NCBI GenBank assembly: GCA_965227875.1
Contig: OZ245783.1
Location: 4,442,356 to 4,506,355 of the forward strand
DNA from: Hyphomicrobiales bacterium
GTDB taxonomy: Bacteria; Pseudomonadota; Alphaproteobacteria; Rhizobiales; JAJFHC01
Reading direction: 5' to 3'
DNA length: 64,000 nt
Part shown: piece by piece, positions 1 to 64,000 of the stretch
How the letters are laid out: every line of letters begins with the position of its first letter
How positions within the stretch are numbered: position 1 is the stretch's first letter
Position numbers and translations under genes: made by a program
The notes under the pieces: generated by a model
Seen by the model: the letters and a program-made list of their open reading frames with translations, nothing else
What the model was told of the DNA's origin: nothing
Database searches by the model: none

Positions 1-725
1 TAGATCCCGAGATAGATCCCTCCGAGAATGGCGACGAAGAGCAGCACGATACCCCAGACCCGCATGAAGGCCTGGCCCCTTTCCGCCCAGGACGATTTCT
101 CAGCGGCGGGACCGGCGGAAGGGTCGCGGTAAACCGTCCATCGCACCGCGGCGAGGTAGAACAGGACACCGATGAGGCCGGGTATGACACCCGCCAGGAA
201 TAGCTTGTCGATGCTCTGTTCGGTCATGATGCCGTAGATGATGAGGATCACGCTGGGCGGAATCAGGATCCCGAGCGTGCCGCCGGCGGCGATCGAGGCC
301 GTCGCGAGCCTGTCGCTGTAGCCGAAGGCGCGCATCTGGGGCATGGCGACCTTGGACATGGTGGCCGCGGTCGCGAGCGAAGATCCGCAGATTGCGCTGA
401 ACCCGCCGCAGGCGACGATGGTGGCCATGGAAAGCCCGCCCTTGCGATGGCCGAGAAAGGCGTTGGACGCCCGGTAGAGATCGTTCGCCAGCCCGGCCTG
501 GCTGACCAGCATGCCCATCAGGATGAACAGCGGGACCACCGACAGGCTTTCCGTCTGCACCGTGTCGAGGATCGTACCGGCCGCCGGCGACAGCGAAGCC
601 CGCCAGTTCCAGTGGTTGATGGCCGCGAAACCGATCACGCCGACCAGTCCCATGGCATAGGCGATGGGCAGTCTGAGGAACACAAGCGCCAGAACGGCGG
701 CAAATCCGATCAGGGAGATTTCCAT
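1..725 (-). CDS. dctM: TRAP transporter large permease DctM (partial, runs off left edge)
   Basis: Own translation from ATG at 725: MEISLIGFAAVLALVFLRLPIAYAMG...FSAICGSSLATAATM...AAGGTLGILIPPSVILIIYG, the typical DctM motifs. Start overlaps the dctQ stop. Confidence 0.93.
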   Translation of the reverse strand, partial: MEISLIGFAAVLALVFLRLPIAYAMGLVGVIGFAAINHWNWRASLSPAAGTILDTVQTESLSVVPLFILMGMLVSQAGLANDLYRASNAFLGHRKGGLSMATIVACGGFSAICGSSLATAATMSKVAMPQMRAFGYSDRLATASIAAGGTLGILIPPSVILIIYGIMTEQSIDKLFLAGVIPGLIGVLFYLAAVRWTVYRDPSAGPAAEKSSWAERGQAFMRVWGIVLLFVAILGGIYLGI

Positions 726-1270
726 CAGACGTTCGGGTCCCGCATGTCTTTGCGCCGGCTCAACGGGGGATGGACGGCATAGGCGATGTCGATGAACAGC
801 TTGAAGAGCAGCGCCAGTCCCGCGACCAGCGTCATGAAGGTGACGAAATAGGCGATCGGATAGAGCGGCAGGTGCAGGAAGTCGGTGACGTAATTGCGCG
901 AATAGAGCCGGTCGGAGCGGAAGGCGAGCCAGTAGACCATGACGAGGAGACAGGCCGCGCCCAGAAGGTCGACGAGGCAGTCTCGCACATAGGCCGAGCG
1001 CCGGCCGAAATATCGGTCGAGAAGGTCAACCGTGATCTGTTCGCCCGTGACGGTCACCACCGGGAGGGCGCAGAAGATCATGGCGGCCATCATGAGACGG
1101 GTCAGTTCCGTCTTGCCGTTGACGGGCGCGTTGAGAATGTAGCGGCCGAAAACGTCGACACAGGTCAAGGCCAGCATGGCGAAGAGGATCGCCGCGCCGG
1201 CCAGCAACGTGACGCGGGCCAGCATGGTGCCGGCCCGCTCCAGTTTGTCTGTCAGTGTGACGAGAGCCAC
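725..1270 (-). CDS. dctQ: TRAP transporter small permease DctQ
   Basis: Four hydrophobic helices, DVFGRY..NAP and ITVDLL motifs, lies between dctP and dctM. Start set at GTG 1270 because the longer ORF overlaps dctP. Confidence 0.88.
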   Translation of the reverse strand: MALVTLTDKLERAGTMLARVTLLAGAAILFAMLALTCVDVFGRYILNAPVNGKTELTRLMMAAMIFCALPVVTVTGEQITVDLLDRYFGRRSAYVRDCLVDLLGAACLLVMVYWLAFRSDRLYSRNYVTDFLHLPLYPIAYFVTFMTLVAGLALLFKLFIDIAYAVHPPLSRRKDMRDPNV

Positions 1271-1277
1271 CGTCAGG

Positions 1278-2300
1278 TCACTTTTTGTATTCGGACATCG
1301 TCTTTGCAATGAAGTCGACCGCAGCCTGCGCATCGATGCCCTTGTCGGCGACTTCCTTGATGATCTTTTCGCGGATCGACTTGCCGACTTCGGCGAACAT
1401 TGCCTGGTCCTCGGCACTCGCTTCCTTCAGGTTCACGCCGACCTTCTTGGCGTTCTCGTATCCGACGACATCGGCATCCGCCCAGGCCTTGCCGGCCAGG
1501 GAAGACAGCGCCTCGCCCGTGGTGGACAGCACCGCTTCGCGATCCTTGTCGGACAGGCGCGACAGGGCCGCTTCGCTCATGATGATCGAGAACGAGCCGC
1601 GATAGAGACCGCCCGGCAGGGTCATCGTGTTGGGCGCCACCTCGAACAGCTTGAGGCTCTTGTTGGTTTCCATCGGCATCCAAACGCCGTCGGCCACGCC
1701 GCCGCTCAGGGTTTCATAGACTTTCGGCGCCGGAACCTGCACGCCGACCACGCCAAGGGCCGCGCCGACATCGGCACTCACGCCGCCACCGATCCGGATC
1801 TTCTTGCCATTGAGGTCGGCCAGTCCGTTGATCGCTTCGCGCATGTGGATCTGGCCGGGCCCGTGGGTCATCATGGCGATGACGCGAACGCCCTCATGCT
1901 CCTCGGCCTTGGCGAGAAACTTCTCGTGTGCTCGCCAGTGTGCGACCGATGCCGCTTCCGCGTCGCCCTCGTAGCCCGGAAGTTCGATCAGTTTGGTGGT
2001 GACGAAACGTCCGGGATTGTATCCGTGAAAGATCCAGGCGACGTCCGCGGTCCCGTCTTCCACGAGGTCGATCTGTCCTGGCGGCGGTGCCAGGCCGAAC
2101 TCGATCTTGCCGGTGACCCGGCCTTCGGTCGCTTCCTCGATCTGCTTGATCCATTGCGGGAACAGCACCGTGTTGACCGCATGCGGTGGTATCCAGCTCG
2201 AGATCTTGAGCACTTCCTGTGCGGACGCGGACACCACGCCGAAGCCCGCGACCGCTGCCGCAACCGATGCGGCGGCGAGCAATTTTCCGATGGATTTCAT
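1278..2300 (-). CDS. dctP: TRAP transporter substrate-binding protein DctP
   Basis: Signal peptide (MKSIGK...ASAQ), DLNGKKIR motif with the carboxylate-binding Arg, YETLSGGVADG. Confidence 0.92.
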   Translation of the reverse strand: MKSIGKLLAAASVAAAVAGFGVVSASAQEVLKISSWIPPHAVNTVLFPQWIKQIEEATEGRVTGKIEFGLAPPPGQIDLVEDGTADVAWIFHGYNPGRFVTTKLIELPGYEGDAEAASVAHWRAHEKFLAKAEEHEGVRVIAMMTHGPGQIHMREAINGLADLNGKKIRIGGGVSADVGAALGVVGVQVPAPKVYETLSGGVADGVWMPMETNKSLKLFEVAPNTMTLPGGLYRGSFSIIMSEAALSRLSDKDREAVLSTTGEALSSLAGKAWADADVVGYENAKKVGVNLKEASAEDQAMFAEVGKSIREKIIKEVADKGIDAQAAVDFIAKTMSEYKK

Positions 2301-2386
2301 TGTTTCACTCCCTTTGCTGCATAAACGCTTGAACCGCATGTTTCTCCCGTTTGCCGGTGTCCCGCGGGAGGTACATATCTGTTAAT

Positions 2387-2404
2387 TAGTTTCATTTGTA
2401 ACTA
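2387..2404. promoter_or_regulatory. Putative MarR operator TAGTTTCATTTGTAACTA upstream of dctP
   Basis: Inverted repeat TAGTT-N8-AACTA, 16/18 identical to each of the two copies at 14993 and 15013. Confidence 0.8.
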
Positions 2405-2456
2405 TCAGTAATGCAGACCCTTTGCAACAAGACCGAGGCCGTGTGCGCGACCGCGA

Positions 2457-3980
2457 TCAGACTGGATCCGGGCTGGCCGAAATCATTTCGGAAACCCTCT
2501 CCGTAACAATCTTCCCCATCGCGTTGCGGGGCAGATTGTCCACGAAATAGAAAGACTTGGGATGCTTGAAGCGGGCGATCTCGCGATCGAGGCGGCTTCT
2601 GATGAACGCCTCGTCGATCTCCGTGTCACCGGCCAGCACGATCGCCGCGACCGGCACCTCTCCCCAACGGTCGTCGGGCCGGCCGACGACGCAGCATTCG
2701 GCAATGCCCTCGACGGCGTTGAGGACCCGCTCGACTTCCGCGGCATAGATGTTCTCGCCGCCGGAAATGATGACCCTGTTGATCCTCTCCTGGAAATAGA
2801 GATAGCCGTCCGTATCGAACCGGCCGATATCCCCCGTGGCGAACCAGCCGTCCCTGAGCACTGCCGCGGTTTCGTCCGGCTTTCGCCAGTAGCCGCTCAT
2901 GACGTTCGGACCGCGAACCTCGATCTGGCCATCCTTGTCCGGCACTTCCACGGATTGGCCCCGGCTGTCGGTAAGGCGGACCGAACAGTGCAGCCCGGTT
3001 TTTCCGGTCGAGAGCGGATGGGTCCGCCCCTCGCCCGGCCGCTGGTAGACGGCGATCGGGCAGGTTTCCGTAGACCCGTAGACCTGGACCACGGGCACGC
3101 CCCGCGCTTCGAACGCTGAAATCAGGCCGGTCGGGACGACGGACGACCCGGTGGACAACATGCGCAGAGAGGACAGGTCGGCGTCCGCCCATCCCGCCTC
3201 CCGCATAATGGCTTCCATTGTTGCCGGGACAAGCACGGTCAGGCTCGGCCTGTCGGCGACGATCGCGTCCAGGGTAGCTCCCGGTTCGAAGCGTTCGTGC
3301 AGCAGGACGGTCGCGCCGCAATAGAGCGCCGGCGTGAGCTGGATGTTGAGGCCGCCGACGTGGAACAGCGGCAACACGGTGAGAATGACGTCGCTCGCAT
3401 GCATGGCGTGCATGTGCAGGCTGTTGAGCGCATTGAAGAACAGGGACCGCTGGGTATGCACCGCGCCCTTGGGGCGGCCGGTCGTCCCCGACGTGTAGAC
3501 GATGAGGATCGCGTCATCCGGCCCGCCCTCGTCCGTCCCGTCCTCGTCCGTCCCTTGACCGGCTGTCAGCGGCGTTCCCTCGAGGTCGTCATGGGTGGCG
3601 ACCGGCAGGCTGCCCGCGATGTTCCGGGCGGTCTCCCGGTGACTGTCGTCGCAAACCAGCAATCCGGGCGTACAATCGGAAATGACATATGCCATTTCCG
3701 CGTCCGCGAGCCGCCAGTTCATCGGCACCGCGATGGCACCGATGCGGGCACACGCGAAAAGCAGCGCGACCATCTCGGGATGGTTGAAGCCCAGGTAGCA
3801 GACCCTGTTGCCGCGCCGTATACCGTGAACGTCGCGGAGCGTGGCGGCGATCCCCCGCGACCAATGGGAGAGACGGCCATACGTGACCGGGTCCCGGCCG
3901 GGTACGGCAAGCGCGGGTTTGGCGGGCGTGAACCGTGCGTGGCAGTCGATCCAGCGGGCAATGCTGCCCGTCTCAGTCAT
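2457..3980 (-). CDS. Acyl/aryl-CoA ligase (AMP-binding)
   Basis: YTSGTTGRPKG, YGSTE, WFATGD and PRNAMGK motifs all intact. Confidence 0.92.
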   Translation of the reverse strand: MTETGSIARWIDCHARFTPAKPALAVPGRDPVTYGRLSHWSRGIAATLRDVHGIRRGNRVCYLGFNHPEMVALLFACARIGAIAVPMNWRLADAEMAYVISDCTPGLLVCDDSHRETARNIAGSLPVATHDDLEGTPLTAGQGTDEDGTDEGGPDDAILIVYTSGTTGRPKGAVHTQRSLFFNALNSLHMHAMHASDVILTVLPLFHVGGLNIQLTPALYCGATVLLHERFEPGATLDAIVADRPSLTVLVPATMEAIMREAGWADADLSSLRMLSTGSSVVPTGLISAFEARGVPVVQVYGSTETCPIAVYQRPGEGRTHPLSTGKTGLHCSVRLTDSRGQSVEVPDKDGQIEVRGPNVMSGYWRKPDETAAVLRDGWFATGDIGRFDTDGYLYFQERINRVIISGGENIYAAEVERVLNAVEGIAECCVVGRPDDRWGEVPVAAIVLAGDTEIDEAFIRSRLDREIARFKHPKSFYFVDNLPRNAMGKIVTERVSEMISASPDPV

Positions 3981-5226
3981 CGCTTTCGCCTGCTTCGTAA
4001 AGCGCTTCGCGTCCGATCCTGTCGAGGCAGAGTTCCGCCGTCCAGGGAAGCATCAGCGAGCCGCACCGGCTGTCGCGGTAGAGACGTTCCAGCGGCAGCG
4101 CACACAGCATGGACTGACCCCCGCATGTCCGGATTGCCAGCCGGCATAGGTCGTTGGCCGTTTCCATGACCGTGTACTGCGCGGTATAGGCCCGCAGCAC
4201 CTGCTCCTTGCTCGGTTGCGGGCCCGCTTCGGTGATCGCCTGGAACCAGATCGCCTTCGCGCATTCGAGCTTGGTGTGCATCTCGGCGACGGCGAGCTGT
4301 TTGGTGGGATACATGCGCCGCTTCACCGGCGGGGTTCCCGGCACCTCGCCGCGCAGGTAGCTCACGGTGAAATCATAGGCCGCCTGGGCGATGCCCATAT
4401 ATGTCGGCGAAAGCGTGAGAAACATGTGCGGCCAGGACGAGGCGGCCTGGAAATACACGCCCTGCGGCATGAGCTGGCCGTCGTCCTCCACGAAGACGTC
4501 GTCGAAGAGCAGCGTGCGCGAAACCGTGCCCCGCATGCCGAGCGGATCCCAGTCGCCCACTACGGAAATACCGTCGGCGTCCGCCGGGATGGCGAGATAG
4601 AGCGTGTCGCGCCGGCTCGGTTTGCGGTCTTCGTGGATCAGGGTGCACAGGACCCCGTAATAATCCGCATGGCCCGCCAGCGACGCGAAGATCTTCTTGC
4701 CGGAAACCCTGTATCCACCGTCGACCTTCGTGGCCTGAGTGGCGAAGGGCGTGAAACCCGCGGCCGCGGAACTGCCTTCGGAAAAGGGCTGCGAATAGAC
4801 CGCGCCATCGTCGAGGATCCGCCGGTAATGCACCGAGCGCCGACGCCGGTGTTCCTCGCGGTCGGCATCCGTCATGTCCAGATCGTCCGCGAGCGGCCCG
4901 CTCCACAGGCAAGAGCACACATGCATGTTCCAGGTCAGGGCGGTTGCACCGCAATAGCGGCCGATCTCGGCCGCGGTCAGGCAATAGGCGCGAAAGCCGG
5001 CCCCCTCGCCTCCGTCCTCTTCGGGAATGCAGATGCCGAGAAAATTATGCTCGTGCATATCCTTGTAGTTCTGCGAGGGAAACACCGCCTCGCGGTCCCA
5101 TTTCGAGGCCCGTTCGGCGAACAGCGTGCGGCCGAGTTCGCGGGCCTTCGCAGTCAGCCGGCTTTCCTGCTCGTCGAGCCGGAAGGCTTCGGGATCGAAC
5201 ATCGCCCTGTCGGCACTATCGCTCAT
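3973..5226 (-). CDS. Acyl-CoA dehydrogenase-fold flavoprotein (possibly a monooxygenase)
   Basis: SGKKIFAS, WDPLGMRGTVS and PLERLYRD motifs. Overlaps both neighbours. Confidence 0.85.
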   Translation of the reverse strand: MSDSADRAMFDPEAFRLDEQESRLTAKARELGRTLFAERASKWDREAVFPSQNYKDMHEHNFLGICIPEEDGGEGAGFRAYCLTAAEIGRYCGATALTWNMHVCSCLWSGPLADDLDMTDADREEHRRRRSVHYRRILDDGAVYSQPFSEGSSAAAGFTPFATQATKVDGGYRVSGKKIFASLAGHADYYGVLCTLIHEDRKPSRRDTLYLAIPADADGISVVGDWDPLGMRGTVSRTLLFDDVFVEDDGQLMPQGVYFQAASSWPHMFLTLSPTYMGIAQAAYDFTVSYLRGEVPGTPPVKRRMYPTKQLAVAEMHTKLECAKAIWFQAITEAGPQPSKEQVLRAYTAQYTVMETANDLCRLAIRTCGGQSMLCALPLERLYRDSRCGSLMLPWTAELCLDRIGREALYEAGESDD

Positions 5227-5965
5227 CTGCTGTCTCCTTCAGGAAGGTACGGATCGCTGAGTTGAAGGCTGCCGGCCGCTCGAGGTTGGCCAGGTGACCG
5301 GCCTCCGGGATCTCGTGAAACCGGCTGCCGGGGATTTTCGCGGCCATCCGGGACATCATCGCGGCCGGCGCGCTGGCGTCCTTTTCCGCGGCGAGGACGA
5401 ACGTCGGCATGGATATGTCGGCCAGCGAGGCCCTGAGGTCGAAGGTCACGAGAAGTTCCATGGAGGCGCGGTAAGTGGCCTGTTCGACACTGGACATGGC
5501 CTCGACCGCGACCGCGCGTCCGTCATCGTCCGCGCCGTCCGCCATCAGGGACGCGACGATCCCCGGGGCGAGGTCGGCCATCGTCCGTCCGGCATCGAGC
5601 GGACCGAGACGGTCGGCGACGAAGCGCTTCTGGAATTCACCGTCCGGGTTGCCGAACGCGGGGCTCGTGCCCGAGAGGACAAGTCGGCTGATCCGCCCCG
5701 GATGGGTCTTGGCCAGTTGCTGCGCGATCATGCCGCCGAACGAATGGCCAACGACCACCGCACGGTCGATGCCAAAAGCCGTCATGTCTTCGGCAAGCCG
5801 ATCCGCGATGGCCTCGAATGTGAAGGGGTCCGGCAGCGGACGGCCGCCATAGCCCGGCACGTTCCAGCAAAGCACGCGGTGATCGGCGGAAAAATGGCGC
5901 ACCTGTTCCGGCCAGACACGCGAGGACCCGCCCACACCGTGCACGAAGATCATGGTGCCGGTCAT
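5216..5965 (-). CDS. Alpha/beta hydrolase (position equivalent to NicD deformylase)
   Basis: C-terminal part of the 589-aa ORF. Real start MTGTMIFVHG overlaps the upstream stop (ATGA). GHSFGG nucleophile elbow, EKD, GHLANLE. Confidence 0.85.
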   Translation of the reverse strand: MTGTMIFVHGVGGSSRVWPEQVRHFSADHRVLCWNVPGYGGRPLPDPFTFEAIADRLAEDMTAFGIDRAVVVGHSFGGMIAQQLAKTHPGRISRLVLSGTSPAFGNPDGEFQKRFVADRLGPLDAGRTMADLAPGIVASLMADGADDDGRAVAVEAMSSVEQATYRASMELLVTFDLRASLADISMPTFVLAAEKDASAPAAMMSRMAAKIPGSRFHEIPEAGHLANLERPAAFNSAIRTFLKETADER

Positions 5966-7011
5966 CCGAACACCCCTTCGACGATATCGCCGGCGTCGAT
6001 CACGGTCTCTCCGTCCAGGGTGATCGTGCACCCCCTTACCGGCAGGTCGAAATGACCCTCCGTGAACCGCCCGGCAAACTCGTTCGCACCCGTAGAGAAC
6101 AGGAAATTGCCGGCATAGGCCCGGACTTCCGTCCCGTTCGTGTCCCTCTGGTCGTAGAACGCGAGCGCCTCGTAGCGCGCGTTCGGGTTCATCCCCCAGC
6201 CGACGTGCGACACCGCATAGGCTTCCCGGTCGCCCCAGGCGGACATGTAGCGCCGCATGAGTTCGGCGTCCGTGCCGTCGCCGTCGATACGGGTCACGTA
6301 GTCGTCCTCGATCACAAGCGTGACCGGACGCTCGAGATATCTCTTGAAGGTGAGGTTCACGTCTCCCGCATCGAGGACCAGGGTCCCGTTCACGCTGCCT
6401 GCCCTGGGGAAGGAGACCACAAGGCCGGCCGGCCAGTGGGCGACGGTGCCGGGGCGATCCGTATAGCCCCAGACCCCCGCCGTCGACGCGCCTTCCATGA
6501 CGACGTCGAGATCGGTCCCGGCAGCCGAGGTGACCTTCATCGACGACGTGGCCCGGCACCGCTTGATCGCCGCCTTGACCCGTGGGGTCAGCTCGGGGTC
6601 GGGTGCAAGGCGTTCCAGCGCGTCGGGGTGTTCGTTGGAGATCATCAGGACGCGGGGGCCGGATTTGAGAATACCGGGAAGCTCGGGGGCATGGAGCAGC
6701 CCCTCGACGGTCAGGTCGACCACCATGGTGCAGGCGCCCAGGGCGGCGAGGATGCACGGATGCTCCTTCAGGGAATGCGAACCTCCGGTTGAGCGCACAG
6801 GCACCGGTGCGGTCTGCGGCGGCGTGACCGCGGTAACGTGTACGGGTCTGGCGCCCAGTTCCAGGAGGGCGAGTTCGGTCAGGTGGACGTTGAGCGCGCG
6901 GGACTGGGTCTCGGACAGGATCGCGACCGCTTCGCCTTTGCCGACGTTGCAGAGCCTGAAAACATCGAGGAAGGCCTCGATCCATCGCCGTTCGATCCGG
7001 TCGTTCAGCAT
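5962..7011 (-). CDS. NicX-like (M29-fold) 2,5-dihydroxypyridine 5,6-dioxygenase family protein
   Basis: About 349 aa. LLH, HWP, GTLVLDAGD, SHVGWG, GNFLFSTG and HFD match P. putida NicX as I recall it, including the His/His/Asp Fe(II) triad. Confidence 0.82.
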   Translation of the reverse strand: MLNDRIERRWIEAFLDVFRLCNVGKGEAVAILSETQSRALNVHLTELALLELGARPVHVTAVTPPQTAPVPVRSTGGSHSLKEHPCILAALGACTMVVDLTVEGLLHAPELPGILKSGPRVLMISNEHPDALERLAPDPELTPRVKAAIKRCRATSSMKVTSAAGTDLDVVMEGASTAGVWGYTDRPGTVAHWPAGLVVSFPRAGSVNGTLVLDAGDVNLTFKRYLERPVTLVIEDDYVTRIDGDGTDAELMRRYMSAWGDREAYAVSHVGWGMNPNARYEALAFYDQRDTNGTEVRAYAGNFLFSTGANEFAGRFTEGHFDLPVRGCTITLDGETVIDAGDIVEGVFG

Positions 7012-7058
7012 GGGCGTTCTCCGTATTCGCGCGAGAGGAAGGCTATCAGATCGCAAAT

Positions 7059-7076
7059 TATGTGCAAATGGAAATG
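7059..7076. promoter_or_regulatory. Putative operator TATGTGCAAATGGAAATG upstream of the nicX-like operon
   Basis: Imperfect palindrome (ATnTnCA-NN-TGnAnAT) in an AT-rich spacer. 13/18 match to the reverse complement of the hmg-type operator consensus. Confidence 0.5.
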
Positions 7077-7092
7077 TTTATATCTAAAATAA

Positions 7093-7524
7093 TCAGGATT
7101 TCTTATCATCGGGCAGCACGAGTTTTTGCAATATCGACTTCAGCGTCCCGATCTCGTCGGCGGACAGCCCGCTGGTGTCGAGGTCTTCCCGGTCCCGCGC
7201 AGCGGCGATCAGCGCTCGCGCCAGGTCCCGGCCATGGTGCGTCAGCACGAGCCTCACGTTCCGCCGGTCGGCCGAATCCGCGGTCCGGCTGACGAGGTTT
7301 CGCATTTCCATGCCGTCGAGGCGGCGTGAGAGTGTCGATTGCGGAACGAGAACATGGCCCGCGAGACGCGAGATGCTCATCCCCTGCTCGGCATCGTAGA
7401 GCGTGGACAGAACACGCCATTCCGATTCCTTGATTGCCTGCTGCTTGAGCGTGCGGTGGAATGGCAGGCTTGTTTTCTCCGCTGCCTGGGCAAGCAGGTA
7501 GGGGAGATAATTCTCGACGAACAT
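7093..7524 (-). CDS. MarR family transcriptional regulator
   Basis: YLPYLL, EWRVL, winged HTH and DRR wing motif. Confidence 0.92.
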   Translation of the reverse strand: MFVENYLPYLLAQAAEKTSLPFHRTLKQQAIKESEWRVLSTLYDAEQGMSISRLAGHVLVPQSTLSRRLDGMEMRNLVSRTADSADRRNVRLVLTHHGRDLARALIAAARDREDLDTSGLSADEIGTLKSILQKLVLPDDKKS

Positions 7525-7620
7525 GTCTGCTGGGCCGTCCCTTGGTTGCGCCTGTGTCTAGGCAACACGTTCGCGCCGGGATATTCAACAACAAGGACGT
7601 CATATGGCGAGGATGGGACA

Positions 7621-8904
7621 ATGACCATGGACACGCAGGCCCACTGGCTTCCGCGACGCCAGGCCGACCCCGGCTGGAGCGAGGCGGAGGAACGTGACGT
7701 GATCGAACGGTTCGATCCGCGGAACCTTCCCCGGTCCTTCTACGACAATCCCTACCCCGTCTATCGCGCACTTCTGCGCCATGATCCGGTCCACCTGTGT
7801 CCGGACGGCTCCTATTTCGTCTGCCGCTATGCAGACCTGCTGGAAATCTACCGGGACACCAGGCGCTACAGTTCCGACAAGAAGAAGGAGTTCGGGCCCA
7901 AATACGGAGAGTCGCCGCTTTTCGAACATCATACGACGAGCCTTGTCTTCAACGATCCGCCGCTCCATACGCGTGTCCGCAAGCTCATCGTGGGCGCCCT
8001 CACGCCGCGCGCCATCGCCAGCATGGAAGCGGGGCTGATCGCCCTGGTCGACGGACTCCTCGACCGCGCGCAGGACAAGGGTGAGTTCGACCTGATCGAG
8101 GATTTCGCCTCCGCCATACCGGTCGAGATCATCGGCAACCTGCTTGGCGTGCCCCGTGAGGAAAGAGAACCGCTGAGGAACTGGTCGCTTGCGATCCTCG
8201 GTGCGCTCGAACCGACGCTGACGCCCGACCAGGAAAGACGGGGCAACGAGGCCGTGGTCGAGTTCGTCGACTACCTGAGGACACTCGTCGCCGACCGCCG
8301 CAAGAATCCCGGCGACCCCTCGTCCGATGTCCTGACACGCCTCATTGAGGGCGAGATCGACGGCGAGAAACTGAGTGAGACCGAACTCCTGCAGAACTGC
8401 ATCTTCATCCTGAACGCCGGGCACGAAACGACCACCAACCTGATCGGAAACGGGCTTTATGCGCTCATGGAATGGCCGGATGAACGCGCCCGCCTGCTGG
8501 ACGATCCGGGCCTGATCGACAGCGCCGTCGAGGAGTTCCTGCGGTTTGAGAGCTCCAACCAGCTCGGCAACCGCATCACGACGGGACCGGTCGAACTGGG
8601 CGGCCTCTCCATGCCTGCAGACACGCGTATTACCCTGTGCATCGGCGCGGCCAACCGGGATCCGGCCCAGTTCCCCGACCCGGACCGGCTTGACGTTTCA
8701 CGGCATCCGAACCGCCATCTCGCCTTTGCGTCCGGTCCGCACACCTGTGCAGGACTGAGCCTCGCCCGGCTGGAGGGCAAGATCGCGATTTCCCGCTTCA
8801 TCGACCGCTTTCCGGATTACGGGCTGAGTGGCCAGCCCGTCCGCGGAGGCCGTGTCAGGTTTCGCGGATTTCTGAGCGTTCCGCTCTCGACGGGGCATCA
8901 CTGA
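7621..8904 (+). CDS. Cytochrome P450
   Basis: DPPLHTRVR, AGHETT (I-helix), EEFLR (ExxR), HLAFASGPHTCAG (heme Cys). Confidence 0.95.
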   Translation: MTMDTQAHWLPRRQADPGWSEAEERDVIERFDPRNLPRSFYDNPYPVYRALLRHDPVHLCPDGSYFVCRYADLLEIYRDTRRYSSDKKKEFGPKYGESPLFEHHTTSLVFNDPPLHTRVRKLIVGALTPRAIASMEAGLIALVDGLLDRAQDKGEFDLIEDFASAIPVEIIGNLLGVPREEREPLRNWSLAILGALEPTLTPDQERRGNEAVVEFVDYLRTLVADRRKNPGDPSSDVLTRLIEGEIDGEKLSETELLQNCIFILNAGHETTTNLIGNGLYALMEWPDERARLLDDPGLIDSAVEEFLRFESSNQLGNRITTGPVELGGLSMPADTRITLCIGAANRDPAQFPDPDRLDVSRHPNRHLAFASGPHTCAGLSLARLEGKIAISRFIDRFPDYGLSGQPVRGGRVRFRGFLSVPLSTGHH

Positions 8905-8981
8905 AATAATTTCGCTGGTCTGCCTTACCCGGTTTCGCCATGCCAATCGCTGCGCGCGAGAAACAGCGGAGGACGGCGGCT

Positions 8982-9944
8982 ATGAAAATCGGATTCATCG
9001 GACTTGGAAACGTCGGCGGCAAACTCGCCGGCAGCATACTCCGCAACGGACATGACCTGACGGTCCGCGATCTCGACCGTTCGGCGGCACAGCCGTTCCT
9101 CGACAATGGCGCAGGCTGGGCGGACACGCCGCGCGAACTGGCCCAAGCCTGCGACATCGTCATCACCTGCCTTCCCTCTCCGGCCGCCAGCGCCGCGGTG
9201 ATGGAAGCCGAAGACGGTGTGCTTGCCGGGTTCTCCGAAGGCAAGATCTGGCTCGAGATGTCGACGACAGACCAGGCCGAAGTCAAACGTCTCGGAGAGA
9301 AAGTCCTCGCTGCCGGTGGCGAAGCCGTGGACTGTCCGGTCTCGGGCGGCTGCCATCGCGCAGCGACTGGAAACATATCCATTTTCGCAGGGTGCGAGCG
9401 CCATACGTTCGAGAGGATCCTGCCCGTGCTCACCACGCTTGGGCGCAGGGTTCTGCATACCGGACCGCTCGGGTCGGCCTCCGTCCTCAAGGTCATGACC
9501 AATTATCTCGCCACGGCCAATCTCGTGACACTGTGCGAGGCGCTGACCACGTGCAAGATGGCCGGCATGGATATCAACACCACCTACGAGGCGATCAAGA
9601 TTTCGTCGGGCAATTCCTTCGTCCACGAGACCGAAAGCCAGGTCATCCTGAACGGGTCCCGCGATATCAACTTCACCATGGACCTGGTTCTGAAGGATAT
9701 CGGCCTGTTCCAGGACATCGCCGAGCGTGCCGGCGTGCCGCTCGAAGTGTCACCGCTGCTGATCAGCATATTCAAGGACGGTCTCGAGAAATACGGAGCG
9801 AGGGAATGGTCTCCGAACATCATCAGGCGTCTCGAGGACGCATGCGGTACCGAGGTGTTGGCCCCCGGCTTCCCCGCCGAAATGGTCGACGACGAACCGG
9901 AGGAGCCCGGATACGAAGTCATCCCGACAGGGCGTCCGGCCTGA
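8982..9944 (+). CDS. 3-hydroxyisobutyrate/beta-hydroxyacid dehydrogenase family oxidoreductase
   Basis: IGFIGLGNVG Rossmann motif, DCPVSGG, catalytic K in KVMTN, GGAGG RBS. Confidence 0.9.
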   Translation: MKIGFIGLGNVGGKLAGSILRNGHDLTVRDLDRSAAQPFLDNGAGWADTPRELAQACDIVITCLPSPAASAAVMEAEDGVLAGFSEGKIWLEMSTTDQAEVKRLGEKVLAAGGEAVDCPVSGGCHRAATGNISIFAGCERHTFERILPVLTTLGRRVLHTGPLGSASVLKVMTNYLATANLVTLCEALTTCKMAGMDINTTYEAIKISSGNSFVHETESQVILNGSRDINFTMDLVLKDIGLFQDIAERAGVPLEVSPLLISIFKDGLEKYGAREWSPNIIRRLEDACGTEVLAPGFPAEMVDDEPEEPGYEVIPTGRPA

Positions 9945-9946
9945 GT

Positions 9947-10147
9947 TCAGTCTGTCCTGTCGCCTCGCGCCAGTTCCAGGGCCTGCGCTATGACGTCTTC
10001 GTCGCCGATGTGGTTGGCCAGCACGAGGACCAGCCGTGCGTTGAACGCGGCGCTTTCCGCCATGTCGAGCCCCTGGTGCGCGGCGAGGATCCGGTTGTAG
10101 ACCACATCTGCATTTTCGAGGTTCGGTGATTTTACGAGTTCACTCAT
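9947..10147 (-). CDS. DUF2783 small protein (MhaB-like coupling subunit)
   Basis: 66 aa, ARLVLVLANHIGD motif, overlaps the stop of the FAD monooxygenase gene. Confidence 0.85.
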   Translation of the reverse strand: MSELVKSPNLENADVVYNRILAAHQGLDMAESAAFNARLVLVLANHIGDEDVIAQALELARGDRTD

Positions 10148-11738
10148 CGGACTGTCCCGTAGCCTTTCTCAGTGCGGCATCTATCCTGCCGGCATCGTAA
10201 TGGCGCCACCGCGCGCAAAGATGCTGGTCGGGGCGGACGAGGTAACACGCCCCCGGCGTTGCATCGAAACGCTCAGCGAAGAGGCCGTCGGCGTCCACAT
10301 ACTGCGTCCCGATACGCAGTGTCGCGATATCGCGGTCGAGGCCTCCGGTATCTTGCTCGTCCGTCACGATCAGCGTGAAACCCGGGCCCAGCAGATCGAG
10401 CAGCCAGACGGGTTGGCCGTCGCGGTCCTGCAGCGGTGTATCCGGGACCACCCCTCCGAGAGATGCACGCCCGCCGAACGTATCCATATCCGGCGTCGTA
10501 AGGTCCGTATCATAGACGCAGGGTGTCGAGAGACGGCCGGAATTCACCATCGTGCGTGCGAACGGCGCCCGCGAGGCGAGGTCCAGGACCGCGTCGCGAA
10601 AGAGCCGGGTCACGTCGTCGGCGGGTGCGATGAAGTCGGTGCTCCGCGTCGAATGGCCGATATTCTCATCCGCCGCCTGGCTTCGTTCGTCGTGATAGGA
10701 CCCGATAAGCGATGCCGGGGAACGGCCTGTAAGGACGCGTTCGAGTTTCCAGGCCAGGTTTTCCGCATCCTGCACGCCGCTGTTTGCGCCCCGGGCACCG
10801 AATGGCGAGACCTGGTGCGCGCTGTCGCCGGCGAAGATCGTGCGCCCGTGAACGAACTGCTCGATGCGCCGGCACTGAAACGTGTAGACGCTCACCCACT
10901 CCAGTTCGAATTCGCGCCCGCCGAGCATCTTCTCGAGCCGGGGCCGCACGCGGTCCGGGCGCGCTTCGACCTCCGGGTCGGCGTCCCATCCCAGTTGGAG
11001 GTCGATGCGCCAGACGTTGTCGGGCTGCTTGTGCAGGAGCGCGGACTGCCCGTTGTGGAAAGGCGGTTCGAACCAGAACCAGCGCTCGGGCGGAAAATCC
11101 GCGGACATGCGCACGTCGGCAATGAGAAACCGGTCCTCGAACACCTGCCCACGGAAGGCGATCCCGAGCATGTCGCGCAAGGCCGACCTTGCGCCGTCGG
11201 CTGCCACCAGGTAGTCGGCGTGAAGGCGGTACGGGCCGTCCGGCGTATCGATCGCCACGTCGACACCTTCGGTCGCGTTCCTGACGCCCGTGACCCTGTT
11301 CTTCCAGCGCAGGTCGATAAGCTCGTTCCGCGCACAGGCCGCCGCCAGGTGCGCCTCGACATAATATTGCTGCAGGTTGATGAAGGCCGGCATCTTGTGG
11401 CCCGGTTCCGGCAGCAGGTCGAAGGAATAGACTTCCGCGTCGCGCCAGAAAAGACGGCCCAGGTTCCAGGTCACGCCCTTCTCCACCTGCCAGTCGGCGA
11501 CGCCGAGACGATCAAAGATCTCGAGCGTGCGCTTCGAGAAGCAGATGGCCCGTGAGCCTTCGCCGATGCGGTTGTTGTCGTCGAGCAGCACGACCGGGAC
11601 GCCGCGTTGTGCCAGATCGAGCGCGAGCGTCATCCCGACAGGACCGGCACCGACGACGACAACCTTGTGGCGCGCGGGAGTGCCGGCGTCCTGATCGGTC
11701 GAGCGCGTGTAGCTGTACTGGTAGGTATGTTCAGGCAC
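10140..11738 (-). CDS. FAD-dependent aromatic monooxygenase (MhaA-like hydroxyphenylacetate hydroxylase candidate)
   Basis: GAGPVG, ADGARS and GDSAHQVSPFGARGANSG fingerprints, C-terminal LVRPDQH domain, located in the hmgA operon. Confidence 0.88.
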   Translation of the reverse strand: MPEHTYQYSYTRSTDQDAGTPARHKVVVVGAGPVGMTLALDLAQRGVPVVLLDDNNRIGEGSRAICFSKRTLEIFDRLGVADWQVEKGVTWNLGRLFWRDAEVYSFDLLPEPGHKMPAFINLQQYYVEAHLAAACARNELIDLRWKNRVTGVRNATEGVDVAIDTPDGPYRLHADYLVAADGARSALRDMLGIAFRGQVFEDRFLIADVRMSADFPPERWFWFEPPFHNGQSALLHKQPDNVWRIDLQLGWDADPEVEARPDRVRPRLEKMLGGREFELEWVSVYTFQCRRIEQFVHGRTIFAGDSAHQVSPFGARGANSGVQDAENLAWKLERVLTGRSPASLIGSYHDERSQAADENIGHSTRSTDFIAPADDVTRLFRDAVLDLASRAPFARTMVNSGRLSTPCVYDTDLTTPDMDTFGGRASLGGVVPDTPLQDRDGQPVWLLDLLGPGFTLIVTDEQDTGGLDRDIATLRIGTQYVDADGLFAERFDATPGACYLVRPDQHLCARWRHYDAGRIDAALRKATGQSDE

Positions 11739-11761
11739 GGCACGTCACCCGGGCAAGGGGG

Positions 11762-12712
11762 TCAGTTCTGTAGCTGCTGCCACATCTCCTGGTCGCGGAC
11801 GTCCGTCCAGATCTTGGGATGGTCCATGCCCTTCGCTTCGTCGTAGGCGCGGGAGACGTTGAACGGCAGGCAGTGCTCGAAAATCACCCAGTCCCCGTAT
11901 TTGGGGGACATGGATTCCTTCACGGCGTCGAATGTTTCCTTGAGCGAGGATCCCTTGGCCACGTGCTCGCGCACGATGCCGTAGAGCGTTTCGAGAAAGC
12001 CGCGGGTACCGGCGATGCCGTCCCGGACCATGTCTGCCGAGGTCAGCGCGTCGCCGCGGCCCGGCACGAGTTTCTCGGCACCGAAGGAGTCGAGACGTTC
12101 GAGCGTGGTCGGCCAGTCGGAGAAATGCGCATCCCCGCAATAGGGTGCCGCGCCGTATTCGACGAGATCGCCGGAAAACATCACCTTGGCGTCGGGAACC
12201 CAGGCCACGATATCCCCCATCGTGTGGCCGCGTCCGATATGCATCAGGCGGACCTCGCGATCGCCCAGCCAGAGCGACATGGAACTCTCGAAGGTCATGG
12301 TCGGCCATGTCAGGCCGGGCACGCTGTCGGCGGCCTGAAACAACCGCGGGAATCTTCCGTATTCGGAGTCCCAGTCCTGCTGGCCACGCTCGACGATCAT
12401 GTTGCGCGTCAGGTTGGACGCGATGATCTCCTGCGCGCCGTATCCCGAGGCGCCGAGAACGCGCACCGCGTGATAGTGGGTGAGGACCACGTGTTTCACC
12501 GGCTTGTCGGTGACGGTGCGGATCTTCTCGATCACGGTCTGCGCCATGACCGGCGTCGCCTGGGCGTCGATGACGATACAGCCGTCGTCGCCGACGATCA
12601 CGCCGCTGTTCGGGTCTCCTTCGGCCGTGAACGCATAGAGACCTTCGCCCAGTTCGGCGAAAGTGATCTGTTTCTCCGCCATGTCGCCGGTCGAGGCAAA
12701 TCCCTTAGACAT
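11762..12712 (-). CDS. MBL-fold metallo-hydrolase with atypical metal motif
   Basis: VID, THYHAVR (instead of HxHxDH), GHT, SGD and PGRG motifs. Confidence 0.88.
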   Translation of the reverse strand: MSKGFASTGDMAEKQITFAELGEGLYAFTAEGDPNSGVIVGDDGCIVIDAQATPVMAQTVIEKIRTVTDKPVKHVVLTHYHAVRVLGASGYGAQEIIASNLTRNMIVERGQQDWDSEYGRFPRLFQAADSVPGLTWPTMTFESSMSLWLGDREVRLMHIGRGHTMGDIVAWVPDAKVMFSGDLVEYGAAPYCGDAHFSDWPTTLERLDSFGAEKLVPGRGDALTSADMVRDGIAGTRGFLETLYGIVREHVAKGSSLKETFDAVKESMSPKYGDWVIFEHCLPFNVSRAYDEAKGMDHPKIWTDVRDQEMWQQLQN

Positions 12713-13688
12713 CGTATCTCACCACCTTCTGTTTGATTGCTCCGAAGACGGACCCGCCGTCCCTGTCCAACATCTCGATCCGGATCGTATCCCCGAAACG
12801 CATGAATGGCGTTCGCGCCTCGCCTTCGTCGATGATCTCGATCATGCGTTTTTCCGCAAGGCAGCAGGAACCCCGTGTCCTGTCGCGATTGGACACCGTG
12901 CCTGACCCGATGATCGTCCCTGCCCCCAGCGGCCGCGTGCGTGCGGCGTGTGCGATCAGTTCCGGCAGCGAGAAATTCATGTCGACACCGGCATCCGGAT
13001 CGCCGAACCATGCGTCGTTGTAATCGACGCGCAGTGGCAGGTGGATCTTTCCGTCCTTCCAGGCCGGACCCAGCATGTCGGGGGTCACGGCCACGGGGCC
13101 GAATGCGCTCGAGGGTTTTGCCTGGAAGAACCCGAAGCCCTTGCCGAGTTCACCAGGGATGAGATGGCGCAGGCTGACATCGTTGACGATCATCAGCAGC
13201 TTGACATGCCCGGCCGCGGCTTCGGCCGAAACGCCCATCGGGACGTCGTCGGTCACCACGGCCACCTCGGCCTCGAAATCGATCCCCCAGGCCTCGTCGG
13301 CGATCTCGATGTCCTGGCGCGGGTCGAGAAAGCTGTCGGACCCGCCCTGGTACATCAGCGGGTCGGTGAGAAAGCTCTCCGGCATCTCGGCGTTGCGTGC
13401 CTTGCGCACCAGTTCGGCATGGTTGAGATAGGCGCTTCCGTCAGCCCACTGGTAGGCGCGCGGCAGTGGCGACCGTGCCATGTCCTGGTCGAACGGTTCG
13501 CCTGCGTCCCGGTTCGCGTCGAAGGCATGCCATGCGTCGCGCATGGGGCTCTCCATATCGGACCAGTTGTCCAGCGCGGCCTGGAGCGTTGGCGCGAAAC
13601 CGTCCGCCGCTGTCTGGCGGGACAGGTCTGCGGACACGAAAACGAGCCTGCCGTCGCGCTGTCCGTTCCCGAGCGTGGCCAGTTTCAC
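12705..13688 (-). CDS. Fumarylacetoacetate hydrolase family protein
   Basis: DFEAEVAV, NDVSLR and GTIIGSGTVS motifs, directly downstream of hmgA. Confidence 0.9.
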   Translation of the reverse strand: MKLATLGNGQRDGRLVFVSADLSRQTAADGFAPTLQAALDNWSDMESPMRDAWHAFDANRDAGEPFDQDMARSPLPRAYQWADGSAYLNHAELVRKARNAEMPESFLTDPLMYQGGSDSFLDPRQDIEIADEAWGIDFEAEVAVVTDDVPMGVSAEAAAGHVKLLMIVNDVSLRHLIPGELGKGFGFFQAKPSSAFGPVAVTPDMLGPAWKDGKIHLPLRVDYNDAWFGDPDAGVDMNFSLPELIAHAARTRPLGAGTIIGSGTVSNRDRTRGSCCLAEKRMIEIIDEGEARTPFMRFGDTIRIEMLDRDGGSVFGAIKQKVVRYDV

Positions 13689-13730
13689 CTGGATGCTCCT
13701 CCCGTATGCGGCCGTCGTTGACGCAAGGCC

Positions 13731-14903
13731 CTATTCCGCCGCCTGCCGCGGGATCGAGGGGGCCTTCACCGGGCCGTCCTTCGCCTTCCAGCTCTCGGAA
13801 TACTCCGCGAACTCGACGCCGGCCGCGTCGTCTCCCATTTCGAGGGCGTCCCGGGTGTCGAGCATGACGGCGTATTCGTCGGTCGCGGCTTTGCGCGCCT
13901 CGTACATCGCCTGCAGCGCCTTGGGATGTGGACCGTGGGTGAAACCGCAAGGGTGCCAGGTCACCATGCCCGCTTCGATGTTGTCCCGGCTGAAGAAATC
14001 GCCGGCGTGATAGAAGATGACCTCGTCATAGTCGTCATTGTTGTGGAAAAACGGCACCTTGAGCGCGCCCGGGTCGCTTTCGAAGGGCCGCGGCGTGAAG
14101 GTGCAGATGACGAACCGGTTCCCCACCCAGGTCGTGTGGGCCGAGGGCGGCAGGTGGTAGCGGTGGCTCATCAGCGGCCGGATGTCCTTCACGTTGAGCC
14201 GCACGGGCGAGAGATCGCCGTGCCATCCCACCGCGTCGAGCGGGTTGAACGGATAGGTGACCGTCGAGAGCCGGTTGCGGCGCTTGATGTGCACTTGCCA
14301 TTCCTTCTCGTCCTTCTGGTCCTTGAAGGCTTCGTCGATCGCGGGTGTATCGAGAATGGCTTCGTCATAGACGGCATGGCGGCCCACGAGACCGCGCTCG
14401 GGGATCTTGTAGGAGCCGTTCGTGCTCTCGATCAGCAACATCGTCACGGGAGACGACGATTCGACCCGCCACATCGTGCTGCGGGGCAGGACCACATAAT
14501 CGCCCGTGGCGAATTCCAGATGGCCGTAGTCGCAGAAGAGCGAGCCGCTGCCCCGGTGAATGAACAGCAGTTCATCCCCGTCGCCATTGCGCACCAGGTG
14601 GTCCATCTTCCCGTCGCTCACCCAGTGGCGCATCTTGACGTGGGAATTGTGCAGCACAAGCCTGGCGTCCCAGGGGCTCGCCGTCGGCTTGTCGAACTTC
14701 GCCAGGTCGAACGCCCGCGGCCTGAGAGGGCCTTCCCAACTCAGCCAGCCGGTCGGCGGATGGCTGTGGTACATCATCGTGGCCGGCCCGAAAAAGCCTT
14801 CCTTGCCGAGTTCGCGTTCGAAGGTGCCCTCGGGCAGGTCGCAATGTGCCTGTCGCGATGCCTCGCCCTCGATGCGCGGAAAGGAAACGTAATTGCTGCC
14901 CAT
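13731..14903 (-). CDS. hmgA: Homogentisate 1,2-dioxygenase
   Basis: RNGDGDELLF, PLDAVGWHG, HLPPSAHTT, PFFHNNDDYDE and HGPHP Fe-ligand regions. Confidence 0.92.
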   Translation of the reverse strand: MGSNYVSFPRIEGEASRQAHCDLPEGTFERELGKEGFFGPATMMYHSHPPTGWLSWEGPLRPRAFDLAKFDKPTASPWDARLVLHNSHVKMRHWVSDGKMDHLVRNGDGDELLFIHRGSGSLFCDYGHLEFATGDYVVLPRSTMWRVESSSPVTMLLIESTNGSYKIPERGLVGRHAVYDEAILDTPAIDEAFKDQKDEKEWQVHIKRRNRLSTVTYPFNPLDAVGWHGDLSPVRLNVKDIRPLMSHRYHLPPSAHTTWVGNRFVICTFTPRPFESDPGALKVPFFHNNDDYDEVIFYHAGDFFSRDNIEAGMVTWHPCGFTHGPHPKALQAMYEARKAATDEYAVMLDTRDALEMGDDAAGVEFAEYSESWKAKDGPVKAPSIPRQAAE

Positions 14904-14992
14904 GATCCACCTCCTGTCGAGACCCGTCGCCCGCCGCCGGCAGGGTCGAACGGGCCGAAATCATTTACGAGTTGCCGTGGCGTGTCCTAATA

Positions 14993-15030
14993 TAGTTTCA
15001 TTTGCAACTTTTTAGTTTCATGTGCAACTA
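14993..15030. promoter_or_regulatory. Tandem MarR operators TAGTTTCATTTGCAACTT and TAGTTTCATGTGCAACTA
   Basis: Two 18-bp palindromes at 20-bp period (14993-15010, 15013-15030) between divergent hmgA and marR. Confidence 0.85.
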
Positions 15031-15045
15031 AAATCACGGAAATCC

Positions 15046-15486
15046 ATGACGGAACCGCTGCGCCTCGAGGCATTCCTGCCGTATCGACTCAATGTACTGG
15101 CCGCGAAAGTCAGCCAGGCTCTGGCGCGGCAATACGAGCAGACCTACGGCCTCTCCATCCCCGAATGGCGGGTCGTGGCGACACTCGGGCAGTTCGGTCC
15201 CCTGCCCGCCAAGGTCATCGCCGAACACAGCGAGATGGACAAGATCAAGGTCAGCCGCGCGGTCGCGCGCCTGAGCGACCGGGGCCTCGTGTCACGCAAT
15301 CGTGACGCCCGGGACGGCCGCATGACGGAACTGTCTTTGACCCGGCGCGGGCGCAAGACCTACCTTGAGATCGTTCCCGAAGCCCTGGCCTACGAGTCGG
15401 CGCTTCTCGAGGGCCTGAGCGAAGCCGACCTCGAGACCCTCGACCGGCTGATCGTGGCCCTGACGACGAAAGCCGAGACGTTCTGA
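15046..15486 (+). CDS. MarR family regulator divergent from hmgA
   Basis: FLPYRL, EWRVV, KIKVSRAV helix and DGR wing. Confidence 0.92.
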   Translation: MTEPLRLEAFLPYRLNVLAAKVSQALARQYEQTYGLSIPEWRVVATLGQFGPLPAKVIAEHSEMDKIKVSRAVARLSDRGLVSRNRDARDGRMTELSLTRRGRKTYLEIVPEALAYESALLEGLSEADLETLDRLIVALTTKAETF

Positions 15487-15517
15487 CAGCGTTCGGCGAT
15501 CCGGAGGAAAATGAACG

Positions 15518-16240
15518 ATGCCCCAGAACGGGATCAAGGCCCTCACTTTCGATACGGGCGGCACCATACTCGACTGGCACACCGGATTTTCCTCCGCGCT
15601 TGCCGAGGTCGGCCGGCGTCACGGGGAAGACCGGGACTGGCCGGAAATGGCCAACGAGATCCGGCGCCGTTCTCTCAAGCGCATGCTCAATCTCGGTGAG
15701 CACGAACCGCCGGCCTACACATTCGATGGCGCTCACAGGGCCGTGCTCGACGATGTGCTCGCGGAACACGGCCTCGATGCGTTCAACGGCGACGAGCGTC
15801 ACTTCATCGCCTACGAGCGGCCACACAGTTTCGATTGCTGGCCGGACTTTCCCTCGGTACTGCCCAGGCTTCGAGAGCACTTTCTCTGCGCATCCTTCAC
15901 GATCCTGAGTTTCCGGATCATCATGGACACGGCACGCCACAACGGCCTGCACTGGGATGCGGTGTTTTCCTGCGAGGGCATCGGCAAGTACAAGCTTCTG
16001 CCCGAGGCCTACAATTCGGTGGCCCGCTACCTGCAGCTCGAGCCCGGCGAATGCTGCATGGTCGCGTGCCACAATTTCGACCTCGACGCCGCGAAGGCCT
16101 GCGGATACCGAACCGCCTTCGTGAGGCGCCCGGACGAATGGGGACCTGCCGGGCCTCCGGATCCCGAACCCAACCCTGCGCACGACTTCATCGTCGACGA
16201 CTTTCCGGCCCTCGCCGACGCGCTCGGCGCGGGGACCTGA
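15518..16240 (+). CDS. HAD hydrolase (haloacid dehalogenase type II-like)
   Basis: TFDTGGTILD motif I, YK, MVACHNFDL. Confidence 0.88.
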   Translation: MPQNGIKALTFDTGGTILDWHTGFSSALAEVGRRHGEDRDWPEMANEIRRRSLKRMLNLGEHEPPAYTFDGAHRAVLDDVLAEHGLDAFNGDERHFIAYERPHSFDCWPDFPSVLPRLREHFLCASFTILSFRIIMDTARHNGLHWDAVFSCEGIGKYKLLPEAYNSVARYLQLEPGECCMVACHNFDLDAAKACGYRTAFVRRPDEWGPAGPPDPEPNPAHDFIVDDFPALADALGAGT

Positions 16241-16276
16241 CCGAAGCACCCCCTTCGCGCAGGCCCAGTTCGGGTT

Positions 16277-16663
16277 TCAGTCGATTTCGATGCCCATGCC
16301 GACGAGCACTTCCCGCGCCCAGTGGAAGGCACTGTTGGCCGCAGGGACGCCCGCATAGATCGCGGTCTGCATGAGGGCTTCTTTCATCTCGGCGATCGTG
16401 ACGCCGTTATGCACGGCCGCCTTGACGTGAAGCTTGAACTCGTCCGGCCGGTTGATGGCCGCGAGCATGGACAGGTTGATGAGGCTGCGGGTCTTCCGGT
16501 CGAGCCCGTCGCGTGTCCAGATCTCGCCCCAGCAATAACGCGTGATGAACTCCTGAAACTCCTCCGTCAGGCTGTCGGCGGCCGCCGTGGCACGATCGAC
16601 ATGTTCGTCGCCGAGAACGGCGCGGCGAACGCCCATTCCGGCTTCATAGGTGTCAGAACTCAT
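16277..16663 (-). CDS. pcaC: 4-carboxymuconolactone decarboxylase
   Basis: RRAVLGDEHV, WGEIWTR and YAGVPAAN motifs, downstream of pcaD. Confidence 0.9.
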   Translation of the reverse strand: MSSDTYEAGMGVRRAVLGDEHVDRATAAADSLTEEFQEFITRYCWGEIWTRDGLDRKTRSLINLSMLAAINRPDEFKLHVKAAVHNGVTIAEMKEALMQTAIYAGVPAANSAFHWAREVLVGMGIEID

Positions 16664-16672
16664 TGAATGCTC

Positions 16673-17452
16673 CTATTCGAGGAAACGGGAAAGGACCGCG
16701 GTGAAGGCCGCGCTCTGTTCGATGTTCGACAGATGCGCGGCATCGGCGATGACATGCAGTTCCGCGCCCGAGATCCCGTCCGCGATCGCTTCGGCGTGGT
16801 CGACCGGCGTCGCCGGGTCGCTGTCCCCGGCGATCACCAGGGTCGGCGCGCTGATTTCGGAAAGCCTGCCCCGAAGGTCCATGTCCCGGATTGCCGCGCA
16901 GCAACCCGCGTAGCCCTGAGGTGGCGTGGACAGGATCATGTCCTTGATGCGGTTCACCTCGCTGGGGTCGCGCGTCTGGAAACCGGGAGTGAACCACCGA
17001 TCGACGACCCCGTCCGCGATCGCCCCCATGCCGCCCTCGAGGACCGCAGCGATGCGGTCGTTCCAGAGGTCCTTCGGACCGAGATGACTCGAGGTGTTGC
17101 AAAGCACGAGCCTGTCGATGCGGTCGCCGACCTCGGCTCCCAGCCACTGGCCCACCATGCCGCCCTTGGACAGGCCGCAGTACCGGAAACGCTTGATCCC
17201 GAGCCCGTCGAGCAGCTCCAGGAGGTCGCGCCCGAGTTGGTCGATGCTGTAGTCGCCCTCTGGTGCGGCAGACTGTCCGTGGCCGCGGCTGTCATAGCGC
17301 AGGATGGCATATTGCGATGCCAGCGCATCGTACTGGGCGTCCCACATCTCGAGGCGGGTGCCGAGGGAATTGCTGAAGACAAGCACCGGTGCGGATGTAT
17401 TCCCGTCGATACGGTAATGCAGCCTGGTGCCGTTGACGTCCATCTCTGCCAT
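16673..17452 (-). CDS. pcaD: 3-oxoadipate enol-lactonase
   Basis: SNSLGT, YDSRGHG, GLSKGG, GYAGCCAAI and AHLSNIE motifs. Confidence 0.92.
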   Translation of the reverse strand: MAEMDVNGTRLHYRIDGNTSAPVLVFSNSLGTRLEMWDAQYDALASQYAILRYDSRGHGQSAAPEGDYSIDQLGRDLLELLDGLGIKRFRYCGLSKGGMVGQWLGAEVGDRIDRLVLCNTSSHLGPKDLWNDRIAAVLEGGMGAIADGVVDRWFTPGFQTRDPSEVNRIKDMILSTPPQGYAGCCAAIRDMDLRGRLSEISAPTLVIAGDSDPATPVDHAEAIADGISGAELHVIADAAHLSNIEQSAAFTAVLSRFLE

Positions 17453-17482
17453 ATCGGTTCTTTCCTTGCGTTGTATCCGTGA

Positions 17483-18826
17483 TTACATCCGTGCGAGCAC
17501 GCGGTCGATCAGTTCGTCGGAACAGCCTGTATAGTTCTCCGGAGCAAGTGCGCTGTCGATCTCTGTTTCGGACACGACGCTCATGATCTCGGCATCCCGC
17601 AGCAGGGCGTCGCGCAATGGAATGTTTTCCCCCATCGCCACACGGCAGGCCGTGGTGACGGCGTCGTGCGCCTTTTCGTGCCCCAGCCTTTCGCGGAGCG
17701 CGGTCTGGACGGCTTCCGCCATGATCAGGCCACCGGTCATGTCGAGATTGCGGCGCATACGGTCGGTGTCGACGTGCATTTCCGTCGCGACGGCGCGCAT
17801 CCGGGACAGCGCGCCGCCGGTCAGGGCGAACATTGCAGGCAGGGCCGCCCATTCGGCCTGCCAACTGTCCGTCGCGCGTTCCTGGTCGTGCACCATCGCC
17901 CCCATCATGACAGGCAGCATGGCATGAACGTTGCGCGTGCACGCAAGCACGTATTCGCTCATGACCGGGTTGCGCTTCTGCGGCATCGTGCTGCTGCCGC
18001 CCCTTCCCTTCTGCGAGGTTTCGGCCATTTCGCCGACTTCCGTCTGCGACATCAGGATCACGTCCTTGGCAATCTTGGCCAGGGCCCCGCAGACGAGCGA
18101 GAGAAACGAGGCGGCCTCGGCGACCGGTGCACGCCGCGTGTGCCAGGAAATGTCGGAACGGCCAAGCGAGAGTTCGTCCGCCAGAGCGTCGCAGACCGCG
18201 ATCCCGTTCTCGGAAAGTGCTGAAAGCGTGCCTGCGGCACCGGAATACTGGACGCGCAGGCACCTTTCGCGAAGTCCCGGCATCATGTCGCGCAGGTCCA
18301 GCAGGGACGACAGCCACACCGCAACCTTGAAGCCGAAGGTCACCGGCACTGCATGCTGGAGATGCGTCCGTCCGGCCATGACCGCTTCACGATACGTGTT
18401 GGCCCGTGCGGCTAGCTCCGACGCGATTGTGTCCAGATCGCGTTCGATCAGGTCGAAGGCGTCGCGCATCTGGAGCACGAGCGCCGTATCGACGATGTCC
18501 TGGGTTGTCGCGCCCCAGTGGACGTATCTGCCCGCCTCCTCGCCACAGGCTTCGCTGAGGGCAGCGACGACCGGGATCACGGGGAATCCGGCTTTCTCGG
18601 TGCCTGCGCGCAACTTGTCGAAATCCAGGATCTGTGCACTGGCTTTCGACGATATGACCTCGGCGGCCTCTTCGGGGATGACGCCGAGCCTTGCCTGGAC
18701 GCGCGCGAGAGCGGCTTCCACGTCGAGCATGCGGACGAAGCGCATATCGTCGGCAAAGACCGAGTTCATGTCTTGTGAACCGAACAGGTTGCCGAACACC
18801 TGGGAGTCGAGGGGGCTGATCGTCAT
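17483..18826 (-). CDS. pcaB: 3-carboxy-cis,cis-muconate cycloisomerase
   Basis: VHWGATTQD, GRTHLQHA and SSTMPQKRNP lyase-I signature, clustered with pcaDC. Confidence 0.88.
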   Translation of the reverse strand: MTISPLDSQVFGNLFGSQDMNSVFADDMRFVRMLDVEAALARVQARLGVIPEEAAEVISSKASAQILDFDKLRAGTEKAGFPVIPVVAALSEACGEEAGRYVHWGATTQDIVDTALVLQMRDAFDLIERDLDTIASELAARANTYREAVMAGRTHLQHAVPVTFGFKVAVWLSSLLDLRDMMPGLRERCLRVQYSGAAGTLSALSENGIAVCDALADELSLGRSDISWHTRRAPVAEAASFLSLVCGALAKIAKDVILMSQTEVGEMAETSQKGRGGSSTMPQKRNPVMSEYVLACTRNVHAMLPVMMGAMVHDQERATDSWQAEWAALPAMFALTGGALSRMRAVATEMHVDTDRMRRNLDMTGGLIMAEAVQTALRERLGHEKAHDAVTTACRVAMGENIPLRDALLRDAEIMSVVSETEIDSALAPENYTGCSDELIDRVLARM

Positions 18827-18864
18827 GTCAGGGGTCTTTCGATCGCGTTGCGTTCACCTGCCGG

Positions 18865-19542
18865 TCAGTGCGGGCCCACCGAGAGCGCGGCGATCCGGCT
18901 GAGATGGGTGTATGGCATGCCTGTTTCCTCGTGCCACTGGTTGAACGCATCCTGGGCCGATTGCAACGCCTTTCGCGACGTCGCCGGGCCTACCTCGAGG
19001 ACATCGCTTCTCTGGAGGCACGTGATCACGTCGCGCGAAAGAATGAATGCGTCCTTGCCGATGAAGCGCAGGAAATACTGGCCCGTGTTGCCGCCAAGGC
19101 GCGCGCCCCTCTTTTTCAGCACGGTCCAGAGCCCGACGAGGTCGTCCGGCGGCCACTCGGCGAGAAACCGTCCGAAACCGCCATGTTCACGTGACACGTC
19201 GAGGACAAACCTCGCGTTTGCCGGCACCGTGACGATCTTCGCCACGTTGCGGACGATCCTCACGTCGCGTCCGATGACCTCGATCGCCTCGTCGTCGAGA
19301 AATGCCATCCTGTGCGGGTCGAACCCGTGAAAGACGGTTTCGAAATCAGGCCACTTGTTTTCGATGACGCGCCAGTTGAATCCCGCCTGGAACACGCATT
19401 TCGTCATCAGGGACAGGCACCTGTCGTCCGGTGTCGCCGCAAGATCCGCCGGCGCAGAAACGTGCGGAAGGTCGCGTTCGATCGCCGGCATTCCGCCATG
19501 ATGGCGTGCAGCCTCCTCGCAAATCTCGGAAAATGCCTTCAA
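18865..19542 (-). CDS. DNA-3-methyladenine glycosylase I family protein
   Basis: FQAGFNWRVIENKW, FHGFDP, IVRNVAKI and RLGGNTG motifs. Confidence 0.85.
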   Translation of the reverse strand: MKAFSEICEEAARHHGGMPAIERDLPHVSAPADLAATPDDRCLSLMTKCVFQAGFNWRVIENKWPDFETVFHGFDPHRMAFLDDEAIEVIGRDVRIVRNVAKIVTVPANARFVLDVSREHGGFGRFLAEWPPDDLVGLWTVLKKRGARLGGNTGQYFLRFIGKDAFILSRDVITCLQRSDVLEVGPATSRKALQSAQDAFNQWHEETGMPYTHLSRIAALSVGPH

Positions 19543-19645
19543 ACCTGTCGCTCCCGTCTGCAGAAGGGTCTTGATGGTGACGCCGGGATCCCGGCAATGC
19601 CGTATGATCGCCCAACGGTGTGGAAATTCAAGTCAGGGGACGACC

Positions 19646-21157
19646 ATGCGACCAGCCGGCCGGCGTGCCCGAAGAGCGAGCCGTCAGACGGCCCCTGCTC
19701 CGGCCTACATTACACGGGCCATCCCCTACTATGCCTTTCTCGACGAGGATGCGCTTGCCCACATCGAGGACCAGGCCGACTGGCTCCTCCAGGAAAACGG
19801 TATCGCCTTCAGCGACGATCCGGCCGCGCTCGAACTCTGGCGTTCCGCGGCGGCGGACGTTGACGGCAACCGGGTCCGCCTTCCCCGCGGCATGGCGAGG
19901 GACCTGCTGAAGAGCGCGCCTGCGGAGTTCGTCCAGCATGCCCGCAATCCGGAACGGTCCGTCCGGATCGGAGGAAAACACAGTGTTTTCGCGCCGGTCT
20001 ACGGCCCGCCCTTCGTCCATTGCCTCGACAAGGGCCGCCGCTACGGAACCCTGGCCGACTTCACGAATCTCGTGAAACTGACGGCGATGCTGCCTTCGCT
20101 GCATCACTCGGGTTTCGTCACCTGCGAACCCTGCGACGTGGCGGTGAACAAGCGCCATCTCGACATGGTCTACGCGCACATGCGCTACTCGGACAAACCG
20201 TTCCTCGGCGCCATCACGGAACAGAGCCGCGCGGAGGACACCATGGAGATGGTGCGGATCCTGTTCGGCGAGCGTTTCGTCGACGAAAACTGCGTCGTCA
20301 TGGGCAATGTGAACACCAACTCGCCATTGCTCGTCGACAAGGTGGTGACCAACGCTATCCGCACCTATTGCGGCGCGGGCCAGGGCATTGTCGTCGTGCC
20401 CTTCATTCTCAGCGGCGCGATGGGACCGGTGACGACGGCCGCATCCGTCGCCCAGGCACTCGCCGAGGCGATGGTCTGCGGGGCGTTCTCGCAACTTGTG
20501 CGTTCCGGAGCCCCGTTCGTTCTGGGCAATTTCCTGTCCTCGATGAACCTGAAGAGCGGCGCCCCCACGTTCGGCATGCCGGAACCGGTCATGTCGAACC
20601 TCGCGATCGGTCAGCTTGCGCGCCGGCTCGGCGTCCCCCTGCGGTGCGGCGGGTCTCTGACCTCGTCCAAGCTTCCCGACGCGCAGGCAGCGGCGGAGAG
20701 CGCCGACAGCATGTTCTCCACTGCCCTCGGCGGAGCGCATTTCATCCTTCATTCCGCCGGCTGGCTGGAAGGCGGCCTGGCGACCGGATACGAGAAACTG
20801 CTTATCGACGCCGACCGGCTCGGCGCCTACCAGGTCATGTTGTCGGGAATGCCGGTCGACGAGAACAGTCTCGGTCGTGACGCCTACGCCGAGGTCGAGC
20901 CCGGCGGACACTTCCTCGGGTGCGGTCACACCCTGGCGAATTACGAGACCGCATTCTACGAGGCCGGAATGTCGAATGCCGACAGCTATGAGCAATGGAC
21001 CGACGATGGGTCGCTCGACACCGCCATTCGCGCCAACCGGCGATGGAAACAGATGCTTGCCGATTACGAGGCGCCGCCGATCGACGAAGCCGCCGACGAG
21101 GCTCTCGGTGAATATGTTCGCCGGCGCAAGGAGGCCGTTGCCGACGCCTGGTACTGA
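19646..21157 (+). CDS. Trimethylamine methyltransferase (MttB/MtgB) family protein, non-pyrrolysine
   Basis: APVYGPPF, NTNSPL, GAPTFGMPE, SKLPDAQA, HSAGWLEGG and GGHFLG motifs. No in-frame TAG. Confidence 0.92.
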   Translation: MRPAGRRARRASRQTAPAPAYITRAIPYYAFLDEDALAHIEDQADWLLQENGIAFSDDPAALELWRSAAADVDGNRVRLPRGMARDLLKSAPAEFVQHARNPERSVRIGGKHSVFAPVYGPPFVHCLDKGRRYGTLADFTNLVKLTAMLPSLHHSGFVTCEPCDVAVNKRHLDMVYAHMRYSDKPFLGAITEQSRAEDTMEMVRILFGERFVDENCVVMGNVNTNSPLLVDKVVTNAIRTYCGAGQGIVVVPFILSGAMGPVTTAASVAQALAEAMVCGAFSQLVRSGAPFVLGNFLSSMNLKSGAPTFGMPEPVMSNLAIGQLARRLGVPLRCGGSLTSSKLPDAQAAAESADSMFSTALGGAHFILHSAGWLEGGLATGYEKLLIDADRLGAYQVMLSGMPVDENSLGRDAYAEVEPGGHFLGCGHTLANYETAFYEAGMSNADSYEQWTDDGSLDTAIRANRRWKQMLADYEAPPIDEAADEALGEYVRRRKEAVADAWY

Positions 21158-21160
21158 CGT

Positions 21161-21772
21161 CTAGTCGACGGGCGACACCTTCATGATGTCGACCATGGTC
21201 GCATGGGCATCGACACCGCCCGTGTTGGTGATGGTGTGGTCGCGGTCTCCGCGGAACCGCACTGTCTGCCCTTCGGTGATTTCACGTGATTCCCCGTCCA
21301 CCGTGACGGTAAGCGTGCCTTTCAGAACGCTCAGATGTTCGACGCAACCGGTCTGGTGGGCTTCCGACTCGAGCACGCCGCCGGGTTTGGCATGAAAATC
21401 GTACCACTGGACGTACTGCACGACGTTCAGCCAGCCGATGATGCGCATCGTGCACAGGCCGTCCTCGCTCGTCAGGACCGGTGTCGCCGTCCGCCCGGCA
21501 ACCTCGAGGAAGGCATCGTCGCCCTGGGCCTTGAGAACCTCGTCTATGGTCGTGTTGAGCGCGCCGCTCAACCGGGAAATGGTGCCGATCGTCGGATTTG
21601 TCTCGTTGCGCTCGATCTGGGAGATGATCGATTTCGCGACGCCGGACTGCTCCGACAGGTCGCCCAGCGACATGTTGTACGCCTTGCGCAGCCGCTGGAT
21701 TGTCTTGCCGAGTTCCGGCGCCACATCCATTGCCGTTTCCCTGCCGCCACGCCGGACTGTTTCTTTTTTCAT
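21161..21772 (-). CDS. XRE-family HTH regulator with C-terminal cupin
   Basis: LSEQSGVAKSIISQIERNETNPT HTH, cupin H..G.VE motif. Confidence 0.92.
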   Translation of the reverse strand: MKKETVRRGGRETAMDVAPELGKTIQRLRKAYNMSLGDLSEQSGVAKSIISQIERNETNPTIGTISRLSGALNTTIDEVLKAQGDDAFLEVAGRTATPVLTSEDGLCTMRIIGWLNVVQYVQWYDFHAKPGGVLESEAHQTGCVEHLSVLKGTLTVTVDGESREITEGQTVRFRGDRDHTITNTGGVDAHATMVDIMKVSPVD

Positions 21773-21794
21773 TCCCTGTCTCTAACTATCGATT

Positions 21795-21816
21795 GCGTTC
21801 TGTAAAAAGAACGACT
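21795..21816. promoter_or_regulatory. Putative operator GCGTTCTGTAAAAAGAACGACT (CGTTC-N8-GAACG)
   Basis: Palindromic core 23 bp upstream of the XRE start, 20/22 identical to 29871-29892. Confidence 0.8.
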
Positions 21817-21908
21817 ATATGTTTTACCGGTTTGTCACACCGTGAAGCCGAAAACAAGAGCGTTTTCAAAGACCGGTGGGGCATCTGAGATTTTGTCGGC
21901 CAACGAAC

Positions 21909-21929
21909 GCGTTTGGTTTGACGAACAGT
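21909..21929. promoter_or_regulatory. Degenerate copy of the CGTTC-N8-GAACG site (CGTTT-GGTTTGAC-GAACA) upstream of cysG
   Basis: Same N8 spacing, one mismatch per half-site. Confidence 0.45.
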
Positions 21930-22032
21930 GTGGTCGACCGATGCCGAACGACGTCAGTGACGACGTTACAGGGTCGGAGAGACGGCACAAAGAAGAAAAT
22001 GAGCGGTCCGTGGTCGCATATTGGAGCAGGAA

Positions 22033-23502
22033 ATGAGGCATTTTCCGGTATTTTTCGATCTGGATCGACGTGAGGTCGTCGCGGTCGGCGGTGGCGAGGA
22101 AATTGCCCAGAAACTGCGTCTGGTCGGCCGTACCGGTGCACGCCTGACCGTGGTCTCGCCGCGTGTCACGACCGAAATCGCCGAACTCGCCCGGAACGGT
22201 CGGCTCGAATGGCACGCCCGCGCGTTCGATCCGACGGACATCGACGACGCAAGTCTCGTATACGTCTCCACTGGAGATGCCGAAGCTGATGCCGCGGCCG
22301 CGGCCGCGGCGGGCGACCGTGGCATTCCCGTGAACGTGATCGATCGCCCTGAACTCTGCACGTTCTACACGCCGGCGATCGTCGACCGCGATCCGGTCGT
22401 CGTGGCGATCGGGACCGAAGGCACCGCGCCGGTGCTCGCGCGCGGCCTGAAGTCGCGCATAGAGAGCATGCTGCCGGTGAACCTCGGACGGATTGCCCGC
22501 CTCGCCTCGTCCTGGCGGGACCGGGTGGCCGATGTCCTGCCGGAAGGGCTGCCCCGTCGCAGGTTCTGGGACGGTTTCTTTTTCGGCGCTCTGCGTGACC
22601 GGCTCCTTGACGGCGACACGCCAAACCGCGACGCGATCGAACAGGAGCTTTCCGCCGGTCAGGCGGAGGCCCGGGAAAGCCGCCAGGGACGGGTGTCTCT
22701 GGTGGGCGCGGGCCCCGGGGATCCCGAACTTCTCACACTCAAGGCGCGCCGCAAGCTCCAGGAAGCCGATGTCATCGTCTATGACCGGCTGGTCGGACCG
22801 GGCATTCTCGAGTTCGCACGACGCGATGCCGAAAGAATCAGCGTCGGCAAGGCGCCCGGCAAACCCTCGCCCACCCAGGACAGCATCAACGCCATTCTTG
22901 TCGACCACGCCCGTCGAGGCCGTTTCGTCGTCAGGCTCAAGGGCGGTGATCCCTACATTTTCGGCCGCGGTGCGGAAGAACAGGTGGCGCTGCAGTCCGA
23001 AGGCATTCCGGTTGATGTCGTCCCCGGCATTACGGCGGCTGCGGCCTGTGCCGCATCCGTGATGCTCCCGCTCACCACGAGAGGCGTCAATCGCGGCCTG
23101 ACGCTGCTTACGGGCACCTCGGAGAGCGGCCCGGCGGAGCACGACTGGTCTGCACTTGCGGCCAAGGGAGCGGCCTTCGCGGTTTACATGGGCGTCGCCA
23201 GCAGTTCGCATATCGAAGCGCGGCTTCTGGAGGCCGGCATCGACCCGGCCACACCCGTCACGATCGTCGAGAACGGCACGCTGCCGACAGAGCGGTGCCT
23301 GTCGACCACCATCCGGCATCTCAGGAGAACCGTTCGCGCCCAGGGCGTCAGGGGTCCGGCGATCATCTACGTCGGATTGCACTGGCCCACCGCGAGAACA
23401 GCGGCCGCCGACGTCGCGGCACAAGGGGTCATTCCCTTCCCTCATCCGGCGGCAACAGCCGGCAACACCAACAACAGCCAGCCCGTGGAGATCCGCGCAT
23501 GA
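22033..23502 (+). CDS. cysG: Siroheme synthase
   Basis: N-terminal dehydrogenase/chelatase (VGGG, VNVIDRPELCTF, GTAPVLAR) and SUMT domain (VGAGPGDPELLT, RLKGGDPYIFGRG). Confidence 0.95.
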   Translation: MRHFPVFFDLDRREVVAVGGGEEIAQKLRLVGRTGARLTVVSPRVTTEIAELARNGRLEWHARAFDPTDIDDASLVYVSTGDAEADAAAAAAAGDRGIPVNVIDRPELCTFYTPAIVDRDPVVVAIGTEGTAPVLARGLKSRIESMLPVNLGRIARLASSWRDRVADVLPEGLPRRRFWDGFFFGALRDRLLDGDTPNRDAIEQELSAGQAEARESRQGRVSLVGAGPGDPELLTLKARRKLQEADVIVYDRLVGPGILEFARRDAERISVGKAPGKPSPTQDSINAILVDHARRGRFVVRLKGGDPYIFGRGAEEQVALQSEGIPVDVVPGITAAAACAASVMLPLTTRGVNRGLTLLTGTSESGPAEHDWSALAAKGAAFAVYMGVASSSHIEARLLEAGIDPATPVTIVENGTLPTERCLSTTIRHLRRTVRAQGVRGPAIIYVGLHWPTARTAAADVAAQGVIPFPHPAATAGNTNNSQPVEIRA

Positions 23503-23837
23503 CCGGTAAGATACTGACCGCCAACTCGCTTGAAACGGGCGACGTCATCTACTTCGCCAAGGCGGGCGACTGGTCGGCGGATCTCAACGACGCGTTTGTG
23601 GGCCTGGACGAGAGCGCCTGGACCTGGCTTGGCCGCAAGGCCGAGGAAGTCGAGAAATCCGGCGAAGTCGTCGGCGCCTACCTCGTCGACGTCGAGACCT
23701 ACGAAACCGGCCTCAGGCCGACCCATATCCGCGAACGGATCCGCACGATCGGTCCCTCGGTCCGCCGCGACCTCGGAAAGCAGTCCGAGGGCGTCGGGAT
23801 CGGGCGCGGCCCCATAGAAGCACTGGAGACCTGCTGA
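23499..23837 (+). CDS. DUF2849 protein
   Basis: MTGKILTANSL.GDVIY, VVGAYL and HIRERIR..GPS motifs, in its usual place between cysG and cysI. Coupled to both neighbours. Confidence 0.88.
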   Translation: MTGKILTANSLETGDVIYFAKAGDWSADLNDAFVGLDESAWTWLGRKAEEVEKSGEVVGAYLVDVETYETGLRPTHIRERIRTIGPSVRRDLGKQSEGVGIGRGPIEALETC

Positions 23838-25492
23838 TGTATCGTTACGACGAATTCGACGAGGCGTTCGTGCGCCAGCGCGTGGCCCAGTTCCGTGATC
23901 AGGTCGCGCGCCGACTCTCGGGCAAACTGACCGAAGAGGAATTCCGTCCGCTGCGGCTGATGAACGGCCTCTATCTCCAGCTCCATGCCTACATGCTTCG
24001 GGTCGCCGTGCCCTATGGCGTGCTGTCCTCGGACCAGATGCGCCGTCTTGCCCGGATCGCCGATGTCTATGACCGCGGTTACGGTCACTTCACCACGCGC
24101 CAGAACATCCAGTACAACTGGCCCAAACTCGAGCAGGCCGCGGACATTCTCGACGAACTCGCCGATGTCGAGATGCATGCGATCCAGACGAGCGGGAACT
24201 GCATCCGCAACACCACGGCCGACCAGTATGCCGGCGTGGCCGCGGACGAAATCGCCGATCCCCGGCCGATCTGCGAGCTTATCCGCCAGTGGTCGAGCCT
24301 GCATCCGGAGTTCAGCTTCCTGCCGCGCAAGTTCAAGATCGCCGTCACCGGCGCGCCCCATGACAGGGCCGCGGTCAAGGTCCACGACATCGGCCTGCGC
24401 ATGCACCTCAACGACGAGGGCGAGCCCGGGTACGAAGTGATCGTGGGCGGTGGCCAGGGACGCACGCCCATGATCGGCGCGACGGTGCGCGAGTGGCTTC
24501 CCGAAAACGAACTGCTCGCCTATCTCGAGGCGATCATGCGGGTGTACAACCTGTTCGGCCGCCGGGACAACAAGTACAAGGCGCGCATCAAGATCCTCGT
24601 TCACGAACTTGGCGCCGAGGAGTTCACCCGACTGGTGGAGGAGGAATACGCATCCCTCGACGCCGTTTCGGTGCTGCCCGACGAGGGAGAACTCCAGCGG
24701 ATCGCCGCCTATTTCGCCCCGCCCGCATACGAGACCCTCGATCCGGTCGACAGCAGCTATGAATCGGCCCGGCTCGACAATCGCGAGTTCGCGCTGTGGG
24801 CCAAGGCAAACGTCGCCGCGCACAAGGTCGATGGTTATGCCATCGCGAACATCTCGCTGAAGCCGGTCGGTGGCATTCCCGGCGACGCGACCTCAGACCA
24901 GATGCGCGCGGTCGCCGAGCTCGCCGACCGCTACAGTTTCGGCGAAATCCGCGTGACCCATGCCCAGAATCTCGTGCTGCCGGACGTGCGTCAGCAGGAT
25001 CTCTTCACGCTCTGGGCGAGCCTCAAGGAACACGGTCTGGCGACCGCGAATCTCGGCCTCGTGACCGACATCATCGCCTGCCCGGGACTGGACTATTGTT
25101 CGCTTGCCACGGCCCGGTCCATTCCTGTCGCCCAGGCGATCTCGAACCGCTTCGAGAGCATCTCGCGTCAGCACGACATCGGGCCGCTGCAGGTGAAGAT
25201 CTCCGGTTGCATCAATGCCTGTGGTCATCACCATGTCGGGCATATCGGAATCCTCGGCCTCGACAAGAAAGGGGTCGAATTCTACCAGATCACCCTTGGC
25301 GGCAGCGCTGACGAGAATGCCTCGATTGGCAAGATCCTCGGTCCGGGGTTCTCCGGGGAGGAAGTCCCCGACGCCGTGGAAAAGATCATCGATACCTATC
25401 TCCAGGTTCGTCAAGAGGACGAGCATTTCATCGACACCTACCGCCGCGTTGGCGCCCAACCCTTCAAGGAGGCACTCTATGCCACTGCTTAG
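23837..25492 (+). CDS. cysI: Sulfite reductase hemoprotein (nitrite/sulfite reductase family)
   Basis: FTTRQNIQ, TSGNCIRN, LPRKFK, and the siroheme/FeS cysteines CPGLDYC and SGCINAC. Confidence 0.93.
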   Translation: MYRYDEFDEAFVRQRVAQFRDQVARRLSGKLTEEEFRPLRLMNGLYLQLHAYMLRVAVPYGVLSSDQMRRLARIADVYDRGYGHFTTRQNIQYNWPKLEQAADILDELADVEMHAIQTSGNCIRNTTADQYAGVAADEIADPRPICELIRQWSSLHPEFSFLPRKFKIAVTGAPHDRAAVKVHDIGLRMHLNDEGEPGYEVIVGGGQGRTPMIGATVREWLPENELLAYLEAIMRVYNLFGRRDNKYKARIKILVHELGAEEFTRLVEEEYASLDAVSVLPDEGELQRIAAYFAPPAYETLDPVDSSYESARLDNREFALWAKANVAAHKVDGYAIANISLKPVGGIPGDATSDQMRAVAELADRYSFGEIRVTHAQNLVLPDVRQQDLFTLWASLKEHGLATANLGLVTDIIACPGLDYCSLATARSIPVAQAISNRFESISRQHDIGPLQVKISGCINACGHHHVGHIGILGLDKKGVEFYQITLGGSADENASIGKILGPGFSGEEVPDAVEKIIDTYLQVRQEDEHFIDTYRRVGAQPFKEALYATA

Positions 25493-26000
25493 ATCGCGTA
25501 TTGCCGTCCACAACCCATGGGTCGAACTGGCGGACGGCGAGGCCATGCCGGATGACGGCGACATTGTCCTTTCGAGGGAACGCCTGATCGAGGAAGCCGA
25601 ACGCGTCTCCGGCCGCAAGGGTCGGACCGGCGTGAAACTCGCGCCGCACGACGAACTTGACGACCTCGCCGGGCTTGTCGGCGACCTGGACCTCGTCATT
25701 CTCGAGTTCCCGGCGTTCACCGATGGCCGTGCCTATTCGCAGGCCCGTCGCCTGAGGATGCAGCATGGGTTCCGGGGCGAGTTGCGGGCGACCGGCAACA
25801 TCCTTCCCGACCAGGTCGGGCTGATGGAGCAATGCGGCTTCGATGCCTTCGAGATCGACGAGAAATACCTCGACGACGGGTGTTTCCAGATTGCGGACGC
25901 CGTCTCCCTCACCTACCAGCGCGGCTACGGACTTCGTGGACGATACGGCAAGACCGCCCAGCCATGGACGGTTCCGGAAACGGCAAGCGGGTTCGGCTGA
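25479..26000 (+). CDS. DUF934 protein
   Basis: FPAFTDGRAYSQAR.LR, GELRATG and CGFDAF motifs, overlaps the cysI end. Confidence 0.9.
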   Translation: MPLLRSRIAVHNPWVELADGEAMPDDGDIVLSRERLIEEAERVSGRKGRTGVKLAPHDELDDLAGLVGDLDLVILEFPAFTDGRAYSQARRLRMQHGFRGELRATGNILPDQVGLMEQCGFDAFEIDEKYLDDGCFQIADAVSLTYQRGYGLRGRYGKTAQPWTVPETASGFG

Positions 26001-28100
26001 TCAGGCCGATGCGGAAAACTGGCGGCGGCTGCTGTCGCCGCCGGAGTCTTCCGTGAACGTGCCGGGCGTGAGGAAACTCGACTCGAACGCCACGGCGGAA
26101 ATCGGCCGGGAAAACACGAACCCCTGGTAGGCGTGGCAGCCGCGTTCCTTCAACCAACCCAGTTGCGTTTCGTTTTCCACGCCTTCGGCGATGATCTTGA
26201 CGTCGAGCAGCTTGCACATGGAGATGATCAGTTCGGCGATCGCGCTGGTCTTGTTCAGGTCGGCGATGAAGGACCTGTCGATTTTCAGGCAGCGGATCGG
26301 GTACTTCTGGAGATAGACCAGGTTCGAATATCCGGTGCCGAAGTCGTCGATCGCGAGATTGAAGCCCATCTCGTCGATCCTGCGAAGGGCATCGATCGCC
26401 CTGTCGTTGTCTCCCATGAGCATGGATTCGGTTATCTCAAGATCGAAACGCGACGGGTCGAAACCGTTCGTCGCGGCAATTTCCGCGATCGCCGGCAACA
26501 GCGCCTTGCTGTGAAACTGTCGTGGCGACAGGTTGACGGATACGTTGATCGGATAACCGGAATCGTTCCAGGTCATTTGCTGGACCGCCGCCGTCTGTAG
26601 CACCCAGAACCCGATCTGTTCGATCAGGCCGCTTTCTTCCGCCACGGCGATGAATTCGTCCGGGCCGATCTGTCCGCGATGCGGATGGTTCCAGCGCAGC
26701 AAGGCCTCCGCGCCCATGACCTGGTTCCTGCGAAAGCAGACTTGCGGCTGGTAAAGCAGTTCGAGTTCGCCCGCGCCGATTGCGCGGCGCAGGTCGGATT
26801 CCATTTGCATCCGGGACTCTGCGGCGACGCGAAGGCCTTTCGAGAAATAACAGAACTGGTTGCGTCCCCTCGCCTTCGCCTCGTAGAGGGCGAGGTCGGC
26901 GTTCTGCATCAGTTCCGAGAGCGTGCCGCCCTCGTCGGGGTAGATGCTGATCCCGATGCTCGGACTGATGCGCAACTCGTGCTCGTCGATGACGATGGGC
27001 TGGTTGAGGGCGTCCTGTATGCGCCGCGCCGCGCGGTCCACCGAACCGAGCGATGCCGTGTCCTCGAGGAGAACGACGAATTCGTCGCCACCGAGTCGTA
27101 CCGTGATATCGCTGTTGCGGGTGCAGTTCCCGAGACGTTCGGCGACTTCCAGGAGAAGCTTGTCGCCCACCGCGTGACCGAGCGAATCGTTGACGTTCTT
27201 GAAATGGTCAAGGTCGATGAAGAGGAGGCCGAGCTTGTCTCCGAATGCGTCCGCGGCCAGGACCTTCTTTTCGAAAACCTGCTGGAGGTATGTCCGGTTC
27301 GGCAGCCCGGTCAGCACGTCGTGCAGCGCGAGGAAGGTGGCCGTCTGCTCGGTTTCCTTGAGTGCGGAGACGTCGGTTTCGCTGATGTGCACCGTCTGCT
27401 CGCCGGTCACCGGATCGATGCCGCGATGCGCGTTGATCTCGTGCCATCGGGTACCATGCTCCGTCCGCATTTCCGCGACGAGCCTTGCGGTGCCCGTGTG
27501 TGCGATCGAACTCATGATCGACTGGTAGTCCGAGGCGTGAACGAACTCTTCCTCCAGCGTCTTCGTCTGGCGGGACTTGGAACTGCGGGCCGCGGGGTTG
27601 TCGTAAATCCGTACCCCGTCCGGTCCGTAGGTCGAGATCATGACGGACGTGTGCAGGAGAGCTTGGGCACTGCGCAGCGAATCCGGTGTCGACGCGTCGG
27701 GCTGGGAGCCCTGACAGAACATCGCCATCCTGCCGTCGTCCAGCCGAATTCCTGAGAAAGTGCAGGTCAGCGTTTCAGGCGAACCATTGGGGTAGAGTGT
27801 CCACTGCTCGCTGAATGTACCGCCCGTTTCGATATCGGCCTTGAACTGAAGCAGTCTCTTCGCAACCGTCGGGGACATCTCCCTCGCAAGGTTTCTGCTT
27901 CGCAATTCCTGGAGGGTGTCCGCCTGCCACAGCTTGAGCGCTGGCGGGTTGGCCCAGTGCACCCGACCGTTGTCGATATCGTATACCCAGATCGGGAGAA
28001 CGATGTGCCGATAGGCCTGGAGGCGTTCTTCGGTTGCGGGGACGGCGCTTTCCTGCACGCCGTCCGGCATGTCGGAGCCTGTATCGCCACCTGAATCCAT
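26001..28100 (-). CDS. PAS-like/GGDEF/EAL diguanylate cyclase-phosphodiesterase
   Basis: HDVLTGLPNR, RLGGDEF, AEALLRW, DDFGTGYS and IAEGVE motifs. Both catalytic domains look intact. Start uncertain. Confidence 0.93.
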   Translation of the reverse strand: MDSGGDTGSDMPDGVQESAVPATEERLQAYRHIVLPIWVYDIDNGRVHWANPPALKLWQADTLQELRSRNLAREMSPTVAKRLLQFKADIETGGTFSEQWTLYPNGSPETLTCTFSGIRLDDGRMAMFCQGSQPDASTPDSLRSAQALLHTSVMISTYGPDGVRIYDNPAARSSKSRQTKTLEEEFVHASDYQSIMSSIAHTGTARLVAEMRTEHGTRWHEINAHRGIDPVTGEQTVHISETDVSALKETEQTATFLALHDVLTGLPNRTYLQQVFEKKVLAADAFGDKLGLLFIDLDHFKNVNDSLGHAVGDKLLLEVAERLGNCTRNSDITVRLGGDEFVVLLEDTASLGSVDRAARRIQDALNQPIVIDEHELRISPSIGISIYPDEGGTLSELMQNADLALYEAKARGRNQFCYFSKGLRVAAESRMQMESDLRRAIGAGELELLYQPQVCFRRNQVMGAEALLRWNHPHRGQIGPDEFIAVAEESGLIEQIGFWVLQTAAVQQMTWNDSGYPINVSVNLSPRQFHSKALLPAIAEIAATNGFDPSRFDLEITESMLMGDNDRAIDALRRIDEMGFNLAIDDFGTGYSNLVYLQKYPIRCLKIDRSFIADLNKTSAIAELIISMCKLLDVKIIAEGVENETQLGWLKERGCHAYQGFVFSRPISAVAFESSFLTPGTFTEDSGGDSSRRQFSASA

Positions 28101-28185
28101 GAAGTCCTCCGCCGACCGGACCCTCCGGTGCCGGTACACAAGCGTGCGAACGGGCTGTCTTGCGACAGCATCCGCCACTCACCCT

Positions 28186-28208
28186 AAGGTTGTTAGCAAA
28201 ACAACCTT
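28186..28208. promoter_or_regulatory. Perfect inverted repeat AAGGTTGTT-N5-AACAACCTT
   Basis: AT-rich palindrome between the metZ stop and the GGDEF-EAL start. Confidence 0.5.
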
Positions 28209-28246
28209 TAATGCGGCCTAAACGTGTATTGGACGTTCGGTGTGTG

Positions 28247-29446
28247 TCAGCGTGCGCCGGTGATGGCCTGGGTCAGGTCTGCGACGAGATCCGAGGTGTC
28301 TTCCAGACCCACGGAAAGACGCAACATGCCTTCGCCGATCCCGACCTTTTCCCGCGCCTCCTCCCCGATCGCACGATGGGTCGTGCTGGCCGGATGGGTG
28401 ATCAGCGACTTGGAATCGCCCAGGTTGTTCGAGATGTCGATGATCCTCAGACGGCGAAGTATGTCGAAGGCCCGCTCCCGGCCGCCCTCGACATTGAACG
28501 TGACCAGGGTGCCGCCACCCGACATCTGCTGGCGGCATAGTGCGACCTGCGGATGGGTGTCGAGATGGGGATAGAGCACGCTGTCGACACCTGGTAATTC
28601 CTGGAGGGCCTCGGCGATGGCCAGTGCGGCCGTGCACTGGGCATCGACCCTGAGCTTCAGGGTTTCCATGCCCTTCAGCAACACCCATGCGTTGAACGGG
28701 CTGATGGAGGGGCCCACGTGGCGCAGGAATGGCTTGAGTTTTTCTTCCTTGAACTCGTTGTCGGAGAGGATGGCGCCACCAAGACATCGCCCCTGCCCGT
28801 CAATGTGTTTCGTGCCCGAGTAGACGACGACGTCCGCTCCGAGCGCGAACGGCTTCTGCAGCATGGGTGTGGCGAACACGTTGTCGACCACGACCTTCGC
28901 CCCGACCTTGTGGGCCAGCTCCGAAACCGCCGCCAGGTCGACCACCTCGAGCGTCGGGTTCGAGGGCGTTTCGAGGAAGACACAGGTCGTCCCGGGGCGA
29001 AGCGCGGCCTTCCAGGCATCGAGGTCGCGGCCGTCGACGAGTTCCGACGTTACGCCGAACTTCGGCAGGATGTTGGCCACGATCTGGTGGCACGACCCGA
29101 ACAGCGCGCGCGACGAGACGATGTGGTCCCCGGCCTTGAGCTGCGATGCAAGCGCACCGTAGACCGCGGACATGCCGCTTGCCGTCGCGTAACATGCCTC
29201 CACGCCCTCGAGCAGCGCGAGCCTGTTCTCGAACATCGAGACGGTCGGATTGCCATAGCGCCCGTAGACGAAACCGTCGTCCTCGCCCGCAAACCGGGCC
29301 GCCGCGGTCTCGGCGTCGGGATAGACGAACCCGGATGTCAGGTAGAGCGCTTCCGCGGTCTCACCGTGATGCGAGCGCTCGAGGCCGCCGCGCACCAGCT
29401 TTGTTGCCTCACCCCACTCCGGGAGGATTTCCGATTCTGCATTCAT
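28247..29446 (-). CDS. metZ: O-succinylhomoserine sulfhydrylase
   Basis: ALYLTSGFVY, YGRYGNPT, ETPSNPT, PLP Lys in YSGTKHIDGQGR, SNNLGD. Confidence 0.93.
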   Translation of the reverse strand: MNAESEILPEWGEATKLVRGGLERSHHGETAEALYLTSGFVYPDAETAAARFAGEDDGFVYGRYGNPTVSMFENRLALLEGVEACYATASGMSAVYGALASQLKAGDHIVSSRALFGSCHQIVANILPKFGVTSELVDGRDLDAWKAALRPGTTCVFLETPSNPTLEVVDLAAVSELAHKVGAKVVVDNVFATPMLQKPFALGADVVVYSGTKHIDGQGRCLGGAILSDNEFKEEKLKPFLRHVGPSISPFNAWVLLKGMETLKLRVDAQCTAALAIAEALQELPGVDSVLYPHLDTHPQVALCRQQMSGGGTLVTFNVEGGRERAFDILRRLRIIDISNNLGDSKSLITHPASTTHRAIGEEAREKVGIGEGMLRLSVGLEDTSDLVADLTQAITGAR

Positions 29447-29850
29447 CCCTGAACCCATGGCAGACCGGCGTGTTTCCAACCGCCGACGGTGCCCCTGTGA
29501 CCATGTTCGTCCTTGTCGCCCTCGAAACCCTGGGCGACGTTGTAGCAATTCTCGAAACCGGCGCGTGTCAGGGCGGCCGCGGCGGCGGCGGACCTGACGC
29601 CTGAACGGCAGAGCAGGAAGATCTCGTCGTCTTTCTCAAGGCCGGCACGCTCGACCTTGCCGACGAAGTCGCTGTCCTGTTCCATTCGGGGATAGACCTG
29701 CCAGGAGATCCGCAAGAGGCGTTCGACGGCCGGCAGGCCGACGAAGTTCCATTCGGCGTCCGTGCGGACGTCGATGAGATAGGCCCGGTCCGAGGCGCGC
29801 AGGCGCTCGAACGTTTCGCTTGGCAATAGGTCGCCCCTGTAGCTGCTCAC
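29443..29850 (-). CDS. Rhodanese-like sulfurtransferase
   Basis: IDVRT.AEW, catalytic loop LCRSGVRS, GWKHAGLPW. Stop overlaps the metZ start (ATGA). Confidence 0.92.
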   Translation of the reverse strand: MSSYRGDLLPSETFERLRASDRAYLIDVRTDAEWNFVGLPAVERLLRISWQVYPRMEQDSDFVGKVERAGLEKDDEIFLLCRSGVRSAAAAAALTRAGFENCYNVAQGFEGDKDEHGHRGTVGGWKHAGLPWVQG

Positions 29851-29870
29851 GACGTGATCTCCGGTATCGA

Positions 29871-29892
29871 GCGTTCGTTAAAAAGAACGACT
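29871..29892. promoter_or_regulatory. Putative operator GCGTTCGTTAAAAAGAACGACT
   Basis: 20/22 identical to 21795-21816, 21 bp upstream of the rhodanese start. Confidence 0.8.
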
Positions 29893-29943
29893 GAACTTAA
29901 TACCATACGGGCCCGATTTCAAACCAATAGTTCCCGCGAAAAC

Positions 29944-29972
29944 AAAAAAGCCGGAGCGATGGACGCTCCGGC
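29944..29972 (-). terminator. Rho-independent terminator of the BON-LysM gene
   Basis: GCCGGAGCG-N5-CGCTCCGGC stem followed by T6 on the minus strand. Confidence 0.85.
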
Positions 29973-29991
29973 CTTGTGCGCGGATCCGGGT

Positions 29992-30423
29992 CTACTCCTG
30001 GGGTATTCTCAGAACCTGTCCCGGGTAGATCTTGTCGGGATGTTTGAGCATCGGCTTGTTGGCTTCGAAAATCGTCATGTACTTGTTGGCGCTGCCGAGG
30101 TGTTTCTTGGCGATGGCGCTCAACGTGTCGCCGCGCTTCACCGTATGGAACACGGGGTCCTTCGCATCCGGCGCGCTGACATTCGCCTCGACCGCGGCAA
30201 TGCCCTTCGTATTGCCGACGGCGAGGATGATCTTCTCGAGGATCGACTGATCCGCGACTTCACCCGTCACGATGGCCTTGTCGCCCTCAACCTTGACGTC
30301 GACCTTGTCGCTGCCAAGTTCGTACTTGTCGACATTCTTTTTGATTTCATCGGCGGGCGGAGCATCGTCGCCGCCAATGCCGAGCGCCTCTCCGGCCGAC
30401 TTTATGAACTCGAACAAACCCAT
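29992..30423 (-). CDS. BON-LysM protein (Kbp/YgaU-like)
   Basis: MGLFEFIKSAGE N-terminus, VGNTKGI, LysM HTVKRGDTLSAIA...PDKIYPGQVLRIP. Confidence 0.9.
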   Translation of the reverse strand: MGLFEFIKSAGEALGIGGDDAPPADEIKKNVDKYELGSDKVDVKVEGDKAIVTGEVADQSILEKIILAVGNTKGIAAVEANVSAPDAKDPVFHTVKRGDTLSAIAKKHLGSANKYMTIFEANKPMLKHPDKIYPGQVLRIPQE

Positions 30424-30640
30424 TTGGCATCTCCTGTCATGAATGAACCGGCCGCAGATTATCATGCCGCACACAAAACGGGAGAATAAACGACCATGCC
30501 TTTCGGGGTGCGGGTGACGCATCGGGATATTGATTTGATGGGGGATGGCTGACGTCCTATTGTTATCTGACCGGTTGGCGGCGCGCTGCGCGCCTTCCGA
30601 TGATCCCCATCCCGAACCATCAAAGAAAAGGATCCGTTAG

Positions 30641-31300
30641 ATGACTTTGCAGTTAGGCGATACCGCACCTGACTTTTCGGCGGAAACGACCATCGGCAAG
30701 ATCGACTTCCATGACTGGATCGGCGACAGCTGGTGTGTCCTGTTCTCCCATCCCAAGGATTTCACGCCCGTCTGCACCACCGAACTGGGTTACATGGCCC
30801 GTCTGAAGCCGGAGTTCGACAAGAGAAACGCCAAGATCATCGGCTTGAGCGTCGACCCGGTGGACAACCACAAGACCTGGTCGGTCGATATCGAGGAAAC
30901 GCAGGGATTTGCGCCGAACTACCCGATGATCGGCGACACCGATCTCGCGGTCTCCAAGCTCTACGGCATGATCCATCCCAAGGTAAGCGGCGGATCCGAA
31001 GGACGCACAGCGGCGGACAACGCCACCGTGCGCAACGTCTTCATCATCGGGCCCGACAAGAAGATCAAGCTGATCATCGTCTACCCCATGAGCACCGGCC
31101 GGAACTTCGACGAGGTTCTCCGCGTGCTGGACTCGCTTCAGCTCACCGCCAAACACCAGGTCGCGACGCCGGTCAACTGGAAGAACGGCGACGACGTGAT
31201 CATCGTGCCGGCGGTTTCCGATGAAGCGGCCCGCGAAAAGTTCCCCGACGGCTGGAAGGCGCCGCGTCCGTATCTGCGGATCGTTCCCCAGCCCGACTGA
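30641..31300 (+). CDS. 1-Cys peroxiredoxin (Prx6 family)
   Basis: FSHPKDFTPVCTTE, YPMSTGRNFDE and ATPVNW motifs. Confidence 0.95.
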   Translation: MTLQLGDTAPDFSAETTIGKIDFHDWIGDSWCVLFSHPKDFTPVCTTELGYMARLKPEFDKRNAKIIGLSVDPVDNHKTWSVDIEETQGFAPNYPMIGDTDLAVSKLYGMIHPKVSGGSEGRTAADNATVRNVFIIGPDKKIKLIIVYPMSTGRNFDEVLRVLDSLQLTAKHQVATPVNWKNGDDVIIVPAVSDEAAREKFPDGWKAPRPYLRIVPQPD

Positions 31301-31324
31301 TCCGGTTCCGCCGCAACGACAGAA

Positions 31325-31351
31325 AGGCCCGGGCCGCACCGGCCCGGGCCT
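31325..31351. terminator. GC-rich stem-loop after prx (terminator or mRNA stabiliser)
   Basis: AGGCCCGGGCCG-CAC-CGGCCCGGGCCT, no clear U-tract on the plus strand. Confidence 0.55.
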
Positions 31352-31438
31352 CGTCGCATACGGGCGCGGCAATCGGACACGCGAACGATCCCGCTTCAGG
31401 GTGCACACTGGCGCAATATCTGGCGAGGAGAAACGGAC

Positions 31439-33439
31439 ATGCGCGGCAGCCTGTTCGCAATTTTGGTCGCATTGCTGGTGACCATGGAGGGGATGTCCCC
31501 CGCACCGGCGCAGAATGCGGACGGCCCCCCCTATCACCCCATGGACGCCCTGACCGTCGAGGAGGTGCTGGAAACGGTCAGACTTCTGCGGCAGCACGGT
31601 CACGCCGACGACACGACGCGTTTTCCCGAGATAACCCTCAAGGAACTGCCCAAGGAGAAGATGCTCGCATGGCGCACGGGCATGCCTTTCGAACGCCGGG
31701 CGTTCGTCGTGTCGCGCCACGGTGGCAAAATTTTCGAGACCGTGGTGGACCTCACGGCCGGCCGCATCGAATCCCGTCGCCCGGTTGCCGGCGTTCAGCC
31801 CGCCATCATGAACGAGGAATGGGAACGGGCCCAGGCGCTGGTGAAGCAGGACCCGAGATGGATCGCCGCGATGAAAAAGCGGGATATCGCCGATCTCGAC
31901 GCGGTGTATTGCGCGCCAATGTCCGCCGGTCGCCTGTCGGGCGAGGAGGATGAGAAGCGGCGTCTCTTCAAGGTTCCCTGCTACGACACGCGCGCGGCCC
32001 CCGGTAACCCGTATGGGCGTCCCATCGAAGGTGTGATCGCGGTCGTCGACGTGGACCGCAACGAGGTCGCCACCGTCGTCGACAGTGGCGCGGTTCGCGT
32101 CCCGCCACCGCTCGGCAAGGACGAGTCCCCTGCCGAACGAACGTATCGCAGTCCAATGAAACCGGTGCTTGTCTTTTCGCCCGCCGGCGTGAATTACAGT
32201 ATCCGCGGCGGGCTCAACGTCACGTGGCAGAACTGGTCGTTCCACGTCCGTGCCGAACGCCGATTCGGGCCGGTGTTTTCCCTCGTGAACTATTCGGACG
32301 GCGGCACGACGCGTTCCGTGGCCTACCAGATGATGCTGTCGGAGATGTTCGTGCCCTACATGGATCCGGATCCGAACTGGGCCTTTCGGACACCGATGGA
32401 CGCCGGGGAGTTCGGGTTGGGTTACCTCGCCTCCCGTCTCGCGCCGGGCCGGGACTGCCCGCGCCATTCGACTTTCATCTCCGTCGTCATGCCGAGCGAC
32501 ACCGGCGGTCTTTTCAAGGTCGATCGCGGGCTTTGCGTGTTCGAGCGCAATACGGGTGATCCGCTGTGGAGGCACGCCACAGACCAGGGCGACCGCGTGT
32601 TCGGCCGGCCATATGTCGAACTCGTGGTCCGGATGATCCCGACCATCGGAAACTACGATTACGTCGTGGACTGGATTTTCACGCAGCACGGCAACATCCG
32701 CGTACGCGTCGGCGCCACGGGCTACGACGCGGTCAAGACGGTACGCACCAGGAACATGAAGGACAAGACCGCGGAGGAGGATACAAGGTATGGAGAACTG
32801 ATCGCGCCGAACACGGTGGCGATCTATCACGATCATCTCTTCGCCTTCCGCCTCGACCTCGATGTCGACGGCACGGGCAACACGCTTATCCGCGACCGGG
32901 CGGTCCCGGTCCGGCTGCCCGAAGCGAATGCGAGACGCAGCATCTGGAAGTTAGAGCGCTCAGAGATCGAGCGGGAAGGACCGGTCAGGCCGACCGGGCA
33001 CGACGAGATCTTCCGGGTCGTCAATCCGCAAAAGCGCACGCCGCTCGGCCACAGGCCGGGTTATCAGATCGAACCGGGGCACGGCACGCTTTCCCTTCTC
33101 TCCGACGACGACCTGCCACAGCGCAGGGCCGCGTTTTCCGCCGAACGGCTGTGGCTCACCCGCTACCGCCCGGACGAACTCTTCGCTTCGGGCCGATACG
33201 CCAACCAGAGCCGGGGCGGAGAAGGTCTCCCCGCATACGTGCAGGATGAGGAAGCGGCGACCGATACGGACATCGTGCTGTGGTACACCGTCGGTTTTCA
33301 TCACATCACCAAGACCGAGGACTGGCCGATACTTTCCACCAGATGGCATCAGTTTACGCTACGCCCGTTCAACTTTTTCGGTCAAAATCCGAGTTTCGAC
33401 GTCGCCCCGCGTTTCGCCAGGCCGGGCGCGGCGCAATAA
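31439..33439 (+). CDS. Copper/topaquinone amine oxidase, secreted
   Basis: Signal peptide, HPMDALT, VPYMDP, catalytic Asp in MDAGEFG, TPQ consensus TIGNYDY, Cu ligands HDH and GFHH..EDWP. Confidence 0.95.
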   Translation: MRGSLFAILVALLVTMEGMSPAPAQNADGPPYHPMDALTVEEVLETVRLLRQHGHADDTTRFPEITLKELPKEKMLAWRTGMPFERRAFVVSRHGGKIFETVVDLTAGRIESRRPVAGVQPAIMNEEWERAQALVKQDPRWIAAMKKRDIADLDAVYCAPMSAGRLSGEEDEKRRLFKVPCYDTRAAPGNPYGRPIEGVIAVVDVDRNEVATVVDSGAVRVPPPLGKDESPAERTYRSPMKPVLVFSPAGVNYSIRGGLNVTWQNWSFHVRAERRFGPVFSLVNYSDGGTTRSVAYQMMLSEMFVPYMDPDPNWAFRTPMDAGEFGLGYLASRLAPGRDCPRHSTFISVVMPSDTGGLFKVDRGLCVFERNTGDPLWRHATDQGDRVFGRPYVELVVRMIPTIGNYDYVVDWIFTQHGNIRVRVGATGYDAVKTVRTRNMKDKTAEEDTRYGELIAPNTVAIYHDHLFAFRLDLDVDGTGNTLIRDRAVPVRLPEANARRSIWKLERSEIEREGPVRPTGHDEIFRVVNPQKRTPLGHRPGYQIEPGHGTLSLLSDDDLPQRRAAFSAERLWLTRYRPDELFASGRYANQSRGGEGLPAYVQDEEAATDTDIVLWYTVGFHHITKTEDWPILSTRWHQFTLRPFNFFGQNPSFDVAPRFARPGAAQ

Positions 33440-33484
33440 CAATCGCGCCGGGCGCCCGTCCGGTCCCCCTCAGGAGAAACGCCC

Positions 33485-34096
33485 GTGAAACTGTTCTACA
33501 GCCCCGCCTCCCCGTTCGCCCGAAAGGTTTTGGTCGTCGCGCATGAAGCCGGTTGTTCAGACGATGTCGAAAGGCTGTCCGCAACGGTCTCGCCCGTGAG
33601 CCCGAACGAGGACATCAACCGTGCCAACAGCCTCGGCAAGATCCCGACGCTGGTCATGGACGACGGCACCGGCCTCTATGATTCACGGGTCATCTGCGAG
33701 TATCTGTGCGCCCACGCCGGCGATACGTCCCTGTTTCCCGACAACGGCCCCGAACGCTGGGACGCGCTCAGGCTGCAGGCGCTCGGAGACGGGATGTGCG
33801 ATACCGCCGTGGCGCTGCGTTATGAACTGAGCCTCAGGCCGGAAGACAAGCGCTGGTCCGACTGGATCGAGAAACAGCGTGAGCGCCTGGCGCGTGCGTT
33901 CGACGAAGTGGATTCGTCCGCCGGCCGGATAGGCGATTCGGTGACCGTCGGTGCGATTGCCGTGGCCTGTGCGCTTGCCTACGTGGATTTCCGCATGCCC
34001 GAACTGGCCTGGCGCGACGGCCGCGCATCCGCCGCGGACTGGTACGAGCGCTTCTCCGCGCGCCCGTCCATGCAGGCGACCGTTCCCGAAGCCTGA
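33485..34096 (+). CDS. Glutathione S-transferase family protein
   Basis: YSPASPFARKV, LGKIPTL, YDSRVICEYL and YVDFR motifs. Confidence 0.9.
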   Translation: MKLFYSPASPFARKVLVVAHEAGCSDDVERLSATVSPVSPNEDINRANSLGKIPTLVMDDGTGLYDSRVICEYLCAHAGDTSLFPDNGPERWDALRLQALGDGMCDTAVALRYELSLRPEDKRWSDWIEKQRERLARAFDEVDSSAGRIGDSVTVGAIAVACALAYVDFRMPELAWRDGRASAADWYERFSARPSMQATVPEA

Positions 34097-34117
34097 CGGG
34101 GTCGCGCAAGGCACGGT

Positions 34118-34648
34118 TCAGTCGCCGGACGTGTGACCGGTGTGGTCCTCGTTCTTGCCGTGCCCTTGCGCGCCATGGCCCTCCATTTTCATGCCTTCAC
34201 CCGGTTTGGTGACTGGCAAGGTGACGTCGACGCGCCCGTTTCGCTCGAAAACCAGCGTTACGGCAAGTGTGTCTCCGGGCCTGGAGGCATGTTTGAGGCC
34301 GAAAACCATCAGGTGATAGCCACCCGTCCTGAGTTCCGCCGAACCGTTGGCCGGAATGTCGATGGCGTTGAGCGCGCGCATCCTCATGATTCCGTTTTCC
34401 ATGGAATGACCATGCAGTTCGATCCGGTCTGCCCCGTCGGTCTCCGCGGCGACCAGCCTGTCCGGCTCGCTTCCGCTGTTCGCGATCGAGAGAAACCCCG
34501 CGGCGGGCCGGCTCTTGAGGATCACGCGAAGTTGGCCCAGCGTGATATGGAGATCTCCTTTTGTCGCCTCCTGGGAGTAGCCCGCGGTCGGCATCAGGAT
34601 CGCGAGGCAGATGGCGGCGGCCAAGAAGAAGAAACGTCGAAATTTCAT
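34118..34648 (-). CDS. Periplasmic copper chaperone PCu(A)C
   Basis: Signal peptide, ELH...MRM...GGYHLM Cu motif, His/Met-rich C-tail. Confidence 0.9.
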   Translation of the reverse strand: MKFRRFFFLAAAICLAILMPTAGYSQEATKGDLHITLGQLRVILKSRPAAGFLSIANSGSEPDRLVAAETDGADRIELHGHSMENGIMRMRALNAIDIPANGSAELRTGGYHLMVFGLKHASRPGDTLAVTLVFERNGRVDVTLPVTKPGEGMKMEGHGAQGHGKNEDHTGHTSGD

Positions 34649-34848
34649 CAGGCTAGGCCTTTGTGAAAGATGGCTGACAGAAGGAAATTCCGGGCGGCTT
34701 ACCGGGAGAAAATGATCCCGGACAGACCCTGGCGTGTGGTGTATAGCATCGTGCGGCCGATGATGCTTGCCAGGTTCCCAAAGTTGCGATCATCGGTTTG
34801 CGGACCTTAAGGTAGCGTGTCCCGCTGCTGATTCACGTAAGACTCTCC

Positions 34849-36156
34849 ATGATGATCCGAACGCTTCTTCCCGTCGCCGCCCTTTTGGCCAGCGTCGCCG
34901 TGCTTCTTCTCGGCAACGGACTTCAGGGGACGCTCCTGCCCGTGCGCGCGCAGCTCGAGGATTTCGGGTCGGTCAACATCGGCATTCTGGGATCGTCCTA
35001 CTTTCTCGGCTTTGCCGCGGGCTGCATGCTGGCCCCCTACGCCGTGCGGCGCGTCGGGCACATCCGGGCTTTCACGGCGATGGTCGCCATCGCATCGACG
35101 GTTTCCCTTGCCCACGCGTTGATCGTCTGGCCGCCCATATGGTGGGTCTTCCGGGCGCTGACGGGCTTCTGCTTCGCGGGCCTCTACATGATCATCGAGA
35201 GCTGGTTGATGGAGCGCTCGACCAACGAAACGCGAGGCTTCGTCTTTTCGGTCTACACGGTGATCAACCTGACCGTCATCACCATCGGGCAGATGTTCGT
35301 CGCGTTGGACGATCCCAGAAACTTCCCGCTTTTCGCAATCGCCTCCATCCTCGTGTCGCTGGCGGCCGTGCCCGTATCGCTCAGCACCGCCACGGCCCCG
35401 AAGCCGCCGACCGTGGTGCGCATCCGGCCGATGCATCTTTTCCGGATATCCCCGGTCGGCCTTGTCGGCAGCTTTTCCGTCGGCCTGTCCAACGGTGCGT
35501 TCTGGTCACTGGGGCCGGTTTTCGCGCAGCGCGAGGAAGGCAACGTGACGGCCATCGCCATATTCATGAGCCTCGCCGTTATCGCCGGTGCGGTCGGCCA
35601 GTGGCCCCTCGGCCTGTTGTCGGACCGGCAGGACCGCCGGCGCGTGATCATCGGCGCGTGCATCGCTGCGGCCATTGCGGGTGCGGCGCTTTCCGCGGCG
35701 TCGCTGATGTGGGCGCCTACCCCTGTGATCCTGGCGCTCGCGGCCATGTTCGGCGTGTTCGCGTTTCCGCTCTACTCGATCTGCGCGGCCCACACGAACG
35801 ATCACGTGGAGGCGGACGGTTTCGTCGAGGCCGCAAGCGGTCTCCTCCTCGTTTTCTCTGCTGGAGCCGTGGCCGGTCCGGTCCTGGCGTCCTTCGCCAT
35901 GAAGCTCTACGGGGTATGGGCCCTGTTCAGCTACACCGCACTGGTCCACGTGGCGCTCGCGGCTTACGCCACCTATCGCATACGCACGAGAAATCCCGTG
36001 GCGGCGGACAGTCGCGGCACGTTCCAGGAGACGATCACGGTCTCCCAGACCGTCTCGACCATCGATCCCAACGCGGAGATGGCAGAGCACGAAACCGCGC
36101 GACCGGACGAGGAGGATCTTCTCGATGCCGGCGAAACGCCGGAAAGACGGGATTGA
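34849..36156 (+). CDS. MFS transporter (YcaD-like)
   Basis: GNGLQGTLLPVR, RVGHIRAF, IESWL and QWPLG.LSDR.DRR motifs, about 12 TM helices. Confidence 0.9.
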   Translation: MMIRTLLPVAALLASVAVLLLGNGLQGTLLPVRAQLEDFGSVNIGILGSSYFLGFAAGCMLAPYAVRRVGHIRAFTAMVAIASTVSLAHALIVWPPIWWVFRALTGFCFAGLYMIIESWLMERSTNETRGFVFSVYTVINLTVITIGQMFVALDDPRNFPLFAIASILVSLAAVPVSLSTATAPKPPTVVRIRPMHLFRISPVGLVGSFSVGLSNGAFWSLGPVFAQREEGNVTAIAIFMSLAVIAGAVGQWPLGLLSDRQDRRRVIIGACIAAAIAGAALSAASLMWAPTPVILALAAMFGVFAFPLYSICAAHTNDHVEADGFVEAASGLLLVFSAGAVAGPVLASFAMKLYGVWALFSYTALVHVALAAYATYRIRTRNPVAADSRGTFQETITVSQTVSTIDPNAEMAEHETARPDEEDLLDAGETPERRD

Positions 36157-36189
36157 AAAAGAAAAGAGCCGCCCGATGGGGCGGCTCTT
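36156..36189 (-). terminator. Rho-independent terminator between convergent MFS and PRC-barrel genes
   Basis: AAGAGCCGCCC-GATG-GGGCGGCTCTT with a T-rich tail on the minus strand. Confidence 0.85.
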
Positions 36190-36212
36190 GACTGTCGGAG
36201 AGACGGTGGGGA

Positions 36213-37190
36213 TCAGCCCTGGTATTCAGGCTGGTTCTCGAGGTTCTCCTGGGTGGCGTCGATGTAGACGCGGAAATCGCTGCCATCTTCGGAGCGCAGG
36301 ATCTCCAGTTCCTCGAACGTCACGGCGACCGGATGCTCGCCAATGCCGAGGAAACCACCGACGTCGATCACGACTTTCTCGACCTTGCCGTCGTCGCTGA
36401 GGACCAGCCGGTTGATTTCACCGACGTCTTCGTCGTTCGAACCGTAGACCCGGGCGCCTTCCAGCTGGTCGGCGGTCAGTTCAGCCGGCTCCGCACGAAG
36501 GTAGCCTTCACGCTCGACGGTCGGACGCGGCAGCAGGGTGCGCTGGTTGGCGCCTTCGTCGTTCATCGCGGTCTGGTTCTTGGCGTCGGCCGTCGCTTCG
36601 GTCTCAGCCTTCATGTCCGTTTCGGCGGTGTTCTTTTCCGCTTCCGTGCCGCTGGTCATTTCGGCGGCTTCGGTCGGCTTCGCAGCCGGCTCGGACTTGG
36701 CGGTCGTTTCGGTCTGCTGATCAGCTTCCACTTCGGCGGTCTTGTACGCCTCGGCGTTGTTCAGCGCTTCCTTGTTGGTGTTGACGACGAGGAAGTAGTC
36801 ACCCTTGTCGTCGGAATCGTTGACCATCTTGATGGAAGACATCGGGACGGCAACGTCCTTCTCGCCGATGCCGAGGAAACCGCCGACACCGATGATCACG
36901 GCCTTGACCTGGCCGTCATGGCCGAGGATCACGTCGTTGATCTCACCGATATCGTCCCATTCCTTCGTGGCGTCCTGGTTGACGGAAGCGTTCTGCTCCC
37001 AAGCCGTCCACTGTTCCTGGTTTTCGTTCGCATAGACACGCATGCCGATGAAGTTCGAGGCACGGATATCCATGCTTTGGGACTGGTAGGTGTCAAGCGC
37101 GTTGGTCGTGGTCGCGGCGATACCCGACGTGCTCATCATCAGGGCAACGGCGGTCGACGCAAGGACGCCTTTCATCACACGATTTTTCAT
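36213..37190 (-). CDS. Secreted protein with two PRC-barrel domains
   Basis: Signal peptide, two GEIN....VGGFLGIGE..VAV repeats joined by an Ala/Glu/Thr-rich linker. Confidence 0.9.
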   Translation of the reverse strand: MKNRVMKGVLASTAVALMMSTSGIAATTTNALDTYQSQSMDIRASNFIGMRVYANENQEQWTAWEQNASVNQDATKEWDDIGEINDVILGHDGQVKAVIIGVGGFLGIGEKDVAVPMSSIKMVNDSDDKGDYFLVVNTNKEALNNAEAYKTAEVEADQQTETTAKSEPAAKPTEAAEMTSGTEAEKNTAETDMKAETEATADAKNQTAMNDEGANQRTLLPRPTVEREGYLRAEPAELTADQLEGARVYGSNDEDVGEINRLVLSDDGKVEKVVIDVGGFLGIGEHPVAVTFEELEILRSEDGSDFRVYIDATQENLENQPEYQG

Positions 37191-37277
37191 TTCTGATCTC
37201 CTGGGTTGCTTTGGATCAACTCAACTCGAACCGGCCTTGGACACGGGGAAACGTCACTGCCGGCTTCGTGTGGGGGC

Positions 37278-37302
37278 AACGTCGTCAAAAGCGATTGGTT
37301 CC
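37278..37302 (-). promoter_or_regulatory. EcfG (general stress sigma) promoter of the PRC-barrel gene
   Basis: Minus strand reads GGAAC-CAATCGCTTTTGACGA(16)-CGTT, about 90 bp upstream of the ATG. Confidence 0.8.
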
Positions 37303-37382
37303 GGGAGAGGAAAAAAATTTGAGCGGATTTTTGTTCGTGGCTTCAGTCGTTTCCGGCCAGGCGTCCGGCACCGCGAGTTTGC

Positions 37383-37401
37383 GGTTAATTAATCCTTAAC
37401 C
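37383..37401. promoter_or_regulatory. CtrA box GGTTAA-TTAATCC-TTAACC
   Basis: Exact TTAA-N7-TTAAC match upstream of the matrixin gene. Confidence 0.72.
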
Positions 37402-38247
37402 ATGCGGAACGACTTTGTTAGCCTGTTGTCGGGAAGCCGGAAAAGGCAGTCGCGCGGTGTAAGCAAACCGCCGCAAAAGCCGTGGCCGAGGGTAGTTTTG
37501 AAGGTCTTGCAGCGCCTGTACGTATGTGTGCTCGTGGTTGCGTCCGTAGCGTTTGCGGGCCCCTCCCTTGCGCGCGACAATAACAGCTTCCGCCTTATCA
37601 AGCTGGACGGTGGATATCTCAAATGGGGCGATGGCCGTCTGGGCACACCGGCCGTGGTGACGATCGCTTTTGCCGATCGCGCGGTACATATCCCCGGCGC
37701 CCGCAATTGCCGCGTCATGAACGGCATCCAGAAGCTTTCCGCGACCGCGGGCTTTTCTCTTGGCGTTATACGCGCGGAACTCGAGAAGGCCATGCGGATG
37801 TGGACGCAGGTGGCTGCCATTCGTTTCCGGTTCACGCGTGCCGAGGATGCCGACATCCTCGTGGGCACCCAGGTGAAGCCGCGCGGCCGGGCCTTCGCCA
37901 ATGTCGAATACACCACCGCACAGGAAATGGCGTCCATGGTCCGTCCTGCTTCGGCGGGAGGGTCCGACGTTCGCGAAACCGGCCAGGACGTCCCGGTGCA
38001 CCGCATGGACCGCGCGCAAATCTGTCTCAACCCCGTCCAGAAATGGGATGTCGGTTTTGACGGTAACCGCGCGAGTTACGATCTCCGATACACGTTCGCG
38101 CACGAGATCGGCCACGCGATCGGACTGAACCATCCCGGACGCCGTGGCAGCCTCATGGCTTCGAGATATGAAGAGACGTTTCGCGAACTTCGCGCCGGCG
38201 ACATTGCCGGTGTCCAAAGACTCTACGGACCGCCCCGAAGCTTCTGA
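37402..38247 (+). CDS. Matrixin (M10/metzincin) family metalloprotease
   Basis: HEIGHAIGLNH zinc motif, SLM Met-turn, DIAGVQRLYG. Signal peptide-like segment; the real start is probably downstream (about 37480-37500). Confidence 0.88.
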   Translation: MRNDFVSLLSGSRKRQSRGVSKPPQKPWPRVVLKVLQRLYVCVLVVASVAFAGPSLARDNNSFRLIKLDGGYLKWGDGRLGTPAVVTIAFADRAVHIPGARNCRVMNGIQKLSATAGFSLGVIRAELEKAMRMWTQVAAIRFRFTRAEDADILVGTQVKPRGRAFANVEYTTAQEMASMVRPASAGGSDVRETGQDVPVHRMDRAQICLNPVQKWDVGFDGNRASYDLRYTFAHEIGHAIGLNHPGRRGSLMASRYEETFRELRAGDIAGVQRLYGPPRSF

Positions 38248-38332
38248 CGTTTTTCGAAAACATCATCTGTCCAGGTCGGCATTCGCCGAGTTTCGAGAGG
38301 ACACGCGCCGGCAAGTGTCGGACTGAAGCCGG

Positions 38333-39169
38333 TCAACTACGCAATCTTGCGTGGATTTCGATCGGCGCGATCCGTCCGGCCTCGATATTCCGAACCATGT
38401 GCCGGACCTTCAGTGCCGTGTCGTCGCCCATGACGAGGTGGAGGCCCAGCGGCGGAGGTCCGTCGGCGCGGTCCTGCGCCGCGGCGAGGTCGGCAAAGAA
38501 TTTCCGGGCGAATGCCGTCCGGTCGATACGGTCGACCACGTCGAAACCAGCGGTATTCAGGGCAGCCTCGTAGGCTTCGGGTGCTGCGAGCGCACTCTGG
38601 TCCGCGCTTGCCGCCCAGGGCGCGGGATAATCCATCTCCCCATCTCCCACCTGCATGACGTCGTAGATCGTGAACAAGCCACCCGGCTTGAGCACTCGTG
38701 CCGCTTGCCGTGCAATCCCCGCCTTGTCGGCGATGTTCATGCCGACATGGATCATGTATGCGGCATCCATGGTCTGCGGCTCCAGGGGCAAATCAAGGAT
38801 GCTGCCCTGAACAAGGTTTACCCGGTCGGCCAGGCCCGTCCATTCGTTCAGAACGCGGCCGGTTTCGACGAACTCCTGGGTCAGGTCGACGCCCGTGACC
38901 GATGCTCCCGTCGTCGCGGCGATGAAACGCGCCGGCCCTCCCAGGCCGCATCCGAGGTCGACCGCATGTTTTCCGTCCGAAAGCTGCAGCGCTCGCACCA
39001 GCGGTTCCGTGGCCAGGCGGCCACCGATATGGAACTCGTCCACGGGAGCCAGGGCATCGGGCGCAATCGGCGGGCTCAGCTCCAGGGCGGTACAGCCATC
39101 CGAAATACGCTTGAGCAGATGGCCGGTGTGGTAGTGACGGGCAACATCTTCCGGATTTGTCATCGCCAA
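38333..39169 (-). CDS. Class I SAM-dependent methyltransferase
   Basis: DEFHIGG, DLGCGLGG, GVDLT, HVGMNI and RVLKPGG motifs. Confidence 0.9.
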   Translation of the reverse strand: MAMTNPEDVARHYHTGHLLKRISDGCTALELSPPIAPDALAPVDEFHIGGRLATEPLVRALQLSDGKHAVDLGCGLGGPARFIAATTGASVTGVDLTQEFVETGRVLNEWTGLADRVNLVQGSILDLPLEPQTMDAAYMIHVGMNIADKAGIARQAARVLKPGGLFTIYDVMQVGDGEMDYPAPWAASADQSALAAPEAYEAALNTAGFDVVDRIDRTAFARKFFADLAAAQDRADGPPPLGLHLVMGDDTALKVRHMVRNIEAGRIAPIEIHARLRS

Positions 39170-39393
39170 GCATCCCCTCCCTTGCGGTTCGGACAGATCG
39201 ATGGAGCAGGTCTTGCCGGAAGACTATCACCCGGATGACCCTGGATGGAACAGGCTTCGGTCGGTTCGCTTGGCATCGATTGCGAGCAAAAGACCGTGGA
39301 ACTGCGCTCGCCCGACTTGATTTATTGGCCCGATGCATCGGTGAGCGGCTTGCCGAAGGGGTGCGGCACACCAACTTATATGACCGTGCATGG

Positions 39394-39418
39394 GGAACAT
39401 CGACGAGCGGCGAGCGTT
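39394..39418 (+). promoter_or_regulatory. EcfG promoter of the OmpA-family gene
   Basis: GGAAC-ATCGACGAGCGGCGAG(16)-CGTT, about 100 bp upstream of ATG 39520. Confidence 0.78.
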
Positions 39419-39519
39419 TACCCCGCATCGGCTGCGACCCGGAAACTCGCCTTTGTCGAACAATGGCGGTTCCCCCGTCGCAGGCCCCCCATTTGCACAT
39501 GCAACCACGGAGAAACGTC

Positions 39520-41160
39520 ATGTTTCGCACGAAAACACTTCTGCTTGGCACGGCCTGTGCCTTCGCCATCACGGCATCCCTCAATGCACCCTCACATGCG
39601 GCGCAGCCCCTGAAGCTTGCCCAGGCGACGGAGATAGTCGAGGACGCGGCTGAAAAGACGAAAAAGGAAGAAGGCGCACAGGAAAACACCGCCGCGGAAA
39701 CCACCGAGAAGGCCGCGGAAGACACGAAGGTAGAAGCTTCGACCGAGGCCGAAGTCAAGGCTGGAACCGAAGCCGAGGCCCAGGCGTCACAGGAAAAACA
39801 GCCGGATGCAAACGCCGAAACCGCACAGCAGCCGGAAAAGACTGAGACGCAAGGCACGTCGTCCGGAAACACCGAGGCGAGCGTGGAGCAGCCCCGGAAG
39901 CAGAAAAAGGACAATGCCAAGGAGAAACAGCAGTCCGAAAGTGCCGGGACCCCTGGAGACGGTCAGTCCACCACAAGCACCGAAACCGATGGGAGTGCAA
40001 ATGCATCTGCGACCGCCACCTCCGGTGAAGGTGCAGAGTCCGGCAAGGATCGCAAGAAGTCCCGCAAGGAAAACCGCGACTCCGAGAAGCAGGAGGCGTC
40101 ATCAGGAAGCTCGGATGGCGGAAACACAGCGGCCAACGACAGCGGTGCCCCCGCGCAACAGGACGTCATCGTCAAGGATGACATGACCAAGGCGGAAAAG
40201 CGTGAAATGAGGCGTCGGGAAAAGGCCCGACGCGAGGAAAAGCGCAAGAACCGCGAAGAACTGATCGGTGCGGCGGCGGCCGGCATCGCGATCGGTGCCG
40301 TCATCGAAGCACTCGGCGGTAAGGTCGTGGGCGACGAAGGCGACCGCATCGTCATCGAGTCCAATGGCCGTCTGAAGGTCCGCAAGGACGAAAACGAGCG
40401 ATTGCGGGTCGACGGCGCCACCGTTCGCCGTGAAGATCTCGGCGACGGCCGCACGCGGACGGTCGTAACGCGGCCCAACGGCGTGCGCGTCATCACGGTG
40501 CGCGACCGGGGCGGGTTCATCCTGCGCCGGGTGAAGGTCCTCCGAAACGGTGACCGGATCGTGCTCGTCGACGAGGAAGGCCGTCGCCGGCGTGGCGAAC
40601 GTACGGATTTCGACCGCCGCCTGCCGCCTCTGCGCATCGGTATCGACCGCGAACGCTACATCGTGGAGTCACGGCGGGCCAACCGGCGCCAGATCCGCGA
40701 AGCCCTTCGCGCAGACCCGGTGGAAAGGGTGGAACGCGAGTACACGCTGAGCGAGGTGCGTGACAGCGAACGGCTGCGTGCGAAACTCCCGCGCGTGGAC
40801 CTCGATACCATCACCTTCGACACTGACAGCGCGGCGGTGACACGATCCCAGGTCGACGAACTGGCTGAAATCGGCAATGCCATAGCCGAGATTGTCGAAG
40901 ACGACCCGCGGGAACTGTTTCTCGTCGAGGGTCACACGGACGCGGTGGGCCGGGAACTCTACAATCTGACGCTGTCGGACCGCCGTGCCGAAACCATCGC
41001 CCGCATTCTTACCGACCGGTATGGCGTGCCGCCGGAAAACCTCATTGTCGAGGGCTATGGCGAGCAGTACCTGAAGATCGACACCCAGGAAGCCGAGCGC
41101 GCCAACAGGCGGGTGACTCTGCGACGCATCACGCCGCTGCTCAACGCCAGGAAGCAGTAA
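39520..41160 (+). CDS. OmpA-family (peptidoglycan-binding) protein with long low-complexity N-terminus
   Basis: Signal peptide MFRTKTLLLG, C-terminal ITFDTDSA, EGHTDAVG..YNLTLSDRRA, GYGE and NRRV motifs. Confidence 0.9.
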   Translation: MFRTKTLLLGTACAFAITASLNAPSHAAQPLKLAQATEIVEDAAEKTKKEEGAQENTAAETTEKAAEDTKVEASTEAEVKAGTEAEAQASQEKQPDANAETAQQPEKTETQGTSSGNTEASVEQPRKQKKDNAKEKQQSESAGTPGDGQSTTSTETDGSANASATATSGEGAESGKDRKKSRKENRDSEKQEASSGSSDGGNTAANDSGAPAQQDVIVKDDMTKAEKREMRRREKARREEKRKNREELIGAAAAGIAIGAVIEALGGKVVGDEGDRIVIESNGRLKVRKDENERLRVDGATVRREDLGDGRTRTVVTRPNGVRVITVRDRGGFILRRVKVLRNGDRIVLVDEEGRRRRGERTDFDRRLPPLRIGIDRERYIVESRRANRRQIREALRADPVERVEREYTLSEVRDSERLRAKLPRVDLDTITFDTDSAAVTRSQVDELAEIGNAIAEIVEDDPRELFLVEGHTDAVGRELYNLTLSDRRAETIARILTDRYGVPPENLIVEGYGEQYLKIDTQEAERANRRVTLRRITPLLNARKQ

Positions 41161-41204
41161 TCGGTCTGGGTGCGAGATCTAGATCCAGGTCAGCGACAGG
41201 ATGA

Positions 41205-41235
41205 AGGGGATCCGGAGCCCGGCTTCGGGTCCCCT
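41205..41235. terminator. Stem-loop between convergent ompA-like and DUF1326 genes
   Basis: AGGGGATCCGGAGC / GCTTCGGGTCCCCT stem with G-U pairs. Confidence 0.65.
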
Positions 41236-41243
41236 CTTCCGAC

Positions 41244-41861
41244 TTAAGGCCCCGACCATTCCAGCTTGCAGATTTCCGCGCTGCGGCCGGCAAAATCCCA
41301 GTTGCGTCCGAACGCCCGAAGCTTGCTCCGCTTGGACTGGGCGACGATGATGTCGGGCGCGATCCAGTACTGGCTGTTCTGGATCACCACGTGCTCGCCG
41401 GGCCCGTTGCCCTTGATCGGGCTGATCTCGCCGTCGATCACCTTCGGGATCCGGAACTTCCGGGTGTCGCCTTCGGTTTCGTAGGTGATGGGCGCCTGCT
41501 CTACGCCGAGGAAACGCCCGACGAGGATGGACAGGATGTGCGTCGTACCGCGTGCCCGGCCGCTGAAAATCTTCGACAGGCCCTTGAGCGCATAGATGTC
41601 CGCGCGTTCGTCGATATAGGCGGCCGCGGTCCAGTTGCCTCGGCTCATCATGCCCGGGATCTCGATCAGCAGACCGACATTCAGTCCGGAAAGATCGACA
41701 TCCCCATAATGGCCTTCATCGATCCGGATGCCACCCCACGTCTGGCAGTGGCCTTCCGTCGGCGGATGCTGGCCGAGCGAGATCACACACGGGCAGAACA
41801 CCGTGCAATTGCAGCTCAGCATGAGTTCGCCGTTCAGTTTCCATGGCTCGATTGCTGCCAT
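41244..41861 (-). CDS. DUF1326 protein
   Basis: W...G....SCNC..FCPC...PT.GHC and I..G.YGDVDLSGL motifs. Confidence 0.88.
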   Translation of the reverse strand: MAAIEPWKLNGELMLSCNCTVFCPCVISLGQHPPTEGHCQTWGGIRIDEGHYGDVDLSGLNVGLLIEIPGMMSRGNWTAAAYIDERADIYALKGLSKIFSGRARGTTHILSILVGRFLGVEQAPITYETEGDTRKFRIPKVIDGEISPIKGNGPGEHVVIQNSQYWIAPDIIVAQSKRSKLRAFGRNWDFAGRSAEICKLEWSGP

Positions 41862-41873
41862 AACGTCTACTCC

Positions 41874-42755
41874 TCAATACAGGACTTGGGCGGCGAGCAG
41901 GCCGCCGGCCCAGACAAACAGGATGGCCCCCACGCCGCGCGAGACCGCCTTCGGCGAAGGCAGGACCTTCTCCGCAAGCATGACCAGCGCCAGGATGCAC
42001 ATCCAGACCACGTTCATGAGCCCCGCCACGAACATCACCGCCATCAGGGCCCAGCAGCACATCACGCAGAGGATCCCCTGCCGCATGCCGAGCCGGAAGA
42101 TACCGCCCGGACGATCCGTCCAGTTGGCCATGAAGAACGGAAAAGGTGTCCGGCACTTGGTCAGGCACGCCATCTTGAGCTCGGAAAACTGGTAAAGCCC
42201 TGCAGCGGCAAGGATCCCCGCTGCCAGGTAACCGTTCTTCACCACCAGCCCGGGGCTGACCTGCGCCAGGTGTATCAGCACGGCCTGGCCGAGAGTCGCC
42301 ATGGCGCCGAACAGGAACCAGACGAAGAGATAGCCGCCGGCGAGTATGAGCGGCGAGACGACCGGTATGTCCCTGGCCCTCGCCGTCTCCGCGATCTCGG
42401 TATAGGTCGTGATCATGGGCGCGGCCGTCGGCAGCATCATGGCGCAGGACATCGCAACCCACATCACGAATATCGACGCCAGGAAGCCCGGGGCAAAGGC
42501 TGAGCCATTGCCCGAGAACACGCTGTTTCCGTCGACCGTACACAGCGACGAAAGAAGGTCGCGGCCGAGGGCGCCGAGTTGCCCGATCTCGTTGAGACTG
42601 TTGAAGATCCACATGCCCGGGCCGGCCGTGGACATGTCGACCCGTCCGGCCATTTCGACCACCATGGCGAACAGGGCGGCGACGCCAAGCGCGAACACGA
42701 CGGCGATCCCGCCCCAGGCCAGCGCCCGGGTACGCGAAAAAAATCTCCAGGTCAT
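41874..42755 (-). CDS. DUF2182 predicted metal-binding membrane protein
   Basis: MWVAM..AMMLP, YQFSELK.ACL.KCR, G..CVMCCWALM and G.MN..WM motifs. Start uncertain. Confidence 0.88.
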   Translation of the reverse strand: MTWRFFSRTRALAWGGIAVVFALGVAALFAMVVEMAGRVDMSTAGPGMWIFNSLNEIGQLGALGRDLLSSLCTVDGNSVFSGNGSAFAPGFLASIFVMWVAMSCAMMLPTAAPMITTYTEIAETARARDIPVVSPLILAGGYLFVWFLFGAMATLGQAVLIHLAQVSPGLVVKNGYLAAGILAAAGLYQFSELKMACLTKCRTPFPFFMANWTDRPGGIFRLGMRQGILCVMCCWALMAVMFVAGLMNVVWMCILALVMLAEKVLPSPKAVSRGVGAILFVWAGGLLAAQVLY

Positions 42756-43014
42756 TGAAGCGACCTGGTCCGTCCCCGCGTCGGCGCTCAACCTGTCCTC
42801 CCTTGTTCCCCAGACTTTACCGCAAGATACAGGGTTGAGATACAGGTGTACCGCAAAGAGGTAAACATATGATCGAATGCTCAGAATGTCGCACGGGACC
42901 GGGGTTCGGCCATGGTCCGGTGAGGCCGGGCAGGCGCTGCGGCATCGCACCCGGTTGGCACGTCCAGGGTTTCGTTCCATATGTGTGACCGGACCTGAAA
43001 GGGAGTCTCGCGCT

Positions 43015-44205
43015 GTGTCTTCTCAGGCGTATTCGGATGTAGTGGTTGCCGGAGGCGGACCGGTCGGCCTCCTCTCTGCGCTCGCGCTTTCGCGCCGGGG
43101 GCCGGACACCGTGCTGTTTGCGCCGGATTTCGATGCGCCGGCCGCAGATGCACGCACGACGGCTCTCATGCAGGGCTCGATCGGCTTTCTGAGCGAACTG
43201 GGCGTATGGGGCGAACTGAAGGGATTTGCGGAACCGCTCGACGTCATGGCGCTGACCGACCGGACGACCCATGCGGTACGCGCGCGGGACGTTTCCTTCA
43301 GGGCGGATGAACTTGGGCCTGAACCGTTCGGCTGGAACATCCCGAACATTGCGCTGGTGACCGTCCTCCGCCGCAACGTCGAAACCTCCGGCACGCGAAT
43401 TGTCCGCGCTCCGGTGCGCGACGTCGTTCTGGAAGACGACGGCCATGCGGTGCGGGTCGAGGACGCGTACGGCTCGAGGTACCGATCAGCAGTACTGCTT
43501 GCCGCCGACGGGCGAAATTCATTGTGCCGGCGCAGGGCGGGCATCCGCACGAACGACTGGTCCTATCCCCAGCATGCGGTGGTCTGCTGTTTCGATCATT
43601 CCCGGCCACACAAGCGGGTGTCGACCGAGTTCCATCACGACGCGGGGCCCATGACCGTGGTCCCCTTGCCCGGCAAACGCTCGAGCCTCGTCTGGGTGGA
43701 GACCCCGGAAGAAGCCGAGAGACTGGTATCGCTGGACGACGAAACATTCGCCGCTGAATTGGAGGAACGAACCGGGGGTCTGCTAGGACGGATTTCCGGC
43801 GTCACCGAACGGCATCGCTTTCCCATCACAGGCCTGACGGCGAGGTCGTTCGCCTCCAACCGGACGATCCTTCTCGGCGAGGCGGCACATGTCATTCCAC
43901 CAATCGGCGCGCAGGGCCTCAACCTGGGCGTCCGGGACGTGTCGCTGGCTGCCGACCTCGTGGCCGAGGCATTCGACGCAGGCCGTGACCCAGGCGGAAA
44001 GGACCTCCTCGACACGTTCGACCGCCGCCGCCGCCGGGACGTCGTGCCGCGCACGGTGGCCGTCGATGTCCTGAACCGGTCGCTCATTCATCGGTTCGGC
44101 CCGTTGCAGGGACTTCGAAGCCTCGGGATCAGCGTGCTCGACAAGGTCACCCCGGTCCGGCGATTCATGATGCAGCAGGGCATTGGCCCACGCGACCGGG
44201 CGTAG
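43015..44205 (+). CDS. UbiH/UbiF/UbiL-family FAD hydroxylase (ubiquinone biosynthesis)
   Basis: GGGPVG, RTTAL, AADGRNS and GEAAHVIPPIGAQGLNLG motifs. Confidence 0.9.
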   Translation: MSSQAYSDVVVAGGGPVGLLSALALSRRGPDTVLFAPDFDAPAADARTTALMQGSIGFLSELGVWGELKGFAEPLDVMALTDRTTHAVRARDVSFRADELGPEPFGWNIPNIALVTVLRRNVETSGTRIVRAPVRDVVLEDDGHAVRVEDAYGSRYRSAVLLAADGRNSLCRRRAGIRTNDWSYPQHAVVCCFDHSRPHKRVSTEFHHDAGPMTVVPLPGKRSSLVWVETPEEAERLVSLDDETFAAELEERTGGLLGRISGVTERHRFPITGLTARSFASNRTILLGEAAHVIPPIGAQGLNLGVRDVSLAADLVAEAFDAGRDPGGKDLLDTFDRRRRRDVVPRTVAVDVLNRSLIHRFGPLQGLRSLGISVLDKVTPVRRFMMQQGIGPRDRA

Positions 44206-44264
44206 TCCGTATCGGCATCCGAGATTTCATCTCAGGAAAATGCCACTACTAATTGTATTGATTG

Positions 44265-45401
44265 CTATTTGAGCAATTCTGAATTGTGCTCTCCCAGCCG
44301 GGGAGATGATGTCTTCACGTCGGACGAACGTCGGAACGCTGGTGCCACGGGCACTGTCGTTGCCGGGAGTGTGCCGCCCTCGCCGTCGTCGATGACATGA
44401 TTGAACAGGCCCCGCGCGCGGAAATGCTCGTCGCCAAGCGCTTCCTCCATCGAACGGACGATGCTGCAGCAGCAGTCCCTGCCCTCGAAGGCGGATGCCC
44501 ATCCGGCCGCGTCGCCCGACGCGATGGCGGCCGCGACGCCGGCGATCGTCGCATCGCGGTCCCGGGCATCGTCCCGCAGTTCATCGTCGAGGCCGATGAT
44601 GTCGCAGAACGTCTCCCAGAACTTCTGCTCCAGGGCCGCGACCGCCACATGGCCGCCGTCGCGCGTTGCGTAGAGATGATAACGCGGCGACCCGCCGGTC
44701 AGCAGTTCGCGACCGTTCTCTGGCCAGACACCCGTGGTGCGGCCGAGGGCGATCGCCCAGTAGGACAGCATGAACATGTTGTCCGTCATGGCGATGTCGA
44801 GATGGGCTCCCTTGCCCGTCCGGTCGCGTCTCAGCAACGCGAGCAGGATGTTGACCACCGCCGGGTAGGTGCCGCCCGCAAGGTCCGCGATGAGGGCCGG
44901 CGGGACCACCGGGGCGTCCTTCGGACCCATGCTGAGGGACAGCAACCCGGTATCACCGATGTAGTTCAGATCGTGACCGGCGACCTGCGCCTTCGGGCCG
45001 GTGGCGCCGTAGCCGGTGATCGAGCAGTAGATGATGTCGTCCCGGATCCGCCTCATGTGCTCGTAACCGAGTCCCAGGCGGTCCATGACACCGGGGCGGA
45101 ATTGTTCGAGGACGACATCGGCACTTGCGATGAGCGGGTCCAGCCGTTCCCGTGTCTGCGGGTCCTTGAGATCGATGGCGAGGCTCTTCTTGCCCCGGTT
45201 CAGCATGCAGAAATAGGCCGAATCCGAACCCCATTTCGGCGTGTAGTGACGCATGTCCTCGCCGGTCCCCGGGCGTTCGATCTTGATGACTTCCGCGCCG
45301 GCCTCGGCGAGAATGAGCCCCGCCATCGGGCCGGGCAACAGGGTGCTGAAATCGAGTACGCGGACGCCGTCGAGAGGCTGGTCGGACAGGGTGTCGTTCA
45401 T
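44265..45401 (-). CDS. Family III CoA transferase (CaiB/BaiF, AMACR-like)
   Basis: LPGP, GAEVIKIE, NRGKKS, EQFRPGVMDRLG and GHDLNY motifs. Confidence 0.92.
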   Translation of the reverse strand: MNDTLSDQPLDGVRVLDFSTLLPGPMAGLILAEAGAEVIKIERPGTGEDMRHYTPKWGSDSAYFCMLNRGKKSLAIDLKDPQTRERLDPLIASADVVLEQFRPGVMDRLGLGYEHMRRIRDDIIYCSITGYGATGPKAQVAGHDLNYIGDTGLLSLSMGPKDAPVVPPALIADLAGGTYPAVVNILLALLRRDRTGKGAHLDIAMTDNMFMLSYWAIALGRTTGVWPENGRELLTGGSPRYHLYATRDGGHVAVAALEQKFWETFCDIIGLDDELRDDARDRDATIAGVAAAIASGDAAGWASAFEGRDCCCSIVRSMEEALGDEHFRARGLFNHVIDDGEGGTLPATTVPVAPAFRRSSDVKTSSPRLGEHNSELLK

Positions 45402-45471
45402 CTCGTATTCCTCAATTTCGCGACTTCGAACCGGACTCAATAATAATCTATAACCATTTGTTTTTAAAACA

Positions 45472-46434
45472 TTATGGTATGAATTGACGGTCGATCAGAA
45501 ACAGCATGACGGAGATCGACAGCACCGACAGCATGGTCGAGATCAGTATGACGTTCGAGGCCCCGTCTATAAAGGCCCGATAGCGGGTTGCCAGGATGAA
45601 GACGTTCGCCCCCGTCGGCAGGGATGCCAGGAGGACGGCCACCCCGGCCCATGTCCGGTCGATGCCGCCCACGTGCTGCAGCAGGAACCAGACCAGGAGG
45701 GGGTGAACGATCATCTTGAGAACGAGGACAACGGGGATCTCCTTGCGGAACGCGGCCACCGGGCGGAGCGCCACGGTCACGCCGAGGGCGAAGAGCGCGG
45801 CCGGCCCCGCCGCCCTTGAAAGGGTGGTGAGGAGCGTGTCGAGCGCATGCGGCAGGTCGACCTGCGAGGCCGAGGCGACGATACCCGCCAGCGCGGCGAT
45901 GATCAGGGGATTCTGGCCGATCTCCTTGAGAATGCCCTTCATCAGGTCGAGCGCCGAACGGCCGTTATTGCGGTCGAGCCCCGCAATCACGGGGACCAGG
46001 GAAAACTGGATGAGGTTGTCGAAACAGGCGATGAGCGCCGCCGGCACCGCGGCGCCGCTGCCGAAGGCCGCCACGGCGAGAGGCAGCCCCAGATAGACGA
46101 GATTGCTGTAGCTGGCCGAAGACGCCTGCAGCGCCGATGATGTCATGCTCGACCGGAAGACCAGCACGGCGATGCAGAACATGAGGAAAAAGACGAGGTA
46201 ACTGGACAGCATCGTGACCGCGATGAACGACCAGTTGAGCAACTCCGAGACCGGAGCCTCCATGATGCTCTGGAACACCAGTGTCGGAACGGCGAAATAG
46301 AAGACGAAGACATTCAGCCATGCGAGCCCGGACTCCTCGATCCGGAAGGCTTTTTCGGCGAGGACTCCGAGAAAGATGATGCCGAAGAACGGCAATGCCA
46401 GATTGAAGATGATTGTCACGAGGAATAGCCCCAC
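45472..46434 (-). CDS. AEC family membrane transporter
   Basis: About 10 TM helices, SN..YLGLP, NPLIIA, ALFALG, LKMIVHP and LPTG motifs. Confidence 0.88.
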   Translation of the reverse strand: MGLFLVTIIFNLALPFFGIIFLGVLAEKAFRIEESGLAWLNVFVFYFAVPTLVFQSIMEAPVSELLNWSFIAVTMLSSYLVFFLMFCIAVLVFRSSMTSSALQASSASYSNLVYLGLPLAVAAFGSGAAVPAALIACFDNLIQFSLVPVIAGLDRNNGRSALDLMKGILKEIGQNPLIIAALAGIVASASQVDLPHALDTLLTTLSRAAGPAALFALGVTVALRPVAAFRKEIPVVLVLKMIVHPLLVWFLLQHVGGIDRTWAGVAVLLASLPTGANVFILATRYRAFIDGASNVILISTMLSVLSISVMLFLIDRQFIP

Positions 46435-46575
46435 CCAGCGGCTCAGATGTCGGGTCAGTACCCCCTCGGCGGAAACGGGTCAACCGGGACCGGCCGCTGG
46501 TCCCCGCCCGAATGTCCTATTGCACTGCAACAAGTCTTGGCCTATGTCGGAAGCGACCCGTCCTGAGGAAATCCC

Positions 46576-47619
46576 ATGAAACTGCCAAACCATTTCTATG
46601 AACCGCTGGCGATCGGCGCCCCGGCTCCCTTTAGCGCGCTGCCTGTAAAACTGGAGCGCATGATCCATTTCGTGCCGCCGCATATCGCCAAGCTGCGTGA
46701 CAAGGTCCCTGCCCTCATCGACCAGGTGGACGTGGTGCTGGGCAATCTCGAGGATGCGATCCCTGCCGAAGCCAAGGAAGCCGCGCGAAACGGGTTCATC
46801 GACATGGCGCGCGACAATGATTTCGGTGCGACCGGCTTGTGGACGCGGATAAACTGCCTGAACAGCCCATGGGCCCTCGACGATATCATCGAGACCGTCT
46901 CCGCGGTTGGCGACAAGTTGGACGTCATCATGTTGCCCAAGGTGGAGGGCGACTGGGACATCCACTATCTCGACCAGCTCCTGGCCCAGCTCGAAGCGCG
47001 CCACAATATCGAAAAGCCCATCCTCATCCATGCCATCCTTGAAACCGCGCAAGGCGTTAAGAACGTTGAGGAAATCGCTTCCGCCAGCCCGCGCATGCAC
47101 GGCATGAGTCTCGGTCCCGCCGATCTTGCGGCCTCGCGAGGCATGAAGACCACCCGTGTCGGCGGCGGCCACCCATTCTACGGCGTTCTCGCGGATGGCG
47201 AGGATGGTTCCGACGCGCGCGCCTTTTATCAGCAGGATCTCTGGCACTACACGGTCGCCCGTATGGTCGATGCTTGCGCCGCAGCCGGCATCAAGCCGTT
47301 CTACGGCCCGTTCGGCGACTTCGCCGACCAGGACGCCTGCAGGGCGCAGTTCCGCAACGCGTTCCTGCAAGGCTGCCTGGGGGCGTGGTCCCTGCATCCC
47401 ACCCAGATCGACATTGCCAAGGACGTTTTCAGCCCCGACGCCGGGGAGGTGCGGTTCGCGCTGAAAATCCTCGAGGCCATGCCCGACGGAACCGGCGCGG
47501 TCATGATCGACGGCAAGATGCAGGACGACGCCACCTGGAAGCAGGCCCGTGTCATCGTCGACCTGGCGCGGCTGGTGGCTGAAAAGGATCCGGAACGCGC
47601 CGAACTTTACGGTCTCTGA
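46576..47619 (+). CDS. mcl: CitE-superfamily CoA-ester lyase, Chloroflexus-type malyl-CoA lyase homolog
   Basis: [47 protein letters not shown] and [13 protein letters not shown] motifs. Confidence 0.82.
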
Positions 47620-47736
47620 CGTCGCCGGTTATCCACCGTCGCGGCGCCAGACCTTTTCAACCGCGCCCGGCCGCACTATTTTTCGGAATATGGACGTAAA
47701 CGGTTTTCATGCGGGCGTAATCAGATCGGTAGTAAC

Positions 47737-48072
47737 ATGGGCAGTGTAGCGAACACGGCGAAATTCAGGATCGGACAGGTGGTGAAACACCGCTTTTATC
47801 CGTTCCGCGGCGTCGTCTTCGACGTCGACCCGACCTTCAACAACACCGAGGAGTGGTGGCTGTCAATTCCGGCGGACATACGTCCGAAGAAGGAACAGCC
47901 CTACTATCACCTGCTGGCGGAAAACGACGAGACCGAATACGTGGCCTACGTGTCGGAGCAGAACCTCCTGGAAGACACCACCGGAGAACCTGTCCGCCAC
48001 CCGCAGGTCGGTCAGATGTTCGGTACGTTCGAAAACGGGATGTATGAAATCCTGTCCCTGCCCACGCACTAG
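47737..48072 (+). CDS. hspQ: Heat shock protein HspQ
   Basis: AKFRIGQVVKHR, GVVFDVDP, QPYYHLLAEN and YVSEQNL motifs. Confidence 0.93.
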   Translation: MGSVANTAKFRIGQVVKHRFYPFRGVVFDVDPTFNNTEEWWLSIPADIRPKKEQPYYHLLAENDETEYVAYVSEQNLLEDTTGEPVRHPQVGQMFGTFENGMYEILSLPTH

Positions 48073-49921
48073 TCGTCACGCCGGCCGTTCGCCTCTCCGG
48101 CTTGGAACCGTCGCAGCCGCGCTGGTCGCTCTCGCGGTTTCGGTCCTCCCGCCCCGGGAGTCACAGGCGGAGCAACCCGAACCGGTCCACGGCATCGCCA
48201 TGCATGGGCAACCGTCGCTCCCGGCGGACTTCGGACACCTCCCCTATACCGATCCGACCGCACCGCGCGGCGGCGGCCTGAGGCTGGCGCGGATCGGGAC
48301 GTTCGACAGCACGAACCCCTACATCGTCAGGGGCGTGCCGGTCTGGGGGGTGCGCGAATACGTCCACGAGAGCCTTCTGGCGCGCAATCTCGACGAGCCG
48401 TTCTCGCTCTATGGCCTTCTTGCCGAACGGATCGTCATGCCGGCCGACCGGAGCTGGGTCGAGTTCCGGTTGCGCGAGGAGGCCCGGTTTTCCGACGGCC
48501 GCCCGGTGGAGGCCGCCGACGTCGCCTATTCCCTCGAAACCCTTCGGGGTCATGGCCGGCCCAATTTCGCGGCCTACTATGACAAGGTGAGCGCGGTCGA
48601 GGTGCCCGACCGCCACACCATCCGTTTTCGTTTCTCCGAGGCCGCGGACAGGGAATTGCCGCTGATCCTCGGTCTGATGCCGGTCATCGCCCGGCACGCG
48701 ACCTCGCCGGAGACATTCGAGGAAAGCACCACCGCGCCCCCGGTCGGGTCCGGCCCCTATGTCATGTCGGCGCTGGACCCCGGAAAGTCCGTCACCTACG
48801 CACGCAACCGCGACTATTGGGGCGACGGTCTGCCCATAAACCGCGGCCGCTACAATTTCGACCGGATCGACATCGTCTATTACCGCGACAAGAGCACCCT
48901 GTTCGAAGGCTTCCGCAAGGGCCTGCACGATTTTCATGTCGAGAAGGACCCGGCCCGGTGGGCGACCGGCTACGAGTTCCCCGCCGTGCGCGACGGCCTA
49001 GTGATCCGGGAGGAGGTCGAAACGGCCCTGCCGTCGGGCATGTCCGCCTTCGTGCTCAACACCCGCCGGCCGAGGCTTTCGGACATACGAGTCCGCCGCG
49101 CCCTCCTGCTCCTGTTCAACGGCGAATGGATCAACCGGAATCTCTATCACGGCCTCTACGAACGCACGCAGAGCTACTACGACAGGTCGGAATTGTCGTC
49201 GCGCGGACGCCCTGCGGACGCCTTCGAGAAGGCCCTCCTGGACACGCTGCAGGTGCCGCTCCCGGCCAGCCTCGAGGAAGGCACATACCTCGTGCCGCCG
49301 GGAGACAGGTCGGGCAGGAACCGCGCCGCCCGGAGGGAAGCCCTCGCCCTGTTCCGACAGGCCGGTTACGCGGTCCGCGACGGTCGGTTGATCGATTCGG
49401 CGTCGAATGCGCCCTTTGAGCTCGAGTTCGTCGTTCCGACGCGCCGCGACGAACGTCTGGCGCTGGTCTACGCCGAGAGCCTGCGCGGGATCGGAATTGG
49501 CACCAGCGTACGCCTGGTGGATTCCTCACAGTTCGAAAACCGTAAGCAAAACTATGACTTCGACGTGATCCCCTACTTCTGGTTCGCGTCCCTTTCGCCG
49601 GGCAACGAACAGCAGTTCTACTGGGGGTCGCAGGGCCGCGACACGCCGGGAACTAGAAACTATATGGGCGCGGAGAATCCCGTTATAGATTCCCTGATTG
49701 CGGAAATGCTGAGAGTCCGCAAGCGCGAGCATTTCGTGTCCACTGTCAGGGCGCTCGATCGCGTTCTCCTGTCGCAGGTTTATGTGATCCCGTTGTTTCA
49801 CCAGCCTCGGCAGTGGATTGCACGGTGGCGGCACTTGGGACGCCCGCAAAGGGACTCGCTGTACGGATACGTGCTGGACGCCTGGTGGCACGATCCGGTG
49901 GGAGGGGGAACGGGTGAATGA
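48044..49921 (+). CDS. Extracellular solute-binding protein family 5 (YejA-like)
   Basis: HGIAMHG, GTFDS.NP, YGLLAE, GSGPY, G.YNFD, SPGNEQ and RALDRVL motifs. Confidence 0.9.
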   Translation: MKSCPCPRTSRHAGRSPLRLGTVAAALVALAVSVLPPRESQAEQPEPVHGIAMHGQPSLPADFGHLPYTDPTAPRGGGLRLARIGTFDSTNPYIVRGVPVWGVREYVHESLLARNLDEPFSLYGLLAERIVMPADRSWVEFRLREEARFSDGRPVEAADVAYSLETLRGHGRPNFAAYYDKVSAVEVPDRHTIRFRFSEAADRELPLILGLMPVIARHATSPETFEESTTAPPVGSGPYVMSALDPGKSVTYARNRDYWGDGLPINRGRYNFDRIDIVYYRDKSTLFEGFRKGLHDFHVEKDPARWATGYEFPAVRDGLVIREEVETALPSGMSAFVLNTRRPRLSDIRVRRALLLLFNGEWINRNLYHGLYERTQSYYDRSELSSRGRPADAFEKALLDTLQVPLPASLEEGTYLVPPGDRSGRNRAARREALALFRQAGYAVRDGRLIDSASNAPFELEFVVPTRRDERLALVYAESLRGIGIGTSVRLVDSSQFENRKQNYDFDVIPYFWFASLSPGNEQQFYWGSQGRDTPGTRNYMGAENPVIDSLIAEMLRVRKREHFVSTVRALDRVLLSQVYVIPLFHQPRQWIARWRHLGRPQRDSLYGYVLDAWWHDPVGGGTGE

Positions 49922-51603
49922 TCCTGACTGATGCGGCGACCATCAAGTCCAACACGGCGTCAGGTGTCTGGGGGCGCGCCGATCTCGGGTCTATTTTTTC
50001 CCGGACGGCCAGGAGCCACCCCGACCGGCTGGCCGTGGCCGATGCGCCCAACAGGTCCGATATCATGGCGGGCCGGACCCGCCGGCTGACCTATGCCGAA
50101 CTCGATCGGGTGGCCGGACGCCTGGCACGCACTTTCCACGATGTTGGGCTCATCGAAGGCGACGTGGTCGCCATGCAACTCCCGAACACGGTTGAACAGG
50201 TCGCGGTTTTCCTGGCCTGCGCGCGGCTCGGGCTGATCCTCTCGCCTGTGCCGCTCATGTGGCGCGAATACGAACTCACCGGGGCCCTGCCGCTGATATC
50301 GCCCAAGGCGCTGATATCGATCACCGACATCGTCGGCCGCAATCATGCGGACATGATGCGTTACGCGGCGGTGGAGATGGTGAGCGTGCGTTTCGTCATG
50401 GCCTTCGGGGAAGATGTGCCCGACGGCGTGATCCCGCTCGACGGCATCTTCGACGATGACGACCCGGAAGCCGGCATGCCGGAACCGACACCGCCGGACG
50501 CCAACAAGGTCATGACGATCTGCTGGTCGGGCGGCTCGCATCCGCAACCCTGCCCGGTGCCGCGGTCCCACAACCAGTGGATCGCCGCCGGGCTGATGTC
50601 GCTGCTCGAAGGCAAACTCCCCCAGGCCGCCCGGGTCCTGTCGCCCTACCCCTTCACCGGCCTCGTGCCCATCGGCGTGTTCTTCGTTCCGTGGCTGCTG
50701 AGCGGCGGCACCTTGTGTCTCCATCATCCGTTCGACATGGACGTGTTCATGAGCCAGCTGGCCGAGAACGAAATCCAGTTCACGGGCCTTCCGCCCGCCG
50801 TCCTCGACGCCTTGCGGAGCGAAGGCGCGTTCGGTTCCGCTGGAGCGGGCGCCAGCCTGGTCTCGCTCGGATGCCTGTGGCCAAGCCCGTACCTGCCGGA
50901 AGACGCCCACGAGCGTGCCGTGGACCTGAAGACGCCCGTCGTGGATATCCGCGCCTTCGGCGAAATGGCCTACGTGGCGCGCAAACGCGTCGCAAACGAA
51001 CGGCCATGCCTCATTCGCCACGGCGAGACGACCGCGCCCTCCGGGTCCGAGGCAGGGCCTGTGCTTCTCTCGACCCGGGTGCGCGGCGGGGCCGTCTCCA
51101 ACAACCAGCAGTCGAGCCTGCTTGCCGGCGACCTGATGATCCGCAGCCCGATGATGTTCGACTGCTTCTTTCCCAGTGCCGTGCCGGGTTCCGACGACCC
51201 GACGCTCGAGCGCGATTCGCAGGGTTATGTGAACACCGGCCTGCGCTGCCAGTTCGTGGGCGCAGGAAAGCCCTCGCTCGATTGTGTACGTCGTGAAGGC
51301 AGCGTCATTTATCATGGCGGCATGTCCATATCGGCGGCCGAGCTCGACAGGCTCTACGCCGGTCATGACCAGTTGTCCGATGCGGCGGCCTTTACCTTCG
51401 ACGATCCTGTCATGGGCGAACGCATCATCGCCGCCCTCGTCCCCAGCCCCGGAATGACGGTCACCTTCGAGGATCTCGCGGGATACCTGCGCGAGCGCAA
51501 GGTCGCGGCCTACAAGGTGCCCGACCGCGTCATCACGGTGAAGATGATCCCGCGCGACGAACGTGGCGAGGTGCTGCGCGACCAGGTGCTCGATCAGATA
51601 TAG
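49918..51603 (+). CDS. Adenylate-forming enzyme-fold protein with degenerate catalytic motifs
   Basis: RLTYAEL, GDVVAMQLPN, DPVMGERI and YKVPDR show the ANL fold, but the P-loop, A5, A7, A8 and A10 motifs are altered. Confidence 0.85.
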   Translation: MILTDAATIKSNTASGVWGRADLGSIFSRTARSHPDRLAVADAPNRSDIMAGRTRRLTYAELDRVAGRLARTFHDVGLIEGDVVAMQLPNTVEQVAVFLACARLGLILSPVPLMWREYELTGALPLISPKALISITDIVGRNHADMMRYAAVEMVSVRFVMAFGEDVPDGVIPLDGIFDDDDPEAGMPEPTPPDANKVMTICWSGGSHPQPCPVPRSHNQWIAAGLMSLLEGKLPQAARVLSPYPFTGLVPIGVFFVPWLLSGGTLCLHHPFDMDVFMSQLAENEIQFTGLPPAVLDALRSEGAFGSAGAGASLVSLGCLWPSPYLPEDAHERAVDLKTPVVDIRAFGEMAYVARKRVANERPCLIRHGETTAPSGSEAGPVLLSTRVRGGAVSNNQQSSLLAGDLMIRSPMMFDCFFPSAVPGSDDPTLERDSQGYVNTGLRCQFVGAGKPSLDCVRREGSVIYHGGMSISAAELDRLYAGHDQLSDAAAFTFDDPVMGERIIAALVPSPGMTVTFEDLAGYLRERKVAAYKVPDRVITVKMIPRDERGEVLRDQVLDQI

Positions 51604-51610
51604 TCGGCCG

Positions 51611-53179
51611 ATGGACCATTCCTATCGCGGAGAACGTCCGCCCGGACGTCTCAATCTCGCCCGCTATTGCATCGGGGCGCAGGCTGAAAACGATCCCGCA
51701 AAAACGGCGCTCGTCGTCGTGGAGGATCTGAACGACCCCTCGGCCCGCCAGACCTGGACATACGGTCGCCTCGACCAGGCCGTGCGCCGGTTCGGCCAGG
51801 GTCTGCGCGACTGCGGGCTCGAACCCGGCGACCGGATTCTGGTGCGCATGCGCAACACGACCGAGTTCGCGTTCGTCTTCTTCGGCGCCATGTCTGCGGG
51901 GATCGTGCCGATCCCCTCATCCGAACAGCTTTCGCCGCGTGAGGTTGCGTATATCCTCGGGGACTCGGGCGCGGCGGCCGTCGCCCTTTCCGACGGTCTC
52001 GACATGCCCGACGACCATTCGGACGTGAACGTTATCCGGGAGTCCGACCTCGAGGCCTTTCACCTGCTTCCGGTGCCGGACTATGCGGACACCCATGCCG
52101 AAGACCCCGCGTTCCTCATCTACACATCGGGTACGTCGGGGAGCCCGAAAGGGGTTCTCCATGCCCACAGGTCGATCTGGGGACGTCGGCCCATGTACGA
52201 CGGCTGGTACGGCATCACCGCTGAAGACGTGATGGTGCATGCCGGGGCGTTCAACTGGACCTACACGCTCGGTGTCGGGATCAGCGATCCGCTCGCCAAC
52301 GGGGCCACGACGGTGGTCTTCACCGGAACCAAGGAGCCGGGTGTCTGGCCTACACTGGTGAACCTTGTGTCGGGGACGATTTTTGCCTCCGTACCAAGCG
52401 TTTATCGGCAGATGTTGAAGTATTGTCCGGACGGCGGCCTGGATATGCCGACCCTGCGGCACTGCCTGACGGCGGGCGAACCCATGCCCGTCGACGTGGC
52501 GTCCGAATGGATCGAACGCACAGGCAAGCCGCTCTACGAGGCGCTCGGCATGAGCGAAATCTCCACATATGTCTCCTGTTCACCGACCGTGCCTGTCAAA
52601 CCCGGCTCTCCCGGACGCGCACAGCCGGGCCGAAGCGTCGCCATACTCCCGATCGAAGACGGCGGGGACGAGCCCTTGAATGCCGGTCGATCGGGCCTTC
52701 TGGCGGTCCATCGTACCGATCCGGGGTTGATGCTGCGCTACTGGAACCGTCCCGAGGAGACCGCTGCGACCTATCGTGGCGACTGGTTCGTCGGCGGTGA
52801 TGTAGCATCCATGGACGAGGACGGATATGTCTGGTTCGAGGGCCGCGCCGACGACGTCATGAACGCTATGGGCTATCGGGTCTCGCCGGCCGAGGTGGAA
52901 GCCGTCGTCTCGGAATGTGCGTTTGTTTCCGAATGCGCGGTCACGGAAATCGAGGTGCGCCACAACGTGTCGGTCATTGCCGCATTTGTCGTTCCCGAAC
53001 CGGGCTGCGAGGTGGACCGCAACGCCCTCCTCGCGCATGCGCAGTCGAGGCTGGCACGCTACAAGTGTCCGCGCGAGGTTGTGGTGGTCGAAAATCTTCC
53101 GCGCACCGGCAACGGAAAACTCGTCCGCAAATCGTTGAAACAGGTGTATGCCGCCATGACGGCGGGCCAAACCTCTTAG
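51611..53179 (+). CDS. Acyl/aryl-CoA synthetase (AMP-binding)
   Basis: YTSGTSGSPKG, GMSE, WFVGGD, GRADD and PRTGNGK motifs. Confidence 0.92.
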   Translation: MDHSYRGERPPGRLNLARYCIGAQAENDPAKTALVVVEDLNDPSARQTWTYGRLDQAVRRFGQGLRDCGLEPGDRILVRMRNTTEFAFVFFGAMSAGIVPIPSSEQLSPREVAYILGDSGAAAVALSDGLDMPDDHSDVNVIRESDLEAFHLLPVPDYADTHAEDPAFLIYTSGTSGSPKGVLHAHRSIWGRRPMYDGWYGITAEDVMVHAGAFNWTYTLGVGISDPLANGATTVVFTGTKEPGVWPTLVNLVSGTIFASVPSVYRQMLKYCPDGGLDMPTLRHCLTAGEPMPVDVASEWIERTGKPLYEALGMSEISTYVSCSPTVPVKPGSPGRAQPGRSVAILPIEDGGDEPLNAGRSGLLAVHRTDPGLMLRYWNRPEETAATYRGDWFVGGDVASMDEDGYVWFEGRADDVMNAMGYRVSPAEVEAVVSECAFVSECAVTEIEVRHNVSVIAAFVVPEPGCEVDRNALLAHAQSRLARYKCPREVVVVENLPRTGNGKLVRKSLKQVYAAMTAGQTS

Positions 53180-53388
53180 ACGAAGGAGCATGCGAATGCC
53201 GCGCGACAGTGAATTGCGGCGGGCGCCGGCGCGGCGAAACCCCATTGCGGCGGGGCTGCGCAACTTCCGGCACAAGGTCGAAAAGGGCCGGAAACAGTAC
53301 GTCCGCCACGAAAAACACAAAAAATCTTCGGTCGATGAAACGGATATGCGACACTGAGGCTATATCCCTTTCACGACCGGAGACAAAC

Positions 53389-54066
53389 ATGTCAGACCGT
53401 ACCGTCCAGATCGACATCGTATCGGACGTGATGTGCCCCTGGTGCCTCATCGGAAAACGCCGTTTCGAAAAAGCCCTCGCCCTCCGTCCGGATGTTGACG
53501 TTGACGTAAGGTGGCGACCGTTCCAGCTCGACCCCACCCTGCCTGAGGAAGGCATGGACCGCCGGGAATACCTTGCGAGGAAATTCGGAGGCGACGAACG
53601 GGCGGACCAGATCTACCAGAACGTGCGGGATGCCGGTGCCCAGGAAGGCATTCCGTTCGCCTTCGAGAAGATCGAGTATTCTTCCAACACGCTCAACGCC
53701 CACCGCGTGATCCGCTGGGCCGCGACGGCAGGCTGTCAGGACGAAGTCGTCGAACGCCTCTTCAACATGTATTTCCTGGAAGGGCGCAACATCGGCGACA
53801 AGGAGGTCCTGAAGGAGGCCGCGGTCGATGCCGGCATGGACGAGGAACTCGTCACGCGTCTCCTCGCCACCGATGCCGATCGCGACATGGTCGAGAACGA
53901 GATCGAACTCGCCCGCAAGATCGGCGTCACGGGCGTGCCGTGTTTCATCGTCGACAACAAGTATGTGGTCATGGGCGCGGAACAGCCCGAGACCATCGCG
54001 GGCGCCATCGACCTTGCCCTCAAGGGCGAAACCGAGGAGCCCGTCAACCAGGCCGGTCCCCAATAG
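53389..54066 (+). CDS. DsbA-family oxidoreductase (FrnE-like)
   Basis: SDVMCPWC, WRPFQLDP, NTLNAH, GVTGVP and GAEQPE motifs. No signal peptide. Confidence 0.92.
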   Translation: MSDRTVQIDIVSDVMCPWCLIGKRRFEKALALRPDVDVDVRWRPFQLDPTLPEEGMDRREYLARKFGGDERADQIYQNVRDAGAQEGIPFAFEKIEYSSNTLNAHRVIRWAATAGCQDEVVERLFNMYFLEGRNIGDKEVLKEAAVDAGMDEELVTRLLATDADRDMVENEIELARKIGVTGVPCFIVDNKYVVMGAEQPETIAGAIDLALKGETEEPVNQAGPQ

Positions 54067-54083
54067 CCCTCGGTGATGTCGGC

Positions 54084-54103
54084 CGGGGCGTGTGAATGCC
54101 CCG
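54084..54103. terminator. Stem-loop between convergent dsbA-like and mfd
   Basis: CGGGGCGT-GTGA-ATGCCCCG. Confidence 0.5.
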
Positions 54104-57100
54104 TCAGGCGGCCCTGGGAGCTGCTTCCGCGATCCGCACAAGCTGTTTCATCACGATGAAAGCGCCCTGGAGCCGTTCTTCGGGCGTTTCCCAGTCGCGC
54201 ACGAGCACCAGCCGGTGATCGGCCTTGAGCTTGGCGAGGCTGCCCTGCTCGGCAATGAAACCCACGAGGCCTTCCGGGTTCGAAAAACTGTCGTTCCGGA
54301 ACCGCAGGACGACCCCCTTCGGGCCGGCATCGACGTTGGAGACGCCGGCGGCGCGGCACAGGAGCTTGATGGCCACGACCTTGAGCAGGTGCTCGACTTC
54401 ATCCGGCAGCGGACCGAAGCGATCGATCAGTTCCGCCCCGAAGCCGTCGATTTCCTCCTGGCTTTCCAGCGAGGACAGTCGGCGGTAGAGCCCCATGCGC
54501 AGTTGCAGGTCGGACACGTAGGTCTCGGGAATGAGAACCGCAGTGCCGATGTTGATCTGCGGCGACCACTGGCTGTCGTCCGCGGCGCTGTCGTCGCCCG
54601 CGCGAAGGCTCGCGACGGCCTCTTCGAGCATGTCCTGGTAGAGCTCGAAGCCGACTTCCTTGATGTGCCCCGACTGTTCCTCGCCCAGAAGGTTGCCGGC
54701 CCCGCGGATGTCGAGATCGTGGCTGGCGAGGTTGAAACCGGCCCCGAGCGAATCGAGCGATTGAAGGACCTGCAGGCGTTTCTCCGCCGTCGCCGTGAGA
54801 ACCTTCCCGGCCGGCACCGTGAACAGGGCGTAGGCGCGTGTCTTCGACCGTCCCACCCGGCCCCGCAGCTGGTAGAGCTGGGCGAGACCGAACATGTCCG
54901 CACGGTGGACGATCAGGGTATTCGCGGTCGGAATGTCGAGCCCGGACTCGACGATCGTGGTCGACAGAAGGACATCGAACTTGCGGTCATAGAACGCCGT
55001 CATGATGTCTTCGAGCTGACCCGGAGCCATCTGGCCATGGGCGACGGCGACCTTCACCTCGGGGATATGGTCGGCGATGAAGGCGCGGGTCTCTTCGAGG
55101 TCCGAAACCCGGGGACAGACATAGAAGGTCTGTCCGCCGCGATAGAGTTCCCGCAGCATCGCCTCGCGCAGGATGACCGGGTCGAAGGGCGAGATGAACG
55201 TGCGCACCGCCAGCCGGTCGACCGGTGGCGTCGCGATGAGCGAAAGCTCGCGCACCCCGGTGAGTGCGAGTTGCAGCGTCCTGGGGATCGGGGTCGCGCT
55301 CAGCGTCAGCACATGGACGTTCGACCTCAGGTCCTTGAGCTTTTCCTTGTGGGCGACACCGAAATGCTGCTCCTCGTCGATGATCAGCAGTCCGAGATCG
55401 CGAAACTTCACCGATTTGCCCAGCAGCGCGTGGGTGCCGATCACGATGTCGACCTCGCCCGAGGCCAGGCCGCGCTTCGTCTCGTTGATCTGCTTGGTGC
55501 CCACGAGCCGTGACGCCTGCTCGATGCGCACCGGATAGCCCTTGAACCGTTCGCAGAACGTGTTGAAATGCTGGCGCGCCAGCAGGGTTGTCGGGACGAC
55601 CACCGCGACCTGCTTGCCGGCCATGGCCGCGACGAAGGCCGAACGCAGCGCCACCTCGGTCTTGCCGAAACCAACGTCGCCGCAGACCAGCCGGTCCATG
55701 GGCCGCCCGCTGCCGAGATCCTCGAGCACGGCCTCGATGGACCGCAACTGGTCCTCCGTTTCCTCGAACGGAAACCGCGCGCAGAACTCCTCGTAGCCGA
55801 TCCCGTCGGTCGGCAGGACGTCGCCGCTCTTCAGCATGCGCGCGGCAGCTGTCTTGATGAGCTTCTCGGCGATTTCCCGCAGGCGTTCCTTGAGTTTGGC
55901 CTTTCGCGCCTGCCAGCCGGAGCCGCCCAGCTTGTCGAGCTGCGCGCCGGCTTCCTCCGATCCGTATCGGCTGAGGAGCTCGATGTTCTCGACGGGCAGA
56001 TAGAGCCTGTCGCCGCCGGAATAGGATAGATGCAGGCAGTCGTGCGGCGCTCCCTGAACCTCGATGGTCGCCAGGCCCTCGAAACGGCCAATGCCGTGGT
56101 CGACATGGACCACGAGATCGCCCGGCGCGATGCTCGAGACTTCGGTGAGGAAATCCCCGGCACGCTTGGCCCGCCGCGCCCGGCGGATCAGCCGGTCGCC
56201 GAGAATGTCCTGTTCCGCGATAACCGCCAGATCGGGCGTCTCGAATCCGGATTCCAGGCCGAGAATGGCGAATCCTGTCCGCGGCGCGTCCGGTCCGGAC
56301 ATGTCCGTCCAGTTGTCGATGATGCCGGTATTTTCGAGCCCGTGATCGGTGAGAACGTGCAGAAGGCGGTCCCTCGCGCCATCCGACCAGCTTGCGACGA
56401 TGGTCTTCTTGCCCGATGCGCGGAGGCCGGCGATGTGTTCGACGACCGCTTCGAAGACGTTGCGGCCCGCTTCCGCCCGTTCCGGTGCAAAACTTCGCCC
56501 GCCGCGTCCGGACAGGCTGTACACCTTGCCGCCGCTCTCCGACGCGGGCTGTTCGAACGGCGTGATGATCCGCAACGGAACCGCGTCGAGCCGCGTAGAC
56601 CAGTCTTCCTCGGTCAGGTACAGCGCTTCCGGCGGCATCGGCTTGTACGGGGCCGCGCCGTAGGTGTCCTGTTCCCGGGCGCTCACCCGCGCGTCGTAGT
56701 ACTCGCGGATCTGTTCCAGTCTCGAATCGCGCGCGTCCTGGGCGTGGTGGTCGAGAAAGACCGGACTTTCGCCAAGATAGTCGAAGAGCGTGACCAGGCC
56801 TTCGTGGAACAGCGGCAGCCAGTGTTCCATCCCCTCGAAGCGCCGGCCCTGCGAAATCGCCTCGTAGAGCGGGTCCGCGTCGGTGACCGCGCCGAACTGC
56901 GCGAGATAACCGGACCTGAAACGCCTGATCGTGTCTTCTGTCAGCAGGACTTCGCTCGCCGGCAGAAGACTGACCTCGTTGCGTTGGCCGGTCGTGCGCT
57001 GGGTCTCGGGGTCGAAATTGCGGATCGATTCCAGCGTGTCGCCAAAGAAGTCGAGGCGCACGGGATTGGGGGTGCCGGGTGCGAAAATGTCGACTATGCC

Positions 57101-57625
57101 GCCCCGGATGGCGAAATCGCCGGGCTCCATGACGGTGCCCGTGCGGCTGAACCCGTTCTTGGCGAGATAATCCGTGAGCTCGTCGAGCGAGACACGATTG
57201 CCCGGCCTCGCGGTCCAGGTCGTCTCCGCGATGAGTTCCGGCAGGAGAACACGCTGCAGCAGTGCGTTCACCGTCGTCACGACCACGCGCTGCGGTCCGT
57301 CCCCTTCCTCGCGTGTCGCCGCGAGGGCAGCAAGCGTCGCCATGCGGGTCGATACGATATCGCCGTGCGGCGAAACCCGGTCATACGGCTGGCAGTCCCA
57401 GGCCGGAAAGGCCAGTGTTTCGATCTCCGGGGCGAAAAACCGCAGGGAATCGAGTGTCGACGCGAGCCTCTGGTCATCGCGCGCCACGTACAGAACGGCC
57501 TTGCCGTCGGACGGGCCGCGATGCAGTCTCGCCGCGTCGGCGAGAACGAGGCCTTCGAGCCCTTCGGGTACGCCGCAGAGGGTGAGAGGTTCACGCCCTC
57601 CCACGATATCGGGTAGAATCGTCAT
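54104..57625 (-). CDS. mfd: Transcription-repair coupling factor
   Basis: 1173 aa, UvrB-like N-terminus, CarD-like RID (VVHVDHGIGRF), CGDVGFGKTEVA, DEEQHFG, QLRGRVGRS. Confidence 0.98.
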   Translation of the reverse strand: MTILPDIVGGREPLTLCGVPEGLEGLVLADAARLHRGPSDGKAVLYVARDDQRLASTLDSLRFFAPEIETLAFPAWDCQPYDRVSPHGDIVSTRMATLAALAATREEGDGPQRVVVTTVNALLQRVLLPELIAETTWTARPGNRVSLDELTDYLAKNGFSRTGTVMEPGDFAIRGGIVDIFAPGTPNPVRLDFFGDTLESIRNFDPETQRTTGQRNEVSLLPASEVLLTEDTIRRFRSGYLAQFGAVTDADPLYEAISQGRRFEGMEHWLPLFHEGLVTLFDYLGESPVFLDHHAQDARDSRLEQIREYYDARVSAREQDTYGAAPYKPMPPEALYLTEEDWSTRLDAVPLRIITPFEQPASESGGKVYSLSGRGGRSFAPERAEAGRNVFEAVVEHIAGLRASGKKTIVASWSDGARDRLLHVLTDHGLENTGIIDNWTDMSGPDAPRTGFAILGLESGFETPDLAVIAEQDILGDRLIRRARRAKRAGDFLTEVSSIAPGDLVVHVDHGIGRFEGLATIEVQGAPHDCLHLSYSGGDRLYLPVENIELLSRYGSEEAGAQLDKLGGSGWQARKAKLKERLREIAEKLIKTAAARMLKSGDVLPTDGIGYEEFCARFPFEETEDQLRSIEAVLEDLGSGRPMDRLVCGDVGFGKTEVALRSAFVAAMAGKQVAVVVPTTLLARQHFNTFCERFKGYPVRIEQASRLVGTKQINETKRGLASGEVDIVIGTHALLGKSVKFRDLGLLIIDEEQHFGVAHKEKLKDLRSNVHVLTLSATPIPRTLQLALTGVRELSLIATPPVDRLAVRTFISPFDPVILREAMLRELYRGGQTFYVCPRVSDLEETRAFIADHIPEVKVAVAHGQMAPGQLEDIMTAFYDRKFDVLLSTTIVESGLDIPTANTLIVHRADMFGLAQLYQLRGRVGRSKTRAYALFTVPAGKVLTATAEKRLQVLQSLDSLGAGFNLASHDLDIRGAGNLLGEEQSGHIKEVGFELYQDMLEEAVASLRAGDDSAADDSQWSPQINIGTAVLIPETYVSDLQLRMGLYRRLSSLESQEEIDGFGAELIDRFGPLPDEVEHLLKVVAIKLLCRAAGVSNVDAGPKGVVLRFRNDSFSNPEGLVGFIAEQGSLAKLKADHRLVLVRDWETPEERLQGAFIVMKQLVRIAEAAPRAA

Positions 57626-57639
57626 GCGTCGGAAACGTT

Positions 57640-57912
57640 TCAGCTGAAATCGTTGGGACTAAAGGTCAGTTTCTGCAGTTCGCGCAACAGCGGTGTATCG
57701 AATTCCGCAGGCGGTGACGTCCGGCCGCTGACCCAGTCATAGACCTGCTGGTCGGGAACGTCGAGCAGCGCCTCGAACTGGTCAAGTTCGGCCGGCTCCA
57801 GCCCGGATATCCGGTCGTCGGCGAACCGCCCGAGCAGGATGTCCATTTCCCGTATCCCGCGGTGCCAGGCGCGAAACCTGAGCCTGCGCCGTCTCTGGTC
57901 GTCTTCCAGCAA
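57640..57912 (-). CDS. sdhE: Succinate dehydrogenase assembly factor 2
   Basis: RLRFRAWHRGIREMD (RGxxE) motif, next to mfd. Confidence 0.93.
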   Translation of the reverse strand: MLEDDQRRRRLRFRAWHRGIREMDILLGRFADDRISGLEPAELDQFEALLDVPDQQVYDWVSGRTSPPAEFDTPLLRELQKLTFSPNDFS

Positions 57913-58007
57913 GGATCGATCCGCTGTTGCGTGTCTGAGAATTGCGCACGGTTTTGACAGACAATGCCGTCGCGCGCAACCGCCCCGCGCGGAGCCGCTC
58001 TCGGGCG

Positions 58008-58763
58008 TCAGAGGATCTGGCTGAGAAACTCCCGGGTGCGCGGATCCTTGGCCTCGGAAAAGAACGTCGCGGGCGGGCCGTGTTCGACGATGATCCCACG
58101 GTCGGTGAAGTAGATATGGTCGGCGACTTCGCGGGCAAACCCCATTTCGTGCGTCACGAGGATGCAGGTCATGCCTTCCTGTGCAAGGTCCTTGATGGTG
58201 ACGAGGACCTCCTTGACGGTTTCGGGGTCGAGGGCCGCCGTCACCTCGTCGAACAGCATGACGTCGGGCCGCATCGCGAGCGACCGGGCTATGGCCACGC
58301 GCTGCTGCTGGCCGCCGGACAGTTCGCCCGGATAGCTGTTCTCCTTGCCCTCCAGCCTGACTTTCTTGATCAGGGCACGCGCCCGCTTTTCCACCTCTTC
58401 CTTGGGTTCCTTGAGCACGAGCACGGGCGCCATCATGATGTTTTCAAGCGCGGTCTTGTGCGGAAAGAGATTGTACTGCTGAAACACCATGCCGACCTTC
58501 TGGCGAAGCGCGAGCTTGTCGAGCTTGGGATCGTGGACCTCCTGGCCTTCGACGGTGATCGAACCCTGCTGAATGTCGTTCAGGGCATTCACGCACCGGA
58601 TCAGCGTCGACTTGCCGGATCCGGACGGACCGATGATGCAGATCACCTCGCCTTTCTTGACGTCCAGCGAAACGCCCTTCAGGACCTCGAGGTCTCCGAA
58701 CGACTTGTGAACGTCCTTGATGGAGACGATGGGCTGTTCCGGTGTCCAGTTCGTCTGTTGCAT
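58008..58763 (-). CDS. Polar amino acid ABC transporter ATP-binding protein
   Basis: GPSGSGKS, FQQYNLFPH, LSGGQQQRVAIAR and FDEVTAALD motifs. Confidence 0.95.
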   Translation of the reverse strand: MQQTNWTPEQPIVSIKDVHKSFGDLEVLKGVSLDVKKGEVICIIGPSGSGKSTLIRCVNALNDIQQGSITVEGQEVHDPKLDKLALRQKVGMVFQQYNLFPHKTALENIMMAPVLVLKEPKEEVEKRARALIKKVRLEGKENSYPGELSGGQQQRVAIARSLAMRPDVMLFDEVTAALDPETVKEVLVTIKDLAQEGMTCILVTHEMGFAREVADHIYFTDRGIIVEHGPPATFFSEAKDPRTREFLSQIL

Positions 58764-58773
58764 GACGGTTTCC

Positions 58774-59670
58774 TCAGAGTTTCACCGCGTATCTCTTCTC
58801 GAGCGCCATCGTCACCCGGGCGATCGGGTAGCAATAGGCGAAGAAGATGACGAGCGCGAAGGTGTAGAACGGCACCAGCAGTTCCGGCCGGTTGTTTTCC
58901 GCTTCGATCGCCTGGCGGGTCAGCGTGATCAGTTCCTCTACCCCCAGCAGCGAGCACAGGGGGGTCGCCATGGTCAGGATCGCGTACCAGTTCATCCACG
59001 GAGGGATCATGCGCTTGAAACACTGCGGCAGGATGATCCGCCACAGGGTCTGGCTGCGCGTGTAGGCCAGCGATTCCGCGGCCTCCCATTGCCCGCTGGG
59101 CACCGACTGGATCGCGCCGCGGACGACTTCGGAAATGTTCGCCATGATCGGCAGCGAAAGCCCGATCACCGCCTTCATCCAGTCGGGCACGGGGATGATC
59201 ACGTCCCCGATCGTGATCTCGAACGGAAAGGCCAGCAGCACGATGAACAGCAGCACGAGCCAGGGCGAGTTCCGGAAGGTCTGGGTGATGAACTTGGCCG
59301 TCCGGCGGATCCACGCGTTGGGCGAAATCTGGCAAAGGCCGAGCACGACCCCGGTCACGGTTCCGATCAGCATGGTCAGGATCGAGATCAGGACATTGAA
59401 CAGGAAGCCGCTGACAAAGATGAAGGGCAGCCATTTGATGAGCGTCTGCCAGGCGTCCACATAGGTGAATTTCGACTGGCCGAGGCCGATCGTCGGCCAG
59501 AGCACCAGGGTGGCGACCGCGATGAACCAGACCCAGGACGGCGTGGTGGCGATCCAGCGCGAGAAACCGACCGGATCGTGAACGCGCATCCGGGCCGCAT
59601 CCGCCGGCAGGAGAACCGCCATGTCGGTAGTCGGTCTGGAGTTCACGCCCGGGATGTTTCGAATGGCCAT
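58774..59670 (-). CDS. Polar amino acid ABC permease
   Basis: FRNSP, SEVVRGAI and GQWEAA (EAA loop) motifs. Confidence 0.93.
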   Translation of the reverse strand: MAIRNIPGVNSRPTTDMAVLLPADAARMRVHDPVGFSRWIATTPSWVWFIAVATLVLWPTIGLGQSKFTYVDAWQTLIKWLPFIFVSGFLFNVLISILTMLIGTVTGVVLGLCQISPNAWIRRTAKFITQTFRNSPWLVLLFIVLLAFPFEITIGDVIIPVPDWMKAVIGLSLPIMANISEVVRGAIQSVPSGQWEAAESLAYTRSQTLWRIILPQCFKRMIPPWMNWYAILTMATPLCSLLGVEELITLTRQAIEAENNRPELLVPFYTFALVIFFAYCYPIARVTMALEKRYAVKL

Positions 59671-59673
59671 CGT

Positions 59674-60432
59674 TCAGCTCCCGTAGCCCGGAATGCGCAG
59701 GGCGCGTTCCCACCGATGCATGCCGTAGACGAGTATGCCGACCAACGCGACGAACGAGACGAACAGGAGAACCATGGTCGGGTAAAGGGCGCTGGGATAG
59801 TCGTTCCAGATGCTGACGCACTCGTACAGCAGTTCCGGTACGGCGATCCCTATCGCCTGTGTCGTGGTCTTCACGAGGTTGACGAGATTGTTGTTTAGCG
59901 CCGGCAGCGAGACGCGGAAGGCAAGCGGCAGGACGATTTCCTTGTAGATCTGGAACCGGCTGAAACCCAGCGCCTCGGCCGCCTCGACCGTGGAGTCGGG
60001 TACGGCCTCGATGCCGGACCGGAAGATCTCCACATTGAAGGCCCCGGCAAAGAAGGACAGGGAGATGATCGCCCATCCGACGTTGGAGATGATGGGGATT
60101 TCCGTCCAGCCGTCCGCCCCGGTGATCGACGGTGTGAACTGTCCCAGCGCGAAATAGAAGAACAGCAGCTGGACGAAGGGGGGTGTATTTCGAAAGAGCT
60201 GGATGTAGCCCTGGACGAACCGCCTGAGCCAGGCGTTCTGGGCACCCTGCAGCCAGGCGCCGACCACGCCGATGATGACGGAAAAGATCACGCAGGCGAT
60301 GGAAAGCAGGATCGTGTACTGGAAACCGCTGACGATACGCGCCCATTGCCGCGGATCGTGGAAGAAGATGAAGTTCCAGCGGGGATAGTCCTCGGCAAGC
60401 TGACGGAAAAACTCCGTGAACGCTTCCAGCAT
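59674..60432 (-). CDS. Polar amino acid ABC permease
   Basis: FRNTP, EIFRSGIEAV and EAAEALG motifs. Confidence 0.93.
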   Translation of the reverse strand: MLEAFTEFFRQLAEDYPRWNFIFFHDPRQWARIVSGFQYTILLSIACVIFSVIIGVVGAWLQGAQNAWLRRFVQGYIQLFRNTPPFVQLLFFYFALGQFTPSITGADGWTEIPIISNVGWAIISLSFFAGAFNVEIFRSGIEAVPDSTVEAAEALGFSRFQIYKEIVLPLAFRVSLPALNNNLVNLVKTTTQAIGIAVPELLYECVSIWNDYPSALYPTMVLLFVSFVALVGILVYGMHRWERALRIPGYGS

Positions 60433-60468
60433 CTGACCCCTCCCCGCAGATCTGCCCTGATGAAAGTT

Positions 60469-60500
60469 GGACCGGGCCGGCTCTCGCGCCGGCCCGGTCC
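60469..60500. other. Intercistronic stem-loop after the SBP gene (mRNA stabiliser/attenuator)
   Basis: Perfect 13-bp stem GGACCGGGCCGGC-N6-GCCGGCCCGGTCC. Confidence 0.65.
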
Positions 60501-60519
60501 TGAAGTGTGTGACGAGGTC

Positions 60520-61356
60520 TTACTTGCCCTCGAGCCAGTCCTTTGCAAGCTCTTTCTGCTTGGCGAGGTAGGACGTGGGCTTGATGCCCCACTTCTTCTC
60601 CAACTCGATGAGCTTGCCCGACTGGTGCATGTTGTAGGTCAGGCCGGACATGAAGTTACCGAAGATGCAGTCCTTTTCCGCGAGCGGAACAGCAAGGCCC
60701 CAGGGGTTGTCGTCTTCGGAATTGAGCGGCATCTCGAACTCGTCGAAATCGCCGGACGCGAGGTCGGAACCGATCGAGGAATCGTCATAGACCCAGGCCA
60801 CGCACTTCTTGTCGCGCAGGGCCTGCTTGGCCTCGGCATTGCCCGTGAAAGCGACGATCTTCACGCCGTAGCGCTCGGTCACCACCTTGTTGTAGAACGC
60901 GCCCTGCTTGCCGCAGACCGGCTTGCCCGAGAGGTCTTCCCACTTGGTGAAGCCCAGCGCCTTCGGCGCCATGACGTTGGTGCCGGACGTGTAGTAGTTG
61001 GGCTGCACGATGCCGACGATCTTGCGGCGGTCGGGACGGTCCGACATGGTCGCGATCATCATGTCGATCTTGCCCTGCTCGAGGAACTGCATCCTGTTCG
61101 AGGACTGAACGGCCACGAGTTCGAGTTCGACTCCCATCGCGTCGGCAGCGGCCTTCGCCATGTCGATTTCCATGCCGACGATATCGCCGTTCTCGTTACG
61201 GAAACCCCACGGCTTGTAGTCGGCCTTGACGCCCACGACCATCTTGCCGCGCGACATGACCTTCTTCCAGGTCTCGTTGGTGCATTCCGCCGCCAGAGCG
61301 GACGTCACCGACAGCGTCGCGATCGCCGCGGTCGCAGCCAGAAGTTTCTTCAGCAT
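60520..61356 (-). CDS. Polar amino acid ABC substrate-binding protein (SBP family 3)
   Basis: Signal peptide, VGVKADYKPWGF, GMEID, NRMQFL..GKIDM and KKWG motifs. Confidence 0.93.
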   Translation of the reverse strand: MLKKLLAATAAIATLSVTSALAAECTNETWKKVMSRGKMVVGVKADYKPWGFRNENGDIVGMEIDMAKAAADAMGVELELVAVQSSNRMQFLEQGKIDMMIATMSDRPDRRKIVGIVQPNYYTSGTNVMAPKALGFTKWEDLSGKPVCGKQGAFYNKVVTERYGVKIVAFTGNAEAKQALRDKKCVAWVYDDSSIGSDLASGDFDEFEMPLNSEDDNPWGLAVPLAEKDCIFGNFMSGLTYNMHQSGKLIELEKKWGIKPTSYLAKQKELAKDWLEGK

Positions 61357-61390
61357 GTTTGTCTCCCTTTCTTGCTGTAGGAACATTTGA

Positions 61391-62269
61391 TCATGAAGGC
61401 CAGTACTCGCCAAGCCTGTCATGAAACTCTTCAACATCCGAGATGCGTCGCTCCGCATCCGAACCTGCGCGTCTGATTGCCATGCCCATCAGCGCCTCCA
61501 GTAGCACGAGGGTGGCCACGTGCGACGGGAAGAACTGGGGGCTGTCCGTGGGTATGAAGAAACTCGCACTCGCGTTCCTGACGGGTCCGGGGCGTTCGCC
61601 GTCGGTTATCGAAACGACGTAGGCGCCCCGTTCCGCGGCCAGAATGGCCGCTTCGATGGAGCGACGGGCGAAGGGCACGTGGCTGACGAGAATGACCGCA
61701 TCTTTCGGCGTCAACCGTGCCAGGGCGGAAGCGGACCCGTCCGTACGTCCCACGACGCTCCAGTTGTCGAAGGCGAGCCGCGCCATGTAGCCCAGGTAAT
61801 CCAGCAACGTGCCCGCACTCAGCGTGCCGAGGAGAAGCACGCGGTCGGCCGCGGCCAGGCGGTCGGAACATGTGGCGAGTTCGCCGGTATCGATGGATGC
61901 CGCCAGCGCCTGGATGTTCGCCGTGGCCGCCGCGGCATGCCTGATGAAGAAACCGCCTCTCGATTGGCTTGCCTCGGGATCGTCCCCGGACTGGAGAAGG
62001 CGTGCCCTGTCCGCAAATCTCGCCCGTTCGCGCTTGAACTGGCCGCGGAAGACGTTCCTGAGATCTTCGTAGTTCTCGTACCCCAGGGCGCGCGCGAGCC
62101 GCGAAAAGGTCGGTGGCGAGATGTTCGCCTGGCTCGCCATCTGGCGGAGTGAATGCACGGCTGCGTCTTCTGGATTGTTCAACAGAAAGCGCGCCGCCCG
62201 CTGCATCTGCGGGCTGAGATCGTCGAAGCGTGCGCTGACCGATTGCGCGATGTCGCTGCCTGCGTTCAA
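61391..62269 (-). CDS. MurR/RpiR family regulator
   Basis: LSPQMQRAARF, SPPTFSRLARALGY HTH plus SIS domain. TTG start assumed. Confidence 0.9.
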   Translation of the reverse strand: MNAGSDIAQSVSARFDDLSPQMQRAARFLLNNPEDAAVHSLRQMASQANISPPTFSRLARALGYENYEDLRNVFRGQFKRERARFADRARLLQSGDDPEASQSRGGFFIRHAAAATANIQALAASIDTGELATCSDRLAAADRVLLLGTLSAGTLLDYLGYMARLAFDNWSVVGRTDGSASALARLTPKDAVILVSHVPFARRSIEAAILAAERGAYVVSITDGERPGPVRNASASFFIPTDSPQFFPSHVATLVLLEALMGMAIRRAGSDAERRISDVEEFHDRLGEYWPS

Positions 62270-62317
62270 GGGACATCCGGGAATCTGTTGAAACAAAAAA
62301 ACTGACTTGGATAAAAA

Positions 62318-62335
62318 CTGAAACATATGTAACAG
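62318..62335. promoter_or_regulatory. Putative RpiR operator CTGAAACATATGTAACAG
   Basis: Near-palindrome in the AT-rich divergent spacer, with an extra TGAAACA half-site at 62289-62295. Confidence 0.6.
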
Positions 62336-62370
62336 AAAAGATCAACTGATCTCGAAGCGACGGAACTCCC

Positions 62371-64000
62371 ATGACCGAAGCCCCTCTCCCGTCCCACGCG
62401 TCCGTCGTCGTCATCGGTGGCGGCATCATGGGGTGTTCGACCCTCTATCATCTCGCCGCGGCCGGTGTCGGAGATGCCGTCCTCCTCGAACGCAACAAGC
62501 TGACTTCCGGTACGACCTGGCATTCCGCAGCGCAGGTTCGCGCCTTGCGGTCGTCAAAGAACCTCACGGACCTGATCCGGTACTCGATATCGCTCTACGC
62601 CAAGCTCGAGGAAGAGACCGGCCAGGCGACCGGATGGATCAACAAGGGCTCCCTGTCGATCGCGACCAACGAGGACCGGATGATCCATATCCGCCGGCAG
62701 GTGGATCTCGCCCGCCTCTACGGCGTGCGCGCGCAGACGGTTTCAGCGGCCGAGGCCGGCGAGCGCTGGCCGCTCATGAACACCGAGGACGTCGTCGGTG
62801 CCGTCTGGTCTCCCGATGACGGCCGTGTAAGCCCGTCCGATCTCTGCGCGGCGCTCGTCAAGGGCGCGCGAGCGCGGGGCGCAAGTTTATTCGAGGACAC
62901 GGGCGTCGAAGCCATCCTCACCCGGAACGGCAAGGTTGCCGGGCTCGAAACCTCGCGGGGGCGGATCGATTGCGACGCGGTGGCACTGTGTACCGGGCTG
63001 TGGTCCCGCGAAGTGGCGGCGACGGCCGGTGCGTCCGTCCCGGTCTGGCCGTGCGAGCACTATTACCTGCTCACACAGCCCGTGGAAGGTATTTCCGGCA
63101 ATCTCCCGACCCTTTCGGATCATGACGGACACCTCTACATCCGCGACGATTCGGGCGGACTGCTCGTCGGGTGTTTCGAACCGAACGCAATCGCCATCGA
63201 CCCCGAACGCATCGGCAGCAGCTTCGAGTTCCAGCTGCTGCCCGAGGACTGGGATCACTTCGAACCCATGATGCTGAATGCCCTGCACAGACTGCCGGCC
63301 CTCGAGACCGCCGGTGTGCGGATGCTCCTGAACGGGCCCGAGAGCTTCACGCCCGACGGGTCGTTCCTGTTGGGCGAAACCGCGGAAACTAGCGGTCTCT
63401 TTCTCGGATGCGGCATGAACTCGGTGGGCGTGGCGACAGGCGGCGGCGCCGGGATGGCTTTGGCCCACTGCATCGTCAACGGGCGGACGCCAACCGATCT
63501 GCAGGAGGCCGACCCCAAGCGTTTTCCGGACGTGTTCAACGACGTGGCGGCCCTTTCCGAACGGGTCCCCGAAGTCCTGGGCAAGCACTATGAGATTGCC
63601 TATCCCGGTCGGCAGATGGACACGTCCCGAAACCTGCGGCTTTCGCCCCTGCACGACCAGTGGAAAGCGGCGAATGCATGGTTCGGCCAGGCCTACGGTT
63701 GGGAACGGCCGATGTACTTTGATGCAGCACGGCCGCCGGCACCGACCTTCGGACGGCCGGCCTGGTTCGAACAGGTCGGCGCCGAGGTCCGGCAGGCGCA
63801 TGAGCGCGCGGCGGTGTTCGACCTTTCGTCCTTCGGCCTGATCGACGTGTCCGGCCCCGACGCGAGGGACTTTCTCGAGCGCATGTGCGCCAACCGCATG
63901 GACCGGCCTGCCGGACGTGTCGTCTACACCACCATGTTGAACGAGACCGGCGGAATCGAGAGCGATCTGACGGCCATGGTCCTCGCCGATGACCATTACC
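62371..64000 (+). CDS. GcvT-family FAD oxidoreductase (dimethylglycine/sarcosine dehydrogenase-like), partial
   Basis: Own translation MTEAPLPSHASVVVIGGGIMGCSTLYHL...TSGTTWHSAA, NGPESFTPDG, GWERP and VVYTTMLNETGGIESDL. Runs off the right edge, so it is absent from the ORF track. Confidence 0.93.
   Translation, partial: MTEAPLPSHASVVVIGGGIMGCSTLYHLAAAGVGDAVLLERNKLTSGTTWHSAAQVRALRSSKNLTDLIRYSISLYAKLEEETGQATGWINKGSLSIATNEDRMIHIRRQVDLARLYGVRAQTVSAAEAGERWPLMNTEDVVGAVWSPDDGRVSPSDLCAALVKGARARGASLFEDTGVEAILTRNGKVAGLETSRGRIDCDAVALCTGLWSREVAATAGASVPVWPCEHYYLLTQPVEGISGNLPTLSDHDGHLYIRDDSGGLLVGCFEPNAIAIDPERIGSSFEFQLLPEDWDHFEPMMLNALHRLPALETAGVRMLLNGPESFTPDGSFLLGETAETSGLFLGCGMNSVGVATGGGAGMALAHCIVNGRTPTDLQEADPKRFPDVFNDVAALSERVPEVLGKHYEIAYPGRQMDTSRNLRLSPLHDQWKAANAWFGQAYGWERPMYFDAARPPAPTFGRPAWFEQVGAEVRQAHERAAVFDLSSFGLIDVSGPDARDFLERMCANRMDRPAGRVVYTTMLNETGGIESDLTAMVLADDHY

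What the first reader, a model, noticed from the sequence alone, without database searches (positions are those of the whole stretch)
2457..8904. Candidate undescribed N-heterocycle degradation route: NicX-like dioxygenase + hydrolase + ACAD-fold flavoprotein + CoA ligase, with MarR and P450
Seen: four genes with overlapping start/stop codons (7011 to 2457), the first keeping SHVGWG and HFD, plus an adjacent marR and divergent P450. Known: NicX/Hpo cleave 2,5-dihydroxypyridine, and their clusters carry a deformylase, maleamate amidase and maleate isomerase, with a NicC-type monooxygenase in the nicotinate route. No amidase, isomerase or NicC gene is in this cluster; a CoA ligase and an ACAD-fold protein stand in their place. 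Inference: a CoA-dependent variant in which a substituted pyridine or pyridone is activated and hydroxylated before ring cleavage, or the ring-fission product is processed as a CoA ester. I know of no characterised pathway with this composition. This is the best candidate for a novel system in the window.
Basis: partly seen in the sequence, partly recalled or inferred. Interest (0 to 1): 0.75.

Follow-up and report, generated by a model that had tools for sequence, protein, structure and literature searches.

The report
Conserved candidate indole-acid ring-opening operon
Four overlapping genes form a widespread, unstudied bacterial operon whose iron enzyme lacks a residue that binds the textbook pyridine substrate; its regulator type and partner genes suggest it likely opens indole acids such as the plant hormone auxin to anthranilate.

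Summary
Four overlapping genes (7011-2457) encode a NicX-fold Fe(II) dioxygenase, an alpha/beta hydrolase, an ACAD-fold flavoprotein and a CoA ligase, followed by a TRAP transporter.

The module is conserved. In 80 related loci the ACAD occurs in 64, the ligase in 59 and the hydrolase in 49. Dioxygenase and ACAD co-occur in 35 of 36 genomes. The P450 is accessory (1 of 80).

The pyridine reading is weak. All iron ligands are kept, but Glu177, which binds 2,5-dihydroxypyridine, is lost in 105 of 105 clade members. The ACAD has no catalytic Glu, and relatives carry a flavin reductase, so it is likely a monooxygenase.

Three clues point to an indole acid:
- The MarR is of the auxin-binding IadR type.
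- The accessory opine-dehydrogenase pair has auxin-induced namesakes in Variovorax.
- An anthraniloyl/salicylyl-CoA monooxygenase occurs in 34 of 36 carriers versus 14 of 44 others.

Best reading (about 50%): indole acid to hydroxyindole, N-acylanthranilate, anthraniloyl-CoA. Main rival: gentisyl-CoA-type cleavage. No substrate is shown.

The parts
5962..7011 (-). NicX-fold non-heme Fe(II) dioxygenase of an uncharacterised subfamily (349 aa). H269/S306/H320/D322 = NicX iron ligands; R297, H107, H192, E311 kept; V180 replaces Glu177
   Evidence: PMC7910607
5216..5965 (-). Alpha/beta hydrolase (249 aa; S75, D196, H224), PcaD-like rather than NicD-like; likely deacylase of the ring-fission product
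3973..5226 (-). ACAD-fold flavoprotein (417 aa) without the catalytic Glu; likely oxygenase component of a two-component (group D) flavin monooxygenase
2457..3980 (-). Acyl/aryl-CoA ligase (507 aa); nearest solved relative is a feruloyl-CoA synthetase; not benzoate-CoA-ligase family
1278..2300 (-). TRAP solute-binding protein DctP (carboxylate importer); linked to the module in 13 of 80 loci
725..1281 (-). TRAP small permease DctQ (start codon uncertain)
1..725 (-). 5' part of TRAP large permease DctM (runs off the window)
   Evidence: junction; homolog L001:8511-9857 is DctM
7093..7524 (-). MarR repressor of the IadR (auxin-binding) type; Y6, S19, H23, W36, R37 match MarR_73 Y15, S28, H32, W45, R46 in register
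7060..7075 (.). Candidate degenerate MarR operator, overlapping a sigma70-like promoter (-35 at 7086-7081, -10 at 7062-7057); weak in this genome
   Evidence: 46 of 500 shuffles score as high
7621..8904 (+). Cytochrome P450, accessory: beside the module only in a small subclade (window, L001, L151, L162)

Best explanation
This is a conserved MarR-linked operon that likely degrades an indole carboxylic acid (auxin-like, such as indole-3-acetate or indole-3-carboxylate) by opening the pyrrole ring to an anthranilate, which would then enter the 2-aminobenzoyl-CoA (Abm) pathway. Inferred steps: (1) the TRAP system imports the acid, which releases the IadR-type MarR. (2) The Glu-less ACAD-fold flavoprotein, fed by a flavin reductase, hydroxylates the pyrrole ring to an indoxyl-type hydroxyindole. 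(3) The NicX-fold Fe(II) enzyme cleaves the C(OH)=C-N bond, the same enol-enamine cleavage NicX performs on 2,5-dihydroxypyridine, giving an N-acyl (N-formyl) anthranilate. (4) The alpha/beta hydrolase removes the acyl group. (5) The ligase makes a CoA ester, either of the incoming acid or of the anthranilate product; the order is open. Shown: genes, conservation, residues and partner genes. Inferred: every reaction and the substrate.
For: Iron ligands H/S/H/D, R293 and H105 are kept in 105 of 105 clade members; E177 is lost in 105 of 105 and T176 is G/A in all. The clade is separated from nic-type NicX by a long, fully supported branch. ACAD: no Glu at the MCAD-type C-terminal position (RDSRCGSLMLP) or the LCAD-type helix position (positions recalled); the nearest PDB sequences are 5GJ7/5Z8T, and 5Z8T is titled flavin-containing monooxygenase. 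A flavin reductase lies within 1.5 kb upstream in 27 of 80 genome loci and in 32 of 80 metagenome loci. MarR: the profile's best structures are 3CDH and 7KFO (E 8e-47 and 1e-45; next family 4e-25), both IadR-group proteins binding IAA at 0.24 and 0.41 uM (PMC9613470). The IAA contacts are kept across the 93 module MarRs: Y 92, S 66, H 80, W 92, R 93; the control MarR of the hmg cluster lacks Y, S and H. A palindrome ATATGAA-N2-TTCATAT lies upstream in 54 of 73 loci with the MarR versus 2 of 75 without. An opine dehydrogenase plus PRK08269 dehydrogenase pair flanks the module in 18 of 80 loci. A pair with these annotations sits beside iadR in Variovorax and beside the iac genes of P. putida 1290, and is IAA-induced (Suppl. 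Tables 1 and 9 of PMC9613470); orthology to our pair is inferred from annotation and gene order, not aligned. AbmA-type PRK08255: 34 of 36 module-positive versus 14 of 44 module-negative genomes, stronger than PobA (30/36 vs 23/44), KynU (24/36 vs 10/44) and IadA-like IOR (23/36 vs 8/44). It is adjacent in 5 of 80 genome loci and 8 of 80 metagenome loci; L267 reads AbmA>reductase>dioxygenase>hydrolase>ACAD>ligase on one strand. The window's genome has a full abm-type cluster. ACAD-fold group D monooxygenases act on IAA (IacA, PMC7225977), and N-formylanthranilate was proposed as an indole intermediate in older bacterial work (PMC6221969).
Against: There is no biochemical, genetic or expression evidence. 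MarR_73 also binds benzoate, salicylate and phenylacetate at 10-14 uM, so the regulator type does not prove an indole. His189, which binds the 2-oxygen of dihydroxypyridine, is kept in 104 of 105, which fits a para-diol at least as well. The ligase is not of the benzoate-CoA-ligase family, and the genome's abm cluster has its own such ligase, so an anthranilate-ligase role would be redundant. No entry named IacA or XiaF is among the 56 PDB hits of the ACAD profile. PRK08255 is also the salicylyl-CoA 5-hydroxylase family, so that link supports rival 1 too. PobA, KynU and IOR are also enriched, so an aromatic-degrader lifestyle and shared ancestry inflate all the co-occurrences. The window's subclade sits by homogentisate genes. 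No flavin reductase is in the window; the genome's only hit lies beside an HpaB-like gene. The window's operator is degenerate. The genome of L014 gave no AbmA match (completeness unknown).
Confidence: 0.5

Rival explanations
1. Carbocyclic para-diol route. A hydroxybenzoate or hydroxyphenylalkanoate is CoA-activated and hydroxylated to a 2,5-dihydroxyaryl compound (gentisyl-CoA type, or 5-hydroxyanthraniloyl-CoA from AbmA). The dioxygenase cleaves it between C5 and C6, exactly as NicX cleaves 2,5-dihydroxypyridine but with C1-R in place of N1-H. The hydrolase releases formate or the thioester.
For: The geometry maps one-to-one onto the NicX substrate: E177 lost, H105 and H189 kept, V175/T176 smaller. 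The PRK08255 salicylyl-CoA 5-hydroxylase family is linked. The module sits beside hmg, pca/pob and hpa genes in several loci. The ligase is nearest to feruloyl-CoA synthetase, and the hydrolase is PcaD-like.
Against: If AbmA makes the para-diol, the ACAD-fold monooxygenase, the tightest partner of the dioxygenase (35 of 36 genomes), has no role. This reading does not explain the IadR-type MarR or the opine-dehydrogenase pair known from auxin loci. No aldehyde dehydrogenase or maleylacetate reductase is conserved nearby.
Confidence: 0.22
2. One reading: an N-substituted 2-pyridone, or a pyridine-alkanoate, is CoA-activated, 5-hydroxylated by the flavoprotein, cleaved 5,6 and deformylated.
For: The only characterised members of the family cleave pyridines (PMC7910607). 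Loss of E177 and a glycine-rich 175-177 segment would make room for an N1 substituent. H189 is kept.
Against: No amidase, maleate isomerase or NicC/NicD homolog is found in 80 loci. The hydrolase is 21% identical to NicD. There is no link to molybdenum hydroxylases or other pyridine genes, and the AbmA and IadR links are unexplained.
Confidence: 0.12
3. Non-oxygenase reading: the M29-fold protein is a peptidase or amidase, and the ACAD plus ligase shorten an acyl side chain by beta-oxidation.
For: Database names are often 'peptidase M29' and 'acyl-CoA dehydrogenase'. The top Foldseek hits of the ACAD model are true acyl-CoA dehydrogenases.
Against: The NicX iron site is complete, and TM is 0.90 to NicX against <=0.64 to aminopeptidases. 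There is no Pfam M29 hit. The ACAD has no catalytic Glu and travels with a flavin reductase; ETF genes are nearby in only 4 of 80 loci.
Confidence: 0.05

Closest known systems
NicX/Hpo 2,5-dihydroxypyridine 5,6-dioxygenase and NicD of the nicotinate (maleamate) pathway, P. putida KT2440 (PDB 7CN3; PMC7910607)
   Same: Fold (TM 0.90), 36-38% identity, His/Ser/His/Asp iron site, R293, L104-H105, H189; an alpha/beta hydrolase next door.
   Different: Separate clade; Glu177 lost throughout; hydrolase not a NicD ortholog; no NicC/E/F; paired with an ACAD-fold monooxygenase, a flavin reductase and a CoA ligase.
iad auxin pathway of Variovorax and Bradyrhizobium (PMC9613470; bioRxiv 10.1101/2025.10.25.684584)
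   Same: IadR-type MarR, a CoA ligase, anthranilate as the likely product, and a neighbouring opine dehydrogenase plus 3-hydroxyacyl-CoA-dehydrogenase-like pair.
   Different: iad attacks with the Rieske enzyme IadCDE and goes via dioxindole-3-acetate; the preprint excludes N-formylanthranilate. No NicX-like or ACAD-fold oxygenase gene is in the published iad gene table, and no Rieske pair is conserved with this module.
iac auxin pathway: IacA (ACAD-fold group D monooxygenase) plus IacG reductase (PMC7225977)
   Same: ACAD-fold flavin oxygenase with a separate reductase; acts on the indole pyrrole ring.
   Different: iac ends in catechol via IacE and the Rieske IacCD, uses an IacR-type MarR and has no NicX-fold enzyme. 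Orthology of the ACAD here to IacA was not tested directly.
2-aminobenzoyl-CoA (Abm) pathway / salicylyl-CoA 5-hydroxylase family PRK08255
   Same: Co-occurs with and often adjoins the module; the likely sink for its product.
   Different: A separate, described pathway with its own benzoate-family CoA ligase; not part of this locus.
Sister cassette with a glutamine-synthetase-like ligase and APC permease (e.g. Ensifer adhaerens plasmid NZ_CP083351, L093)
   Same: Dioxygenase (50-52%), ACAD (about 50%), hydrolase and flavin reductase in the same order; E177 also lost.
   Different: A gamma-glutamyl-ligase-like enzyme, TetR and an amine permease replace the CoA ligase, MarR and carboxylate transporter; also uncharacterised.

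Membership tests
NicX/Hpo 2,5-DHP dioxygenase | M29-derived NicX fold | tested here: met
   TM 0.90 to 7CN3; E 7e-60
NicX/Hpo 2,5-DHP dioxygenase | Fe(II) ligands H265, S302, H318, D320 and R293 | tested here: met
   H269, S306, H320, D322, R297; 105 of 105
NicX/Hpo 2,5-DHP dioxygenase | Substrate triad H105, E177, H189 | tested here: not met
   H105 and H189 kept; E177 is V180 here and non-acidic in 105 of 105
NicX/Hpo 2,5-DHP dioxygenase | Maleamate-pathway neighbours (NicD, NicF, NicE) | tested here: not met
   0 of 80 loci at >=40% identity
NicX/Hpo 2,5-DHP dioxygenase | O2-dependent cleavage of 2,5-DHP | not testable with these tools
   needs an enzyme assay
M29 aminopeptidase (AmpS/AmpT/PepS) | Full M29 profile and about 410-aa architecture | tested here: not met
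   no Pfam or NCBIfam hit; TM 0.55-0.64
Acyl-CoA dehydrogenase | Catalytic Glu at the MCAD or LCAD position | tested here: not met
   no conserved Glu at either place; reference positions recalled
Group D two-component flavin monooxygenase | ACAD fold | tested here: met
Group D two-component flavin monooxygenase | Partner flavin reductase gene | tested here: inconclusive
   27 of 80 and 32 of 80 related loci; none in this window, one unlinked in the genome
Group D two-component flavin monooxygenase | C-terminal His stabilising C4a-hydroperoxyflavin (recalled from DszC and HpaH-C2) | tested here: not met
   the motif is RDSRCGSLMLPW; an invariant H102 lies elsewhere
Group D two-component flavin monooxygenase | Reduced-flavin-dependent oxygenation | not testable with these tools
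   needs an assay
NicD N-formylmaleamate deformylase | Orthology to nic-cluster NicD | tested here: not met
   21% over 180 aa; Ser-Asp-His motifs present
IadR-group MarR | IAA contacts Y15, S28, H32, W45, R46 | tested here: met
   in register in the window protein; Tyr at the A18 position as in IAA-binding 3CDH; V65 not assessed
IadR-group MarR | Binds IAA with sub-micromolar KD | not testable with these tools
   needs ITC
Benzoate/2-aminobenzoate-CoA ligase family (TIGR02262) | Profile match above cut-off | tested here: not met
   not among the 25 best NCBIfam hits, unlike the abm-cluster ligase of the same genome
iad/iac auxin loci | Adjacent Rieske IadDE/IacCD pair | tested here: not met
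   no Rieske pair among recurring neighbours; a single Rieske alpha subunit in L162

The most novel reading that the evidence does not exclude
A third aerobic auxin/indole-acid degradation route, distinct from iac and iad, widespread in Bradyrhizobium, marine Hyphomicrobiales and Betaproteobacteria. It would use the first NicX-family enzyme that cleaves a hydroxyindole, supply genes for the long-proposed N-formylanthranilate step, and feed anthraniloyl-CoA to AbmA. The sister cassette would do the same for an indole amine with gamma-glutamylation in place of CoA.
Probability: 0.35. Interest if true: 0.82.

Novelty: new variant of a known kind. Interest (0 to 1): 0.62.

Why it matters
The dioxygenase subfamily is large (about 1300 stored stretches estimated in the GTDB collection; 36 of 301 sampled genomes of the order). 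It is annotated as 2,5-dihydroxypyridine dioxygenase or peptidase M29, and both labels are probably wrong. All characterised NicX enzymes act on one substrate, so a second substrate would open a little-known non-heme iron family. If the substrate is an auxin-type indole, the operon adds a missing route for plant-hormone and tryptophan-derived indole turnover in rhizobia and marine bacteria. The regulator, its operator and the AbmA link make the substrate testable with a small compound panel.

Tried and rejected
Homarine pathway: homABCDE has a different gene set and the paper has no NicX mention (PMC13236597 passages); rejected.

P450 as a core member: 1 of 80 loci; 3 of the further loci examined carry a close ortholog in total (L001, L151, L162); of 17 loci centred on this P450 family only L202 has the module, about 5 kb away; rejected as core.

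The HIBADH-like gene at 8982-9944 and the HAD gene are not conserved with the module.

Opine dehydrogenase pair as an obligatory part: 15 of its 24 carrier genomes have the module and 9 do not; accessory.

A first ORF clustering was spoiled by antisense shadow ORFs and redone by tblastn.

Spaced-palindrome enumeration gave no clear motif. The operator came from a seed chosen by eye and then refined, so its counts are partly fitted.

Foldseek of the ACAD model did not separate oxygenases from dehydrogenases.

Literature searches that found no description of this gene set. The library is open-access only, so subscription papers and preprint supplements were not seen.


Full report
Observation. 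The window holds, on the minus strand, a NicX-like gene (5962-7011), an alpha/beta hydrolase (5216-5965), an ACAD-fold gene (3973-5226) and a CoA ligase (2457-3980), overlapping by 4, 11 and 8 nt. Then follow TRAP genes dctP (1278-2300), dctQ and dctM. marR (7093-7524) is co-directional upstream and the P450 (7621-8904) is divergent. The genome is a single 5.3-Mb contig with one copy of the dioxygenase. Its relatives in the same order include Bradyrhizobium-type genomes, so I take it to be Hyphomicrobiales (inference).

The dioxygenase. Its only PDB sequence hit is NicX (E 7e-60). The AlphaFold model (pLDDT 91) matches NicX with TM 0.90 and aminopeptidases with 0.55-0.64. I read parts 1-3 of 6 of PMC7910607: iron is held by H265, S302, H318 and D320; R293 positions D320; E177 and H189 bind N1 and the 2-oxygen of the substrate, and E177A leaves 2.7% activity. 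Among 105 relatives at >=56% identity, all keep the four ligands, R293, H105 and E308, and 104 keep H189. None keeps E177 (V 88, I 13, G 3, A 1), and T176 is G or A in all. Of 13 distant relatives that sit beside a NicD homolog, 12 keep E177. A 62-row tree (a subset: all rows under 63% plus every fourth of the rest) puts the window's clade, with the 50-52% sister group inside it, on a 100/100 branch apart from nic-type NicX. So it works like NicX but is not a member by the substrate test.

Conservation. In the best 80 of 578 confirmed GTDB loci, the ACAD is present in 64, ligase 59, hydrolase 49, MarR 46, flavin reductase 32 (27 within 1.5 kb upstream), PRK08269 dehydrogenase-like 22, opine dehydrogenase 18, DctP 13 and P450 1; many loci end at contig edges. 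In 80 metagenome loci fetched with a betaproteobacterial query, the 31 with adequate flanks hold ACAD 31, hydrolase 30, ligase 26 and reductase 16. In 301 genomes of the order, 36 have the dioxygenase clade and 35 the ACAD; all 35 are among the 36, the exception being a 77% complete assembly, and in seven the two genes are unlinked. A sister cassette swaps the CoA ligase for a glutamine-synthetase-like ligase and an APC permease.

The flavoprotein. It has no conserved Glu at either catalytic position of acyl-CoA dehydrogenases (positions recalled). The closest PDB sequences are 5GJ7 and 5Z8T, the latter titled flavin-containing monooxygenase; nitrososynthase-type oxygenases align through the C-terminal motif where dehydrogenases stop. 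With the linked reductase, in some lineages fused to the MarR, a group D monooxygenase is the best reading. It lacks the C-terminal His I recall from DszC and HpaH-C2, and this window has no reductase gene; the genome's one hit is beside an HpaB-like gene.

Clues to the substrate. (a) A profile of ten module MarRs hits 3CDH and 7KFO-series structures at about 1e-46, the next family at 4e-25. PMC9613470 (passages, parts 2-3 of 11, Suppl. Tables 1 and 2, rows of Tables 9 and 10) identifies these as IadR-group repressors binding IAA at 0.24 and 0.41 uM. MarR_73 binds indole-3-carboxylate at 4.6 uM and benzoate, salicylate and phenylacetate at 10-14 uM. The window MarR has Y6, S19, H23, W36 and R37 in register with Y15, S28, H32, W45 and R46; 62 of 93 module MarRs have the full Y-Y-S-H-W-R pattern seen in 3CDH. 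A palindrome ATATGAA-N2-TTCATAT lies upstream of the dioxygenase in 54 of 73 loci with a MarR and 2 of 75 without (shuffles: mean 1.2 of 148). The window's own site at 7060-7075 is weak (46 of 500 shuffles), while its closest relative's is strong (2 of 500).

(b) An opine dehydrogenase plus 3-hydroxybutyryl-CoA-dehydrogenase-like pair flanks the module in 18 of 80 loci and lies elsewhere in this genome. Genes with these annotations sit next to iadR in Variovorax, have homologs next to the iac genes of P. putida 1290, and rise with IAA (opine dehydrogenase z -1.6 to +1.5 in wild type, -1.6 to +3.3 in the iadDE mutant). Their USDA110 homologs carry gene numbers consecutive with a hydrolase and an SDR, as in the Bradyrhizobium arrangement of L088; orthology is inferred, not aligned.

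(c) The PRK08255 enzyme (2-aminobenzoyl-CoA monooxygenase/reductase, salicylyl-CoA 5-hydroxylase) is in 34 of 36 module-positive and 14 of 44 module-negative genomes, the negatives being hand-picked from the same 301-genome sample. Controls on the same 80 genomes: PobA 30/36 vs 23/44, kynureninase 24/36 vs 10/44, IadA-like oxidoreductase 23/36 vs 8/44. Kin are not independent, so the Fisher values overstate. Eleven of the 12 positive genomes without kynureninase still have the enzyme. It adjoins the module in 5 of 80 genome loci and 8 of 80 metagenome loci, and L267 is a single run of AbmA, reductase, dioxygenase, hydrolase, ACAD and ligase. This genome has an abm-type cluster at about 5.11 Mb with its own benzoate-family ligase.

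Mechanism. NicX cleaves an enol-enamine, C(OH)=CH-NH, to an acid and a formamide. A 3-hydroxyindole has the same unit and would give N-formylanthranilate; loss of E177 and a glycine-rich 175-177 segment would make room for the fused benzene ring. This reading gives every gene a role and explains the regulator and the AbmA link. Which indole acid, where the ring is hydroxylated, and whether the ligase acts before or after cleavage are open; the ligase is not of the aminobenzoate-ligase family and would be redundant with the abm ligase. I put this at 0.5. The main rival (0.22) is 5,6-cleavage of a gentisyl-CoA-type para-diol: it maps atom for atom on the NicX substrate, keeps a role for H189, and fits the hmg, pca and hpa neighbours and the salicylyl-CoA name of PRK08255, but leaves the monooxygenase and the IadR-type regulator less well explained. 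An N-substituted pyridone (0.12) and a non-oxygenase reading (0.05) come last.

Comparison with the literature. iad uses a Rieske enzyme, and the 2026 preprint 10.1101/2025.10.25.684584 (passages) rules out N-formylanthranilate there. iac uses the ACAD-fold IacA, which does not oxidise indole-3-carboxylate or tryptamine (PMC7225977 passages). An indole route through indoxyl and N-formylanthranilate was proposed in 1953 without genes, and an aminobenzoyl-CoA cluster is needed for indole degradation in one studied strain (PMC6221969 passages). The homarine operon is different (PMC13236597 passages). Searches found no paper on this gene set; they cover open-access text only.

Earlier scan notes. 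The same module was noted in other genomes (e1-2112636, e1-2112641, e1-3148894, e1-2292577) and the sister cassette too (e1-2968549, e1-5278674). These are unchecked AI notes and are not support.

Verdict. Real, conserved and apparently undescribed; a new variant of NicX-type ring-cleavage catabolism, probably not for pyridines. Interest 0.62.

Noticed in passing
window 10140-15486: FAD monooxygenase (PRK08132), MBL hydrolase, FAH-family hydrolase, short-form HmgA-like cupin and a second MarR. This block adjoins the module in L154, L162, L164 and L165, and a PRK08132-like gene does in L026, L027 and L058. L162 has a canonical HmgA where the window has the divergent short form.
   Followed up: partly
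window 7621-8904: The P450 belongs to a family found in 18 of 251 genomes of the class, usually as an orphan in unrelated neighbourhoods; no redox partner gene is beside it here.
   Followed up: partly
window 8982-9944: 3-hydroxyisobutyrate-dehydrogenase-like gene downstream of the P450, not conserved with the module.
   Followed up: partly
L087:715-11410 (genome C1 about 914.7-925.4 kb): Hydantoinase/caprolactamase-like A and B subunits, thiolase-like gene, acyl-CoA dehydrogenase, TetR and the opine dehydrogenase pair, with an IadA-like oxidoreductase about 15 kb away; the same block is in L218. It resembles the oxindoleacetate-opening iaa genes of Aromatoleum (recalled).
   Followed up: partly
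L045:8859-9860, L002:8857-9819, L273:4393-5442: Flavin reductase fused to the module's MarR, the same architecture as the HpaH C1 reductase.
   Followed up: partly
L093:9001-16729, L091, L092: Sister cassette with a glutamine-synthetase-like ligase, SRPBCC-like-hydrolase fusion, TetR, flavin reductase and APC permease; in L091 preceded by a nitrilase and a gentisate-dioxygenase-like cupin.
   Followed up: partly
L096, L143, L146, L147, L167, L168: Another NicX-like clade (Q at the E177 position in most) sits with an HpaB-type monooxygenase, amidases and a flavin reductase: a further uncharacterised ring-cleavage module.
   Followed up: no
L098:6950-10700: Haloarchaeal plasmid with a NicX-like gene (S at E177) beside a TPP enzyme, aspartate-dehydrogenase-like gene and Rieske genes.
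   Followed up: no
window 15518-16240: Type II haloacid-dehalogenase-like gene after the second MarR.
   Followed up: no
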